A stretch of 64,000 nt of DNA from Sminthopsis crassicaudata. Taxonomy: Eukaryota. Position 1 is the stretch's first letter; each line of letters opens with the position of its first letter. The notes under the pieces were generated by a model. That model had not been told where the DNA came from. It saw only the letters and a list, made by a program, of their open reading frames with translations, and searched no databases. Both the position numbers and the translations under genes were made by a program. The stretch covers positions 650,606,558 to 650,670,557 of the forward strand of contig NC_133619.1 in assembly GCF_048593235.1 (NCBI RefSeq), given 5' to 3'. Of the stretch, positions 1 through 64,000 are shown piece after piece.

Positions 1-710
1 TACTACTGGGCTTATATCCCAAAGAAATACTAAAGAGGGGAAAGGGACCTGTATTTGCCAAAATGTTTGTGGCAGCCCTTTTTGTAGTGGGTAGAAACTG
101 TAAAATGAATGGATGCCCATCAATTGGAGAATGGTTGGGTAAATTGTGGTATATGAATGTTATGGAATATTATTGCTCTGTAAGAAATGACCAGCAGGAT
201 GAATACAGAGAGTCTTGGAGAGACTTACATCAAGTGATGCTGAGTGAAATGAGCAGGACCAGGAGATCACTATACACTGCAACAACGATACTGTATGAAG
301 AAATATTCTAATTGAAGTGGAAATCTTCAACATAAAGAAGATCTAATTCAGTTCCAGTTGATCAATGATGGACAGAAACAGCTACACCCAGAGAAGGAAC
401 ACTGGGAATTGAGTGTAAAATGTCTGCACTATTGTCTTTCTACCCAGGTTAGTTATACCTTCGGAATCTAATTCTTACCGTGCAACAAGAAATTTGGTTT
501 TACACACAGATATTGTATCTAGGTTATACTGTAACACATTTAACTTGTATGGGATTTCCTGTCATCTAGGGGAGGGAGGGGAAAATTTGGAAAAGTGAAT
601 ACAAGGGATAATGTTGTAAAAAAAAAAAAAAAAAAAAAGAAAAAGAAAAAATTACCCATGCATATGTACTGTCAAAGAAAAATAATTATAAAATTAATTT
701 TTAAAAAAAA
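1..710 (+). mobile_element. LINE-1 3' end (ORF2 C-terminus, 3' UTR, A-rich tail), marsupial type
   Basis: ORF 63-311 MFVAALFVV...CPSIGEWLGKLWYMNVMEYYCSVRN matches the L1 ORF2 C-terminal region; A-rich run 617-650; same sequence recurs at about 6640-7555, 32590-33191 and 36165-36790. Confidence 0.92.
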
Positions 711-779
711 GGTCATTTGCCCATGTCTCTTAGACCAGAAAATCATAGCAACAGACTCACAATTTAAGTACTCTTTGAA

Positions 780-1320
780 AGAGTAAGTGGTGAATGAGGG
801 ACTGAGTGTGAAACTTGGAATGAGGTCCTGAGTAACAAGGTAGGGTTGTCGGAGAAAGCCTGAAGTACTGATAAAAGTACAGTACTCCCTGATGCAAGTA
901 GGGAAGGATGTAGATGAGGATCCACTCAGCCTTACAGTCCCATCTCGGTGGAGGTCTTGGGTTACCCCATCTTACTGAGTCCAATCAGAAACCCAAGTTA
1001 GGATGTCAAAACCCCCAGGTTAAATTTCCCCTATAAATCTTTCCTGAGTCCCTTTTAGGTTAGCTCACCATGGTGATCAACCTTTCTTCCCATCCTACCC
1101 TTTCCCCTCCTCCCCTGACACCACACATGTATATGGTGTTTTTCTCCTAATTATACCTCTTTTTTAACCTGCCAGGCAATGGCATACTCCCACTTCATGG
1201 CATATTCCTTATCTTTTCTCTTGTCAATTGTTAAAACGTTTTCCTTATTATATAATCTCCCAAATCTATTTCATATTTAATCTGGTACCTCTTCATTTTG
1301 TCTGTAACCTCATAAATGAA
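780..1320 (+). mobile_element. LTR-like fragment (putative ERV LTR)
   Basis: CCAAT (~980) and CTATAAAT (~1031); block gttaggatgtcaaaacccccagg...cctataaat resembles gttatgatgtcaacccccag...cctataaat at ~2470-2512; termini and TSD not resolved. Confidence 0.35.
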
Positions 1321-1662
1321 AAAAAAAATTTTGACAGGAAGAATGTCCCATTTTGAATTTGTTACAAGTCTTGTCCCTGACCTTAATTGCTCTCCTTATA
1401 CCTCATTACTTGGCCTGAGAAATTATTTCTACTCTGACCATGGTAGCCTTGAGCTATATAGACAAAAGAATCTGTCTCTGTGACCCTGGACAAGTCACTT
1501 AACCCCAATTGCCTCAGAAAAAAAAAGTCACTGAGCAGAACAAAATGGATTTTCCCACCTTAGATTAAATTCCTTGTGATTGCTTGGGGTCAGACCTAGA
1601 TAGAGAAGAGTTAAGGCAATCTCTTTAGCAGTAATGACCTTCAAGAAACACATTTAAAAAAA

Positions 1663-1803
1663 ATTTTTTTTGAGGCAATTGGGATTAAGTGACTTGCCCA
1701 GGGTCACACAGCTAGGAAATGTTAAGTGTCTGAACTAGATTTGAACTCAGATCCTCCTGATTTCAGGGGTGTTGCTTTATCCACTTTGCCACCCAGCTGC
1801 CCC
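1663..1803 (-). mobile_element. WSINE1-type SINE
   Basis: Reverse complement of the ggggcagctgggtggc...gtgaccctgggcaagtcacttaatcccaattgcctc-polyA SINE; a partial + copy lies at ~1470-1527. Confidence 0.88.
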
Positions 1804-1899
1804 AAGAAACAACTTTTTTAAAATGAAGAATTTAAAAGGAAAAAGATCTGAATCTCCCTAAGATATTGGTCATTAATAGTCATTTCTTTCAATTACATT

Positions 1900-2165
1900 T
1901 ATAAGATTTCTTTAGGTTGTGGATTCCTTGCTGTACATAAGAGGAAGAGTGCTACTGAAAGCTTTGCTACATCCATGACACTTGGCTTTCTCTCCACTGT
2001 AGATTCCTTCATGTGCAGCAAGAGTGGAACTATATCCAGAAGCATTTCCACATTGATTATATTAATTAGGTTTCTCTTCAGTATGCATTCTCTTATGAAG
2101 AGCAAGATTGTAGCTTCCTTGGTGGATCCTTCCACATTGATTACACGCATAAAGTTTCTCTCTAA
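1900..2165 (-). pseudogene. Degenerate C2H2 (Kruppel-type) zinc-finger array fragment, about 3 fingers
   Basis: Minus frame not in the ORF track reads REKLYACNQCGRIHQGSYNLALHKRMHTEEKPN*YNQCGNASGYSSTLAAHEGIYSGEKAKCHGCSKAFSS; HTEEKP and YSGEK linkers; in-frame stop and lost Cys/His ligands. Confidence 0.85.
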
Positions 2166-2193
2166 CCCAAAAAGGGATGGAAGGAAAGAACCC

Positions 2194-2905
2194 TGAAATT
2201 AGGGAATAACCCTAAGAGCTCACCGGTGGAAATTTGCCATCTGAAGCTTTTTCCACGAAGAACTACAAACCAGAACCTGATTCNNNNNNNNNNNNNNNNN
2301 NNNAAATTACTCCCAGAGACAAGCTGAGAGGAACACTAAAAGGATTATAAGAGGATCTTTTGATTACAGTTCTACCCTGTGAAGGTTTCTGGTAGAATTC
2401 TTAGCAGAATTCTTTGTATTGGCAAAACCATCGTTAAGTCCAGTTACTGTGGAGGATTAGAAAGCCAGGTTATGATGTCAACCCCCAGTTTTATTATATT
2501 TCTCCTATAAATGACCTTCTCTACTATAATTCCCTTGCTGACTTTTTTTAGAGAGCTAAATCTCTTTTAGAGTTAGCCAGCCGGTCAATGGCTTAATTCC
2601 CTCTACTCACCCCCCACTTCTTGGGTTTAGCCTGCTTGCTAAATCTCACAATAGCCCCTAAACTCCTTTTAGGACTAGACCTATAATCCTTTATTTGCCA
2701 TCCTTTCATCTGTTTTTCCACTCCTTAATTGCTAGAAACCTCTTTCTTTGCTAAAAGCCCCATATAGATTTAGCCAACTCTTAATAGCATGATAAAAATC
2801 TTTGGCTCTTAATTTGGAGGATGTCTAAGCCTTCAAATTCTTTTGAGAAAACCACCAGCTCAAAATCCCAGTATACTTTTGGGCTATCACCCATAACTTC
2901 TGTCA
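2194..2905 (+). mobile_element. LTR-like element (putative solo LTR, contains a 20-N gap)
   Basis: Begins TG, ends TGTCA, TATA-like ctataaat ~2506; related to 780-1320; no TSD found. Confidence 0.4.
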
Positions 2906-3076
2906 AGGATATAAAAGTGTGAAATCCAATTTCCTTTCTATCCAATTTTCCCCAATGTGTAGGTCTTCAAAATCAAGAGAACAACTAAAATTGTAACAAA
3001 AATAATCCAAAAACCTGGAAAATTGGTCTAGAGAGGGAACTTTTGTGTGCATATTGCAGACCTGTCTATTTATTAG

Positions 3077-3078
<2 letters not shown>

Positions 3079-3130
<52 letters not shown>
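3079..3130. repeat. (GT)26 microsatellite
   Basis: Direct reading. Confidence 0.98.
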
Positions 3131-3135
<5 letters not shown>

Positions 3136-3575
3136 TGTGAGCCTGGAGATAAGGAAAAACTTTGCCTGGGAATGCTGAAGTCTATTTTGTGACTGTGGTC
3201 TGTGTTGGTATTTGAAATTCATGAATTCTCTGTCTGGCTTGGATTTTGAGCCTTCCCCCCAGACTGAGGAAAAGGAATGTTCACGGTATTTAAAATACTT
3301 CTTTCTCTTGACTTTTCTATCGCTGGCCATGTTGGAGAATGTGGAAAGAAAAGCAGATAAGAAGGGATTTTGTTTTCCTTCTTTTCTGACTGCAGACATT
3401 TAGGGTAATTTAAGCCAATTAGAGATAAATCAGACCCTAAAATGTAATTTCTTTACTGTGACATTCCAAATTGTTGTTTGAAGACTTTTCTAAAAGCTAA
3501 AATATACAAGTAGTTGGTTAGGGTAGTTTCAAGATAATACCCTTACATATACACATACTCACATATATACACAAT

Positions 3576-3577
<2 letters not shown>

Positions 3578-3631
<54 letters not shown>
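3578..3631. repeat. (CA)~27 microsatellite
   Basis: Direct reading. Confidence 0.98.
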
Positions 3632-3634
<3 letters not shown>

Positions 3635-3649
3635 GGTACCTTGACTTAC

Positions 3650-3900
3650 CATCACACAAGGAGCAGAGATTGGGAGAGGAGGAGATGAACCTGCTGGGGA
3701 CACAGGCTCAGCCCTGGCAGAGGGGGGGATAGAGCCCTGCCTTACCTGTCACCACTAGTTCCAGGGCCTCATTGGTTCTGGACAAGCCAGACTCTTGTAG
3801 AAGTAGCAGTAACTCCCTGCAGTGTCTTTTGTCATAGAGGGGAGGAGGAAATGAGCCATTCTGGGATATGTAAAAGCAACACAGAAATGCGGTAAGCATC
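3650..3900 (-). pseudogene. LRC Ig-like receptor pseudogene relic (3' half of an Ig exon plus a small stalk-like exon)
   Basis: Minus strand AHFLLPSMTKDTAGSYCYFYK, frameshift, then SGLSRTNEALELVVT-G with donor ag|gtaag at 3746/3745; small AG...GT segment 3650-3690 (GSSPPLPISAPCVM) only 55 nt downstream. Confidence 0.75.
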
Positions 3901-5150
3901 ACCCACCTGCCTCTTAAGTTTATTGGTACAGACTAGTCCAAGTTTTTGACCCTCCCTTTCTTCTCTCGGTCTTGTCCCTTTTCTTTCTAAATGTTTGTTC
4001 CCTCTCCTTCCCCTTTTTCCTCCTTAACATTCAAGTTTCCTATTACTGTCAAGGGCACCATTATCCCTGTCATCCGGACTCACAATCCAAGGACCATTTT
4101 GGATGTATTACTCTCTCAATACCCACCCCCACATCCAGCCTTCTTAACTTCTTTTTTAAAAAAGAGATCCTTCCCTCCCCAGATACAACTGCCACTCTGT
4201 AGCAGGTCTCAAGCACCTATTTAGGAAATAAAAATGACAACTTGAATTAGATATATGAGTGAAGAATCCAGAATGACACATAAGTAGTGGATGACAGGGA
4301 CGTGGTGCTTTCTACAGCAATGGGAAGTCTGGTGTTTGAGGCAAGAACAGCAAGCTCAGTTTTGGACAAGTTTGTGATACCTATCGGCCATCCAAACCCA
4401 GGGGTGGAAAAGCGTGGCCATGTTAGACTGGGTCTCAGCATGTCCACGTAGCCCTACAGCCCAGAGGCGCCCTTATCACAGCTCCTGCTCTCATGGAAGA
4501 GTTAGGCTCCTGGAGTTCTCTCTCAGGATCCCAGGAGTACCCCTCGAGAGTGATGGGATGACTTTCTCTAATGCCATCGGCTCACGCTCTGACCAGTGTG
4601 CTTCCCTCCAAAATTAGTCACTGCGTATCGATTTAGTCAGCCAATCTGAAATAGGTTCTAGAAAGGGATTTTTACTAAGAAGGTACAGAAGAGCTTTTTA
4701 TTCTAAACATCTGTGATACACTCTTCTATAAGGACACACAAAATCAAACTCAGACACAGGTGGCAAAGCAAGAATTCATAGCTCCTCCAAAAGCTTCCTT
4801 CTGGCATGGGGTAGTTTCCCTGCTGGGCTTCTTGTGTAGTCATGAAGCCAGCCTGTTCTTGACTCCCAAAACAGGCACTGCTGACTCAAAAGTAGGGGGC
4901 TATGTGAAGAGCTGAAGGGAAGATGTAAAATCCCTAGTCCTCCAGACACTTTAAGACTTGCAAGATCCTTCTCCAGAAAAAAAAAAAAAAAAATGGGTGT
5001 AGGAAGGGAAGGGAAGATGGTCAATGTCAAAGTGAAGACTCTAAAGCTTCCACGCAAACAACCAAGCAGAGCCAGGAAAGGTTGTCCTGAGCTCTTATAA
5101 TAATAGAAAGAGTTTAGCCATAAGGGGGTATTTACAAGAGATAACTAAAA

Positions 5151-5340
5151 GGGCAGCGAAGTGGTAGAGTGGATGGAGGGCTGAACCTAAAGTCAGGAAG
5201 ATTCCTCTTCCTCACACTCTTACTAGCTGGGTGACCCTGTTTTCTCAGTTTCCTCATCTAAAATGAGCTGGAAGAGAAAATGGCAATCTTTGCCAAGAAA
5301 ATCCCAAATGGAGTCGTGAAGAGCCAAAAATGATAAAAAG
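5151..5340 (+). mobile_element. MAR1/MIR-family SINE
   Basis: tRNA-like head, core gtgaccctg...cagtttcctcatctaaaatgagctgga, MAR1-type tail tctttgccaagaaaatcccaaatggagtc. Confidence 0.75.
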
Positions 5341-5990
5341 TGGAGGCAGTCATTGTAGAAGGTCTTTCTCAAGAGTTTTGCCCCAAAGGGCAGAATAATA
5401 CAGAATGATAGTGAGGATAAGATGATCCAGTGAGAGTTTTTCGAGGATAAAGAAAGCTTGGCCGTGTCTGTAGATAGTAGGGAAGGATCCAGTAGACAAG
5501 AAGAGAGTAAAAATAAGTGATAGATTAATGATGAGAGAGGGAGAAATCTGTTGGAAGATATGAGATGGAATGGGATCCATTGAGCAAGTAAACGAGTTAG
5601 TCTTAGTAAGAAGAAAGGCCACCTCATCATGGGAAATAGGGTTGAAGAAGGAGACATATACGAGTGCTAGGAGATGAGAAAGAGAAGAGAAGAGGGATTT
5701 CACCGGGAATGGCTTCAGTGAGTAATTAGGGTGTTTGAGGGAGAGTCCAAATGTATGTTGAAATCCCCTAGTAAGAAGGCGGGAAAAAGAGCAGGAAGCC
5801 ATTGTCAGTGGATTTCTCCATTGGTGAAGTGTAAGAAGATGGGAAAGGCAGGGGGGAGTTAGTTTATGATGGGCTTTAAAAGCCAAACAGGATTTTTTAT
5901 TTGATTCTGGAAGTAACAGGGGGCCAATTAAGTTCATGAAGCAGGTGTGACATGGTCAGACTATGGCAGAAAGATCACTTATGAATTCCT
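5340..5990 (-). mobile_element. LINE-2 fragments
   Basis: ORF 5350-5937 (-) contains EVAFLLTKTNSFTCSMDPIPSHIF...LSTGSFP, the L2 ORF2 segment preceding the RT core; 5800-5990 resembles the L2 3' region. Confidence 0.8.
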
Positions 5991-6149
5991 TTAAAGGTAT
6001 AAAGGTATAAACTCCTTTAAAGTGTGAACTAAGTACATAAGTACCTTGTCTCAAGTTCTGGCCCATAACATCTCCTTGTAGGATCAGATCAACCACGCTA
6101 AATTAGATAACCTTGTAAGAATCCTAACAGAATGGCTTGATTTCTTATA

Positions 6150-7555
6150 AATTTGAGTCAATTCTCTAGATAGTTTAGAAATGAGGTCTTCATCAGAAAC
6201 TTTGGATGTAAATTTGTTTCTCAGTTTATTGCTTTCCTTCTAATTTTGTCTCCATTGGTTTTGTTTGCACAAACCCTTTTTAACTTAATATAATTAAAAT
6301 TATCCATTTTGCATTTCATAATGTGCTCTAGCTCTTCTTTGGCCACAAATTCCTTCCTCCTCCACAATCTGAGAGGTAGGCTGTCTTTTGTTCTAATTTT
6401 CTTATACTATCACTCATTATGTCTACATCACGAACCCATTTCAACTTTATCTTGGTATAAAGTGTTAGCTGATGATCAATGTCTAGTTTCTGCCATATTT
6501 CCAATTTTACCAGAAATTTTTGTCAAATAGTGAGTTCTTATCCCAGAAGCTAGGGTCTTTGGGTTTATTGAACACTAGATTACTATAGTCATTGTCACTA
6601 ATTTTTTTTTTTGCAGGAGGTGGATTTCTTTTTTTTAAATCATAACTTTTTATTGACAGAACATATGCCTGGGTAATTTTTTACAACATTATTCCTTGCA
6701 CTCATTTGTGTTCCGACTTTTCCCTTCCTTCCCTCCACCCCTTCCCCTAGATGGCAGGCACTTTTATACGTGTTAAATATGCTATAGTATATCCTAGATA
6801 CAATATATGTGTGCAAACCCATACAGTTCTCTTTTTGCACAAGAAAAATTGGATTCAGAAGAAGAAAATAACCTGGGAAGAAAAACAAAAATGCAAGTAG
6901 TCCACACTCATTTCCCAGTGTTCCTTCTCTGGGTGTGGCTGATTCTGTCCATCATTGATTAATTGGAACTGGATTAGCTCTTCTCTATGTTGGAGATATC
7001 CACTTCCATCAGAACACATCCTCATACAGTATCATTGTTGAAGTATATAATGATCTCCTGGTACTGCTCATTTCACTCAGCATCAGTTCATGGAAGTCTC
7101 TCCAAGACTCTCTGTATTCGTCCTGCTGGTCATTTCTTACAGAGCAATAATATGTCATAATATTTATATATAATAATTTACCCAACCATTCTCCAATTGA
7201 TGGACATCCATTCATCTTCCAGCTTCTAGCCACTATGAAAAGGGCTGCCACAAACATTTTGGCACTTACAAGTCCCTTTCCCCTCTTTAGTATTTCTTTG
7301 GGATATAAGCCCAGTAGTAGCACTGCTGGATCAAGGGGTATTGATAACTTTTGATAACTTTTTGAACATAGTTCCAAATTGCTCTCCAGAATGGCCGGAT
7401 TCTTTCACAACTCCACCAACAATGCATCAGTGTCCCAGTTTTCCCTCATCCCCTCCAGCATTCATCATTATCTTTTCCTGTCATCTTAGCCAATCTGACA
7501 GGTGTGTAGTAGTATCTCAGAATTGTTTTAATTTGCATTTCTCTGATCAATAGTG
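6150..7555 (-). mobile_element. LINE-1 fragments (ORF2 piece 6150-6610; ORF2 C-terminus and 3' UTR 6638-7555)
   Basis: ORF 7009-7377 (-) SIPLDPAVLLLGLYPKEI...CPSIGEWLGKL; T-rich tail end at ~6600-6650. Confidence 0.9.
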
Positions 7556-8439
7556 CCACTAATTTCTAAAACAAAATTTTAACATTTTCCCTGAAATCAT
7601 CCAGTAGTTTCCTAGTGATGTGCCACGGAACTGGCCTATTGTAAATCTGATATCTAATATCAAGCCCTCATGTCAATAAGACAATCCTTGTACTCCTCTC
7701 TAAATAATCCTCTGAGTGCTCTCTACAGTCATCTCTTCTCTCTAATCATTAATTCTTCGTCTATCAACTCCTTCCTAAATGCCTACACACATGTCCAAGT
7801 CTCCAGCATCCTTAAAAATAAATAAATAAACAAGCAAACAAGACAAAACCCGGAGCCCCAGCATTGGAGAATTGAAAGAAAACCCAAATGTATAATTATA
7901 TTTATTGCTAGTGCACCTGAGCTCCTTGTGATTGAAGTAATGGTCAATTGCTGACCATTTGTTAGTTGATACATATTAGGAGGGGAAGGTAAGGAAAGAT
8001 CAGCTCTGTTCTTGGAATTTCCCGTAATCTTTCAGTGGATACAGGTACAATTTGTGGTATTCTTCTACATCCTTTGTCTGGGGGTGCTCATACTGGTCCT
8101 CCTCAGTTTGAAATATATTGTATTTATTCAAGGAAATGTGCAGTTCTTATTCACACTTAGTTCTAATTGATTAATTCGATGAAGAAGAGTTCTCACCCAA
8201 CAAAAGTAATTATTTTTAAGTGGGATGAGGTAGTTCATGGGCTTCCATTTACATAAAAATAACAGACATGTAGGTGAAGAGCTGGGTGGGCTTTCAGATA
8301 CAATCTAGTTCGTTTTACAAATGAGGTGAAGGAAGGTGGATTTGCCCACAGTCACACTGGAAGTAAGGATCAGAGGTGGGATATAAGCACTGGTGTTCTT
8401 CACACTGGTGGTGTTCACACATGCCCATTACCTCTTGAT

Positions 8440-8830
8440 AATCTTTTTTTTTTTTTTAATTTTCAATAGTATTTTGCTTTACAAATGTAATGATAGTTTC
8501 AACGTTTGTTTTTGTAAGACTTTGTGTTTTAAATTTTTCTCCCTCCCTTCCTTATCTCCTTCTCCCCAAGTCAGCAAATAACTGGATACAAGTTAAATAT
8601 GTGCAACTCTTTTAAACGTATTTCCATATTTGTCACATTGTACAAGAAAATTCAGACCAAATGGGAAAAAAACTATGAGAAAGAAAGGCCAAACAACAAG
8701 TGAAAATTCTAGGCTTTGACCATATTCAGTCTGCATAGTTCTTTCTCTGGAAGCAGATGGCATTTTGCATCCCGAGTCTATTGGAATTGCCTCGAATCAC
8801 GACATTGTTGAAAAGATCCAAATCCACTCT
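8440..8830 (-). mobile_element. Older LINE-1 3' UTR fragment
   Basis: Poly-T end followed by the marsupial L1 3' UTR pattern seen also at ~29070-29420 and ~61100-61500. Confidence 0.65.
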
Positions 8831-8839
8831 TGATAATCT

Positions 8840-10800
8840 TTAAAAGAAGTCACACCGGTCCCTTTGTGAACACAGAGGAGATGGATTCAAGTAGTGTCCT
8901 GGCGGCAGAGTCTGCACTAGATGGGGCCAAAGGGGTTGGGATGGGAGATGAGAGGAAGAGTCCCAGCTCAGCAGAGTGGGAGATGATGGTACCTAAAAGG
9001 GGAGTCTGGGGGAGGGAACATAAGGGTCCCATTTGACACCTTTGAGATGCCTGTGAGATGTTGAAGATGGGGATTTGGAGATCAGGAGAGGGACTAGAGC
9101 TAGATCTACTGATGTGGGGGCAATCTCCATGGCTGATCCATGGACTCCGGGCAACTGAGGAACTCACAAAGAGAAAAAGAAAAGAGAGTCCTGGACAGAG
9201 TCCCAGACGCACCCCACACCAAAGGGGCAAGAAATAAGTATCTCCCAATGGAGTGTGAGGGGAGGCCAGAAAGATAGGTGAAGAAAGAAGGAAGAATGTC
9301 ATGAAGCCAAGAAAAAAGAGAGTTTTAGGGGGCGGCTAGGTGGCACAGTGGATAGAGCACCAGCCCTGAATTCAGGAGGACCTGAGTTCAAATCTGGTCT
9401 CAGACACTTAACACTTCCTAGCTGTGTGACCCTGGGCAAGTCACTTAACCCCAGCCTCAGGGGTGAAAAAAAAAAGAAAGAAAAAGAAAAAAGAGAGTTT
9501 GAGAGGAGAAGGAGCAGGAGGAGGCTTAAAAAAATTAAGAAAACAAAACAAACCCCTGAGCCCCACTATTAAAGTATTGAAAGAAATACTTCTTGGTTTT
9601 GAAAGAAAACCCTAATGTATAATTATATTTATTTATTCGTAGTAGAAAGGTGGAGAAGGAGGGACATAAGGCCATCAGAGTGTGGGAGATGGGTGGGGAG
9701 CAGCCTTTCAGAACCCTCCCAGTGGAGGAGGAGTCTTCCAGGCAGAGGGCAGGGGCTGCCACACAGCTAAAGCTGAGGAAGGGGCAGGAGGGGATTTCCA
9801 GCATGTTAGCAAAAAAGAGGGCTAGAAGTCAATAGTTTGGGGCACTGGAAAGCAGGATTGTTGGGGGGGGGCAGAGTTCAGGGTGATGTGGACCTGAGTT
9901 TGTTTGTCAGGAGAAAAGAAATAAGCTCAAGAAGGAGAGGCTGAAAGCGAAGAAGGGCCTTCGGTGCCAACGGGCTCCCAGGAGACGGGAGAGCTAAGAC
10001 TGGGGGCCGGGGTAGTCTCTTAGTGAAGAAAGGGCCGCCTCCAGATCAGAAGATGGAGAGAAGATGGCAGACTCTGGGCAGAGGGACGACAAGGGCATGA
10101 AGGGACGGGAGGCTCTGGCCAGAAATTGTCTTGGTTCTAGGAGGGGAAACCTCCTGCTGAGAAGATGGCAGCAGAAGAAGGGACTGGGGGCTGGAGAAGA
10201 CAAAAGAAGAGGTGTCCTTTGGGGGGGGAATTGAGGAAGAGCCCGTGTGGGTGATTCTGTGGCCCTGCCTGAGCTGCCGGGGCGGACTTTAAGAGGGGGA
10301 TACTTTGAAGGTGGCCATTATCGGAGTCCTCCGACATGATGATGGAGAAGAAGGCTGGAGAGAGGGCTGTGCACCAGACGCTGGGCCAAGAGGCTGAGCT
10401 GGAAGGGAACGTGAAGGTTTTCAGGAGGGGAGAAATGGTGCTAGGAGAGCTCTGCACCCAGCCGTAGAGGCCGGGAGCCTCCCAGGCTGGGGAGCTCCGG
10501 GACCTCCCCGCTCCGAGACAACAGGGGAGGAAAGCCAGGGGCTCGGCATCTCGGCGGGAGAAGCAGAGAAGGAGGGGAGGAGGTTGGGCAAGAGTAGAAT
10601 CTCCTGGCAGAGTTCTAGAATGCTTGTGAAAGGCCTGGTTTGTGACCTTTTAGGAACAGAGGTGCTGGTCACTGAGGGCAAGATGTCTTCAACAGCAGGT
10701 TCTGCTCCTTTCCTTGCTGGGGTGACTGACGGGAAAGAAGGGGCTCCGCGGTTCCAGGATGCCTAGAGTTCGGGAAGCGTTTGGCAGAGTCGCCCGCGTG
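8840..10800 (-). mobile_element. Long degraded LINE-2 ORF2 relic, interrupted by a WSINE1
   Basis: Minus translations such as SPKGHLFFCLLQPPVPSSAAIFSAGGFPS*NQDNFWPEPP align by eye with the L2 segment SPQRLFQTFSSLLKPP...SAEDLASYFTEKIEAIRRELP; unusually GC-rich. Confidence 0.55.
9329..9490 (+). mobile_element. WSINE1-type SINE, full length
   Basis: ggggcggctaggtggcacagtggatagagcaccagccctgaattcaggaggacctgagttcaaatc... with A/B boxes and A-rich tail. Confidence 0.92.
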
Positions 10801-11365
10801 ACCCTGCGGATAATATAGAAGCCTCACTTAAGTGAATTCAGACATGGCGGGATAGCAGAGCCGCAAGAGCCATCAACACATGGACCAATATAAACCTGTA
10901 AAGTCTCCTCTGAGTGAGTGCTCCCCGACACTCCCTGGGCTTTCCCCCAGAGCCTCACCTGCAGGCGAGGCGGGAAGGCGAGCGGCTCGGGCCACCCAGA
11001 GCTGGGAGCCGGGCAGCGCATGGCCCACGGGGGGGATGAATGGAAAGGCCTCCACTGGGGTCCGAAAGCCCGCCTGGAAAAGTCAGGAAGGGTGGAAAGA
11101 GCGGCAGGAAAAGCCAAAAGACCTGCAGAGGGGAGGCCCAGGGCCGGGCCCTCTGAGGGAGCACAAAGGAAGGGGTGCCGAGTTTGGGGAAGGGAAGAGT
11201 GCAGTGTCCCGGGCTGTGCTCTGGGTGGGCGCCATGCTGAGAGCCCCCCAGGCCAGGAGCAAAGGGCAAAACCTTGTCACAGAGCTATGGGGGGGGGCAC
11301 TTCCGAGACCCCCAGAAGGGATTCTCTCCCAACCGCTCGTCCCCTGCGTGCTGTTGTCCCCTCAG

Positions 11366-11541
11366 GCCTCATCCGCAAGAACTACACCGTGACTGACATC
11401 ATCAAGATGGGGCTGGCCGCCATGGCCCTCACCGCCCTGGGGGCCCTGCTGGCCGAGGACTGGTACAGCCAGAGCCGGACCAAGAAGGGATCGGGCGTGA
11501 CTCTCAATAAGAAGTTTCCCAGGGCCAAGAAGAAGGTATAA
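11366..11541 (+). CDS. Orphan LRC-type transmembrane/cytoplasmic terminal exon (Lys in TM)
   Basis: Acceptor ttgtcccctcag|gc (phase 1); GLIRKNYTVTDIIKMGLAAMALTALGALLAEDWYSQSRTKKGSGVTLNKKFPRAKKKV*; matches the DYTxxNLIRxGLA...LAEDWHS pattern of GP6/OSCAR/LILRA/FCAR TM exons; no + strand Ig exons found upstream in window. Confidence 0.85.
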
Positions 11542-12061
11542 CGTGGTTCAGCCGGCGCGGGCAGGCGGGGAGGGGAGGCTTCCCTCCCTGACGGGGTCCC
11601 CCGCCCTCTGTACCCTCTGTAACTCCTCCCTGTGTGAGCCATAAACGTTCTCTGAGCATAGACGTCCGAGCCCTGCCCTGTGCTCCCCCAAGGGTGGGGA
11701 TGGCATTGCTATGCAGGTGGGTCACTTCCCCCTGGGGCAGCCCGGCCCCACTCCCTGAGCAGTGTGGGGGATGCGGGATACATTCTTCTGCAGGGACCCT
11801 CACGGCCCCCCACCGGGGACGCGTCCCGAGCCAGCGGAGTCCGGGCTCTGCCCCCTCCTCGCTGGGTGACCCGTCCCCTCTGAGGCCTTGGCTCCCCCTT
11901 TGGTTGAGTGATGGGGTCGCCATAGGTGCTGTTGGGGGTCCCACGCCTCTCTGAACCCCCAACCTAAGGTAGAGGGAGGTCACAGTAGTTGGGCTGCACG
12001 GGGCAATGGTGACTGCGGCCTTCTGGCCCCTGGAGTCCAGGAGTCTTCAGAGGGTCCCCTT

Positions 12062-12354
12062 CTAGACCCCAGAGGAAGGGGAAGAGGCAGGACACCGTAG
12101 GGGACCCCCCACCAAGTGCTCATGAGGCAGCTGGGGTGGCCAGTGCCTGCCCTCCCCCAGGGCCGGTCTCTTCATTCCAGCTGTGCACAACCCCCTCCCC
12201 CCCCCCACACGCCCCTTTGTCCTGGCCTTCCGCCTGGAGCTAGGGTCCCTGGAGACCTCCTGGTCCCCGGCCACGATGGGCCCAGCCTGGCCTCCGGACT
12301 GGATCAGGGACCGGGGACCGGGGTCCGGCCTTGGCACCCCTCCCACCCCCAGCT
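12062..12354 (-). pseudogene. Possible degenerate TM-type exon with lost hydrophobicity
   Basis: Acceptor catcccag|ag; DPGPRSLIQSGGQAGPIVAGDQEVSRDPSSRRK matches my consensus DYTVGNLIRLGLAGLVLVALGVLLAEDWHSRRK at 11 of 33 positions in register; open to stop at 12062. Confidence 0.3.
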
Positions 12355-13719
12355 CTGGGATGAGGCCCAGGGCAGCAGAAACGGGAGAAAAGGAAGGTCC
12401 TTGGGGTCACCATTGGAGGGCCCAGGTCAGGGTCACTCTGGTCCTTGCGCCAACTTGTGCTGTTCCCAGCTGAGGACACAAGGGTCCACCATGACCCCCC
12501 CCCCATCTTCCTCACATGTCCCAGAGCTGGGCTGGGGGGAGGAAGGAGAATCTGAGAATGGCCCTGGAAGGGACAGACCTGCGGCTGCCCGGACCTGACC
12601 CTCAGCAGCTTATCTGGGCCAGGACAGGGCCCTTCTGCTCTCGTGGGGCTCTGCTGCCAGGGCCACGTCTGGGCCACAGGAGCAGGGCATGGGAGGGGGG
12701 TGGGCACTCCCCAGAGTAGGACAGAGGACAACAGCAGGACTCTGGGAAGAGCTCGGGGACTTAGAGCAGGGACTCCAGGTGCCTCCCATGGATGCTCCCC
12801 ACCCCGGGTCCTGAGAAGGGGGAGTGGCAGGGGAGGGGAGGAGAAGGAGCAGGCAGAAAAGCAGACCCGAATTCCTGAAGATGGCTTAGAAGCAAAAAGA
12901 AAGCAAGGATCTGAGAAGCAAATCAGGGGAGGAGAACAGAGGAGGCTGGGGGGGGCAATGGGCAGCAGCACCCCCTCACCCCACTACCAGCAGCTCGCGG
13001 TCCCCCCAGCAAGCACTTATTCCCGGCTGTATCCATCCATCCATGAGGGTTAGGTGGGCACACACCCAGGGCCTGGCGCATCTGACCTGAGGGGGCAACT
13101 GCAGCTGGAAGATGATGGGACCTGCCCCCTAGGCCCTGTGCTCAGCAAGGGGGTCAGGCGGCCGGCCCGTGAGCATCAGCCTCGGCAGCCTTCCCCGGGG
13201 CTTCCTGAGCGGAGGAGCAGCCAGCTTCACCTTTCAGGTGGCTGTGAATGGGGAAGGGGCCCAGGGCTCGGCCCGTTGGGATGTAGCAGAACATGGCCAC
13301 GTGATGGAGACAAGCCAGTCTGGATGCCAGGAGACTGAGACCTCCCTATACCTTAGCTCTACAAGCTTCAGGCCCACCTTTCCAGACCGGTCACCTTCCA
13401 CCATTCCGTATTCCAGACCAACAACTTGTCCCCTCCCATCCCCCTCCAATGGTACTCCCCCTGGCCTGGAAGGCCTTTACACCTGCATCCGCCCTCCCAG
13501 AGGCTTCCACCCCCTCCAGGTGGCCATGGATTAGGGCTGTCTCTCACGACATTACTTTGAATTGACCAGCCTGCTTATTCTCTGCCCCTTAATCTTCCAC
13601 CCAATCATCTGGAAGAATGCAAATCTTCAGGAGGACAGGAGCCGGAGTGTGTGTGTCCATTTCTCAGGACCTAGCACACTCCCAGCCCACAGTCACCACT
13701 TAATAAACATCGGTTGAAA

Positions 13720-16245
13720 AACTCATCTGGAAGAACAAAAGTCAAAGATATCAAGAGAATCAGTGGGGGGTAATGGGTTGGGAGAAGGTGGTCTAGCCAT
13801 TCCAGATCTCAGACTGTATGATAAAGCAGCAATTATCAAAACAATTTGGTCCTAGCCAAAAATTAGAGTGGTAGATCATAGAATAGATAGGTACACATCA
13901 CATTATAGTAAATGATCATAGTAATCTAGTATATGATAAACCCAGTGATCCAAGCTTTTGGGACAAAAGCTGCTGGAAAAACTGGAAAACAGGATGGCAG
14001 AAACTAGACAAAAACCAGTATCTCGCACCATATACCAAGATTAGGGCAGAATGAGTAAAAGTGATACCATAAGCAAAGAAGGAGAGCATGGGCTAGTTTA
14101 TCAGATCTATGAAGAAGAGAATTTAAGATGAAAGAAAATCTAGAGAGAGTTGTAAAATATAATTTTGATTACATAAAATTAAAAAGGTTTTGTGGCTCTG
14201 GGTTTTTTTTTTTTTTTTGAGGCTGGGGTTAAGTGACTTGCCCAGGGTCACACAGTCAGAAGTGTTAAGTGTCTAAAACCGGATTTGAACTCAGGTCCTC
14301 CTGAATTCAAGGCTGGTGCTCTATCCACTGCGCCCCCTAGCTGCCCCCAAAAAGGTTTTGCACAAACAAAATCAATGCAACCAAAATTAAAAGAAAACTA
14401 GGGGGAAAGTGTTTGCAACAAGTATCTGATAAAGGCCTCATTTCTCAAATATATAGAGAACTGAGTCAAGTTTATAAAAATGCAAGTCATTTCCCAATTG
14501 ATAAATGGCCAAAGGACAAGAACAGATAATTTTCAGAAAAAGAAATCAAAGCTATTGTCATATGAAAATATGCCCTAACTATTGATTATAGACATTTAAA
14601 ACAATTCTGAGGTACCATCTCATACCCATCAGATTAGCTAATGTGACGAAAATGATCAATGTTGGAGAGGACATGGGAAAACTGAGACATCAGTGGATTG
14701 TTGGTAGAGCTGTGAACTTGATCAGATTCTGATTGTTGCCCCCAGCCCAACCCCCACAGAAATACAAGTCAATCCCACCACCATCCAAGAAGTTTAGGCA
14801 TCCTACATATACTATAGATACTGTAGATATCAGCCAATGAGAAAGTCCAACAGGATGTAGACCAGGACATTGAGCTACCAACTTCAATAAATCTTTCCCC
14901 TGACACGGCACCTGTGAACTATCCTTTGCTTTCCTTTGAATGAATTTATACAGTCAGGCTAATTATAACAATAATATACATTAATGTTTCCTAATGAGCT
15001 TCTCTATATGCATTCTGGGTAACCACATGTATAATTCCATCAAGGCTTTAGGACCATTCCAGATTCTTCCTGTAACCTCAAAATCTACATCTCTTGTGAT
15101 GTAGGCAACTTCCATAAATATCTTTATCTTGGTTTGCTGGGCTGCTAAGTCCTGCTAAACTTTCTTGAGTTACGTAATTCTCAAATATATTTAATTTAGA
15201 GATGGTCTGAGATTTAAATTCTCTCAAAAACATCGCAGCATCTATCTACTTGGACCCCAACAAGCTGATTCAGCCATTCTGGAGAGCAATTTGAAACTCT
15301 GCCCAAAGGGCTATAAAGCTGCATACCCTTTTATCCCACCGTAACACTACTAGATCTGTATCCCAAAGACATCAAAAAGAAAGGGGTGGGGAGGACCCAT
15401 TTGTACAAAAGCGTTTCTAGCAGCTCTCCTTGCAGTGGCTGAGAACCGAACTCAAGGGATGGCGATCAGGTGCGGAATGGCCAAACAAGCTGTGATGTAT
15501 GATTGGAGGGCATATTTTTATGCTGTGCGAAATAAGTGGGAGAATTTCCGAAAAGCCTGGAGAGACTTACTGAACTGATGCTGAGGGAACAGGAGCAGAG
15601 AACACAATACCGGCAATATCGTTTGAGGAAGAATTGTGAATGACTTAGCTATTCTCAGCAATGCAACAATACCAGATATCGCAAAGGATTAATGAAGAAG
15701 CGTATTATTCACTCCAGAGATACTGATAGTGCTCGGATACAAACTAAAGCTGCTACTTTTTCACTTTCCTTCTTTTTTGAGTCATTTTGTACAAAATTAC
15801 TAATATATGTGTTTTACTTGATTGCACGTGTATAATTGTTCATCATCTCAGGGAGGGCAAGAAGGGAGAGGTAGAATTTGGAACTCAAAACTAAAAAAAA
15901 AAACTAGGTAAAATTCATTTTAACTTGTAATTAGGAGGGTAAACTGTTTGCATTTTTTGTTTTTCTTCCTTTTTTTACCTTCCAAATCTAATTCTTCCAT
16001 TGCAACAACAACAGCAAAATTCGGTTCTGCACACATATATTGTACCTAGGATATACTATAAGATATTTAATATGTATGGGAATGCCTGCCATCTAGGGGA
16101 GGGGGTGGAGGGAAGGAGGGGAAAAACTCGGAACAGAAGGGAGTACAAGGGATAATGTAAAAAATTACCTATGCATATGTACTGTCAAAAAATGTTATAA
16201 TTATAAAATTAATTTTAAAAATTTTAAACTTGTAATTAGGAAAAT
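13720..16245 (+). mobile_element. Mosaic of LINE-1 ORF2/3' fragments with nested SINE, LTR and a younger L1 3' end
   Basis: L1 ORF2-like sequence 13720-14730 and 15263-15900; younger 3' UTR ~15940-16245; nested antisense WSINE1 ~14200-14348. Confidence 0.8.
14734..15262. mobile_element. Putative solo LTR inserted in L1
   Basis: TGTTG...CAACA termini; interrupts the L1 motif gtgaactgatc...ccattctggagagcaatttg; CCAAT and AATAAA inside; TSD not clean. Confidence 0.5.
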
Positions 16246-16876
16246 AAATATATATTTTAAAATCTTGGTTGAACTAAATCCCAAAAATCAGAATCAGAGA
16301 ATCCTCTTAGGAATCATGCAAAATCCTGAGAATCAGAGAACTTCGTTCTGCAGCACTTCAGGTGAATCCAAACCTGGGAAGTGGATATTCGGCGCCTGCC
16401 TGAAGGTCCTCGAAGAAGAGCATGCGCTCTTAAAGCAGCCCCTTTCACCAGGGGATGACTTATTGTGAGGAAGATCTCCTTGGCAATGGAAGGGACAAGG
16501 AAAGGAACAAGCATTTATTGAGCACCCACTATATGTCAGGCACTGTGCTGAGCACTTGATTCTCACAGCCACTCTGGAAGGCAGGGGCTATGAGTTTACA
16601 TTTGAGGAAACTGATGCAGGCCAAGATTAAGTGACTAGGGTCTGACGCAGCTGCTAATGGCTGAGACAGTATCTGCCCTCCGGTCTTCCTGACTCCACTC
16701 TAGGCATCGTGGCCCCCACCTGCCCTAACATTTTATATCAGCTTTCAGTGCCAGGCTTGGGTTTATGCTGAAGGAACAGGGATCCACCACGGATTTCTGA
16801 GTAAGGAGAAACAGGTCAGACCCTCATTCTCTGAATGCTAATTTGCCAGCTGTGCAGAGGGTGACTGGGAAGCAGG

Positions 16877-17070
16877 GAGATTACTCAACACATGGATTCT
16901 AATCAATCAGCATTTATTCAGTGCTTGCTGTGTACAGAATACCATGAGACTACTCAACACATTGATTTGATTCAATCAGCATTTATTCAGTGCTTGCTGT
17001 GTACCATGAGATTATTCAACACTTTGATTTGATTCAATCACCATTTATTCAGTGCCTGCTGTATACAAGG
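16877..17070. repeat. Three tandem copies (~62-69 bp) of an L2 3'-end-like unit
   Basis: gagattactcaacac...aatcaatcagcatttattcagtgcttgctgtgtac repeated three times with few differences. Confidence 0.85.
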
Positions 17071-17678
17071 TACCTTGCTAAGTGTTGGAGAGAGACACAA
17101 AAATAACAGTCTCTGCCCTGGAAGAGGAACAAGGTTCTTTCAACTGTTCAGACAAGTGGCGCTGGAGACCTGACCTGGAACGGGGTCTGTGTGAGTGGAT
17201 CCCAAGGTCACAGAGGTCTTCCAGTCCAAGCCCCTGGATTTACAGACAAGGAAAATGAGGTCTGATGACTTGCCTGGGGTCCTGTGGGAAGTCACTGGCT
17301 TCACCAGGCCTGGCCCCAGCCCCTCTGCTCCTAAAGCTACGATTCTTGTCCATCGTATCAGGGGAGGAGGGGGCAGAGGTCTGGGTTAAAATGGCATCCT
17401 CATCGTTGGACGGGGGCTGAGGAAGAGGGAGAGTGAAGGCTAACCAGCTCTGAGGCTGGAGACCCGAGTGGCCATCCATGGTCCCCATGGGCTATGTGTG
17501 TGTGGAGGAGATCAGTGGGAGGGCAGTGATGTGGGTCTGCTAGGACAGGCTGATGGGACAGTTCTGAGGAGGGGGAGAGGGGCCTGTGGCCTGAAGCCCC
17601 AGCCCAGAAAGAAGGCTGAGACGCCCCCCCCCGACTCTGTCCTTGGCTCACTAGCCGGGGAGCCGAGCCTCTAGGAGC

Positions 17679-17851
17679 TTAGAGGCCCAGCCTGGCTTCC
17701 CAGGGAGTCAGCGCCAGGTCTACGAGAACGAGTCCGGCCATGTTCCTGGAGAGGCGGAGGAGACAGCCTGGTGGTGAGGGGCTGGACCGTGGGGCCGGTG
17801 GCGAGGGGCTGGACCGTGGGGCCGGTGGCGAGGGGCTGGACCGTGGGGCGT
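17679..17851 (-). pseudogene. Possible degenerate TM exon preceded by 3 x 27-bp in-frame repeats
   Basis: DAPRSSPSPPAPRSSPSPPAPRSSPSPPGCLLRLSRNMAGLVLVDLALTPWEARLGL*; LLRLS..MAGLVLV...WEA resembles NLIRMGMAGLVLVVLGILLFEA; weak acceptor. Confidence 0.35.
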
Positions 17852-18099
17852 CTCCGGGACAAAGGCAGCCAGCAGGGCCGGCCCGTAGGCCCCAGCGGGC
17901 AGCCACCTAAGGCTGCTCTTGTCTCTCCCTACCAATCATGGACACCAACTTCCCGGGGCTCACTTTGGCCATTTTTCCCTAGTTGCCCTGGCAGAGAAAA
18001 CAGAAGGTGATAGGAAAGGGGCGCAGAGCGGGGATGAATCACCGTCAGCTCTAATGCCACGGGGCCGAGGAAGGCCTCCAGGAATAGGGAAGGTCCTAG

Positions 18100-19200
18100 G
18101 TGGGACTAGAATCTTCAGGCAAAATTCTAGAATGTATCCTGAAAGGGGCGGTTGTGAGACCGTATAAAGGGGAGGGTCATCCCTAAGCGCCAGGATGGAC
18201 GAATCAGCGGGCCGTAACTTCCCCGGCTCATCTCCCTTTTTGGCGGGGCTGATAGAGCAATGGCCTAGCCTTGGAGTCCCTGGAGATCAGGGAAGCATCT
18301 GCTTAAGTGGCTCATTCTCTCCTGTGGGCAAGGAGGGAAAGGGCCATTTGGGCAATAATGTAGCCGCATGGACTCGGGAGGAATTGTTGAGCAGACCTGG
18401 AAAGCGTTCAGAAATGGGTCCCTGAAAGCTCGGAGGCAGCTAGCTGAGCGCCTCGGCCATCTTCACTTTCATCAATGGCTTGGCTGGAAGGTATTCTTTG
18501 TCAGGCTGCTGGGAGACACAGAGCTGGAGGGGACGGCGGGCCCGAGATCCCCAAACTAGGGCGGAGGAGACGGGCAGCCGGGCAGCGGGGAAGGGTATCT
18601 GGACCTGTCCTTTCCCTGGGCCGGGCAGCTCCCAGGAGGGAAGTCCCAGGGGTGTAGACACGCAGCTGGCGACTTAAAATCTCAGTGCTGTCTAGGAAAC
18701 AGAGGAGTTGCTTGGTACAGACACGCAGCTAGTAAGTAAGTGCCAAGAACAAGAGTTGAATGCCGAGATTTCTGGCTTGATGGAGTATACCCCATTGACC
18801 AAAGTAAACACATCAGTATAAAAAAGTTAGCTTGACAGTGGAGGGGAGAACCTTGCTCCTTTGGGAATGGAAAAGATCTGGGGTTTTGGGTGGACCACAA
18901 GCTCAAAATAGGATAGAAATGGGATGGGATCGGGCCGCTGGCCAAGCAATTGGTCCCCAGCACAATGGGGTGGTCCTGCCTGAGCCCGGCCCGGGGGACC
19001 ACAACCAGACGGCAGTTTGGGCAGCAGAGTCTGAGAAGCTGGAAAGTGCCAGGGGGTGGCCAGATGGTAAAGGGGGTCGTGGTAAATGGGGAGTGGCGAA
19101 GGAGTTAAGGAGATTGGACCTGGAGAAGAGCAGGCTGGGGCCGGAGGGGGACGTGCCCAAGGCTCGAGCCAGGGAGATGTGGCAGGAAACCGGGGAGGCT
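18100..19200 (+). mobile_element. Degraded L3/CR1 fragments
   Basis: IVEQTWKAFRNGSLKAR resembles CR1 ORF2; gaaaagatctggggttttgggtggaccacaagctcaa and cctggagaagagcaggctggg match the L3 3' region. Confidence 0.6.
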
Positions 19201-19296
19201 GATTGGGCTCGGAGGGCTTCCCCCCTCCCCGAGGGCTATGGGGGCCGGAAGCCCCGCCGGTGTACCTAACTGCCCCACGCTCTTTGGTCTCCGCAG

Positions 19297-19535
19297 ATTT
19301 AAGCCCCGACAACCCCACACTCAGCCATTTCATCCGCGTCGGGCTGGCCTCTCTGGTTCTGGTGGCACTGGGGATTTTGTTGGCCGAGGACTGGCACAGC
19401 AAGAAGGATCCTGAGAAGGATCCAGGGGACATCCTGTTTGAGAAACCAAGTTATTCAGACATCAAGGCCAAGTTTGGAAGGTCTTGGAGAAAGTCTTCCA
19501 CCATCTCCAGGCACGGGAAAAAGGGACGGCTCTAA
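19297..19535 (+). CDS. Orphan LRC-type transmembrane/cytoplasmic terminal exon (Arg in TM)
   Basis: Branch-point-like cctaac, acceptor tctttggtctccgcag|at (phase 1); DLSPDNPTLSHFIRVGLASLVLVALGILLAEDWHSKKDPEKDPGDILFEKPSYSDIKAKFGRSWRKSSTISRHGKKGRL*; LAEDWHS as in GP6. Confidence 0.88.
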
Positions 19536-19671
19536 GCCCTAAGCAGCCACCCGCCGGCCACCCCATGGCACCACTCTCCTTCTAGGATATAAATCTTTGC
19601 TTGAAACTCAAGTGCTCAATTCACCTAAGGCCATCCCCAGAACAGGGCCACCTGCCGCCTCCCCGGGCTTC

Positions 19672-20812
19672 CCTATGCTCCCCGTCCCCAAGCTGTGCTC
19701 CCCATCCCCCGATCCCAAAGCCATCCTGCTCCCTGTCCCCAAGCTGTGCTCCCCGACCCCCATCCCAAAGCCATCCTGCTCCCTGCTCCCTGCCCCCAGA
19801 CTGTGCTCCCCGTCCCCCCATCCCAAAGCCATCCTGCTCCCCGTCCCCAAGCTGTGCTCCCCATCCCCCGATCCCAAAGCCATCCTGCTTCCTGTCCCCA
19901 AGCTGTGCTCCCTGTCCCCCCATCCCAAAGCCATCCTGCTCCCTGCCCCCAGACTGTGCTCCCCGTCCCCCGATCCCAAAGCCATCCTGCTTCCTGTCCC
20001 CAAGCTGTGCTCCCTGTCCCCCCATCCCAAAGCCATCCTGCTCCCCGCCCCCAGACTGTGCTCCCCATCCCCCGATCCCAAAGCCATCCTGCTCCCCGCC
20101 CCCAGACTGTGCTCCCCGTCCCCCCATCCCAATGCCATCCTGCTCCCCGCCCCCAGACTGTGCTCCCCGTCCCCCCATCCCAATGCCATCCTGCTCCCTG
20201 CCCCCAGACTGTGCTCCCCGTCCCCCGATCCCAAAGCCATCCTGCTCCCCGCCCCCAGACTGTGCTCCCCGTCCCCCGATCCCAAAGCCATCCTTCTCCC
20301 CGCCCCCAGACTGTGCTCCCCGTCCCCCCATCCCAATGCCATCCTGCTCCCCGCCCCCAGACTGTGCTCCCCGTCCCCCGATCCCAAAGCCATCCTTCTC
20401 CCCGCCCCCAGACTGTGCTCCCCGTCCCCCCATCCCAATGCCATCCTGCTCCCCGCCCCCAGACTGTGCTCCCCGTCCCCCCATCCCAATGCCATCCTGC
20501 TCCCTGCCCCCAGACTGTGCTCCCCGTCCCCCGATCCCAAAGCCATCCTGCTCCCCGCCCCCAGACTGTGCTCCCCGTCCCCCGATCCCAAAGCCATCCT
20601 GCTCCCTGCCCCCAGACTGTGCTCCCCGTCCCCCGATCCCAAAGCCATCCTGCTCCCCGCCCCCAGACTGTGCTCCCCGTCCCCCGATCCCAAAGCCATC
20701 CTGCTCCCCGCCCCCAGACTGTGCTCCCCGTCCCCCGATCCCAAAGCCATCCTGCTCCCCGCCCCCAGACTGTGCTCCCCGTCCCCCCATCCCAATGCCA
20801 TCCTGCTCCTTG
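19672..20812. repeat. 51-bp C-rich minisatellite, about 22 copies
   Basis: Unit cccagactgtgctccccgtcccccgatcccaaagccatcctgctccccgcc; 17-aa periodicity in the six overlapping ORFs. Confidence 0.97.
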
Positions 20813-21954
20813 CCAGAACTGAAGAAGAAGGCTCAGAACGGGCTGCACATGGCCCCATCTCCTACCTTGGTCAGCTTCTTACTGACCCTTACTGTGTCCA
20901 AAGCAGGAGGCCCGTGGCACCTAAGCTGCTCCCTCAGAATTCAGAAGGGGAGGGTATGAGGAATGTGTCTGGAAGGGAAGCGGAAGAGCCCGGGGGTCCT
21001 CACTCTCCTGTTGCCTCCTGATTCTTACCCCAAGGTCTCTCCCTTCTCCCGAGGTTTCTGGCCAGGCTGCCAGCACAGACCTCCTGGGCTTCCCCTGCAA
21101 GGATGGGGAGTGGGAGCACCATTTAGGAAGTCCTGGTCCTGTGGCCCATACACAGTCCTGGCCGAGAAGTTCTTCTAAAACTCAGCTCCCCCCTACACAT
21201 GCATACCACTCTGCTACCCCTCCCCACCATCTCTAGCTCCCTCTCTTTGCATAGTCCCCGTTCTCCGGGCTGACCGTATCACTGACAGACATCTCTCGTC
21301 AAGATGGAGATGTTCCCTCCTATTTGCTTTTTCAGTGCCTTCCCTCCCCAGTCCTAGGGGACTGCACTATACGGCATCCACCCATGTCTCCGGTCTAATT
21401 TCACATTCCTCCTTTCATGTGCTTTCCATTCTTAGTCTCAGCGGCCCAGGGACTATTTCTAGTACATAACATCCGTCTCCATGGCCTCTTGACAGGGGTC
21501 CTCCATGTCTCAAATGAATTTCTAGCGGAAGCAGAGCAGCCGATCTTATAGCACCATATAAATGCTTATTATGATGATGATCATCATCCTCCTCCTCCTC
21601 AGCTGTGTGGTGTCCCCAGACCCCAGGCAGGGCCCTTTGTTTTCGCCTGGGTCTTGAAGGGTTGGGGTAGGGGCAGAAGGTAGAGCTGCAGCCCCTTCCC
21701 CGAACCCTGCCCCCTCCTTGAGAGTCCAGTCCTTGAGTGTCACTTCATCTTTCTTGTACAAGTCACATAGGAGGAGGGGGTCAGACGTGGCCAGGGAGAG
21801 AACAGAGCCAACTGCAGTGTGGTCAGATAATTCTCTTCTTTCTCTCCGTTGTGGACAAAGTCCCACCCCTTTTCTTCCAGTCACCCACTGGCTGGGAGCT
21901 AAGACAGGAGCTATCGGGGCTGTACTGAAGTCGCTGCCCTCTGGCATCAGGTAA

Positions 21955-22178
21955 CACTGGATAGAATGCTGCCCCTCACTCAGGCACAAAGACGAGTCCA
22001 AATCCAGCCTCAGACATTTACCAGCCATGTGACCCTGGTCAAGTCACTTAATCCTGATTGCCTCAGTTTGCTCTTCTGCAGCGTGAGCCGAAGGAGGAAA
22101 TGGCAAACCATTCATACCTCTGCCAAGAAAACCACAAAATGCAGTCATGACGAGATGGGTATAGCTAAAAAATAACTG
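21955..22178 (+). mobile_element. MAR1-type SINE, followed by an antisense MIR fragment to ~22390
   Basis: gtgaccctggtcaagtcacttaatcctgattgcctc...gaaggaggaaatggcaaacca...tgccaagaaaacc. Confidence 0.75.
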
Positions 22179-22984
22179 AATAACCACTATGTGCCAGATC
22201 ACACGCTAAGAGATTTACAAACATCTCATTTGAGCCTCACAACAGCCCTGATAGGTTTATAATTATCCCCATTTTGCAGTCAAGGAAATTGAGGCAGAGC
22301 TTAAGGGACTCCCTCATAAGTGTCTGAGTTTCCATTTGAACTCAGACCTTCCTGAGACCGGGACCAGAACTTGATCCACTTGTTCAAATTAGCTTGAAGC
22401 AGACATACAAACCAGAGCGAATTATCTCCTCCCATGAGCCTTCCCCTCTCCTGTGTAAGTCTCTGTTTCACCTTAGGCATCTAACATCATTTAGAGGTGG
22501 CGATTTCCCCAGGCTCCCAGGGGGACAGGAGGATGACATCCAGGGCTTCGAACCCCTGGTCTCCAGGCAGAACGAGAAATCCTCTCCAGAGTGTGGCTCT
22601 AGCTCACCATCCCTGCCATACATTCTGGCCAAAACGGAGGCTCTGCTACTTTCCCACTCGGCGTGTCAGCTCTTAGAGTGGAACTGGCCATCTCGGAATG
22701 GGGGGGGGCCCTTCCTGGAGCACTTCAAGCACAGGCTGGAAGTGGGTAAAGGGCACTGCCTCGGGGGCATGGTTTGGATTGCAACATGGAACCCACCTGA
22801 GCAACCTCAAAGGAACAGAAGCCACTGAGTGATGGTGGCAAAGGGAAGAGCTCCATGTCAACCAACAGCCAACAAGCATTTATTAAGCACTTACTGTGTA
22901 TCAGGCATCTTTTAGTGAGGAACGTGGAGTCTTTGTAAATTTTCAGTGGTATTTCATTTTTCCAAATACATAAAATTTTCAACA

Positions 22985-24010
22985 TTTAAAATTTTATTAT
23001 AGCTTTTAAGGATATATGCATGGGTAATTTTTCAGCACTGACAATTGCAAAACCTTTTTGATGGGGGCGATAGCCCCTTTAAGATTCCTTGTCTGATCTC
23101 CAACTTCCTTTGGGACTAATCTCTGATTTACAAGATCTGGTCAAAACCCCCCTTTTGTAAGGGGAGAGCTCCTATCTGAGCCAGTTTGGGCTCGTACCAG
23201 CCCCCACCGGATCTGAGCTGGCTTGGGTTCTCAGCCCCCCTTATCTGCTCAGGTTTCCCCAAAACAGTTTCTTCCTTATCTGAAAAGCCCGCCAAGAATG
23301 TGCCCACTGCCCTAGGCTCCTTGAAGCAGATAAAAGAGCCGAGGTGGAGTCGTCCCTGGGCGGAGAACTGAAAGGTGCCAGCAGCCATGCTTTCCATCAG
23401 AGACTGTCCCACGGCTTTCGGCGCATTTCCTCCTCTATCTAATGCTTTTACTAACCAGACTTTAACCTGGCTTCCACACCCTGCAATAAACCTTTGTATC
23501 CAGCTAGGTTTTCGGGCTGTAATTTACAGGGGACTCTCGCTGCCGCCAGACCTCATTTAACTTTGTATCCTTGCGCCGAATCCTAAGGGTGGCAGGGGGG
23601 CTGCGTGGGACTCCCTGTACCCCAATCCTGCCACTAGGCCTCAATCAATCCTAATTTTAATGAGGTATAAACCTCCTCATTAGGTATTTACCTCATCACT
23701 TTTGTTCCAACTTTTCCCCTCCTTCTCCCCCTCCCCCAGATGGCAGGTAGCCCAATACATGTTCAATATGTTAGAGTATACATTAAGTACAATGTAGCGT
23801 ATCCATGTCCAAACAGCTGTTTTGCTGGACAAAAAGAATCGGACTCTGAAACAGTGGACAATTAGCCTGTGAAGTTAATCCAAAATGCAGGCGGACAAAA
23901 ATAGAGGGAATAGAATTCTATGTAGCGGTCCACACTCATCTCCCGAGTTCTTTCGCCGGGTGTAGCTGGTTCAGTTCCTTACTGCTCTTCTGGAGCTGAT
24001 TTGGTTCCTC
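22985..24010 (-). mobile_element. LINE-1 3' UTR, split by a solo LTR
   Basis: aaattttattatagctttt...ttgcaaaaccttt before the LTR continues as gttccaacttttcccctcc...agatggcagg after it. Confidence 0.85.
23059..23698 (+). mobile_element. Solo ERV LTR (640 bp) with 5-bp TSD
   Basis: Termini TGATG...CATCA; CTTTT at 23054-23058 and 23699-23703; TATA-like gataaaag ~23327; AATAAA ~23486. Confidence 0.9.
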
Positions 24011-24169
24011 TCAGCAGTTCATTTTTGTAAGACTTCCTCCCTCCCTTACCTCCCCCTTCCCCAGGACAGAGCAAGCGATCATTAGATCTATTATTAATTA
24101 GATCTATATTAATAGTTTGGATAGGCTGAAATCTTTTAAAACATATTTCTATGTGTCATGTTTTTAATT

Positions 24170-24308
24170 TCTTTTTTCTGAGGCTGGGGTTAAGTGACTT
24201 GCCCAGGATCACACAGCCAGGAAGTGCTAAGTGTCTGAGACCAGATTTGAACTCGGGTCCTCCTGAATTCAGGGCTGTGCTCTACCCACCGGGCCACCTG
24301 GCTGCCCC
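24170..24308 (-). mobile_element. WSINE1-type SINE
   Basis: ttttttctgaggctggggttaagtgacttgcccaggatcacacagcc...gggccacctggctgcccc. Confidence 0.88.
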
Positions 24309-24960
24309 CGTATTTGTCATGTTGTACAAGAAAAATCAGATCCAGAGGGAAAAGATCAGGAGAAAAATAAACGCAGCACAGAGAGTCTTCCCCCCTCCCC
24401 ATGGCTGAAATTCTTCCCCTCCCATTCTTCCCCTCCCCCTGTCTCCTGCTCCATCTGCTTCCTTCAAGGCTCAGCCTTTCCGGACCTGTCTCCGGGCGGC
24501 CTGTGCTCCTCTTCTCTGCAAACACCTTGTCTGAGCCCGGTCTTTATCTCCCTCAGCACGGGACTTCCCCGAGGTCAGAGATCGTGGGGCACTCCTTTGG
24601 CTCTTAACCCAGGGCTTGGAACCCAGTAAGCGCCTAATTAAGGCTGTTTGATGGGCTGACTGACTCTTTTTTCACCTTGTTGACTTCCCTCTGGTCTACT
24701 TCAGTATCCGCGGTGAACCACGTTCCCCTTTCGCGTCTGAACCACGGCACACTTGTGGGGGGCTCACTAAGCCACAGACGCCGCTTCCTCCCCACACGCC
24801 CCATCTGAGAGGCCTGTCTGCCGGCAGCCATCAGGCAAGGGAAGCCCCAGAGGATGTCTAGGAACCCCCGGAGCATCTCCAGCCACGAGCACCGGCCCTC
24901 GGAGAGAGAGGGGACCAGCCATGCTCACATCACAGAGGCAGCCCTTTCTAGGAAGCTGAC

Positions 24961-25716
24961 NNNNNNNNNNNNNNNNNNNNNNNNNNNNNNNNNNNNNNNN
25001 NNNNNNNNNNNNNNNNNNNNNNNNNNNNNNNNNNNNNNNNNNNNNNNNNNNNNNNNNNNNNNNNNNNNNNNNNNNNNNNNNNNNNNNNNNNNNNNNNNNN
25101 NNNNNNNNNNNNNNNNNNNNNNNNNNNNNNNNNNNNNNNNNNNNNNNNNNNNNNNNNNNNNNNNNNNNNNNNNNNNNNNNNNNNNNNNNNNNNNNNNNNN
25201 NNNNNNNNNNNNNNNNNNNNNNNNNNNNNNNNNNNNNNNNNNNNNNNNNNNNNNNNNNNNNNNNNNNNNNNNNNNNNNNNNNNNNNNNNNNNNNNNNNNN
25301 NNNNNNNNNNNNNNNNNNNNNNNNNNNNNNNNNNNNNNNNNNNNNNNNNNNNNNNNNNNNNNNNNNNNNNNNNNNNNNNNNNNNNNNNNNNNNNNNNNNN
25401 NNNNNNNNNNNNNNNNNNNNNNNNNNNNNNNNNNNNNNNNNNNNNNNNNNNNNNNNNNNNNNNNNNNNNNNNNNNNNNNNNNNNNNNNNNNNNNNNNNNN
25501 NNNNNNNNNNNNNNNNNNNNNNNNNNNNNNNNNNNNNNNNNNNNNNNNNNNNNNNNNNNNNNNNNNNNNNNNNNNNNNNNNNNNNNNNNNNNNNNNNNNN
25601 NNNNNNNNNNNNNNNNNNNNNNNNNNNNNNNNNNNNNNNNNNNNNNNNNNNNNNNNNNNNNNNNNNNNNNNNNNNNNNNNNNNNNNNNNNNNNNNNNNNN
25701 NNNNNNNNNNNNNNNN
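24961..25716. other. Assembly gap (756 N)
   Basis: Run of N; ORFs crossing it are artefacts. Confidence 1.
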
Positions 25717-27917
25717 TGAGTCATTCATGGACAAGACTGAATACACCCTGGCTCCCAGCTCAGAAAACCATCCTTGCACAGCTGCCATGTTAGATTGAGG
25801 AGTGGATGCCAAAGGGCCAACACCACCTCAAGCCCCTGCTTCTCCTACCCAAGTACCTTCATGTTGGGCACTGAGTGCCCCCCAGGCTAAAAAACTGGAC
25901 AGTAGAAAGTGCACAGCTTCTTCCAGTTCCAAATGTCCGGTATTCTAAGGACTAGAAGTGGAGGGAAGCAAGGACATCCTGGGAGTGAAATAAGTTCCTA
26001 TTGGACATGGGGTGCTGAGAGCCTGTGAAAAGAGGAGGAGTGGACCACAGCTCTCCTTGAGAGCTGACTCTTCCTGAGAAGAGTTTTCACAGAATCATCA
26101 TTTCAGATCTGGGAGAAAAATGAGGGGTCCTGACTAAACCCCCCAAACAGAAAGCCTCTCTGAAATATTATCAACCAACTGATTTATGTCTGAAAGTATA
26201 GGCATTAGCCTAGCAAAATATAACTGATACTTACATATCTAAAACAAGTCCGCCTCCATGGACTTTCCACCCCCATTCCACGTGAATATTTTCTTTTTTA
26301 TCCAGTATTTTGTCCATCAGTAAGCATTTATTAAGTGCCTATTATATGCCAGGCGCTAGGGATACAAAGAAAGGCAAAAACAAAACCCAGTTCCTGCCTT
26401 CAAGGAGTTCACAGTCTAATGGGGAAGACAAAGTGGAAACAACCTTGCATAAATAGGATAAATTGAAGGTAACCTCAGAGGAAAGGAAAGGCTTCTTATA
26501 GAAGATTGCATTTTTGTTGGAACTTGTTAAAAACCGGGGAAGCCAGGAGGTGGAGATGAGTAGGAAGAGCATCCTAGGCATGGGGAAAACACCAAGTAGA
26601 AATGGTTACTCTGGAAATGGAGGAAAAACAAGGAGACCAAAGTGGCTGGATCATAGAGTGCATGGAGGAGAATAAAATGCAAGGAGACTGGAAAAGAAGG
26701 GAGTGGGGCAAGTTCTGGAGGGCTCTGAATGTCTAACAGAAGATTTTGACCTTTCCACCTGTCTTGCCCCTATGTCATCAAAACCGCACAGCAATCTCAA
26801 TGTATCCTGGTCAAACCTGAAGAGAGAAACACTTCTCCTCCTAGTTCTGGACATTCTCAAGATCACAATAGCGCGAATTTTTTTCCCCATGAAGTCTTGA
26901 CCAACACTGAGTTTAGAATCCACAAAACAAACCTTCAAATATTTTTTGAGATAAAATGATACCTAGCTTCCCCTTCCCTCATCTCAAGATTAGTTCTTTT
27001 TAACTCAAGGCTAAGACTTAACATTTATCTCTAATTATTATCGTGAAATTATGTCCAACATTCTAATTTGAGAGATTTTAGGGGGATTCTGACTCTTATT
27101 ATCCCTCACAATTCTATGTCATTTGCAGATCTTATGACCAAACCACCAGCTAAAAAGCAGGGTGGATAGAGTACAAAATCTGAAGTCAGGAAGACAAGGG
27201 ATTCAAATCCTGAATCTGATACAAGTGTGACTTTGGACATCTTCCAAATGGAGCTGATAATAGCAGCACCTACTCATAGGGTGGCTGGAAGGATTAAATG
27301 AGGGTTTTTGTAGCACTTTGCAAAATCTTAAAGTGCATTAAAATACTGGCTGTCACCCCAATCACGTGTGCTTTGGATCAAATCATTAACAAAAATGTTA
27401 AACAGTCCTGTTCCAAGCATAGCTATCTGGGGCACTCCTCTGGAGACTCCCCTGAAATATCAGACTATTAATGATTCCTCTTTGGGTCTAACCATTCGAG
27501 CCATTCTGAATCCACCAAACCATTACTGAACCCATCTCTCTCCATTTTTTCCCTGCAAGATCATGAGAGCCTTTGCCAAATGCTCTGCCAAAACTAAGAT
27601 AGACTCTCTCTAGAGCATTGCCCTAATCAGTCACTCCAGTGTTCCTGATTTTTTTTTGGCCAAGAATACTGGCTAAATTATCTAGCCAGTTATTTTCATG
27701 TTCCATTAATATCTTTTGCCATTTTGCCAGTTTTTTTCTCTCGAGGTAGCTCTCCCACTCCACTTGCTCTCAGCAAGATTTGCTAGCAGTGCTTCCACAA
27801 TCACACCTGCCAGTTCTTTAAAGGATGTCATTCATCTGCATCAAGGATTAAAAATTCATCAAGGGCATGTGGAAAATCTCTTCCTCTCTCACCACTTATC
27901 TTGCATAGAAATTCCCT

Positions 27918-28337
27918 NNNNNNNNNNNNNNNNNNNNNNNNNNNNNNNNNNNNNNNNNNNNNNNNNNNNNNNNNNNNNNNNNNNNNNNNNNNNNNNNNNN
28001 NNNNNNNNNNNNNNNNNNNNNNNNNNNNNNNNNNNNNNNNNNNNNNNNNNNNNNNNNNNNNNNNNNNNNNNNNNNNNNNNNNNNNNNNNNNNNNNNNNNN
28101 NNNNNNNNNNNNNNNNNNNNNNNNNNNNNNNNNNNNNNNNNNNNNNNNNNNNNNNNNNNNNNNNNNNNNNNNNNNNNNNNNNNNNNNNNNNNNNNNNNNN
28201 NNNNNNNNNNNNNNNNNNNNNNNNNNNNNNNNNNNNNNNNNNNNNNNNNNNNNNNNNNNNNNNNNNNNNNNNNNNNNNNNNNNNNNNNNNNNNNNNNNNN
28301 NNNNNNNNNNNNNNNNNNNNNNNNNNNNNNNNNNNNN
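27918..28337. other. Assembly gap (420 N)
   Basis: Run of N. Confidence 1.
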
Positions 28338-29419
28338 GTGTGTACAATAGACCTTAGAAGATTCAGACTCCTGGATTAAGAGCTAGCTACGGTATAAGGA
28401 TAGGGGTATTAACTAATATCAATGGGAAACCTGACACCAAATGAATTAGGAAGAGATAGAGAATAAAATCAATGAAGATGTCACTGGATATAATCTCCAG
28501 TGCCTGACAGCATCAAGAGGTGGGAAAAAAAATCTTTTTAAGGGGGGACATACACTTTAGGGGACCACTAAAGGACTCTCTATGGTGCTCATCATTTCTT
28601 AGGAATGGATTAAGGATCACATGTTGTCTTTTCTTTCTCAGGTGGTAGGCATGGCCATTGGTTTTTCTAACTATGATTATTCTATTCTTGGCATTATAGC
28701 TACGAATTCTATTTGCAAAGTAAGCAGTAGGTGGTGCTAGCAATCAAAGCAGTTTCAATCATTAATCATCCTTCAAGCTCCAGGAATCTGGGCTTGGTCC
28801 TGGGCTGTTTAATAGGTTGAAGCTGATCTGCTCTGCTGTCCTGGGATAAAGGAAGAGAGGAAACCCTTATCCCTCCAGCAGACTTTTGCTTTAAGTCACT
28901 GCCTGGTCACATGCTAAGCTTCAGGCCAGAAATTTATTTTCTGCTTCACAAGCTCTGCAAGGTTTCAAGGTCAATCTCCACTCCCTCTTCTGAGGGAAAA
29001 AGTCAGGTCTTGTCTCATTAATATACAGCTATTTCTCACGACCATCTCAACTACATACAGAGATCATCATACTCTTTTTAAAACAGTATTTTATTTTTCC
29101 AAAGATAGGTTTCAACATTCACTTTTGCAAAATATTGTGCTCCAATTTTTTTTCCCTTTCTCCCTCCCTCTCCCCTAAGACAGCAAGCAATCCAATATAG
29201 GTTAAACCTGATTTCTTTTAAACATATTTGCCATGCTGCAAAAGAAAAATCTGATCACAAGGGAAAAAAACGTAAGAAATAAAAAGCAAGTAAATAACAA
29301 CAAAAAAGGTGAAAACACCGAGCTTTGATACACATTAGTCTCCATAGTTTTCTCCTTGGATATGGTTGGACTTTCCATCACAAAGCTATTGGAATTGTCC
29401 TGGATCACCTTATTATTGG

Positions 29420-30250
29420 AAAACGCCACGTGATGGTCAGACTCTTGACCTTGTCATCATCCACAAGTGTTTGACTGACACATTTGTGAACCTAAAATTC
29501 CTTTATCATAACATTTCATCATTTTCTTTCCCTCTATTTTACAGACGTTGACCCACTTCTTCATTCTCCTAACCCCTTGCCTTCACTAAGGAAAGACGAT
29601 TCTTTGATCCTACTTACCAAAAGATTTTCAAACCTTTTAAACAACCCTCTTTGTGACTTCTAAGGATTCTCCTCCCCTTACCCTCTCAACTGAGAATCGT
29701 TTCCTATTTTACTAAAAAAAAAAAAAAATTGAGGGCCTTCTTAAGGAGATCTCTCTTCTTTCTTCCTGATCTCACTTCACTCCAATGCTTTCTGCCATCT
29801 CTTCCTTCATCCCTCTCTCACGTAAAGAAATGGTCCTTCTCCTTGTCGAAACAAACCCCTTTACATGCATGTGGTCCCATTCCATCTTATCTTCTTTAGC
29901 AGATTTCCCATCTACATCCCCACTCTCTCACTCATCTCTCTCCCTATCTACTGGGTCTTTCCTTACTGCCTAAAATGCACCCATTTGCCCTCCATCCCTA
30001 AAAGCCTATTACTTGATGCAGCCATCAAACTATTATCACTTTTTTTTCCTAGCAAAACTCCTTAAGAGAGCCACCTAAAACAATACTTTTCCTTTAAGTC
30101 CCTTCTTAAGACTGTGCCACTTGACTTCTACCTTCATTTAACTCAAACTGTTATCAGTGGTCTCTTAATTGCAAATCTAAACCAATCCTCTTCTTTCTTG
30201 ATGTCTCTGGAATCTACATCACTCGATCATCCTCTTCTCTCTAGGTTTTA
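29420..30250 (+). mobile_element. LINE-2 ORF2 relic
   Basis: ORF 29785-29973 EMVLLLVETNPFTCMWSHSILSSL...SLSLSTGSFLTA is the same L2 segment as at 5350-5937. Confidence 0.75.
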
Positions 30251-30319
30251 ACCCAGGCTTCCTCTCTTCTGACATAGAAGTGATGGACCCAGGATGCAGA
30301 AGCAGATAGACAAGCTCGT

Positions 30320-30320
<1 letters not shown>

Positions 30321-30366
<46 letters not shown>
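30321..30366. repeat. (CA)23 microsatellite
   Basis: Direct reading. Confidence 0.98.
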
Positions 30367-30368
<2 letters not shown>

Positions 30369-30689
30369 AATTTTTTTAGCCTGACCAAAGAAGGAATTTC
30401 TTTCCTTGACTGTGCATATTTGTTACAAAGATACAAAAATGTTTCCCATTTGGGATGGGGATGGAAAAAGGGGGAGAAAAAAACAATTTTTGTATTTAAA
30501 AAAATTTTAATTAAAAAAATACTCAACTGACTCTTCTCTGCTAACTGTAATCTCTTGTTTGCACCCAAAGAACTTTGTTTGTTAAGGGAAGTTTATTGAA
30601 ATTAATTTTTTAAGAAATAAGCACCAGGATCAGATGAATATATAAGTGAATTCTACCTAACATTTCAAGTTCAACTGATTCCTATCTTA

Positions 30690-32340
30690 AAAAAACAACA
30701 ACTTGGAATAACAGGCAAAGAAGGAGTCCTACCCAAATCTTTGCGTGAAACAAAAACGAGCTGACACCGAAATCTGGAAGAGCAAAAATAGAGAAAGAAA
30801 ATTACAGACAAATTTCACCCATGTATGTGGATGTAAAAACCCTAAATAAAGTGCTAGCTAGGAGTCTACAATATGTCACAAAGGTCATATATGGTGGCCC
30901 AGGGAGATTTCCAGGAATGCAGGGATGGTTTTCCATAAGGAATATTGTGAACATAATTGATTCTAACAATAATAAAAAGTCTTTTAAAAAATCATATGAA
31001 AAAGCTTGACAAACTACAGCATTCACTCCTCTTAAAAATACTTGGAAGCATAGATATCAATGGATTTTCCCTTAAACTGATAAGAAGCATCTTCCTAAAT
31101 CACAAGCTAGATGTTTTCCCAATAGGCTCAGAAGTTAAGCAAGGATGCCCATTATCACTAATGTTATTCAATAGTCTGTTAGAAATGCCAGCAATAGTGA
31201 TAGAAGTAAAATACACCGATAGAATCAAAATGGACGATGAGATAATAAAAGGATCTCATTTTACAGACAATACGATATACTTGAAAATTCTAGAGATTCA
31301 GCTAAAAAGTTAGTGAAAACAATGAATGATTTTAGCAAAGTAACAGGATAAAAAAAAACTCACATAAATCATCAGCATTTCTAGATGTCACCAACAAGAG
31401 ATAATAAAAGACCCTCCATTGAAAAGAACTATAAATAGTATAAACTGTCTGAGAGTATACTTGCTAAGACGAGTCCAGCAACTACATGAATCTATTTCTA
31501 AAACACTTTGATACAAAGAAAGTCAAATTCAAATAACGGGAGAAATAGTCATTGGTCGCGGGGGAGTAGAGCCAATATGATAAAAACCAATCAACTTATT
31601 CAATGCCCTCCCTAATAAACTAGCAGAAATCGTTTTATCAAACTGGAAAAACAATAACAAAATCCATTTGGCATAACAAGAATGTCAAGAATACCAAAGG
31701 AATGAATGGGAAAACGTAAGGGAATGAGGTTCGACAATTCCAAGTCTTGGACTATATTTTAAGGCAATAATTACCAAAATGATCTGGTATTAAGTAAGAA
31801 ATAGAAAGGTGAATCAGTGGAACAGAATACATGGCAGTAAATGATTACAGTAAGTTTGTGCTTGGAAAATGTAAAGATTTGGGGGCCGCTAGGGGGCGCA
31901 GTGGACAGAGCACCAGCCCTGAAGTCAGGAGGACCCGAGTTCGAATCTGATCTCAGACACTTAACACTTCCTGCTGTGTGACCCTGGGCAAGTCACTTAA
32001 CCCCAGCCTGGGGGGGAGGGGGGAATGATGAGCAGGTAGATTTTAGAAAAACATGTTCAGACTTGCATGAAAAATGAAGTATAAAACGAGCAGAACCGGG
32101 GGAATATTGTACACAGTGACAGGGAAACTTCGGAAACACTGCTCCGATTGACTAAGTAAATATTTACGTCATCTCCACAAGACCGGAACTTGCTGCCCAC
32201 CTCCAGGGAAAAACCTGGTAGGCAGGAGAATGCCTGGTAGGCTTTGCACATGTAGGTGTGCACATATACACACATGCCTACATACAAATAAGCCTGTGTG
32301 TGTGTGTCCGCGGCAGACAGTGGTCTTCTCGCGTACAAGG
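30690..32340 (+). mobile_element. Degraded LINE-1 ORF2 fragments with nested WSINE1 (~31881-32015, +)
   Basis: ORFs give [15 protein letters not shown] and SEVKQGCPLSLMLFN, L1 RT motifs. Confidence 0.85.
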
Positions 32341-32589
32341 TAGGGAGGTTGGGAACTTAAAATAGAACAAAAATAAGAGTTTAAAAAGCATTTACTGAAG
32401 ACCAGTCATAAAGAGCATGATTTTTTTTTTTACAAACTAAAGAAGTTAAAATATAACCAAATCTAGCTTTTTTTAAATTAACAACTACAACTTACTTGAA
32501 AATATAAATATTAAAAAGCCTTTTATTTCTACCTCCCATAAAATATAAAGCAAGATTTCAGTCTTAGCTTGGCTAAAAAACCGCGTTTC

Positions 32590-33191
32590 TGGAAGATGAA
32601 TGGATGTCCATCAGTTGGAGAATGGTTGGGTAAATTGTGGTATATGAAGCTTATGGAATATTATTGCTCTGTCAGAAATGACCAGCAGGAGGAATACAGA
32701 GAGGCCTGGAGAGACTTACATCAACTGATGCTGAGTGAAATGAGCAGAACCAGAAGATCACTGTACACTTCAACAACAATACTGTATGAGGATGGATTCT
32801 GATGGAAGTGGATATCTTCAACATAAAGAAGAGCCAACTCACTTCCAGCTGATCGATGATGGACAGAAATAACTACACCCAGAGAAGGAACAGTGGGAAG
32901 AGAATCTAAATTGTTAGCACTACTCTCTATCTACCCAGGGTATTTATACCTTCGGAATCCAATACTTATTGTGCAACAAGAAAATGATATTCACACACAT
33001 ATATTGTATCTAGGTTATACTGTAACATGTAAAATGTATGGGATTACCTGCCATGGGGGGGAGGGAGTGGAGGGAGGAGGGGATAATTTGGAAAAATGAA
33101 TACAAGGGATAACGTTATAAAAAAATTACTCATGCATATATACTGTCAAAAAATTTATAAATAAAAATTTTTTTTAATTAAAAATAAATTT
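32590..33191 (+). mobile_element. 5'-truncated LINE-1 insertion with 14-bp TSD
   Basis: aaaaaccgcgtttc at 32576-32589 and 33192-33205 flanks an L1 ORF2 C-terminus, 3' UTR and AT-rich tail. Confidence 0.93.
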
Positions 33192-33869
33192 AAAAACCGC
33201 GTTTCCAGCTGGCTCCTGTCATGAGAACGGGTGGCCCTTGAACCTGTAACATTTCAGCCTTTTTACTTTCCCAGGTCACCACAGTTAGTCTCAGAGTCAC
33301 GTGATCTAAAAAGCCTAGGAAAACAAAGTGCCCCCGGAGCCGGAGGGTGAGGAAGAGGGACGTCTTCCCCAGACGGGGTAGCGGCCGAAATCCCTCCCCG
33401 GAGCAGGGACCGCCGGGAGGAAGGGAAGGGGAAGACAGATAAAAGCCTGACCTCCCCAGGGACTACCAGAGAAAGTAAAGAACGTCCACACAAGCGTCAT
33501 CCGGGGCCTGGAGGGAGGGTGAGCCAGTGGCTACACGTGCCTTTTTCTTCCTTTCAATTAAAACCCCACGGGGATGACTGAAGAGAAAAACCTGGGAAGC
33601 AGAGGGAAGCAGGGGTCCCTGGGAACCTGACGGGTTCTCCCTCCCTTTCTTTTCCTCCTTCCCTTTCTCCCTTTCTGCCTTCCTCCCCTCTCTTCTCTCT
33701 CCCCTCGATCTTTCTCTATCCATCCACCTCTGTGTCTGTCTCTTTCTCTCTATCCCTGTCTCTGTGTCTCTCTCACTATTTCTCTTTCCATCCCTCCCTC
33801 CCTCGCTTTTTCTCGTCTTTGTATCTCTCTTCTCTCTTCCTCTCTCTCGGGCTCTGACTCTGTCTCGGA

Positions 33870-36150
33870 GCGCGCCCCCCAGCAGATCTATGCGAGGTTA
33901 CAGCCTCCGGCGCCCGGCGCAGAGCAGCAGGACATCCCTCCCTCCCCCCGCCCCCCCCCCCCCCCGGTAGGCCGCAGGGAGTCCGCCGGGGAAGGGCTCG
34001 GGGAGCCGCGTCTAAGCCTTCCAGCCGAGGCTCCGGCTTCCTCCATCTCTCAGGAGGCGGCTTCGGGCTCGGCAGTTTCCTCGCCACACGAGCCCAGATC
34101 CCGCGCTGGCGCGAAGTGAGACTAAACAAGGCCCGGCACGTGCGGCGGCAGCGCCCGCTCCGCGGCTCGGCGCCTTCTGGCCCGGAGCTGGCCCCAGGGC
34201 CCGGCGGCGCTCGGGCACGCAGGCTCCGGGGAGAGCCGCAGAGATCGCTGAGGCGCGGGGAGGAGAAGCACTCCTCGCCCCTCCCCCATGCCCTCGGAGG
34301 TCCAATCCGCGGCCTTTCCGGCGTCCAGACTGCCTCGGACCCTCAAAGACCGGAGGGAATGTCGGGGGGAGGGGCAAGCTCGTTCGGTCCCGGGAGGAAG
34401 CCCCTCGGCAGGACCGAGCAAGGAGGAGCAAGTGGCGAGGAAAGTGAAAGGAGAACGGGCCAGGGACGGCGCGGGCGGGGGAGGGGCGAACGCTACGAGA
34501 CCCCGGCACCAAGCGCTCCTTCCCTCTTCGGGACCCCAAACGGGACGAGCCCCTTGGGGTACCGCCGCGGTCCCCGGCTGCCCGTCCCGCCCCGCGGCCG
34601 CCCCTGGGGACCCCAAACGGGACGAGCCCCTTGGGGTACCGCCGCGGTCCCCGGCTGCCCGTCCCGCCCCGCGGCCGCCCCTGGGGGTCCCAGGCTGCCC
34701 GTCCCGCCCCGCGGCCGCCCCTGGCGGTCCCCGGCTGCCCGTCCCGCCCCGCGGCCGCCCCTGGGGGTCCCAGGCTGCCCGTCCCGCCCCGCGGCCGCCC
34801 CTGGGGGTCCCAGGCTGCCCGTCCCGCCCCGCGGGCCGTCCCTGGGGGTCCCAGGCTGCCCGTCCCGCCCCGCGGCCCCGGTCCGTTCTTGGCTCTGAGT
34901 CCCAGGAATGGCACTTGTTCAAGTCTGGCAAGGACCTTGAACTTGTCTGATTTCCTCTCAGCCCACCGAGCGGTCCATCGGCGGAGCCGCGTTTAGCCCG
35001 GCCGGCCGCGGGCGGAGCGGGGAGGGAACGGAACCGCCGCGTCGGTCTGGGAGGCGCCCACGGTCCCGCTGGGAAAGACGCGCGGCGGCCCGGCGCTGCT
35101 CCGGGGCCCCGAGAGAGGCCCGGGCCTCGGGCAGATAGCCCAGAGCGCCTGTGCGGGCGGAGCGAGGGCGGCTTCCGGGTGCGGGCCCTCGACTTTTGGA
35201 GGGTCTGGAGGGACTTGGTGAATGAGAAACGGGGTCGACGCCCGAGCGCTGGGGGAAGGCTGGGACCGGCCGGCCAGCGCCGCGCCAGTCACGGGGGGAG
35301 GGGCGTCGCTCTGTGCGGGGGAGGAAGCACCGATCGGAGCTAGAGGAGGAGGAGGAACGGGAGAGGAGCGGATGAAGAGAAGCCGGACAGGGGCAGAGCG
35401 CCCGCGGGCCGAGGACCGGAGCCCTCCCGCAGGCGCCGAGCGAGGCCCGCGGGAAAAGAGTACGCGCCTTCCCTGGGACTGCGGAGGGCAAGGCGCCACT
35501 GAACTGGGAGCTGGGTCACCCTCCGCAGCCCGAGAGGGGAAAATTCTCAGAGATCTGAGTGCCGGGTGTGTGTGTCAGAGCCAGAGACAGAGATGAGAGA
35601 GACACACAGAGAAACGGAATGACAGGCAGAGACATACACACGCGGAGACTACGGAGAAGAGACTGACGGAAACGGGACTGAGAGAGGGGCCACGTCCGCT
35701 GCCCAGCTTTGCTGAGAGGTGAAAACAGACCCTTTTTGCTGAGGGAAGAACGGAGGAGCCCGCTAGGGGGCGCTGCAGGGCCCCTCCCACTGCACCAGCC
35801 GGGTGCCCGAGCGAGTCTGGGAGGTCCGCAGATCCTCGGCCCCGGGACCCGCCTGGCTCAGAACGAGCTTCGCGCTTCCCCCGGCGCCGCGGCCTGACAG
35901 CGTTTCCTTGCGGCAGCAGCGGGGAACGAGGCGCGGCAGCCTGGCCCGGGAAGGGGGCTCCGGAGGCCGAAAAGCCAACGGATTTTAAAGGAGCTGCCCA
36001 GTGGGTGACTTAGGGACGAGTCCTCCCCTAAGGAAGCGGAAGCGAGGCCAGAGCGCGGTCAGGGGCGGCCCCGCGTGCAGAGGCGCCGCCCGCAGCTCTC
36101 CCTCCGCCCGGGCCGTTCTCCCCCAGAGACGCTGGCTATGGCCCGGAAAA
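33870..36150. promoter_or_regulatory. CpG island with no assigned coding gene
   Basis: Very high GC and CpG density; long ORFs are low-complexity; E-boxes (CACGTG) at ~33298 and ~33534 just upstream. Confidence 0.6.
34530..34880. repeat. GC-rich compound tandem repeat (2 longer ~77-bp units then 40-bp units)
   Basis: Core gctgcccgtcccgccccgcgg occurs 7 times. Confidence 0.92.
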
Positions 36151-36164
36151 TAAGGCAGATAAAA

Positions 36165-36790
36165 TGTTTGTGGCGGCCCTTTTTGGAGTGGCCAGAGACT
36201 GGAAGTTGGATGGATGCCCATCAGCTGGAGAATGGTTGGGTAAATTGTGGTATATGAAGGTTATGGAAAATTATTGCTCTGTATTAAATGACCAGCAGGA
36301 GGAATACAGAGAGGCCTGGAGAGACTGACATCAACTGATGCTGAGTGAAATGAGCAGAACCAGAAGATCGCTGTACACTTCAATGTTGTATGAGGATGTA
36401 TTCTGATGGAAGTGGAAATCTTCAACATAAAGAAGATCCGGCTCACTTCCAGCTGATCGATGATGGACAGAAATAACTGCACCCAGAGAAGGAACACTGG
36501 GAAATGGGTGCAACCTGTTTGCATTTTTGTTTTTCTTCCCAGGTTATTTTTACCTTACAATTCTTCCTGTCCAAACAAGAAAGTCGGTTGTGCACACGTA
36601 GATTGTATCTAGGATCTCCTAGAACACATTTAACATGTGTGGGACTGCCTGCCATGGGGGGGGGGGCGAGGGAGGGGAAAATTCGGAACCGAAGGAGTAT
36701 AAGGGATAATGTTGCGAAAAAAATTACCCAGGCATATTGTACTGTCAAAAAATATATAATTATAAAATTAATTTTAAAAATTAAAAGAAA
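36165..36790 (+). mobile_element. 5'-truncated LINE-1 3' end
   Basis: aaaatgtttgtggcggccctttt...aattataaaattaattttaaaaa; possible diverged TSD ggaaaataaggcaga / ggaaatatggcaga. Confidence 0.88.
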
Positions 36791-37760
36791 AGGGAAATAT
36801 GGCAGAGGGTTACGGGAACCGCTCTGGCTCCCACAGTCCTTTTCCTTGTCTGATACTCCTGTGCCCCCTTCTCGCTGCACGGGATGTTGAGTGACTCCGC
36901 GGGTGCGGAGAAACGTGGAAGTCCGCAGGGTCGGCTGTGGCTGGTAGTGTATGAATGGGAGGCCCCCGCCGGAGGGCTCGAGGTCAGAAGTAAAAGCGCA
37001 CCCCCCACGGGCTCCCCTTCCCAGAACCCCCCCGCACCCAGTGGGGGAGGGGGCACTAGGTGGAAGGGAGGGACGACGACACGCCCGGACTAGAACCGGA
37101 CGGACTCGGGGGCCGAAGCCGAGAGGGAGGCGGCCTGGGGCGGGGCCGGCAGAAGAGCGCCGACGACCGCGCGGAGGCAGGTTGCCGCCTGCCTCGCGAC
37201 CCAGCCCGGGGGCTCTGCAGCTGTTCGGCCGCGGCCTGGAAAGGAGAACCGGGCGGGGCCGGTCCCGGGGGGAGGGGGCCCCTGAGGGAGCAGAGCTCTC
37301 CTCGAGCTGTCGAAGGAAGGGGAGGGGGGGAGGGGGCTGGAGCCAGTGCTGATAAAATAGGGGGGAGCCAAGGCAGGCTTAGAGAGAAAGCAGCTCACCC
37401 GGCGAGGGGCCGCCGCCCGCCCCGAAGAGCAGGCGCGGAGCTGATGGAGCTGGGGGGAGGGGACGGGGGGCAGCGTCCCGGCGGGAGGGCAAACACAGAG
37501 GGCGCGCCTGGCACTTACTCCCCGAGGCCCAGGCGCCCCCAATCCCCGCTCCGGAGTCGGCACAGAGAGATGGTTCTTCTCCCGGAGCCCCCAACCCCAC
37601 AACTCCTGCCCTGCGGCCCAGGATCGGCTGGGCCCGAACCCGCCGCGAGCTCTGCCCCGCACACCCGAGGCCGCTTCCCGCCCCTAGTGGCAAGAACAAA
37701 GGGTCATTTCCAAGCCCCCCCAGAAGGGACTTTCTCCGGCTAAATCCCCTGCTGTGTGCG

Positions 37761-38460
37761 CGCGGGAGAAGAGAAGGGAGAAAACGGGAGGGGGAGGAGG
37801 GGAGGGAGGAGAGGGAGGAGAGGAAAGGAGTGAAGGGAGGAGAGGAAAGGAGTGAAGGGAGGGGGGAGGAGGGGAGGGAGGAGAGGAAAGGAGTGAAGGG
37901 AGAGGGGAGGAGAGGAAAGGAGTGAAGGGAGGGGGGAGGAGGGGAGGGAGGAGAGGAAAGGAGTGAAGGGAGAGGGGAGGAGGGGAGGGAGGAGAGGAAA
38001 GGAGTGAAGGGAGGGGGGAGGAGGGGAGGGAGGAGAGGAAAGGAGTGAAGGGAGAGGGGAGGAGGGGAGGGAGGAGAGGAAAGGAGTGAAGGGAGGGGGA
38101 GGAGAGGAAAGGGCAGAAGGGAGGGGGGAGGAGGGGAGGGAGGAGAGGAAAGGAGTGAAGGGAGGGGGGAGGAGAGGAAAGGAGTGAAGGGAGGGGGGAG
38201 GAGAGGAAAGGAGTGAAGGGAGGGGGGAGGAGAGGAAAGGAGTGAAGGGAGGGGGGGGGAGAGGAAAGGAGTGAAGGGAGAGGGGAGGAGAGGAAAGGAG
38301 TGAAGGGAGGGGGGAGGAGAGGAAAGGAGTGAAGGGAGGGGGAGGAGAGGAAAGGAGTGAAGGGAGAGGGGAGGAGGGGAGGGAGGAGAGGAAAAGAGTT
38401 AAGGGAAGAAGGAAGAGAGGAGAGGAGAGAAAAGAAGTGCAAGGAGAGGGAGAGGAGACC
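37761..38460. repeat. Polypurine (GA-rich) tandem tract
   Basis: Repeats of gaggaaaggagtgaagggagggggga(ggaggggagg); almost no pyrimidines on + strand. Confidence 0.95.
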
Positions 38461-38879
38461 CTCCCCGAAGTTGAGGGGATAATCAGACTTCCAGATCCAA
38501 ATGACTTTAACAAATAAGTGCCTTGGGGAAACGGAGGCCCGGAGTCACGGCCTTGCCCAGGCGCAGCAGCCAATCAGAACGGTTGCTCAGACCCCCTGCT
38601 GTCTGGCCTGGGACCCCACCACCAAGGGTGCAGGGGGTCAGTGCACGAGGAGAGGCTAGAAGAGGCCGTCCTCCTTGGAAGGAGCTGCCACATCCGAGGA
38701 GGAAGTTGGTGAGCATCCCAGAAGGAAGCGGGGTAACCCTGGCCACAGGAGATAAATGCTCCTCCCAAAGGCAGAGATGATTAGGGCTCTCCTCCTCAGA
38801 AGCCCGGTTTGGTGAGCCTCCTCGGGGTGTGAGGAGCTCCAGCTGCCTCCCTCCCACCCTGGAGGCCCGGATCAGGACC

Positions 38880-41800
38880 ATGGGCTCCTCCCTCCCTCCC
38901 TTACTTTTATTTGGTGAGTCCCTGGAAAGTGGGAGAGGGTCTCCATGGAGACGGGATCTCCTGGGAGATAGGGTGGAAACCAGGTGGGATGGGGTGGGGC
39001 AAGCCTGACTGGGGAGGGGGCTGGAAAACTCGGGGCTGGACAGGAAAGTGAGGGGACAGTCTAGCCCTGGCTGCCGAGTCCCAGCTGTGCCCTTCTGAGC
39101 AAGTCATCGCCCTGCTCTGAGCATCAGTTTCCCCCTCTGTGAAATAGGGGGTCAGACTCCATGATCTTAAGGTTCCTTCCAGCAAATATTTGGTGACTCT
39201 TGGAGGCCCCGAGAAAGCCAGGATTCAGACCCCGGGGCCATCTCTGCACCCCTGGGAGGGAAACCTGCCTCTCACCAGATCTTCTCCCCTAGGCCTGGGT
39301 CTGAGCCTGGGGATCAAAGCGCAAAGAGGTGAGTGTCCCCCGGTCAGCACCGACAGGCGTCCCCAGAGCAGGTGGGGAGGAGCAGGGGGAGTCACAGGCC
39401 TGGAGCTCAGTCAGGACTCGAATTCTCTTCCAGAATTACTCTCCAAACCCCTTCTCTGGGCAAAGCCTAGGTCCATGGTGGCCTGGGGGACAGACGTGAT
39501 CCTGTGGTGCCAGGGTCCCCCTGGAGTTGACATGTACCGCCTGGAGCGACTGGACTCCTCCAGAGAATATAAGGACCAGCCCGGCCCTCCGGGGCCGAGA
39601 GCTCAGGCTCGGTTTCCCTTGGGAAGCGCATCGGCCACCATTGCCGGCAAGTACAGATGCTCCTACAGTATTGGGAGCCGCTGGTCACAGCCCAGCACGA
39701 AGCTGGAGCTGGTGGTGACAGGTGAGGGGACACCCTGAGGAAGCCTGGGAGCCAAGAAGCGGGAGCTGGGGTGGGGGAGCCAGGGGCGCTCAGGGGAGCG
39801 AGATCACAGATGGGGAAGGAAAAGGGAGACTGAACCTTGGGGTGAGCGCTCAGGGGTGTATGGGCGCACACATAAGACAGACACCGTACAAATGCGCACA
39901 GCTCCCCCGGAGGGGGGGCTCTCCGTACAAATGCGCACAGCTCCCCCAGAGTGGGGGCTCTCCGTACAAATGCGCACAGCTCCCCCGAGGAGGGCTCCCC
40001 GTACAAATGCGCACAGCTCCCCGGAGGGGGGCTCCCCGTACAAATAGCACAGCTCCCCGGACGGGGGCTCCCCGTACAAATAGCACAGCTCCCCGGAGGG
40101 GGGCTCCCCGTACAAATGCGCACAGTTCCCAGGAGCGGGGCTCCCCGTACAAATGCGCACAGCTCCCCCGAGTGGGGGCTCCCCGTACAAATGCGCACAG
40201 CTCCCCGGAGGGGGGGCTCCCCGTACAAATGCGCACAGTTCCCCGGAGGGGGGGGCTCCCCGTACAAATGCGCACAGCTCCCTGGGAGTGGGGGCTCTCC
40301 GTACAAATGCGCACAGCTCCCCCGGAGGGGGGCTCCCCGTACAAATAGCACAGCTCCCCGGAGGGGGGGCTCCCCGTACAAATAGCACAGCTCCCCGGAG
40401 GGGGGCTCCCCGTACAAATGCGCACAGTTCCCCAGGAGCGGGGCTCCCCGTACAAATGCGCACAGCTCCCCCGGAGTGGGGGCTCCCCGTACAAATGCGC
40501 ACAGCTCCCCCGGAGTGGGGGCTCCCCGTACAAATGCGCACAGCTCCCCCGGAGGGGGGGCTCCCCGTACAAATGCGCACAGTTCCCCGGAGGGGGGGCT
40601 CCCCGTACAAATGCGCACAGCTCCCTGGGAGTGGGGGCTCTCCGTACAAATGCGCACAGCTCCCCCGGAGGGGGGGCTCCCCGTACAAATGCGCACAGCT
40701 CCCTGGAGGGGGGCTCCCCTGTAACATCCTGCCTCCTCTTTCCCAGACTTGTTCGACAAACCCCTCTTCTCCATCCTACCCGGCGCCGAGGTGTCTCCTG
40801 GAGAGAAAGTCACGTTCTCCTGCGGCTCGGAACAGGGCTTTGACGTGTTTGTATTGGTCAAGGAAGGCAGAGCGGGCATCTGGCAGACCCAGGAGGGGAA
40901 GTCCCCTGTGCACTTCCCCGTCCCTGCGGTGACCGCCGGCCACGGAGGCACCTACCGGTGCTACGGATTTGACAGTCACTCCCCCCTACCTGTGGACATT
41001 CCCCAGTGAACCGCTGGAGCTCCGGGTCAAAGGTGCGGCCCCCGCCAGCCGTCCCCAGCCCTCTCCCGCTAGGCCCAGGCCCCCAGAGGTCAGAGTGCAG
41101 AAGGCGCGTGGTTCCCAAGGGAACCTGAGGCAGGGGACAGAGGCAGGGAGCCTCGGAGAACAGGGAGGAGGAACATTTCTGCCCCAAGCTAGCAAGCCCC
41201 CTCACCCCTCACACCCCCTGTGGCTCCTTGAGCTGAGCTGACATGAGATGATTGAACTGAGACTGAGCCGAGCTGAGGGCAGAGACTCGGCACCCGTCAG
41301 AAGCAGAGCGGGGGAGGGGAAAGAGCCCTGGATCCGGAACCTGGATCTGAATTGGGGTCCTGCCGCTGGCGGGCGGAGGGTCTGAAAAGGGGGGCTGGGC
41401 TAGCGTCCATCGGCCTGTGCTCTGAGGGAGAAGAAAAAAGGGGACACAAGACAATAACTTTGACTTCCTCTATTCCCAGGACCCCCTGGAACCCTTTCCC
41501 CAACAAAGTCAGACACTCCGGCGGGTAAGGCCATCTCCAGGCTCCTGTGCAAAGGCTCCCCACGGAGGGCCTCCATACCCCCAGCTGTCACTGGGGGCCC
41601 CACCTTTCCTCAGCTGTGCTCCCTGAGAGCAGGGTGGGGTTCAAGTAGCAGTGTGGGGGGAGGGGGAAAGAGCCCCGGCTTTGGAACCAGTGTCGGGTCA
41701 GAATTGGGGCTCTGCCACTTGCCAGCTGAGGGTTTGCTGGCAGCTCCCTTCATTCTGTGGCACATCTGCAAAAGGGGGGCTGGGCTAGCTCCCACCAGCC

Positions 41801-42845
41801 TGTGCTCTGAGGGGGAAGAAAAAAAGGGGACACAAGACAACACTTTTTACTTCCTCTATTCCCAGGAGCCCCTCGAGCCCCTTCCCCAACAAAGTCAGAC
41901 ACTCCGGCGGGTAAGGCCATCTCCAGGCTCCTGTGCAAAGGCTCCCCACGGAGGGCCTCCATACCCCCAGCTGTCACTGGGGGCCCCACCTTTCCTCAGC
42001 TGTGCTCCCTGGGGCAGGGGTGGGGGTCAGAGCCGGGGGGTCTCCAGGGAGAAGGCCTGGAGAAGGGGCTGGTGGTCCCTGGGAGAAGCATCCTGAAGCA
42101 CGGCTGTCACACAGGGTGCCCAGCGTGGCAGCCTTCCTCTGTCCAGGCTTATAAATGAGGGGCCTGGAGTCCGTGGCTCTTGCCTTCCAAATGGAACCCC
42201 TGGGTTTCCTCTGCTAAAGACAAGAATGGAGGAGAGCACCCCGCGGGTGGCAGACACAGGGAGGTGGCCTTCTCTCCATTCTCTTCTCCTATTTCCAGGC
42301 GCTCTCATACCCCTCCACGTTTCCACAAAGAAGGTGGACGTCCCAACAGGTGAGCAAGCCAGAGCTCCCCTCTCCGGGAGGCACTGCCTCATTTCCCTGG
42401 CCTTGACGCCCTTCTGAGTCAGGGCCCCCCACTCTCCCCCCCCCAGGCCCAGGGACCTGGGAGGAGCAGGTTTTAGGGGCCAAGAGGCTGGTTTCCAGGG
42501 CAGACACCCCTTGCATTGGCTGCCTCGGTGTGCCTGGGATCTCAGCCAGGGCTCTGAGGTAAGGGGAGGACCCCCTCTCCCCGCCAGAGATCCCATCTGA
42601 GGAGAGAGCCCTAGTTCGGAGGCCGCTCCCGGAGCCTTCTGCACCCAGCCCATGACCCCCTTCTCTCCGCAGGTCCCAGCCCCCAGGATTACACCGTATC
42701 CAACCTTGTGCGCTTGGGCCTGGCCGCCGTGGTGGTGACGGCCCTGGGGGGGCTTCTGGTCGAAGCCTGGCTGGCCTGGAGGGGGGAGTTCCGCGGGCTT
42801 TCGGGCCGCTTTTCCAGGCCCCAGACCCAGCAGCCCCACAGGTGA
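38880..42845 (+). CDS. GP6-like two-Ig-domain LRC activating receptor (8 exons; one +1 frameshift in exon 4 as assembled)
   Basis: Exons with GT-AG and phase 1 throughout: 38880-38913 (MGSSLPPLLLF-G), 39293-39328 (36-bp signal exon), 39434-39721 (D1: [13 protein letters not shown]...GKYRCSYSIGSRWSQPSTKLELVVT), 40747-41032 (D2), 41480-41524, 41866-41910, 42299-42349 (stalk), 42673-42845 (QDYTVSNLVRLGLAAVVVTALGGLLVEAW, TM Arg). 318 aa if the extra C at 40981-40986 is removed. Orthology to GP6 not proven. Confidence 0.85.
39885..40720. repeat. ~38-41-bp minisatellite, 22 copies, in intron 3 of the receptor gene
   Basis: Unit ccgtacaaatgcgcacagctcccccggagggggggctcc; 18 copies with tgcgcac, 4 with tagcac. 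Confidence 0.97.
41310..42015 (+). repeat. Tandem duplication containing a 45-bp stalk exon in each copy
   Basis: Exons at 41480 and 41866 (386 bp apart) with near-identical flanks. Confidence 0.93.
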
Positions 42846-45103
42846 AGGGACTGTCTCCACAGTGATCCCGGATCCTGCAGCGGCTCCAGAGACTGGGGAG
42901 GGAGGGGCAAACAGTCTGGGAGCCTCAGCTGTAGCTTCATAAAGCCTGCTGTGTGTGGGTGAGCCCCTTTGTGCGTCCATCCGTCCGTCAGCGTCCGGTC
43001 CAGGCCTCCTCAAAGACCGGCTGGGGCCGGCGATATCAGCTCCAAACAGAAGCACAGAGCCATTTCCTCAGGGAGCCCCCACCTAACCCTCCAGTGCTGA
43101 CACCTATACACCCATTTTACAGACGGAGCCTTCAGAGGGGGGAAGAGATTACCCAAATAATGGACACGTCTGCTCCACCCGAGGAATTCCCCCTGGCCCC
43201 ATGGCAGCCCCCCCCCCAGCCTCTTCCTCCCAGGTTCCCCAGCAGAACCCAGCTCTGCCAAGGTCGCCTTAGTCCAGGGCGCCCCCGCCTTCCACCATCC
43301 GGTCAGGCCGCCCTAACCTGGATCCTGGGCCCGGGGCCCCTTCCTCCTTCCCTTCCTGTCCCCTCCCCCAGCCAGCACCCCAGGAGGAGAAGGGGACTGA
43401 GGATTCACCCCCACACACTTTAAGGTTGGAATGGCAGCCATTCTGCCCAGGCAGGAGGGAGAGGGCTCATCCCCATCTTACAAGTGAGGAAAGTGAGGCG
43501 AGGCCGCCCGGGAGGTGGCTCTGGCCAGGAGGGACCCTTGGGACCCCAGCACGCAGCGAGGCTCGGACGGCTCAAGGTCCCTGGGCAGAATTGAGGAGCC
43601 CGGCCTGGCTGCTCTGTGAGCTGGTTTGTGTAAGCCCCTCTCCTCTGGGCGGGCCCCCCCCAGCCCCCCCCACAGCGCCGTAGACGCAGAAGGGGAGAGC
43701 CAGGACCTGAACACCGAGGAGGAGGGAAAGGCCGGCAGCATTTTGAGCCGGGGAGGCCTCCCTTTGTGGAGGAGGACCCTGAGCCTGGGAAAGGGGGAGT
43801 GTGAGCTGGCTGGGGATGCAGAGGGTGGGTGAGGGGCGGAGCTCGCAGCACCTCTCCAGCTGGAGGGAGGCCGAGGGGCCTGTGCTCCTGGCCGCGGAAG
43901 GACCTCAGGCTCCTCTTCCTCCCACTCCATCCTGTCTAGTACACCCCCCCCCCCCTCAGCTGAATCTGGAAGCCATTACTCTTCCCAAGCCAGGCTCCAG
44001 GAAATTCCAGGCCAGGAAGCAGAGCAGTGGGGGCACAGGGGGAGGGGCAGGTCCCAGGGCTCCCGGGCATCTCCTCCAGCCGCTCAAAGCCTCCTCCAGC
44101 TCCGGAGCCCCAGGAGAAATTCCAGCCTCCTCTCTCTCGCCCTTATCCCTAATCTGAGGTCGGTCCAGCACCCAGGGGGGAATTCCTGGACCGCTGGCCC
44201 TTTAAATCCCAGAGCCAAACTTTCGGGGCTGACAGAGGGAGGGATGGGGAGGAGGGGCCAGGGACTTAACCCTCCCCACCCCGCGAGGGGCCAGATTGGG
44301 CGTCGGCTCCGGATCCTCGGGCTCCCGCTCCGGTCTCCTTTTCTGGCATGGCCCCCTCCAACTGGGGCTGACCCCCGGGCCAGGTAGGACGGGACGGGAG
44401 CTTCGGGGTCCCCAAGGGGGTGGGGCTGCAGGCTGGACCCCAGGATCCCCGATGGAGCGAGGCCCGGGGGCTCGGACGCCTGGGTCCCTGAGGCCCCTCC
44501 TGGCTCTCCCCTTGCCAGGTAAAAGGAGGGGTGCTTGAGGAGTTGTCGGACTCCAGGGGGCCCAGCCCCTGCAGAGTGGAGCTGGCCAGGACTGAGGACC
44601 CTCCCGGGGCGCAAGGATCCCCCTAAAGAGTAAGGGGGACAGTGGGGTGGGGGGGCCAGCCCGGGGCAAAGAAGCCACGTGGGCGGCCGGGGTGGGGGTG
44701 GAGGGAGCCTGGGGACGCTGCGGAGGGCCCGGCTCCGACGGGGCTGGGCTCCCCACCCCCAGCCTCTCCTGGAACTGGAGAACCAGTCCAGCGGGATCCA
44801 GGTGGGTGTGATTTCCGCCTGGGAGGGCCCGAGATGTTTGTAGGGGGAGGGGTAACCGGGGACACGTGGAGGTGAGCCAGCTGGAGGGAGTGGAGAAGCT
44901 GGCCTAGCTGGGGGGGGGGGGGGGGGGGCAGAGAGAATGGGCTCCTGGAGCCCGGCCGGGGGCCGCTCCCTCCTCCCGTTGGAGGCGAGCCCGGGAGGAC
45001 TCTGGGTAGCCTGGCCGCAGAGGGGCCCGTTGGGATTCTAGGGAAGCCGCTCTCCCGCCCCCTCGCGGGCTCCCGGGCTAACCCGCGCTCTCCTCTCCTC
45101 CAG

Positions 45104-45604
45104 ATGCCCATCCTGAAACAGCTGGGCCCGGCCGGGCCCAAAAAGCGCCTGGATCGCGATGCCATCTCGGCCCCCCTGGGCGACTTTCGGCACACCATGC
45201 ACGTGGGGCGCGGGGGCGACGCCTTCGGGGACACGTCCTTCCTGAGTCGCCACGGCGGCGGGGGCGGGGGTCCCGGGCCGTCCCCCGGCCCCTCCCCGGG
45301 CCCGTCCCCTGCCCCCTCCGCCGCCCCGTCCCCAGCGCGCCCCGCCCTGCCCCCTCCCACGGCTCCCCAGCCCCCGCGGCCTTCCGAGGGCCAGTCCGAG
45401 GCCCGGCCGGCCGCCGGAGACCCGTTTCTGTCCTTTCACCTGGACCTGGGCCCTTCCCTCCTAGAGGAGGTGCTGGGCGTGATGGATCGAGGCGGGGCCC
45501 TCGCGGAGGCGGGGGCCGCCTCGAGGGCCCCCCACGGAGGGCTGCTGCCGGCGCCGCGGGGCTTCGGCTCCGAGGAGGACCTGGATGAAGTTATCGGGCT
45601 CTAG
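45104..45604 (+). CDS. CDC42EP5: Cdc42 effector protein 5 (Borg3), 166 aa
   Basis: MPILKQLGPAGPKKRLDRDAISAPLGDFRHTMHVGRGGDAFGDTSFL (CRIB) and HLDLGPSLLEEVLGVMD (Borg homology 3); ATG directly after acceptor ctcctctcctccag; synteny with LENG9/LENG8. Confidence 0.97.
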   Translation: MPILKQLGPAGPKKRLDRDAISAPLGDFRHTMHVGRGGDAFGDTSFLSRHGGGGGGPGPSPGPSPGPSPAPSAAPSPARPALPPPTAPQPPRPSEGQSEARPAAGDPFLSFHLDLGPSLLEEVLGVMDRGGALAEAGAASRAPHGGLLPAPRGFGSEEDLDEVIGL

Positions 45605-46083
45605 GGCCGCCAGGAGCCGGCCCTCTTCCGGAACCCCCGCCTCGGCCCCGCCTGGCTCCCCAAGTTTTTATACGACGCCCCCTGTATAGCACCCCTTCCC
45701 TGCCCCTTCCCCTCCGGCCAATGCTCCCCTCCCCCCAGAAGTCTTTATATATAAAAATCATTTATTTCCGCTGCTTTGCGCGTCCGTGTTTCTGGCAGGC
45801 ACCGGGGGTTCGGGAGCTGTTTCTGGGCCTCGGGGTCCCCAGGGGTAGGGCTCCGGGACACGCCCTCCTTCAGCCACACCTCCGCCCTTTCGGGCCCGCT
45901 CGAGAACCCCGCCCCCTCCCCGGCGGAGAGAGGGAACGAGCCGGGCCCGGCTGGCCGGGCGAGCCCCTTTAAGAGCCTCACCCCAGGCGCACGGACTCCG
46001 AAGGGGCGTGCCCGGCGAGGCCGGAAGAGCCGGGGACACCGGAGTCCCGGGAGCCAGCCCTCGGCCCTGGGCGCGGCGGCGGC

Positions 46084-47274
46084 ATGGAGGAAGGGGGGGC
46101 CCCGGAGCCCGTCTGCCGCTTCTACCTGGAGGGGCGCTGCCACTTCGGGGCGCGCTGCCGGCTCCCCCACCCCGGCGCCGAGGCCCGGGCTCCCGCCGAG
46201 CCTCTGCCGGGGCCGGCCTCGAGCCCCGGGGGCAAGAAGCCCTCCATGAAGACGGCCCAGGCGGTGATCGACCGCATCCGCTGGGACCCTCACCTGGACC
46301 CCGCCGACTTCTCCGTGGGCTACCTGGACCGCTTCCGCGGCGTGCAGGAGGAGCCCTTCCCCGCCTTCTGCTGGGACGAGGACCTGGCTGCGCTGGGCCC
46401 CGGGGTGCTGGCCGTGCCCCAGCACCGCATCCGCTACTTCCGACACCGCGGCCGCCTCGTGTGGGACCGCGCGTCCCGCACCGACCTCGTCTTCGGCTCG
46501 GCCGCCGGCCGGGGGACCACCATCCTGGACGGGCTCGCCACAGCCGGCGAAGGGGGCGGCCCCGGAGCCCCGGAAGAGGACGGCGGGCCGGGGACGGAGC
46601 TCAAAGGCCGGGGAGAGGAGGGCGGGCCCGGAGCCCCGGAAGAGGACGGCGAACCCCCTGGGCCGAGCGGCCGCTCTGACAGCGGGGGAGGGGCCGCCGA
46701 GGGCCTCCGCCCCACACACTTCGTAGCCCTTCCGATAACGGAGCCGCAGCTGCGGGCGGCAGTAGCCGGGGCCCAGGCCGGCCTGGTCGGGGCCGTGAGC
46801 CCGGGGGCCCTGCACCTGACCTTGGTCTTGCTGCGCCTCGCAGGCCCCGGGGAGGTGGCCGCGGCCGCGGGGGCCCTGAGACACGTGGTCCGGAGCCCCG
46901 GCTTCCACTACCCCAGAGCGGTGCATTTCGGGAACCTGGCATGCCTAGAGCACAGACTCATTTACTCCGTCCCAAATCCGAGCCTCGAGGGTGTGGCCCA
47001 CACCCTGGCCCGGGGCCTCGAGGCCCAGGGGCTTCAGGTCCTGGAAGCCGCGGGCCAGGCGCTCGGCCCCCACCTCACTTTGGCCAAACTGCCTCGGGGG
47101 AGCCCCGGGCGCCTGTCGCTGCCCGAGGCCCAGGGGGCGGCCGCGCTCGGCAGCCAATCCGTGGAAGAGTTCCAGCTGTGCTCCGTGGGGGGGGCGCAGG
47201 GGCCCGAGGGGGGCTCCTCGATATTAGCCCGGGTGCCCCTAGCGCCCTCCACCCTGCCAGGGGCTCTGCACTAG
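46084..47274 (+). CDS. LENG9: Leukocyte receptor cluster member 9, intronless, 396 aa
   Basis: CCCH finger (CRFYLEGRCHFGARCRLPH), MJ1316/DUF504 domain (MKTAQAVIDRIRWDP...PQHRIRYFR), AKAP7-like 2H phosphoesterase (RPTHFVAL, LHLTL, PHLTLAK); synteny. Confidence 0.96.
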   Translation: MEEGGAPEPVCRFYLEGRCHFGARCRLPHPGAEARAPAEPLPGPASSPGGKKPSMKTAQAVIDRIRWDPHLDPADFSVGYLDRFRGVQEEPFPAFCWDEDLAALGPGVLAVPQHRIRYFRHRGRLVWDRASRTDLVFGSAAGRGTTILDGLATAGEGGGPGAPEEDGGPGTELKGRGEEGGPGAPEEDGEPPGPSGRSDSGGGAAEGLRPTHFVALPITEPQLRAAVAGAQAGLVGAVSPGALHLTLVLLRLAGPGEVAAAAGALRHVVRSPGFHYPRAVHFGNLACLEHRLIYSVPNPSLEGVAHTLARGLEAQGLQVLEAAGQALGPHLTLAKLPRGSPGRLSLPEAQGAAALGSQSVEEFQLCSVGGAQGPEGGSSILARVPLAPSTLPGALH

Positions 47275-48681
47275 CCCCAGGCGGCCGCTCCAAAGGTACC
47301 TCCTGCCTCCTGCTTCCTCCGTGGGGGCCGAGCCCGCCCACCCCAAGCAGCAGCCCTTGGGGGGCACCCCCTAAAGCAGGAAGGGGGATAACAGGCAAAA
47401 CAAAAAAGCCAACCACGTCCAGACTTGGTTCATTCTCTCTCTTTCTCTCTTCTTTTTTCTTTAATTAACTTTCTCTTTTTTTTTTTTTTTTTCCCAAACC
47501 GTGCTCAGCACTCCTTGGTTGCAGGGAAGGAGGGAGGGAGGAAGGAAGGAGGGTGGGGAGGGAACGGTGGGAAGGGAGGGGGAGGGTCGGAGGAAACAGG
47601 AACATCTGGAAAGGAGAGGCAGCCTGACAGTCCAGCTGTTTTCGATCTCATTGCACATTATTGAGTTACATGGTAGAAAAGGGAGGGGGAGAAGGGGGGG
47701 TGAAAAGAAAGAGGGGGAGAAAATAATTTAAAAAATAAAATATCAAAGGAAGAAATGATGCGACCTGGTGACCCATGGAGGCAAGGGGGGGGAGGAAAGG
47801 AGGGATGACCTTTTTACCTGTGCAGAACCAGAAGGGGGAGGGGGGAAGAGGGGGAGGGGAAAGAAATCAAAACAGACACTGGGAAGGGAGGAAAAAAGGG
47901 GGAGGGGGTAAGACATGGAGACAACTTAATACAACTTGAGATGCATCAGACTTGTGGTCCCGGCAGCTCCCACGGCGGCGGCGGTGACTTGGCATTCGGG
48001 GTGACGTCCTCTTGACTACAGCAGCATTTCGGGGTGGGGGGGTGCAGGTGTACAGTCCGGAGCAACTTCCCCCCCAAGCCCCAGACAAGATGAAGCCCCC
48101 CCCTTCGGGGCAAAGGGCGGCAAGAGTCTCTTCAAGGTGGGGGGTGAGAGCAGGGCGGATGGGGGCAGGGTCGTTGCCCCCCAGAGCTGGCTGAAGGTAC
48201 CCCCTCTTCCTTCTTCCCCCCAGCCCCCTCCTGCGTGGGGGGGCATGGGGCACCGGCCGGGCGCCTGGGACGAGCTCAGGAGAGAAAGAGAGAAAACACT
48301 GAGAGAGTGTTAGTGGGGGGGCGAGATCAGGGCAGACAGACCTACTGACCCCCGGCCCACCACCCACTATCCAAACCCTCCCCACTTCCCACCCGAGGCC
48401 CACTCAAGAAAATAAAAACGTAGAAAAATTCTCTGTACAAAATCCCTGGGGTTTCAAAGGCGGGGAGAGGGGAGGCAAAGGCTCCGGCCCCGCCTCTCCC
48501 ATATGTACATCCCAGTCTGTGGCTCAAAGAAACCAGTTTAAACCAGTAAACGCTGATTGAGGGTGGGGGGCGGGGGCGGCGAGAGACCTCCACCAGCCCC
48601 GTCTTGTCCTTCCTAACCCCCTGCTGGCCCTGGCAGGCGACCGGGCCCTGGCCCCAGCCCCAACCCGCCCCCTGCAGGCGC

Positions 48682-51600
48682 TCAGAAGGTGGGCAGCTGC
48701 GCCACGCTGAGCCGGCAGTCGATGCTGGTGTTGTCGGGCCCCATGTAGCCTAGGCCCAAGGGGGCCAGAAAGGCTCGGCAGGCGGCCTCGCCCTCGAAGG
48801 CCAGCTCCCCCTGCACGAAGGAGACGGGCAGCGCCGGGCGGAAGCTATGGAGACAAGAGGAGACATGGATGAAGGGTGGGGGGAAGAGACGGGGCCCAGG
48901 GACCCCCAGGCAACTGGTACTATCACCCAACCCCTCCCTCCTGGTCCCAGCTGAGGGACCCGATGCATCCAAGGCCAGGATTGTAGGCCCGGAGGAGGCC
49001 CCCCGCCCCAACACCCTCCCCCCCAGAGCACTTCGGGCCGGGGAGAGGAGAAAAGCTCCCCCGGCCACCGGCCCCCGTGACCCCCCCACCCCAACTCCCA
49101 CTTACCTGTGCAGGGAGGTAGGGGAAAGTGAGGGGGGAAGACAAGAACAGAGATGAGGAACCAGGGGTCCGAGGCTCCCGGCCCTCGGGAAGGGGAGCAC
49201 AGCTCTGGCTGTGGAGCTGGGAGGAGGCAGGGCACGGAGGGAGGGGGAGAGGCTCCCGACAGAGCAGCAGCAGGAGAGCAAAAGGAAGCCCCAGGCTCAG
49301 GAACTGCGGGATAGACACACGCAGCACACAGGCCACAAGGAGGCGCCCATCCAGAGGACAACGCACACACTCACAGGGAAGGACACAGATAGAGGGGTGC
49401 AGCTCCACCTGGGAGAGGCCCCAGTCAGAAAACCTGGGCTCAAATCTACCTTCAGCCCCTTCAGGGGCCGTCAGGCCAGATGTTCCCCGGAGACCTACAA
49501 TGCAAACCCGGGCCTTGCCGATGGTCTTCCAAAGGAAGCAACCTTGGCCAAGAGGCTCGATTTCATCTGGCAGCCCAATTCTGCCCGGGTGCTCCTTGGG
49601 CACAAGCTGGCATTGGAAAGAACTTTCCACATCCATCTACAGCCTGAGAACAGGAGGAGCCCAGCCAGGGGCTTGCAGGAATCACTGGCCTGACCAACCG
49701 AAGGTAGGGGCTCAATGTCCCAGACTCCCCAAGGAGACAGTCACCAAAGTTAGAGAAAGGAGCAGTTTCGAGAACTAGCCAAATGCCCACCAAAGTGAGG
49801 AAGCACACACCGAAGACCACCCAGCATCCCGAGCCTCGCTAACACGAGAACCACGACCAGAAAGGCTGCCCTCGTCTCCAGCAGACAGACCAGCTAATGG
49901 GGCAGCATCAGTTACATGAAGAGAAACTGCTGGCAGAAAAATCAGGATTCAGAACCACACACCACAGAGAAAGATGCTTCCTCAGTGCAGGCTCGGGGGC
50001 TAGGACCTGCTCCGGAGCCCCATGAGCCAATCCGGTTTGGGGAGCTTGCCAACGCCTCCAACAAAGGCTCACAAAACGTCTAAAATGCTGCAGGGGATTG
50101 GCTGAGATGGCCTGAAGGACACTTGGAGATTTGAGACAGATCACCTTATAACAAGATAGTCTAAATGTGTTCCCGATTTAGACCTAAAAGGTGATACTAA
50201 AAGCAAATTCAAAGAGCAAGAGGTAGTCTACCAGTCATGTCTTTGGAGAAAGGAAAAATTTAGGATGAAACAAGAGAGAGAAAGCATTCTGACGTGCAAA
50301 ACAGACAACTTTGATTCCAGTAAATCTAAACATTTTTGCATGAACAAAACCGATGCAGCCAAGATTAAAAGAGAAGAAAAAAACTGGGCTACACTCAAGT
50401 GTTTCTGATGACATCCGTACTTCTAAAGTACAGAAACAAGCCAAATTTGTAACACAAGCACTTTCTCACGTGATAAATGGTCAAAAGAAATGAAAAAGAA
50501 AAAAGAAATGAAATTTTTCATTAGAAATTAAAGCCATATAGTCATATGAAAAAATGCTATAAAATCATTAGAGAAATGCAAATTAAAATAACTCGAGGTT
50601 ATCATCTCATAGCTCTCAGATTAGCTAAGACGGCAGGAAAGGATGATAAATGTTGGCAGAGAGGTGGGAAAACTGGAACACTAACGCACTGGTGAAGTTG
50701 TGGACTGATCCAACCATTCTGGAGAACAATTTGCCCCAAAGGGCTGTAAAATTATGCATCCCTTTGATCCCGTGGTCTCACTACCAGTTCCCAGAGATCA
50801 CAGAAGATGGAAAAAGAAAAAAGTTTCTAACAGCCCTTTTTATGGGGGCAAAGAAATGGAAAAAGAGTGGGGAATGGCCGAACAAGTCGTGGTATATAAA
50901 TGTAACGAAATACTACTGTTCTGTAAGAAATGATGAGCAGGCAGGTTTCAGAAAGGCCTGGGATGATTCACAGGAACTGATGCTGAATGAAGCATTAAGA
51001 ACCAGAAAACCATTGTACACAGGAACGAGATCCTTCGATGTCCCACTAAGACAGATTTGGTTCTTCTCAGCAATGCTCCAAGGCAAATCCAAGAGACTTG
51101 GGGGGTGAAAATGCTTTCCACATCCAGAGAAAGAACTATGGAGACTGAATGTGGATAAAGATGTAATATTTTCATCTTGTTTTCCCTTTCTCATGGTTTT
51201 TCTCTTTAGTTCTGATTTTCCCCGCAACATGACTTATATAGAAATATTTAAAATGAATGTACATGTATAACTTATATCAGCTTGCTTGTTGTCTTGGGCA
51301 GGGAGAAGGAAAGGAGAAAAAACTCTGCAACTTAAAATCTTACAAAACTGAAAACTATCTTGGAAAAATAAACCACTATTGAATTAAAAAAATAAATAAA
51401 TCTGCGCAGATGACCAGGGGCTTCAACAGGCAAGATCCTCCTAGGTCCATGTATAGTAAGGCCTCAAAAGCAAGTGAGGATCTCATTGCTGCACACACTG
51501 CTGTTTTCCTTCAGTGTTTAGGGTCAGAGTGTACAGAGCAGCAGGCCAGGATTCCAAAAAGAACTGAGTTCCAATCCATCTTCAAACACTTACTAGCAGC

Positions 51601-54600
51601 ACAACCCTGAGCAAGCCATCTCTGCCTCAGTTCCTCCACGTGTCGAATGAGAAAACAATAGCATCAAGATGAGTCAAATGAGATAAAAGTTTTTAGCATA
51701 GCCTCTGGCACACAGTGGGCACTTAGAAAGTTTCCTTCCTTCCTGGAATTTTTAAATAAAACTAGGACTAAGAAGTAGAAATTCCGCTTAGGCCCAAGGG
51801 CTATATAGTTGAGTAAGCCCTGGTTCTAACAAACCAAATGCAAAAAAAATCAAAGGACACAGAAGACACAAGAGCAAAGTGCCTTGAGACCCACAGGAAA
51901 TCTCAGGCTGGCTGTCTAAGACATGAGAAAAGCTCAGCAGGTGCTGAGGGAGATGATGATGAGACACACACAAGACAACCAATGGGGAGATCACTCAGCG
52001 GGTGTCGTGGAGAAGAGGATTGAGAATGGATGGAAGGGATTGGGCTCATTAACATAAAAAGAAAAGAAAGAGGGAGAATGTGAGACAGAGGCACAAACAC
52101 AAAGACAGACAGAAGCATGGAAGGGGCTGAACTTCTGGGCTCTGCCAAGGGCAGAGAGCCTCCTGCTTAAGAGGACGTTCCCAGCCAGGAGAGGGATGCC
52201 CGAGTGTCCTTGAGACCACGTCCCGTGACCCACAGGAACACCACCCTTTTGGGGGCTGCTGAGCTGGATGAGCTCAGGGTCACGGTGAACGCCGAGAGCA
52301 CTGGCGGGCTGGAGAAGGTGCAAGAACCAGCAGCCCAGGCAGCTTCCCCCAAAAGATCCGGTCCCATCAACTTTCCCTTTGCTCCTAAGCTGGTCCATCA
52401 GGGAAATTGCCTCTAGCTTACCTAGACTCTAACTGAGCCTTTAACAGTTGACTAGGAAAAAAGGTGCAGGTTAGCCTAGTTGGGACCGTGAGGAGACCCC
52501 CTGGCTGCCAAGTGGCTGGCAGGCTCAAAGCACCCAGAGCTTCACCTCAAGGAGCTCCGAGACTAGCTAGTCCAACCTTTCTGTGTTTGGGCTGTTTCTG
52601 ACAGATGAGGAAACGGAGGCCCAGGGAGTTTAGTAAGTGGCCCAAGGTCACAGCCACAGACAACTGTCTGAGGTGGAATTTGAACCCAAGCCCTCTGAGG
52701 TGTGCCCCAGGCTGCCCATCTCTAGGAAAGTCTTAGGGACTCAGTGATGCTCAATAATCCCACCAGTGGCTTTGAAAAGAGGCAGCGGAAGCCCCAAGGA
52801 CAAGGTCCAGCACAAAAGGCGATCTGGGCTGCTGGTCACCTTTCTGGGGGCCCTACACCCCATCAACAATCTGGGGCACAACACTCAGCTACAAGGAGCA
52901 TGTGGGAGCACTCCTGGAAGCCACACTAGAGGGAAGGGGGCTGGGAGGACGCCTACCCTGAAATGAAAGCATGGGGGGGGGGGTGCAGAAGAACAGGCTG
53001 CAAGGCCTCCTGGGCTTGTCCCAGGAATGAGGGCTTAGGAGGGGGGCCCGGGAGCGACGGGCTGCCTGAGGCTGAAGAGCAGGCTGCGGCAGCGAACAGA
53101 GCAACATTGCCGGCTTTGGGAGACATCAGAAAAGGGTTCCCTCTTGGGTCTGGGCTGAGCTAGATGGCTCATGAGGACCTCCTGAAGTTCTGAGGCTCCC
53201 AGGGGGCCTCGGGCTGGGGGATCTCCTCACATGACTCAGCCTGGGGACTGCTCAACGGCACTTCTAAAGTGACTTGCTAACAGCACAGGGCAGAAACAAA
53301 TAAATGGAGGCTTTGGGAGGAATGAGAGGAAAGAGTCAGGGGGTTGGGAGGAAGAGGGGAGACAAAAGGACAAAAATAGGAGGTTCCCAGGGAGCTGGGG
53401 GAGGACGGAGGAGGGGCCAGGAGACAAGAGAAAGCACAGAGTGGCCGGGAGAGGAGCAGGGGCCCGCCCGTGAGGAGCGGACACATGAAGAGCAGGCCGA
53501 GGGGAGGGGCAGGCACAGGAATGAGCACATGGGGGGACTGGGCGGCCCTCACATACGTTTTGATCATGGCCTTGAGAGCAGCCTTCCGTTCCCTATCAGC
53601 AAACTTGTCCACAAGGTAGCCTGACATGCAGGGCGCGTTTCGGTAGAGCTGGAAGAAACGGTGGTAGTTGCCCAGAGCCCAGGCCGCCCGCAGCGCCAGG
53701 GCGTGTGCGACACAGGGGTCCGCCTTCAGTTCTCGAGTCAGGTAAGCTAGTTCCGTGGTGATGTCTGGGGAAGAGCAGAGGGAGTGAGCGGCGCCTTTCA
53801 AGCAGTCGCCCCACCCCGCAGGCCCCCTTCCCCGGGCTCACCCCCCGAGTTCTTGGTGAAGATGTAGTAGAGGATGCGGTACGCAGTGAACTCCCCTACG
53901 TTGCCCGGCAGGTTTTCCGCATACAGAGACTTGAGCTGTGTCTGGCACTGGTTAAATTCCTCATGGTCGCCCTAAGGGAGATGAGGGCAGATGAGGCTCC
54001 AGCAGTCATGAGGGACCAAGGGGGGGGGGGGGGGCAAAGGGTACTGCCGGGGAGGGAGGGGGCCCTGGCCCTGCTCACCTTCTCCAGGGCGATGCGTGCG
54101 TGTGTTTCATACACCTCCACTGTGAACTCAGTTCGGACACCCTGGACCTGAAGGAGGAAGGAAAGCTTGGAGGCACGACCTGGGGCCTGCCCCCCCCCCC
54201 CCCCGCCCCAGCTGCCCAGGCCCCAGGACTCACAGTCAGGTCCTGGCGGATGGACTTCATCTGCTCACAGGCAAAGGCGTAATCCTGCTTCTCCTTCCAG
54301 TGAGACTTCACCATGGACAGCGACTTCTTCAGGACCTGAAAGGCCAGAGATGCTACTTAGCCCAGGTCTAGGGAGAAGAGTGCAGGGAGGACCCCACCCC
54401 CAACGGGCCCCCCCAGGCCTGGAGGGCCCGGGCTCGGTCTCATAGGGCACTCACAGCCACGGGCCTCACGGTGGAGGGGTCTGGCGCACAGGTAAGCCTC
54501 AGGTAGTGTTTGGTGATGTCCGGGCAGGTGCCCACAATCTTGAGTTCGTTCCAGTCAGGGTCAGTGCTGCCGCCATCCAGGCTGCCCATCTGTAGCACCA

Positions 54601-57600
54601 AAGGCTCCAGCCGCAGGCGCCGGGAATGCCCGTGCTGGAACCGCGCTGCCCGTTTCTGTTTCTTCAACTCCCGCTCGGGGTCCTCACACTCCATGGCGGC
54701 CGCCGGCTTCTTGCGGCTGCGCTTGGCGGGGATGAGGTCGTGCCTGTACGAGAGGGCGGCCGTTAGACGCGCAGCCGGTTGCCGGACAAAGGTGCTGGGG
54801 ATGGAGAGGAAGTTCTTGGGGAAGATGGAGGGGACGCCCCGCCTTTCCCGTGCTCTCCTCTTCCTCCCCCTTGGTGAGACCTCACCTCTTCCCCCGCTGC
54901 ACTCGCCCTCGCCCCCGGTCCATGTGAGCGCCTCGGCCGCCCCGGCCTTTAGGTGGTGGGTTTCTTCGCCCCCCTGGGTGACACTCACCACCCGAGTAGG
55001 AACTATCAGAGTCTGAGTGCGAGTCACTACAAGATAACACAGGGGAGGGAGGGAGAAAACAAGAGGGCTCAGGCCAAGCTCAGGGCTTCTGTCAGCTGGC
55101 CCCCTTCCAGGGCTCCCTCCTGATGCCCTTCCCGTTACCTGCGGCGGAAATGACGGGAAGGAGAGCGGGAGGAGGACCGAGAGCGCGAGTCTGTGCTTGA
55201 GGAGGAGCTGTTATCCTTCATGAACACATTCCGATTCCCAAATTTGGTGGCGAAGCTGTTGCCGCGCCCCCGGCCAGCACTCCCGGTGCCACCTGCCCCC
55301 CGCTGGGGCTGCGTCCCCCCACCCCGAGGTGTCCCCCCCGCTCCTCGGGCGGGGTGAAGGATGGAGGAGGCTTCCCACCGCTTCTTCTTGGGGCTCTCTG
55401 TCACAGCGTCCCGGCTCAGCCTGAAGGGAAAGGACAAGTCACCCCTTCTAGCTCTGGATCGTGGCACTCCAAGGGGAGTCGGCCAACGACCGAGAGCGCC
55501 CCCCCCCCCCCCCAGACACCAGCCCGGGCCCAGTCCCGTGGGAGCCTGCCCTGCTCTGCTGCCGAGGGGAGTCCCGCGGCCCCGGCCCCTTCCCCCCCGG
55601 CTCTCACCCCGGCAGCGGCTCTCGGCTCCAGTCGATGGTGTAGGCCGAGCCGTCCTGGAGCCGGGCCTGCAGGACCTCCTTGAGAAGCTTCTCCGTCCGG
55701 TCCTTGTCCTCTTCAGACTCGCAGGCGGTGAAGCAGCGCTGGACGTACTCCTTCATGTCTTGGGGCCAGTCCTCGGGCTTCCCCGATAAGTTCCGGTTTG
55801 GGGGCATGCCGCTGGAGGGAAGGTGGGGACAAACACGCGTCAAGGAAATTCAGCCGCCCCGACCCTCGCCCACTCCCAGACTTGGGGAGAGGGGGGAGGC
55901 ACCTGTGGCTCTGGGACTTCTCCACATTGGCCTGGACCCCGAAGCCGCCGTGTTGTCCCTCAGAGCCAGAGTTAAAGTTCTGGCTGGTGACCACAAAGGG
56001 CCGTTTCTGGATGTTGAACTTGACGCTGGCTGCTCCTGGGGCTTCTGGAAAAGGCAGAAAACAGAACCCTAAGGGCCGAGGTCGTCTGTCTCCAAAGGGG
56101 AGGAGAGAGGATGCCCCGTTAGGCTCCCACAGGAGGACGCCGCCCATCGCCACAACCCCCACGCTAAGGGGCCTTCCGAGCCCAGACCGGCCGAGGAGCC
56201 AGACACTCACGTTTCATGCGGTTCCACAGCTGCTGTCCTTTCTTGGGCTTGGGGGGTTCGGAGTAACCGTGCTGCCCGTAGGCCTGGCCGGGGCCCGGGC
56301 TGGCTTGGCCATGCTGGGCCGACGAGGCCCCGGGCTGAGCCCCGCTCCCCAGCGTGTGGCCTGCATGTTGAGGGGGTGGGGGTGGCTGAGGGGGCTGGGC
56401 TGCTGGTAACTGCTGAGGAGGGGTCGGATAAGACATCGTTTCTTCCATGCCAGGAACCGGAGGCTAGCAAGGCGAGAAACAGGGTTACTGCGGGGAGCCC
56501 CCATCTAAACCAGACATCAAACTCGGCCCCCGACTCGTGAGGGCGGCCTGAAACTGATGGAAAAGCCCCGGGAAACCTTCAAGGAGACAGAGCAGGAAGG
56601 CAAGCAGCTGCCTTTCTGGGTTAACCCGGGACCCACGGATCTGCTTCTGTCCGGTGCCACTGTTGCAAGTTTGGCCAGCGTGAGGGGCGAGGAGAACTTC
56701 TGGACCCTGCTGAAGGCCAGGGACTCCCCTCAGAAGGTTGCTGGGCCGGTGTTTTTTAAAGTCCTTGAACAAAAACGCTACATTTCCTCAGGGGATTTTC
56801 CGAAGGGCACCCCCTCTTTTTTGCCCATCCAATTCAGAATCACCAAAAGTTTCTCCACAGATAAGAACCCTTGCTGTTGACGGTGGAATTGAAAAAGAGC
56901 CAAAGGAAGGCAACAGCCGGTTTCATAAATCAAAGCAGGGCGGGGCCTTCGAGACAGCGGCCTCCCCGCCTCCCCCCACCCACCAGAAGCAAGTCCGGCC
57001 AGGTGTCTGTCTACACCAATCAAGGGGGCGGCTTCAGACTTGCAGGTTTTCCTTCCAGAGCACCCCGGGCCCCAGCAGAGAACTTATCCATGCTGAAATT
57101 CAGTCCCACAGCAATAACTTTGGAGGCCACCCAGCCCGAGGGGGGAAACAGGCCCCAAAGCGCCACCCCCTGGGAGCTGGCACCAGTAAGCGCCGGAGGG
57201 GGCGGAGCTTCGGGCCGTGGGACCCTTAGCTCTCAGACTACTGGGATCCCCCAGCCCAGTAACATCCAAATCCCCTCTGCTGAGAAGAAGGAGCCAGGGC
57301 TCTCCTCAGAGAGCAGCCTTGGAAGTCACCGCGCCCCCAGGGACCAGGGAGGGGATCTGGACAAGAGGCCGGTTCTTACCTGGGTGAGGCCTCCCTGGTG
57401 CTGGCCCGGGGTCGCCGCCTGCTGCGGGGCTGCTGTGGCATAGGTGGCGGTCAGGCTGTACTGGCCTGGGGAGCCGTAGCTTTGGTACATGTTCTAGGAG
57501 ACAGGCCGGGTCAGTGGGGGGTCAGTCCCGCTGCCGCCCCGCCCCCTCCTGGCCCCGCCCCCTCCGGCCCCGCCCTCACCATGGGGTAGTAGTAGTTGTA

Positions 57601-58204
57601 GGGATAGGCGTAGTTGTACTGCTGGTACCACTGGTAATACTGCTGCTGCTGGAGCGCCGCCGCGTCGGCCTGAGCCACGTACTGGAGGGAGGCAGGGGGC
57701 ACAGAGTGAGGGACACGGGCGCTCCGCTCCCCTCCCGGCCTCGGGTGGGCGCCCCCCCCCCCCCCCCAGGAGAAGCGGGCCGGCCGGAGCCTCACCTGGG
57801 CCGTGGCCACCTGGCCGTTGCTGCTGGTCTTGGCCGAGCTGCCCGTGGCGCTGGCTTTGCTGATGCTGGCCAGGGCCTGGCGAGCCTTCTCCCACTCGGG
57901 ATTCTCGTGCATCGGCGCCTCCATGCTGCTCTCCCGGGCTGGCCCGCTGCCCAGGCTGTACTGGGCTGCCCTGCGGACACAGGACGTGACCTCATAGACT
58001 CATGGAACTCCGAGGGGGGGAACCCCGAGCTGGGCCAGGGCGGGGCCCGGTGACCCCTCCCTCTTCCGGGCCCCGCCTCCGCGCGGCCCCTTCCCCCGGA
58101 CCCAAGGCAGGTCGGGCCGCCCCCCTCCCCCCCCCCCCCCCCCGCCCCCGCCCCCGCCCCACTCACCACTCGGCACCGCGCTGGTCCCCCACATTGGCGG
58201 CCAT
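48682..58204 (-). CDS. LENG8: Leukocyte receptor cluster member 8 (SAC3/GANP-family), 15 coding exons, 803 aa
   Basis: Coding exons: 58167-58204, 57796-57970, 57580-57681, 57380-57493, 56211-56463, 55903-56044, 55608-55811, 55139-55420, 54886-55026, 54455-54743, 54234-54335, 54079-54147, 53842-53971, 53557-53764, 48682-48844; all GT-AG, phases consistent, total 2412 nt; MAANVGDQR...[18 protein letters not shown]...[13 protein letters not shown]. Confidence 0.98.
50130..51400 (+). mobile_element. Old LINE-1 3' fragment in the last LENG8 intron (antisense to LENG8)
   Basis: ORF 50650-51108 [22 protein letters not shown]...[19 protein letters not shown]; A-rich tail ~51385. Confidence 0.8.
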
Positions 58205-58479
58205 CCGGACCTCGGGCTGGGCGCGGGGGGCCCAGGACCGCGGCCCCCTGCTCACTGCGGGGAGAGGGCGGAGGTGAGGAGGGGGCGCGGAGAGTGGGAC
58301 GGCGGGGGCGCCCCCGGCCCGCCCACACTAAGGCCGGGAGGCAGGGCTGTGGTTCCGGAGGCGAAGGGCCGGCGGGCCGCCACCCCGCCTCTGCGCCTGC
58401 GCACCGGGGCCAGGCTGGCCTTCTTCCCCCCTCCCCCCGCACCGCCCCCGCCACGGGCGCGCGCCTCCAGACCTCGGGG

Positions 58480-59200
58480 TCTAAACTGCCCGGAGAGGGC
58501 GGAGTCCGCGCATGCGCCACGTCCCCACCGAGACCCAAACGCCCAAGTGGCGGAAATCGCGCATGCGCGGTGGCGCCGCCACCCCGCCGTTGAGGCGAGC
58601 GTCCGGGCCGTTGGCCCGGGCCGCGAGGGCGGACGGGGTCTCGAGCCCCGGCGGAACCCTGTAGACGCACGGAAGCACCGCCGCAGGACCCCAACTCTCG
58701 CACCTTGCGCCCGCCGCCCGGCCCGGCCAAGCCCAAGATGGCGGCACCAAAGGCTTCCTCACCTGACGACGGCTTCTTCCTCCGGCGCTGAATCCTATGC
58801 GCGAGAGACGGCAGCAGAGGAGGAAGGGACGTGGCGAGGAAGCGCACGCGCACAACGTCAGCACGCCGCCGCGCGCCCCGCCCCTTAGCCATCGCAAGGG
58901 CCAATGGGACATTCCGAACCAGGCCAGCTCCCGAAGGCTCCCCTCCCCCGTCCGAAGCTTTAAAGGACTCGGAATGACGAGAAGGACCAATGAGAAGAGA
59001 GCCAGTGATCTCACTCTTCCCGCCTTCTAAGGCCCCATTCTGGTAGGCCCTCCTTTCCGGGAGGCCAAAAAGGGGAGGGAAAACAGGAAGTCTCAGCCAA
59101 TGAGAGTTAGAGGGCTTCAATGGGCCCGCCCCCGGGGTAAGCCACACCTCTACTGGGTCGGGGCGGAAGAATAGGCGGGGCGCCAAGTTTTTAGCCGGAA
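58480..59200 (-). promoter_or_regulatory. LENG8 CpG-island promoter and non-coding first exon (donor at 58763)
   Basis: Donor cag|gtgagg; GC box ~58878; CCAAT at ~58900, ~58987, ~59097; NRF1-type GCGCATGCGC twice (~58508, ~58559); YY1-type AAGATGGCGGC ~58735. Confidence 0.8.
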
Positions 59201-61559
59201 GAGTGGGAGTGAAGGAGGGAGGAAGAGTGCAGAGGGGGGAGAGCAGGAACAGCAGGAAGGCACTCCGGATCTGCACCGGAGCTCAGGGGGTGGTTGGCAC
59301 TGAGGAGACCCGGGCACGGGGGGGCGGGGCACAGACACAAGAGACCCGGGCACGGGGGGGGCGGGGGGAGACACAGAGAGCCAGGCCCTGAGCTGGGCAC
59401 TAAAGTGGTATAGAGGAGGGGCCGCGGGCGGGGCTGGGCTCTGAGCTGGAGTACAGAGGAGAGACGCCGCTGTGAGCTGGCACAGAAAGGGGCAGGGAGA
59501 GGTGAGTGGCAAAGGCGCGTCAAAAACCTCGCCTTCTTGTAAGCTCTAGAAGGGGCACCTGCTGCCCTGGGTCAGTCCTGGAACGGGCGGCCTTGGGCAC
59601 GGGCAGAGCTGCCGGAGGGGACCGCTGAGGCGGCAGCGGCCGTTTTTCGGAGCAGCTTGTAGAAGGGATAATGAGAAGAAGCCCCCTCCCCTGCCGCCCC
59701 GCCCTCTGGGAAATCGGTGGGCAAAGCCAACCCGAGGCCACCAGGGGGCGCAGCGGATCCAGCCCTGGACAGGAACTAAATCCAGATGGAACCCACCAGA
59801 GACTGGGCAGATCAGTTTCCTCATCTGCAAAATGGGGATATCAATAGACCCGCCGCCACCACCTCCCAATATCTCAAGCGCTTAGCACAGGACGGGGCTT
59901 AATTGTTTTCTTCCCTTCTCTTGTAGAAAAGGTAGAGACGGAGAGGCTGGTTCCAGGGCGGTTTGGCCGGTGCCGGGACTCCCCAAAGCCGGCCTCCTTA
60001 GCTTGTCAGCTGGCTCCAGGGAGGGCGGGCACACAACCTCCAGCCCCGTCTGGGGCCCTTTCTCTCCCCATACTGGAATCTTCTCCCCGCCTGCCTTCCC
60101 TCTGCAGGAGTCCTCTCCGATGCCTCCCCAGTCCCCACTGGCCGGGCCTTCCTTGGGAGGCTACTTTTGTATGTGTCACGTGGACAGGTAGGATTTACGT
60201 GTATCTTCCTTCCCTAGGCTGCTTTCTCCCTGAGCTCGGGGCCCGCCCCCTTTTATCCACAGGCGCGCTCCCGAATCTGGTGGTTAATCCGGGCTTGTAA
60301 CTGAATATGGGCCTGCATGGTTCCTTATGAAACCTGGTGATGCAGAAATGTGTCCTCCAGAGATCAGACAGAGGAACCCCCGTGCATAACCAAATTCACA
60401 GCAGCTCTGAAACATTACCAGAGAACCGGAAAAGTGGCCCCTCCTCCGCTGGGGAGATGATGTAGATCATTTAGAAACTGATAAGTGAGAGCCCCTACTA
60501 CCCTGTCCCGTGATAGCAATACCCAGGCGGAGTAGCTGAAAAACTAATTGTGATTCCAGAGAACAGACTAGTCAGACCTCCGGATCCCTCCCTCCTGAGC
60601 CAAGAGGGCCGGAGGTTTCACCCGCGGTCAGATGCTGTCACTGTATCAGTTGTTTCATTTGAATGTTTTTCATTACAAAGCGTAGTTTAATGAGGATGGA
60701 GAAGAAAACAGCGTGTTATGTCCAAAAATGATATAAAACCAAGGTTTCCAATTAAACTTGTAAAATAAAAGAAAATTCTGGAGACGAGATTCTACAAAAC
60801 CTTGACATGGCTGAGCACCAGACAAAGTCTAATAAGGCCAAATTTGAGAGATAAAGTAATATCTTAACGTTTTGATTTTTTTTAAACCTTCATGCGTATA
60901 AGAAAGTCGTAATTAAAGTTTATTAGCATGTTAAGATTAGCTATAAATGTTTTCTCATTGGATCTTCACAACAACCCCATGAGGCAGGTGTGGTCACTGT
61001 TCCTATTTTTCAGGTAAATTGAAGCACAGAGAATTTAAGTGATTACTAGGATCACACATCTAGAAAATGACTGAAGCAAGATTTGGGCTTTATAACTTTT
61101 TTTTATTTAAGCTTTTTTTATTTTTAAAACATATGCATAGGTAATTTTCAACATTCACCCTTGAAAAACCTTGTGTTCCAAATTTTTCCCTCCTTCCCCC
61201 ATAAGTAATCCAATATATGTTAAACATGGACAGTTCTGCTATACATATTTCCATAATTATCATGCTGCAGAAGAAAAATCAGATTAAAAAAGAAAAAACC
61301 GAGAAAGAAAACAAAATGAAAGCAAACAACAACTAAGTGAAAATACTCTGTAGTGATCCATACTCAGTCCTCTAGGTGAAGATGGCTCTCTCCATCACAT
61401 GGCCATTGGAACTGGCCTGAATCTTCTCGCTGTTGAAAAGAGCTACATCCATCAGAATTGATCATATAATCTTGCTGTTGCCATGTACATTGTTCTCTTG
61501 GTGCTACTCATGAAGCAAGATTTGAATTTGTCTTCCTACTCCAAGTTTCATGAGCCATA

Positions 61560-64000
61560 TGCTGCGCCATAATTAGGCAGCAATCCACCTGAAAAAGAGC
61601 TGGGGGTCTTAGTGATTGTGAACTGGATTTATGTCAACAAGGAGTTGTAGCAGCCAAGGAAGTCCAATCCTAGAATGCATTAAAGCAGACAGCATCCAGA
61701 AATGACAAGTGGAAGGGATCTCAGGAGCCATCCAGTCACAAAAGTGATGGCCAGAGAGATTCAGAATCCAGGGCTGGATTTAGACCCCTGAAATCTCGAG
61801 TCCAAGCTGGACTTCTGTATCCCCTGATCAGTGTCTCTAAGGAGAGAAAATTCCTGTCATTTGTCAGGGAGTCTTACATTCAGTTCTGCACATCTCCTCT
61901 CAGGAAGGACTCTGATTTGGAGAGATCGAGGTAACACAACTAGAATGATGGGCACCTCAGCAAGCAGCTGGTGCCTCCTATGTTTGAAGCAGTGCGCTAG
62001 GTCCTAGGGATTTTTTTTCACAGACCTTCCATTTTATTAAACTATAATAGATATACAAGTAAATACAAAGCAATTTAAAGCAGAGACATTAGGTGAAAGT
62101 TGGTTTATCCAAAGGAAAAGACTCAGGAAAGGCCTGAGAGCTGCCTGCTAATATTTGAAGGACTTTTGTGTGAAGGAACAGTTAGAAATTTCTCTTTGTC
62201 CCCAGAAGGCAGAGGGAAAATTTAGGCTATAAGTCAGAAAAGAATTTGAAAAACCTTCCTATCATTGAGAAGCAAGACTGCCTTGGGAAGAAATTGATTG
62301 GCCATCAGTGGAGGTCTTCAAGTGAAGTCTGTATGAGTAAGGGTTGGACCTTTTAATATCTGAGGCTCTCTGACTTCACTGGCTTATACAGGGGCTTGAT
62401 AGAGTGGTACCCTGGGGACATCAGCTCTCCTTACACCTATCGGAACACTTTCTCTGCAAAACAAAGTAGGCCGTGACTTTTTAGCCTACCTACGTCATTT
62501 CATCCTTTGAGAAAGGAACAAATTGATGAGGGAGCCTCCATTCTGTTCTGTCACCACAGTGAAGGAAAGTGGTCAGTGGTTTGGGAAAGATGGGAACCTT
62601 TTGGGAAATTTTAGAAATTTGTTAGAAAAGGAGAGGAAAGCCAGACACAGTCTGCAGGACACCTTAGATTTAGGGAAGAGGTTTTCAGTGGTCCTGGGAA
62701 ATAAGAGGATGCTCAGAACTAAAATCTTGGTGTGGTTAGATTAGGTTGAATCAGAGAAATCTCTTCAGAATGAAGTTCCATGAAGAGAAACAATCATAGT
62801 AAAAAGGAAAAGGGAGTGCTTTCTGAATACACCAATTTGGCTGCAAAAGGAACTGGCCCACAAATTTGGATCTTAAAAATATGTGTGGAAGATTAAGTAT
62901 GGAGTGTGGATTCTAACTGTGGGGCAGAGTCTGATAAGTATGTCCAGTCAGGCATGTCAGAAAGCAGAATGAGAGTCAAGTAGCTTAAGAAAAAGGTTTG
63001 TCTTTAGCAGTAGTGAGCATGGGGTGGGGCAGGAAGGAGGTCAAAGGAAGGATAGCTCTATTGTGTAAATGGAAGACTTGATGGTAATTGAAGATGGAGT
63101 GAAGAAAGAGATATTCAGTTCTTTGTCAGGGATATTTCCTCCCAAGGACAAGAAAGGACAGACCTAGAGTCCCTGGCCATCCTTGTTAAGTTCTGGTCAT
63201 TAGGCCAAATGAAGTAAAAGTTGGGATCCTGAACAAATTGGTAACTATTTTTGAAAGCTGATGGAGAATGGGTATGGTCCTGAAAGAATGAGGAAGAAAA
63301 ATGCCCCAGTTTTCCAGGAAGAAAAAGACAATTGAATCTGTAATTGGACTTTGATTCCTGGTTAGCTTCTACAATGAATTACTAATTTAAAAAAAAACAG
63401 TAAAGGAAGTAGTGATTGTAGTAGTTCAGCATGGCTTCTCAAAAACAGATCCTACCAGCCTAAAATCTTTTTTTTTTGACAGGGCTACTAATCTGTCAGA
63501 GCTGGAGAAAGCATTCGCCTACATTTTAGGGAGGAATCTTTCAAAATCTCTCAGCTATTATTATGAATAAGATAGATGATGTATATGAGTAAGATGACTG
63601 GTTGGTCAGCTAGACCCAGAGAGTAGCAGTAAGTGTTCAATGCCAACTTGGAAAAAGGTCACAGGGACTAATCCCTATTCTCAAACATTGTTATCAGTGA
63701 TTTAGTTAACATGCTTACCCTAGTACAAATTGGAATGCTTGCTAACTACATGGAAAAGGGAGAGTTAGTCCATCAGATGAGTGAATCCATATCTAAAAAA
63801 ACTTCCCAAGGTAAGAAGGCAGAGCTGAAACTACTCAGATGAAATATAAAAGGAATTGATGTAAATTCTGATGCTTCGGTTAAAAATAAAGCTTCATCAG
63901 AAGGAGCACACATGACTAGATAGTTTTCCTGGGGATTGGAGCCAGTACATGGAAAGAAAAGGGAAAAAGCAGATTTGAGGGGAGTTTGTTGCTTATGGAA
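61560..64000 (+). mobile_element. Degraded L3/CR1 fragments
   Basis: LEKERKARHSLQDTLDLGKR resembles CR1/L3 ORF2 EKERKAGHSLTCTLDFGK; gaaaaagagctgggggtcttagtgattgtgaac and ccatcagtggaggtcttcaag match the L3 3' region. Confidence 0.7.

What the first reader, a model, noticed from the sequence alone, without database searches (positions are those of the whole stretch)
11366..19535. Array of orphan activating-receptor TM/tail exons: alternative terminal exons or receptor debris
Seen: two stop-free, hydrophobic, phase-1 TM/cytoplasmic exons on the + strand about 8 kb apart. Both have good acceptors and the LAEDW(Y/H)S motif, and both appear to follow a degraded L3 fragment. I found no signal or Ig exon on + anywhere in 1-19 kb. 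Known: LRC activating receptors (GP6, OSCAR, FCAR, LILRA) end in one such exon. Inference: one gene starting left of the window could choose between terminal exons and swap its TM charge and tail while keeping one ectodomain. I do not know of such a switch in the eutherian LRC. The alternative is two genes whose ectodomain exons were lost or misassembled.
Basis: partly seen in the sequence, partly recalled or inferred. Interest (0 to 1): 0.72.

Follow-up and report, generated by a model that had tools for sequence, protein, structure and literature searches.

The report
Two partnerless immune-receptor membrane-anchor exons
Two genuine exons for the membrane anchor and tail of activating immune receptors sit 8 kb apart in the dunnart's leukocyte receptor complex with no matching ectodomain exons nearby; they look like leftovers of gene turnover, and the proposed exon switch could not be tested.

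Summary
Both exons exist at the stated coordinates: A at 11366-11542 and B at 19297-19535, both on the + strand. A profile built only from annotated LRC receptors scores them at 54 bits, slightly above the terminal exon C (42673-42845) of the two-Ig receptor gene in the same window. All three start at a phase-1 acceptor four codons before the (D/N)(Y/P)T motif.

I found no Ig, V-set or leader exon on the + strand in 1-19.3 kb. The only nearby trace of a receptor is a frameshifted Ig pseudoexon on the minus strand at 3738-3860.

Exon B has one close relative, UniParc UPI0007B40E19 from an unknown organism. The two are 75% identical with no gaps. The TM core and a 16-residue tail block are almost unchanged, while the linkers are saturated. 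That model also carries an out-of-frame copy of an exon-C-like exon.

Exon A has no close relative and has changed both signature residues (NxxR to DxxK).

Best reading: two old, separate remnants of LRC gene birth-and-death. B was constrained until recently and may still be; A is probably a relic. The alternative-terminal-exon switch is untested.

The parts
11366..11542 (+). Exon A: LRC-type TM/short-tail exon, phase-1 acceptor, 57 codons then stop. The TM signature is D-I-I-K in place of N-x-x-R, and the TM ends in LAEDWYS. A possible GT donor sits at 11537, just before the stop.
   Evidence: 54.6 bits against a profile of annotated LRC TM segments.
19297..19535 (+). Exon B: LRC-type TM/tail exon, phase-1 acceptor, 78 codons then stop. 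The signature is H-F-I-R, followed by LAEDWHS. The 44-residue tail carries a YSDI (YxxPhi) motif and a basic Ser/Thr-rich end.
   Evidence: It is 75% identical to P0001 over 59 aa without gaps.
10592..10652 (+). Copy 1 of the shared 63-nt element, about 0.75 kb upstream of exon A.
   Evidence: Local alignment score 27, against 15.2 +/- 1.7 for shuffles.
18104..18166 (+). Copy 2 of the shared 63-nt element, about 1.15 kb upstream of exon B. Either a repeat fragment or leftover intron homology.
3738..3860 (-). Decayed Ig-domain pseudoexon on the opposite strand. Only the C-terminal half remains, and the frame breaks between ...KDTAGSYC... and ...ALELVVTG.
   Evidence: (58% over 31 aa to the Trichosurus LILRB3-like P0007, E 1e-4). 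It does not reach Pfam thresholds.
42673..42845 (+). Exon C, for comparison: the terminal TM exon (N-L-V-R type) of the two-Ig receptor gene at 38880-42845. Its acceptor sits in the same place and phase as those of A and B.

Best explanation
A and B are two anciently diverged copies of the terminal transmembrane/cytoplasmic exon used by FcR-gamma-coupled receptors of the leukocyte receptor complex. They lie at the CDC42EP5-LENG9-LENG8 edge of the dunnart LRC.

Each is now separated from any recognisable leader or Ig exon. This is what the birth-and-death turnover, exon shuffling and pseudoexon formation described for marsupial LRCs would leave behind. The two exons are not used together.

Exon B belongs to a distinct lineage that is also present in another marsupial, upstream of an exon-C-like exon there too. 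Its membrane core and one tail block have been kept by selection. It therefore is, or was until recently, the working 3' end of an activating receptor. The conserved Arg would pair with the adaptor's Asp, and the tail carries a YxxPhi motif.

Exon A has replaced both signature residues (Asn to Asp, Arg to Lys) and has no known relative, so it is more likely a still-open relic.

Shown: exon identity, exon boundaries, absence of partner exons, and conservation of B. Inferred: loss of the ectodomains, the present activity of B, and the relic status of A.
For: Exon homology and shared boundaries:
- The profile scores and the conserved acceptor position and phase are common to A, B and C.

No partner exons:
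- tblastn, Ig HMMs, Pfam on both strands and a leader-pattern scan all come back empty.
- The region is broken up by AT-rich stretches with repeated ORF fragments that look LINE-like.
- A frameshifted Ig pseudoexon lies on the opposite strand at 3.8 kb.

A and B are old and separate:
- They share 44% amino-acid identity.
- DNA similarity inside the exons is limited to 27 nt.
- They do not pair in the tree, whereas B and P0001 pair at 99/99.

B has been under constraint:
- Against P0001, the TM core matches 27/29 and the tail block 16/16, while the linkers match 1/14, with no gaps.
- P0001 also carries an out-of-frame copy of an exon-C-like exon, 62% identical over the TM stretch, which points to the same gene order in that species.

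A departs from the family:
- It is the only sequence among about 46 aligned TM segments with D and K at the two signature positions.
- Its best database match is generic, 51% over 39 aa.

Literature:
- The opossum LRC has 233 Ig exons, 74 TM exons (45 of them NxxR), pseudoexons and exon shuffling, and is flanked by Ttyh1-Leng8-Leng9 (PMC6557307).
Against: - Both exons are fully open, with intact acceptors and a poly(A)-like hexamer 53-98 nt after the stop. Neither shows actual decay.
- B's conservation argues that something still splices into it, yet I found no 5' exon. Under this reading, the loss would have to be recent.
- The organism of P0001 is unknown, so the time depth of the conservation is inferred, not shown.
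- Short stalk exons or a non-Ig ectodomain would escape every search used here.
- There are no RNA data of any kind.
Confidence: 0.5

Rival explanations
1. One reading: one receptor gene starts left of the window and ends in either exon A or exon B. The two are mutually exclusive terminal exons, so one ectodomain would be given either a D/K membrane segment with a short basic tail or an Arg membrane segment with a Tyr-bearing tail.
For: - Both exons are on the same strand in phase 1, have good acceptors and are followed by poly(A)-like hexamers.
- No ectodomain exon lies between them or within 11 kb upstream.
- If B is still used, as its conservation suggests, its last intron must span A.
- A is exactly 171 nt up to a GT at 11537, so including or skipping it would keep the reading frame.
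Against: - There is no RNA evidence.
- No predicted protein in the searched collections contains A, and only P0001 contains a B-like exon.
- An intron of more than 19 kb, full of repeats, would be unusual next to a 4-kb receptor gene in the same window.
- The only Ig trace to the left is on the opposite strand and is broken.
- A lacks both signature residues.
Confidence: 0.12
2. Two intact genes whose 5' exons I could not see. The upstream exons may be short or not Ig-like (a small adaptor-like membrane protein), or the assembly may have dropped, inverted or misplaced the Ig exons.
For: - Both exons are intact.
- B is conserved.
- A 20-N gap lies at 2284-2303, and the Ig pseudoexon just to its right is inverted relative to A and B.
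- Marsupial LRCs are known to be hard to assemble and annotate (PMC9618407).
- The P0001 model places a 30-residue non-Ig N-terminus in front of its B-like exon.
Against: - No Pfam domain of any kind appears on either strand in 1-24.9 kb.
- There is no leader-type exon and no CpG island or similar promoter hint.
- The P0001 N-terminus has no counterpart in the window, and the model is plainly chimeric.
- B contains no Met at all, and the only ATG-started frame into A is an incidental read-through across its acceptor.
Confidence: 0.2
3. Both exons are dead debris that merely has not yet picked up a stop codon. The similarity of B to P0001 would then be shared ancestry between close relatives or paralogs, not selection.
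For: - Both exons are orphans.
- Stretches of 57-78 open codons are not rare in 60-65% GC sequence.
- No annotated protein contains either exon.
Against: The differences between B and P0001 are very unevenly spread: 13 of 14 linker positions differ, against 2 of 45 core and tail positions, with no indel. That is not the pattern of neutral drift. Both exons also keep exact exon boundaries and score as well as the bona fide exon C.
Confidence: 0.15

Closest known systems
NxxR-type transmembrane exon of FcR-gamma-coupled LRC receptors (GPVI, OSCAR, FcalphaRI, NCR1, activating LILRs, TARM1), as defined by Guselnikov and Taranin 2019 (PMC6557307)
   Same: Strong profile match at 54 bits. One exon encodes the juxtamembrane (D/N)xT motif, the TM and the tail. 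The acceptor is phase 1, acidic residues close the TM (LAEDW), and the exons lie inside the LRC beside CDC42EP5, LENG9 and LENG8.
   Different: Neither exon keeps the Asn: A has Asp and B has His. A also replaces the Arg with Lys. Neither is attached to recognisable Ig exons.
UniParc UPI0007B40E19 (P0001), a 260-aa predicted protein of unknown organism
   Same: The only close relative of exon B: 75% identity over 59 aa without gaps, an identical 16-residue tail block, and a 99/99 pairing in the tree. It also contains an exon-C-like exon, which suggests the same gene order.
   Different: It is a chimeric model with no Ig domain. It reads the C-like exon out of frame and leaves the B-like exon after ...DIKAK, where the dunnart sequence has no GT donor. 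Its species and locus could not be retrieved.
FCAR (CD89) TM/cytoplasmic exon
   Same: Exon B aligns colinearly with primate FCAR-type proteins over 65-66 aa to their C-terminus, at 34-39% identity. The tails are of similar length, and KPSYS lines up with EPSW(S/R).
   Different: Similarity in the tail alone is marginal, with shuffle p of 0.02-0.16, and the tree does not join them. The abstract of PMC4016189 describes a receptor class as found only in placental mammals; from my own knowledge this is the IgA receptor, but the fragment I read does not name it. This is a lead, not a membership.
Marsupial LRC (MAIR) pseudoexons and genes that lack some exon types
   Same: The published opossum and devil maps list error-bearing Ig exons, pseudoexons and genes without a detectable TM exon. 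They attribute the family's diversity to expansion and contraction and to exon shuffling. The minus-strand Ig pseudoexon at 3.8 kb is of that kind.
   Different: Here the reverse is seen: TM exons without Ig exons. I did not find this case discussed in the parts of that paper I read.
Receptors whose isoforms differ in the tail through alternative 3' exons (for example the NKp30/NCR3 isoforms; from my own knowledge, not checked here)
   Different: Those isoforms keep one TM and change only the tail. Swapping the whole charged TM exon is not something I know of in this family, and nothing here shows that it happens.

Membership tests
NxxR-type TM exon of FcR-gamma-coupled LRC receptors | Arg in the outer third of the TM, needed for pairing with FcR-gamma | tested here: inconclusive
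   Exon B keeps it (FIRVG). Exon A has Lys there (IIKMG).
NxxR-type TM exon of FcR-gamma-coupled LRC receptors | Asn three residues before the Arg | tested here: not met
   A has Asp, B has His and P0001 has Gln. Every other aligned LRC TM segment that covers this position has Asn.
NxxR-type TM exon of FcR-gamma-coupled LRC receptors | DYT-type motif at the N-terminal end of the exon | tested here: inconclusive
   A has NYT, as several annotated members do. B has NPT and P0001 has SHT.
NxxR-type TM exon of FcR-gamma-coupled LRC receptors | Acidic residue(s) at the cytoplasmic end of the TM | tested here: met
   Both exons have LAEDW.
NxxR-type TM exon of FcR-gamma-coupled LRC receptors | Overall sequence similarity to annotated members | tested here: met
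   54.6 and 54.2 bits against a profile of 42 annotated TM segments, with E about 1e-15 in the six-frame window. The library search gave 39 hits; all 12 read in full carry such TM segments, and the 23 looked up are, where named, LILR, FCAR, NCR1, LAIR2 or Ig-like proteins.
NxxR-type TM exon of FcR-gamma-coupled LRC receptors | Phase-1 acceptor at the conserved position; the single exon carries the TM and the tail through to the stop | tested here: met
   A, B and the bona fide exon C all start four codons before the motif, in phase 1, and run to a stop.
NxxR-type TM exon of FcR-gamma-coupled LRC receptors | Location in the LRC | tested here: met
   Pfam identifies CDC42EP5 (BORG_CEP, PBD), LENG9 (MJ1316, AKAP7_NLS, zf-CCCH) and LENG8 (SAC3_GANP) at 44.9-53.8 kb of the window. 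The published flank matches.
Functional LRC activating receptor gene | Leader and C2-type Ig exons upstream on the same strand, spliced to the TM exon | tested here: not met
   None in 1-19.3 kb by tblastn, Ig HMM, Pfam or leader pattern. Sequence to the left of the window was not available.
Functional LRC activating receptor gene | Expression and splicing into the acceptor | not testable with these tools
Functional LRC activating receptor gene | Association with FcR-gamma or DAP12 | not testable with these tools
   This needs co-expression experiments.
FCAR (CD89) orthologue | Significant similarity of the tail beyond the shared TM type | tested here: inconclusive
   Colinear over 65 aa, but tail-only shuffle p is 0.02-0.16 and the tree gives no support.

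The most novel reading that the evidence does not exclude
Exons A and B are mutually exclusive terminal exons of one LRC receptor gene that starts left of the window. One ectodomain could then be fitted either with an Arg-type, adaptor-coupled membrane segment and a Tyr-bearing tail (B), or with an Asp/Lys segment and a short basic tail (A). Switching signalling mode by swapping the whole membrane exon is not described for this receptor family.
Probability: 0.1. Interest if true: 0.7.

Novelty: new member of a known kind. Interest (0 to 1): 0.27.

Why it matters
Marsupial leukocyte receptor complexes are large, fast-evolving and poorly annotated. The reviewed paper reports RNA-seq support for only 8-16% of LRC gene predictions. 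Knowing which loose exons are live and which are debris matters for counting activating receptors.

As it stands, this is an ordinary product of gene turnover. Two points go slightly beyond that. Exon B defines a conserved TM/tail lineage that keeps the Arg but not the Asn of the signature and carries a conserved Tyr-containing tail block. Exon A is an open exon with an Asp/Lys pair where the family has Asn/Arg.

If transcripts showed both exons being used by one gene, that would be a new way of toggling receptor signalling. Nothing here shows it.

Tried and rejected
**RNA evidence**
- The look-up of sequencing runs listed 17 holders, none on record as RNA.
- Pieces overlapping it were left out of the Pfam scans.

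**Relatives**
- The search for homologous proteins found nothing with exon B (candidates of 60-192 aa) or with exon A (114-362 aa), and only P0001 itself with the B-like part of P0001 (143-455 aa).
- P0001 is not on record in the look-up of encoding contigs.
- The Trichosurus locus of P0007 came back without DNA.
- So no orthologous DNA, no dN/dS and no synteny walk were possible.

**Hidden ectodomain exons**
- I ran tblastn with the window's own two Ig exons and with 39 LRC proteins, Ig HMMs with --max, Pfam on 136 + strand and 132 minus-strand pieces, and a leader-exon pattern scan.
- All were negative on the + strand.

**Other negative checks**
- L3 claim: no reverse-transcriptase or other domain was found, and no repeat library was available. 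Only a shared 63-nt element turned up.
- A similarity between the regions upstream of B and C is a GC-rich tandem-repeat artefact.
- The 3' flanks of A, B and C do not align convincingly.
- There is no CpG island near either exon.
- The FCAR-tail idea is only marginal.
- The tree of TM segments is mostly unresolved.

**Spliced models**
Exons were searched singly, by reference.
Full report
**What is there**

On the + strand, exon A begins at 11366 after ...cccctcag and runs 57 codons to a TAA at 11540-11542. Exon B begins at 19297 after ...ctccgcag and runs 78 codons to a TAA at 19533-19535.

Both are phase 1. Both have a 72% pyrimidine tract and no competing AG in the 40 nt before the acceptor. 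Each encodes a juxtamembrane (N)(Y/P)T motif, a hydrophobic segment with one basic residue near its start, the closing motif LAEDW(Y/H)S, and a basic tail.

**Is it more than chance?**

Yes. A profile of the two exons, searched against 1.84 billion representative proteins, returned 39 hits at E<=1e-3. All 12 that I read in full carry such TM segments. The 23 whose source names I looked up are, where named, LILR, FCAR, NCR1, LAIR2 or Ig-like proteins.

To avoid circularity, I built a profile from 42 of those annotated TM segments, without any window sequence and without P0001. I then scanned the six-frame translation of the window. A scores 54.6 bits and B scores 54.2 bits. The only other hit is a third exon, C, at 42673-42845, with 48.3 bits.

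C is the normal last exon of a two-Ig receptor gene. That gene has its leader at 38880, Ig1 at about 39433-39723 and Ig2 at about 40746-41034. A, B and C all start four codons before the motif, in the same phase. The exon boundary itself is therefore conserved.

**Context**

Pfam identifies CDC42EP5 at 44876-45601 (+), LENG9 at 45973-47271 (+) and the SAC3/GANP part of LENG8 at 53280-53837 (-). Earlier notes of this scan name the genome as the fat-tailed dunnart.

The published opossum map places the main LRC cluster directly beside Ttyh1-Leng8-Leng9. It counts 233 Ig exons and 74 TM exons, 45 of them of the NxxR type. It also describes pseudoexons and exon shuffling (PMC6557307). The window therefore sits on the edge of the dunnart LRC.

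**Are the exons really orphans?**

Within the window, yes.
- tblastn with the window's own Ig exons and with all 39 LRC proteins found nothing on the + strand before 39 kb.
- Ig HMMs run without filters on every open piece of 15 aa or more also found nothing there.
- Pfam found no Ig, V-set or other credible domain on all 136 + strand pieces of 38 aa or more in 1-19.3 kb, nor on 132 minus-strand pieces in 1-24.9 kb.
- A scan for the family's 34-nt leader exon recovers only the known one at 38880.
- There is no CpG island.

The one nearby trace of a receptor is on the other strand. At 3738-3860, half of an Ig exon reads ...FLLPSMTKDTAGSYC..., breaks frame, and resumes ...ALELVVTG. It is close to a Trichosurus LILRB3-like protein. 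Receptor debris does therefore exist here.

The claimed L3 fragment could not be identified. What the two exons do share upstream is a 63-nt element in the same orientation, at 10592-10652 and 18104-18166. It is 75% identical, occurs only twice in the window, and scores 27 against 15.2 +/- 1.7 for shuffles. It is either a repeat fragment or the last visible intron homology of an old duplication.

**How A and B relate**

They are old paralogs. Amino-acid identity is 44%, and DNA similarity inside the exons is confined to 27 nt around LAEDW. In a tree of TM segments they do not pair; A sits alone on a long branch. The tree is poorly resolved overall.

**Exon B**

Its only close relative is P0001 (UniParc UPI0007B40E19, 260 aa, organism not given). 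The alignment covers 59 residues at 75% identity with no gap. The differences are very unevenly spread:
- TM core: 27/29 identical;
- tail block GDILFEKPSYSDIKAK: 16/16 identical;
- the two linkers: 1/14 identical.

That is a pattern of constraint, not drift.

P0001 is a chimeric model. Further on, it reads an exon-C-like exon in the wrong frame, with 62% identity over the TM stretch. This suggests that the B-like exon lies upstream of a C-like gene in that species too, and that B has diverged no faster than C.

From the accession range I suspect P0001 is an opossum model. That rests on memory and is not shown.

B keeps the Arg but not the Asn of the NxxR signature (H in dunnart, Q in P0001). 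B aligns colinearly with FCAR proteins to their C-terminus at 34-39% identity. The tail alone is only marginally similar, with p of 0.02-0.16, so I keep this as a lead only.

**Exon A**

It is fully open and scores as well as C. It is nonetheless the only aligned sequence with Asp and Lys at the two signature positions. Its best database match is generic, 51% over 39 aa. No predicted protein of 114-362 aa contains it.

It is exactly 171 nt long up to a GT at 11537, one codon before the stop. It could therefore in principle be skipped or included in frame. The donor is weak.

**What could not be done**

No run is on record as RNA. I worked beside those places afterwards.

No genomic DNA of another marsupial could be fetched. 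There are therefore no junction data, no dN/dS and no check of the assembly.

Exons were searched one by one, by reference.

**Verdict**

The most likely reading (0.5) is that these are two separate leftovers of LRC gene turnover:
- B comes from a conserved lineage and was constrained until recently. It is possibly still used by exons I cannot see.
- A is probably a relic.

The alternatives are these:
If B is live and its 5' exons lie left of the window, A would sit in its last intron.
- Two intact genes with unseen 5' exons, or a misassembly, get 0.2.
- Wholly dead debris gets 0.15.

This is a new member of a known kind and of modest interest unless transcripts show otherwise.

Noticed in passing
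window 40981-40986: The Ig2 exon of the neighbouring two-Ig receptor gene changes reading frame at a run of six C. Before the run it reads ...YRCYGFDSHSP; after it, the expected ...YLWTFPSEPLELRVKG continues in another frame. This is either a real frameshift (a pseudogene) or a homopolymer error in the assembly.
   Followed up: partly
window 19676-20809: A 51-bp minisatellite of 22 copies, 92% matching, starts 140 nt after the stop of exon B. It keeps all six frames open for more than 1 kb.
   Followed up: no
window 3738-3860 (-): A frameshifted half of an LRC Ig exon lies on the opposite strand. Its motif FLLPSMTKDTAGSYC is almost identical to that of a Trichosurus LILRB3-like protein. A 20-N gap lies 1.4 kb away at 2284-2303.
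   Followed up: partly
P0001 (UniParc UPI0007B40E19), mapped to window 19296-19472, 42323-42346 and 42649-42849: This database protein is a chimeric gene model. It joins a B-like exon to a short piece and an out-of-frame TM exon of a C-like receptor, and it contains no Ig domain.
   Followed up: partly
window 3-308 (+), 7012-7404 (-), 15354-15575 (+), 36032-36325 (+), 50650-51105 (+): Open-frame fragments at 3-308, 7012-7404 and 36032-36325 share a ...[10 protein letters not shown](D/E)EYRE(S/A)WRD... motif. The fragments at 15354-15575 and 50650-51105 resemble them more loosely. They look like pieces of one LINE family, but Pfam gives no match and I had no repeat library.
   Followed up: no
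window 42673-42845 (+): The terminal exon of the two-Ig gene beside CDC42EP5 reads DYTVSNLVRLGLA..., which from memory resembles OSCAR more than GPVI. It pairs at 97/88 with a TM segment of UniParc UPI0003C8D034 (P0009) in the tree.
   Followed up: no
The tool says this filter can also trip by chance.
   Followed up: no
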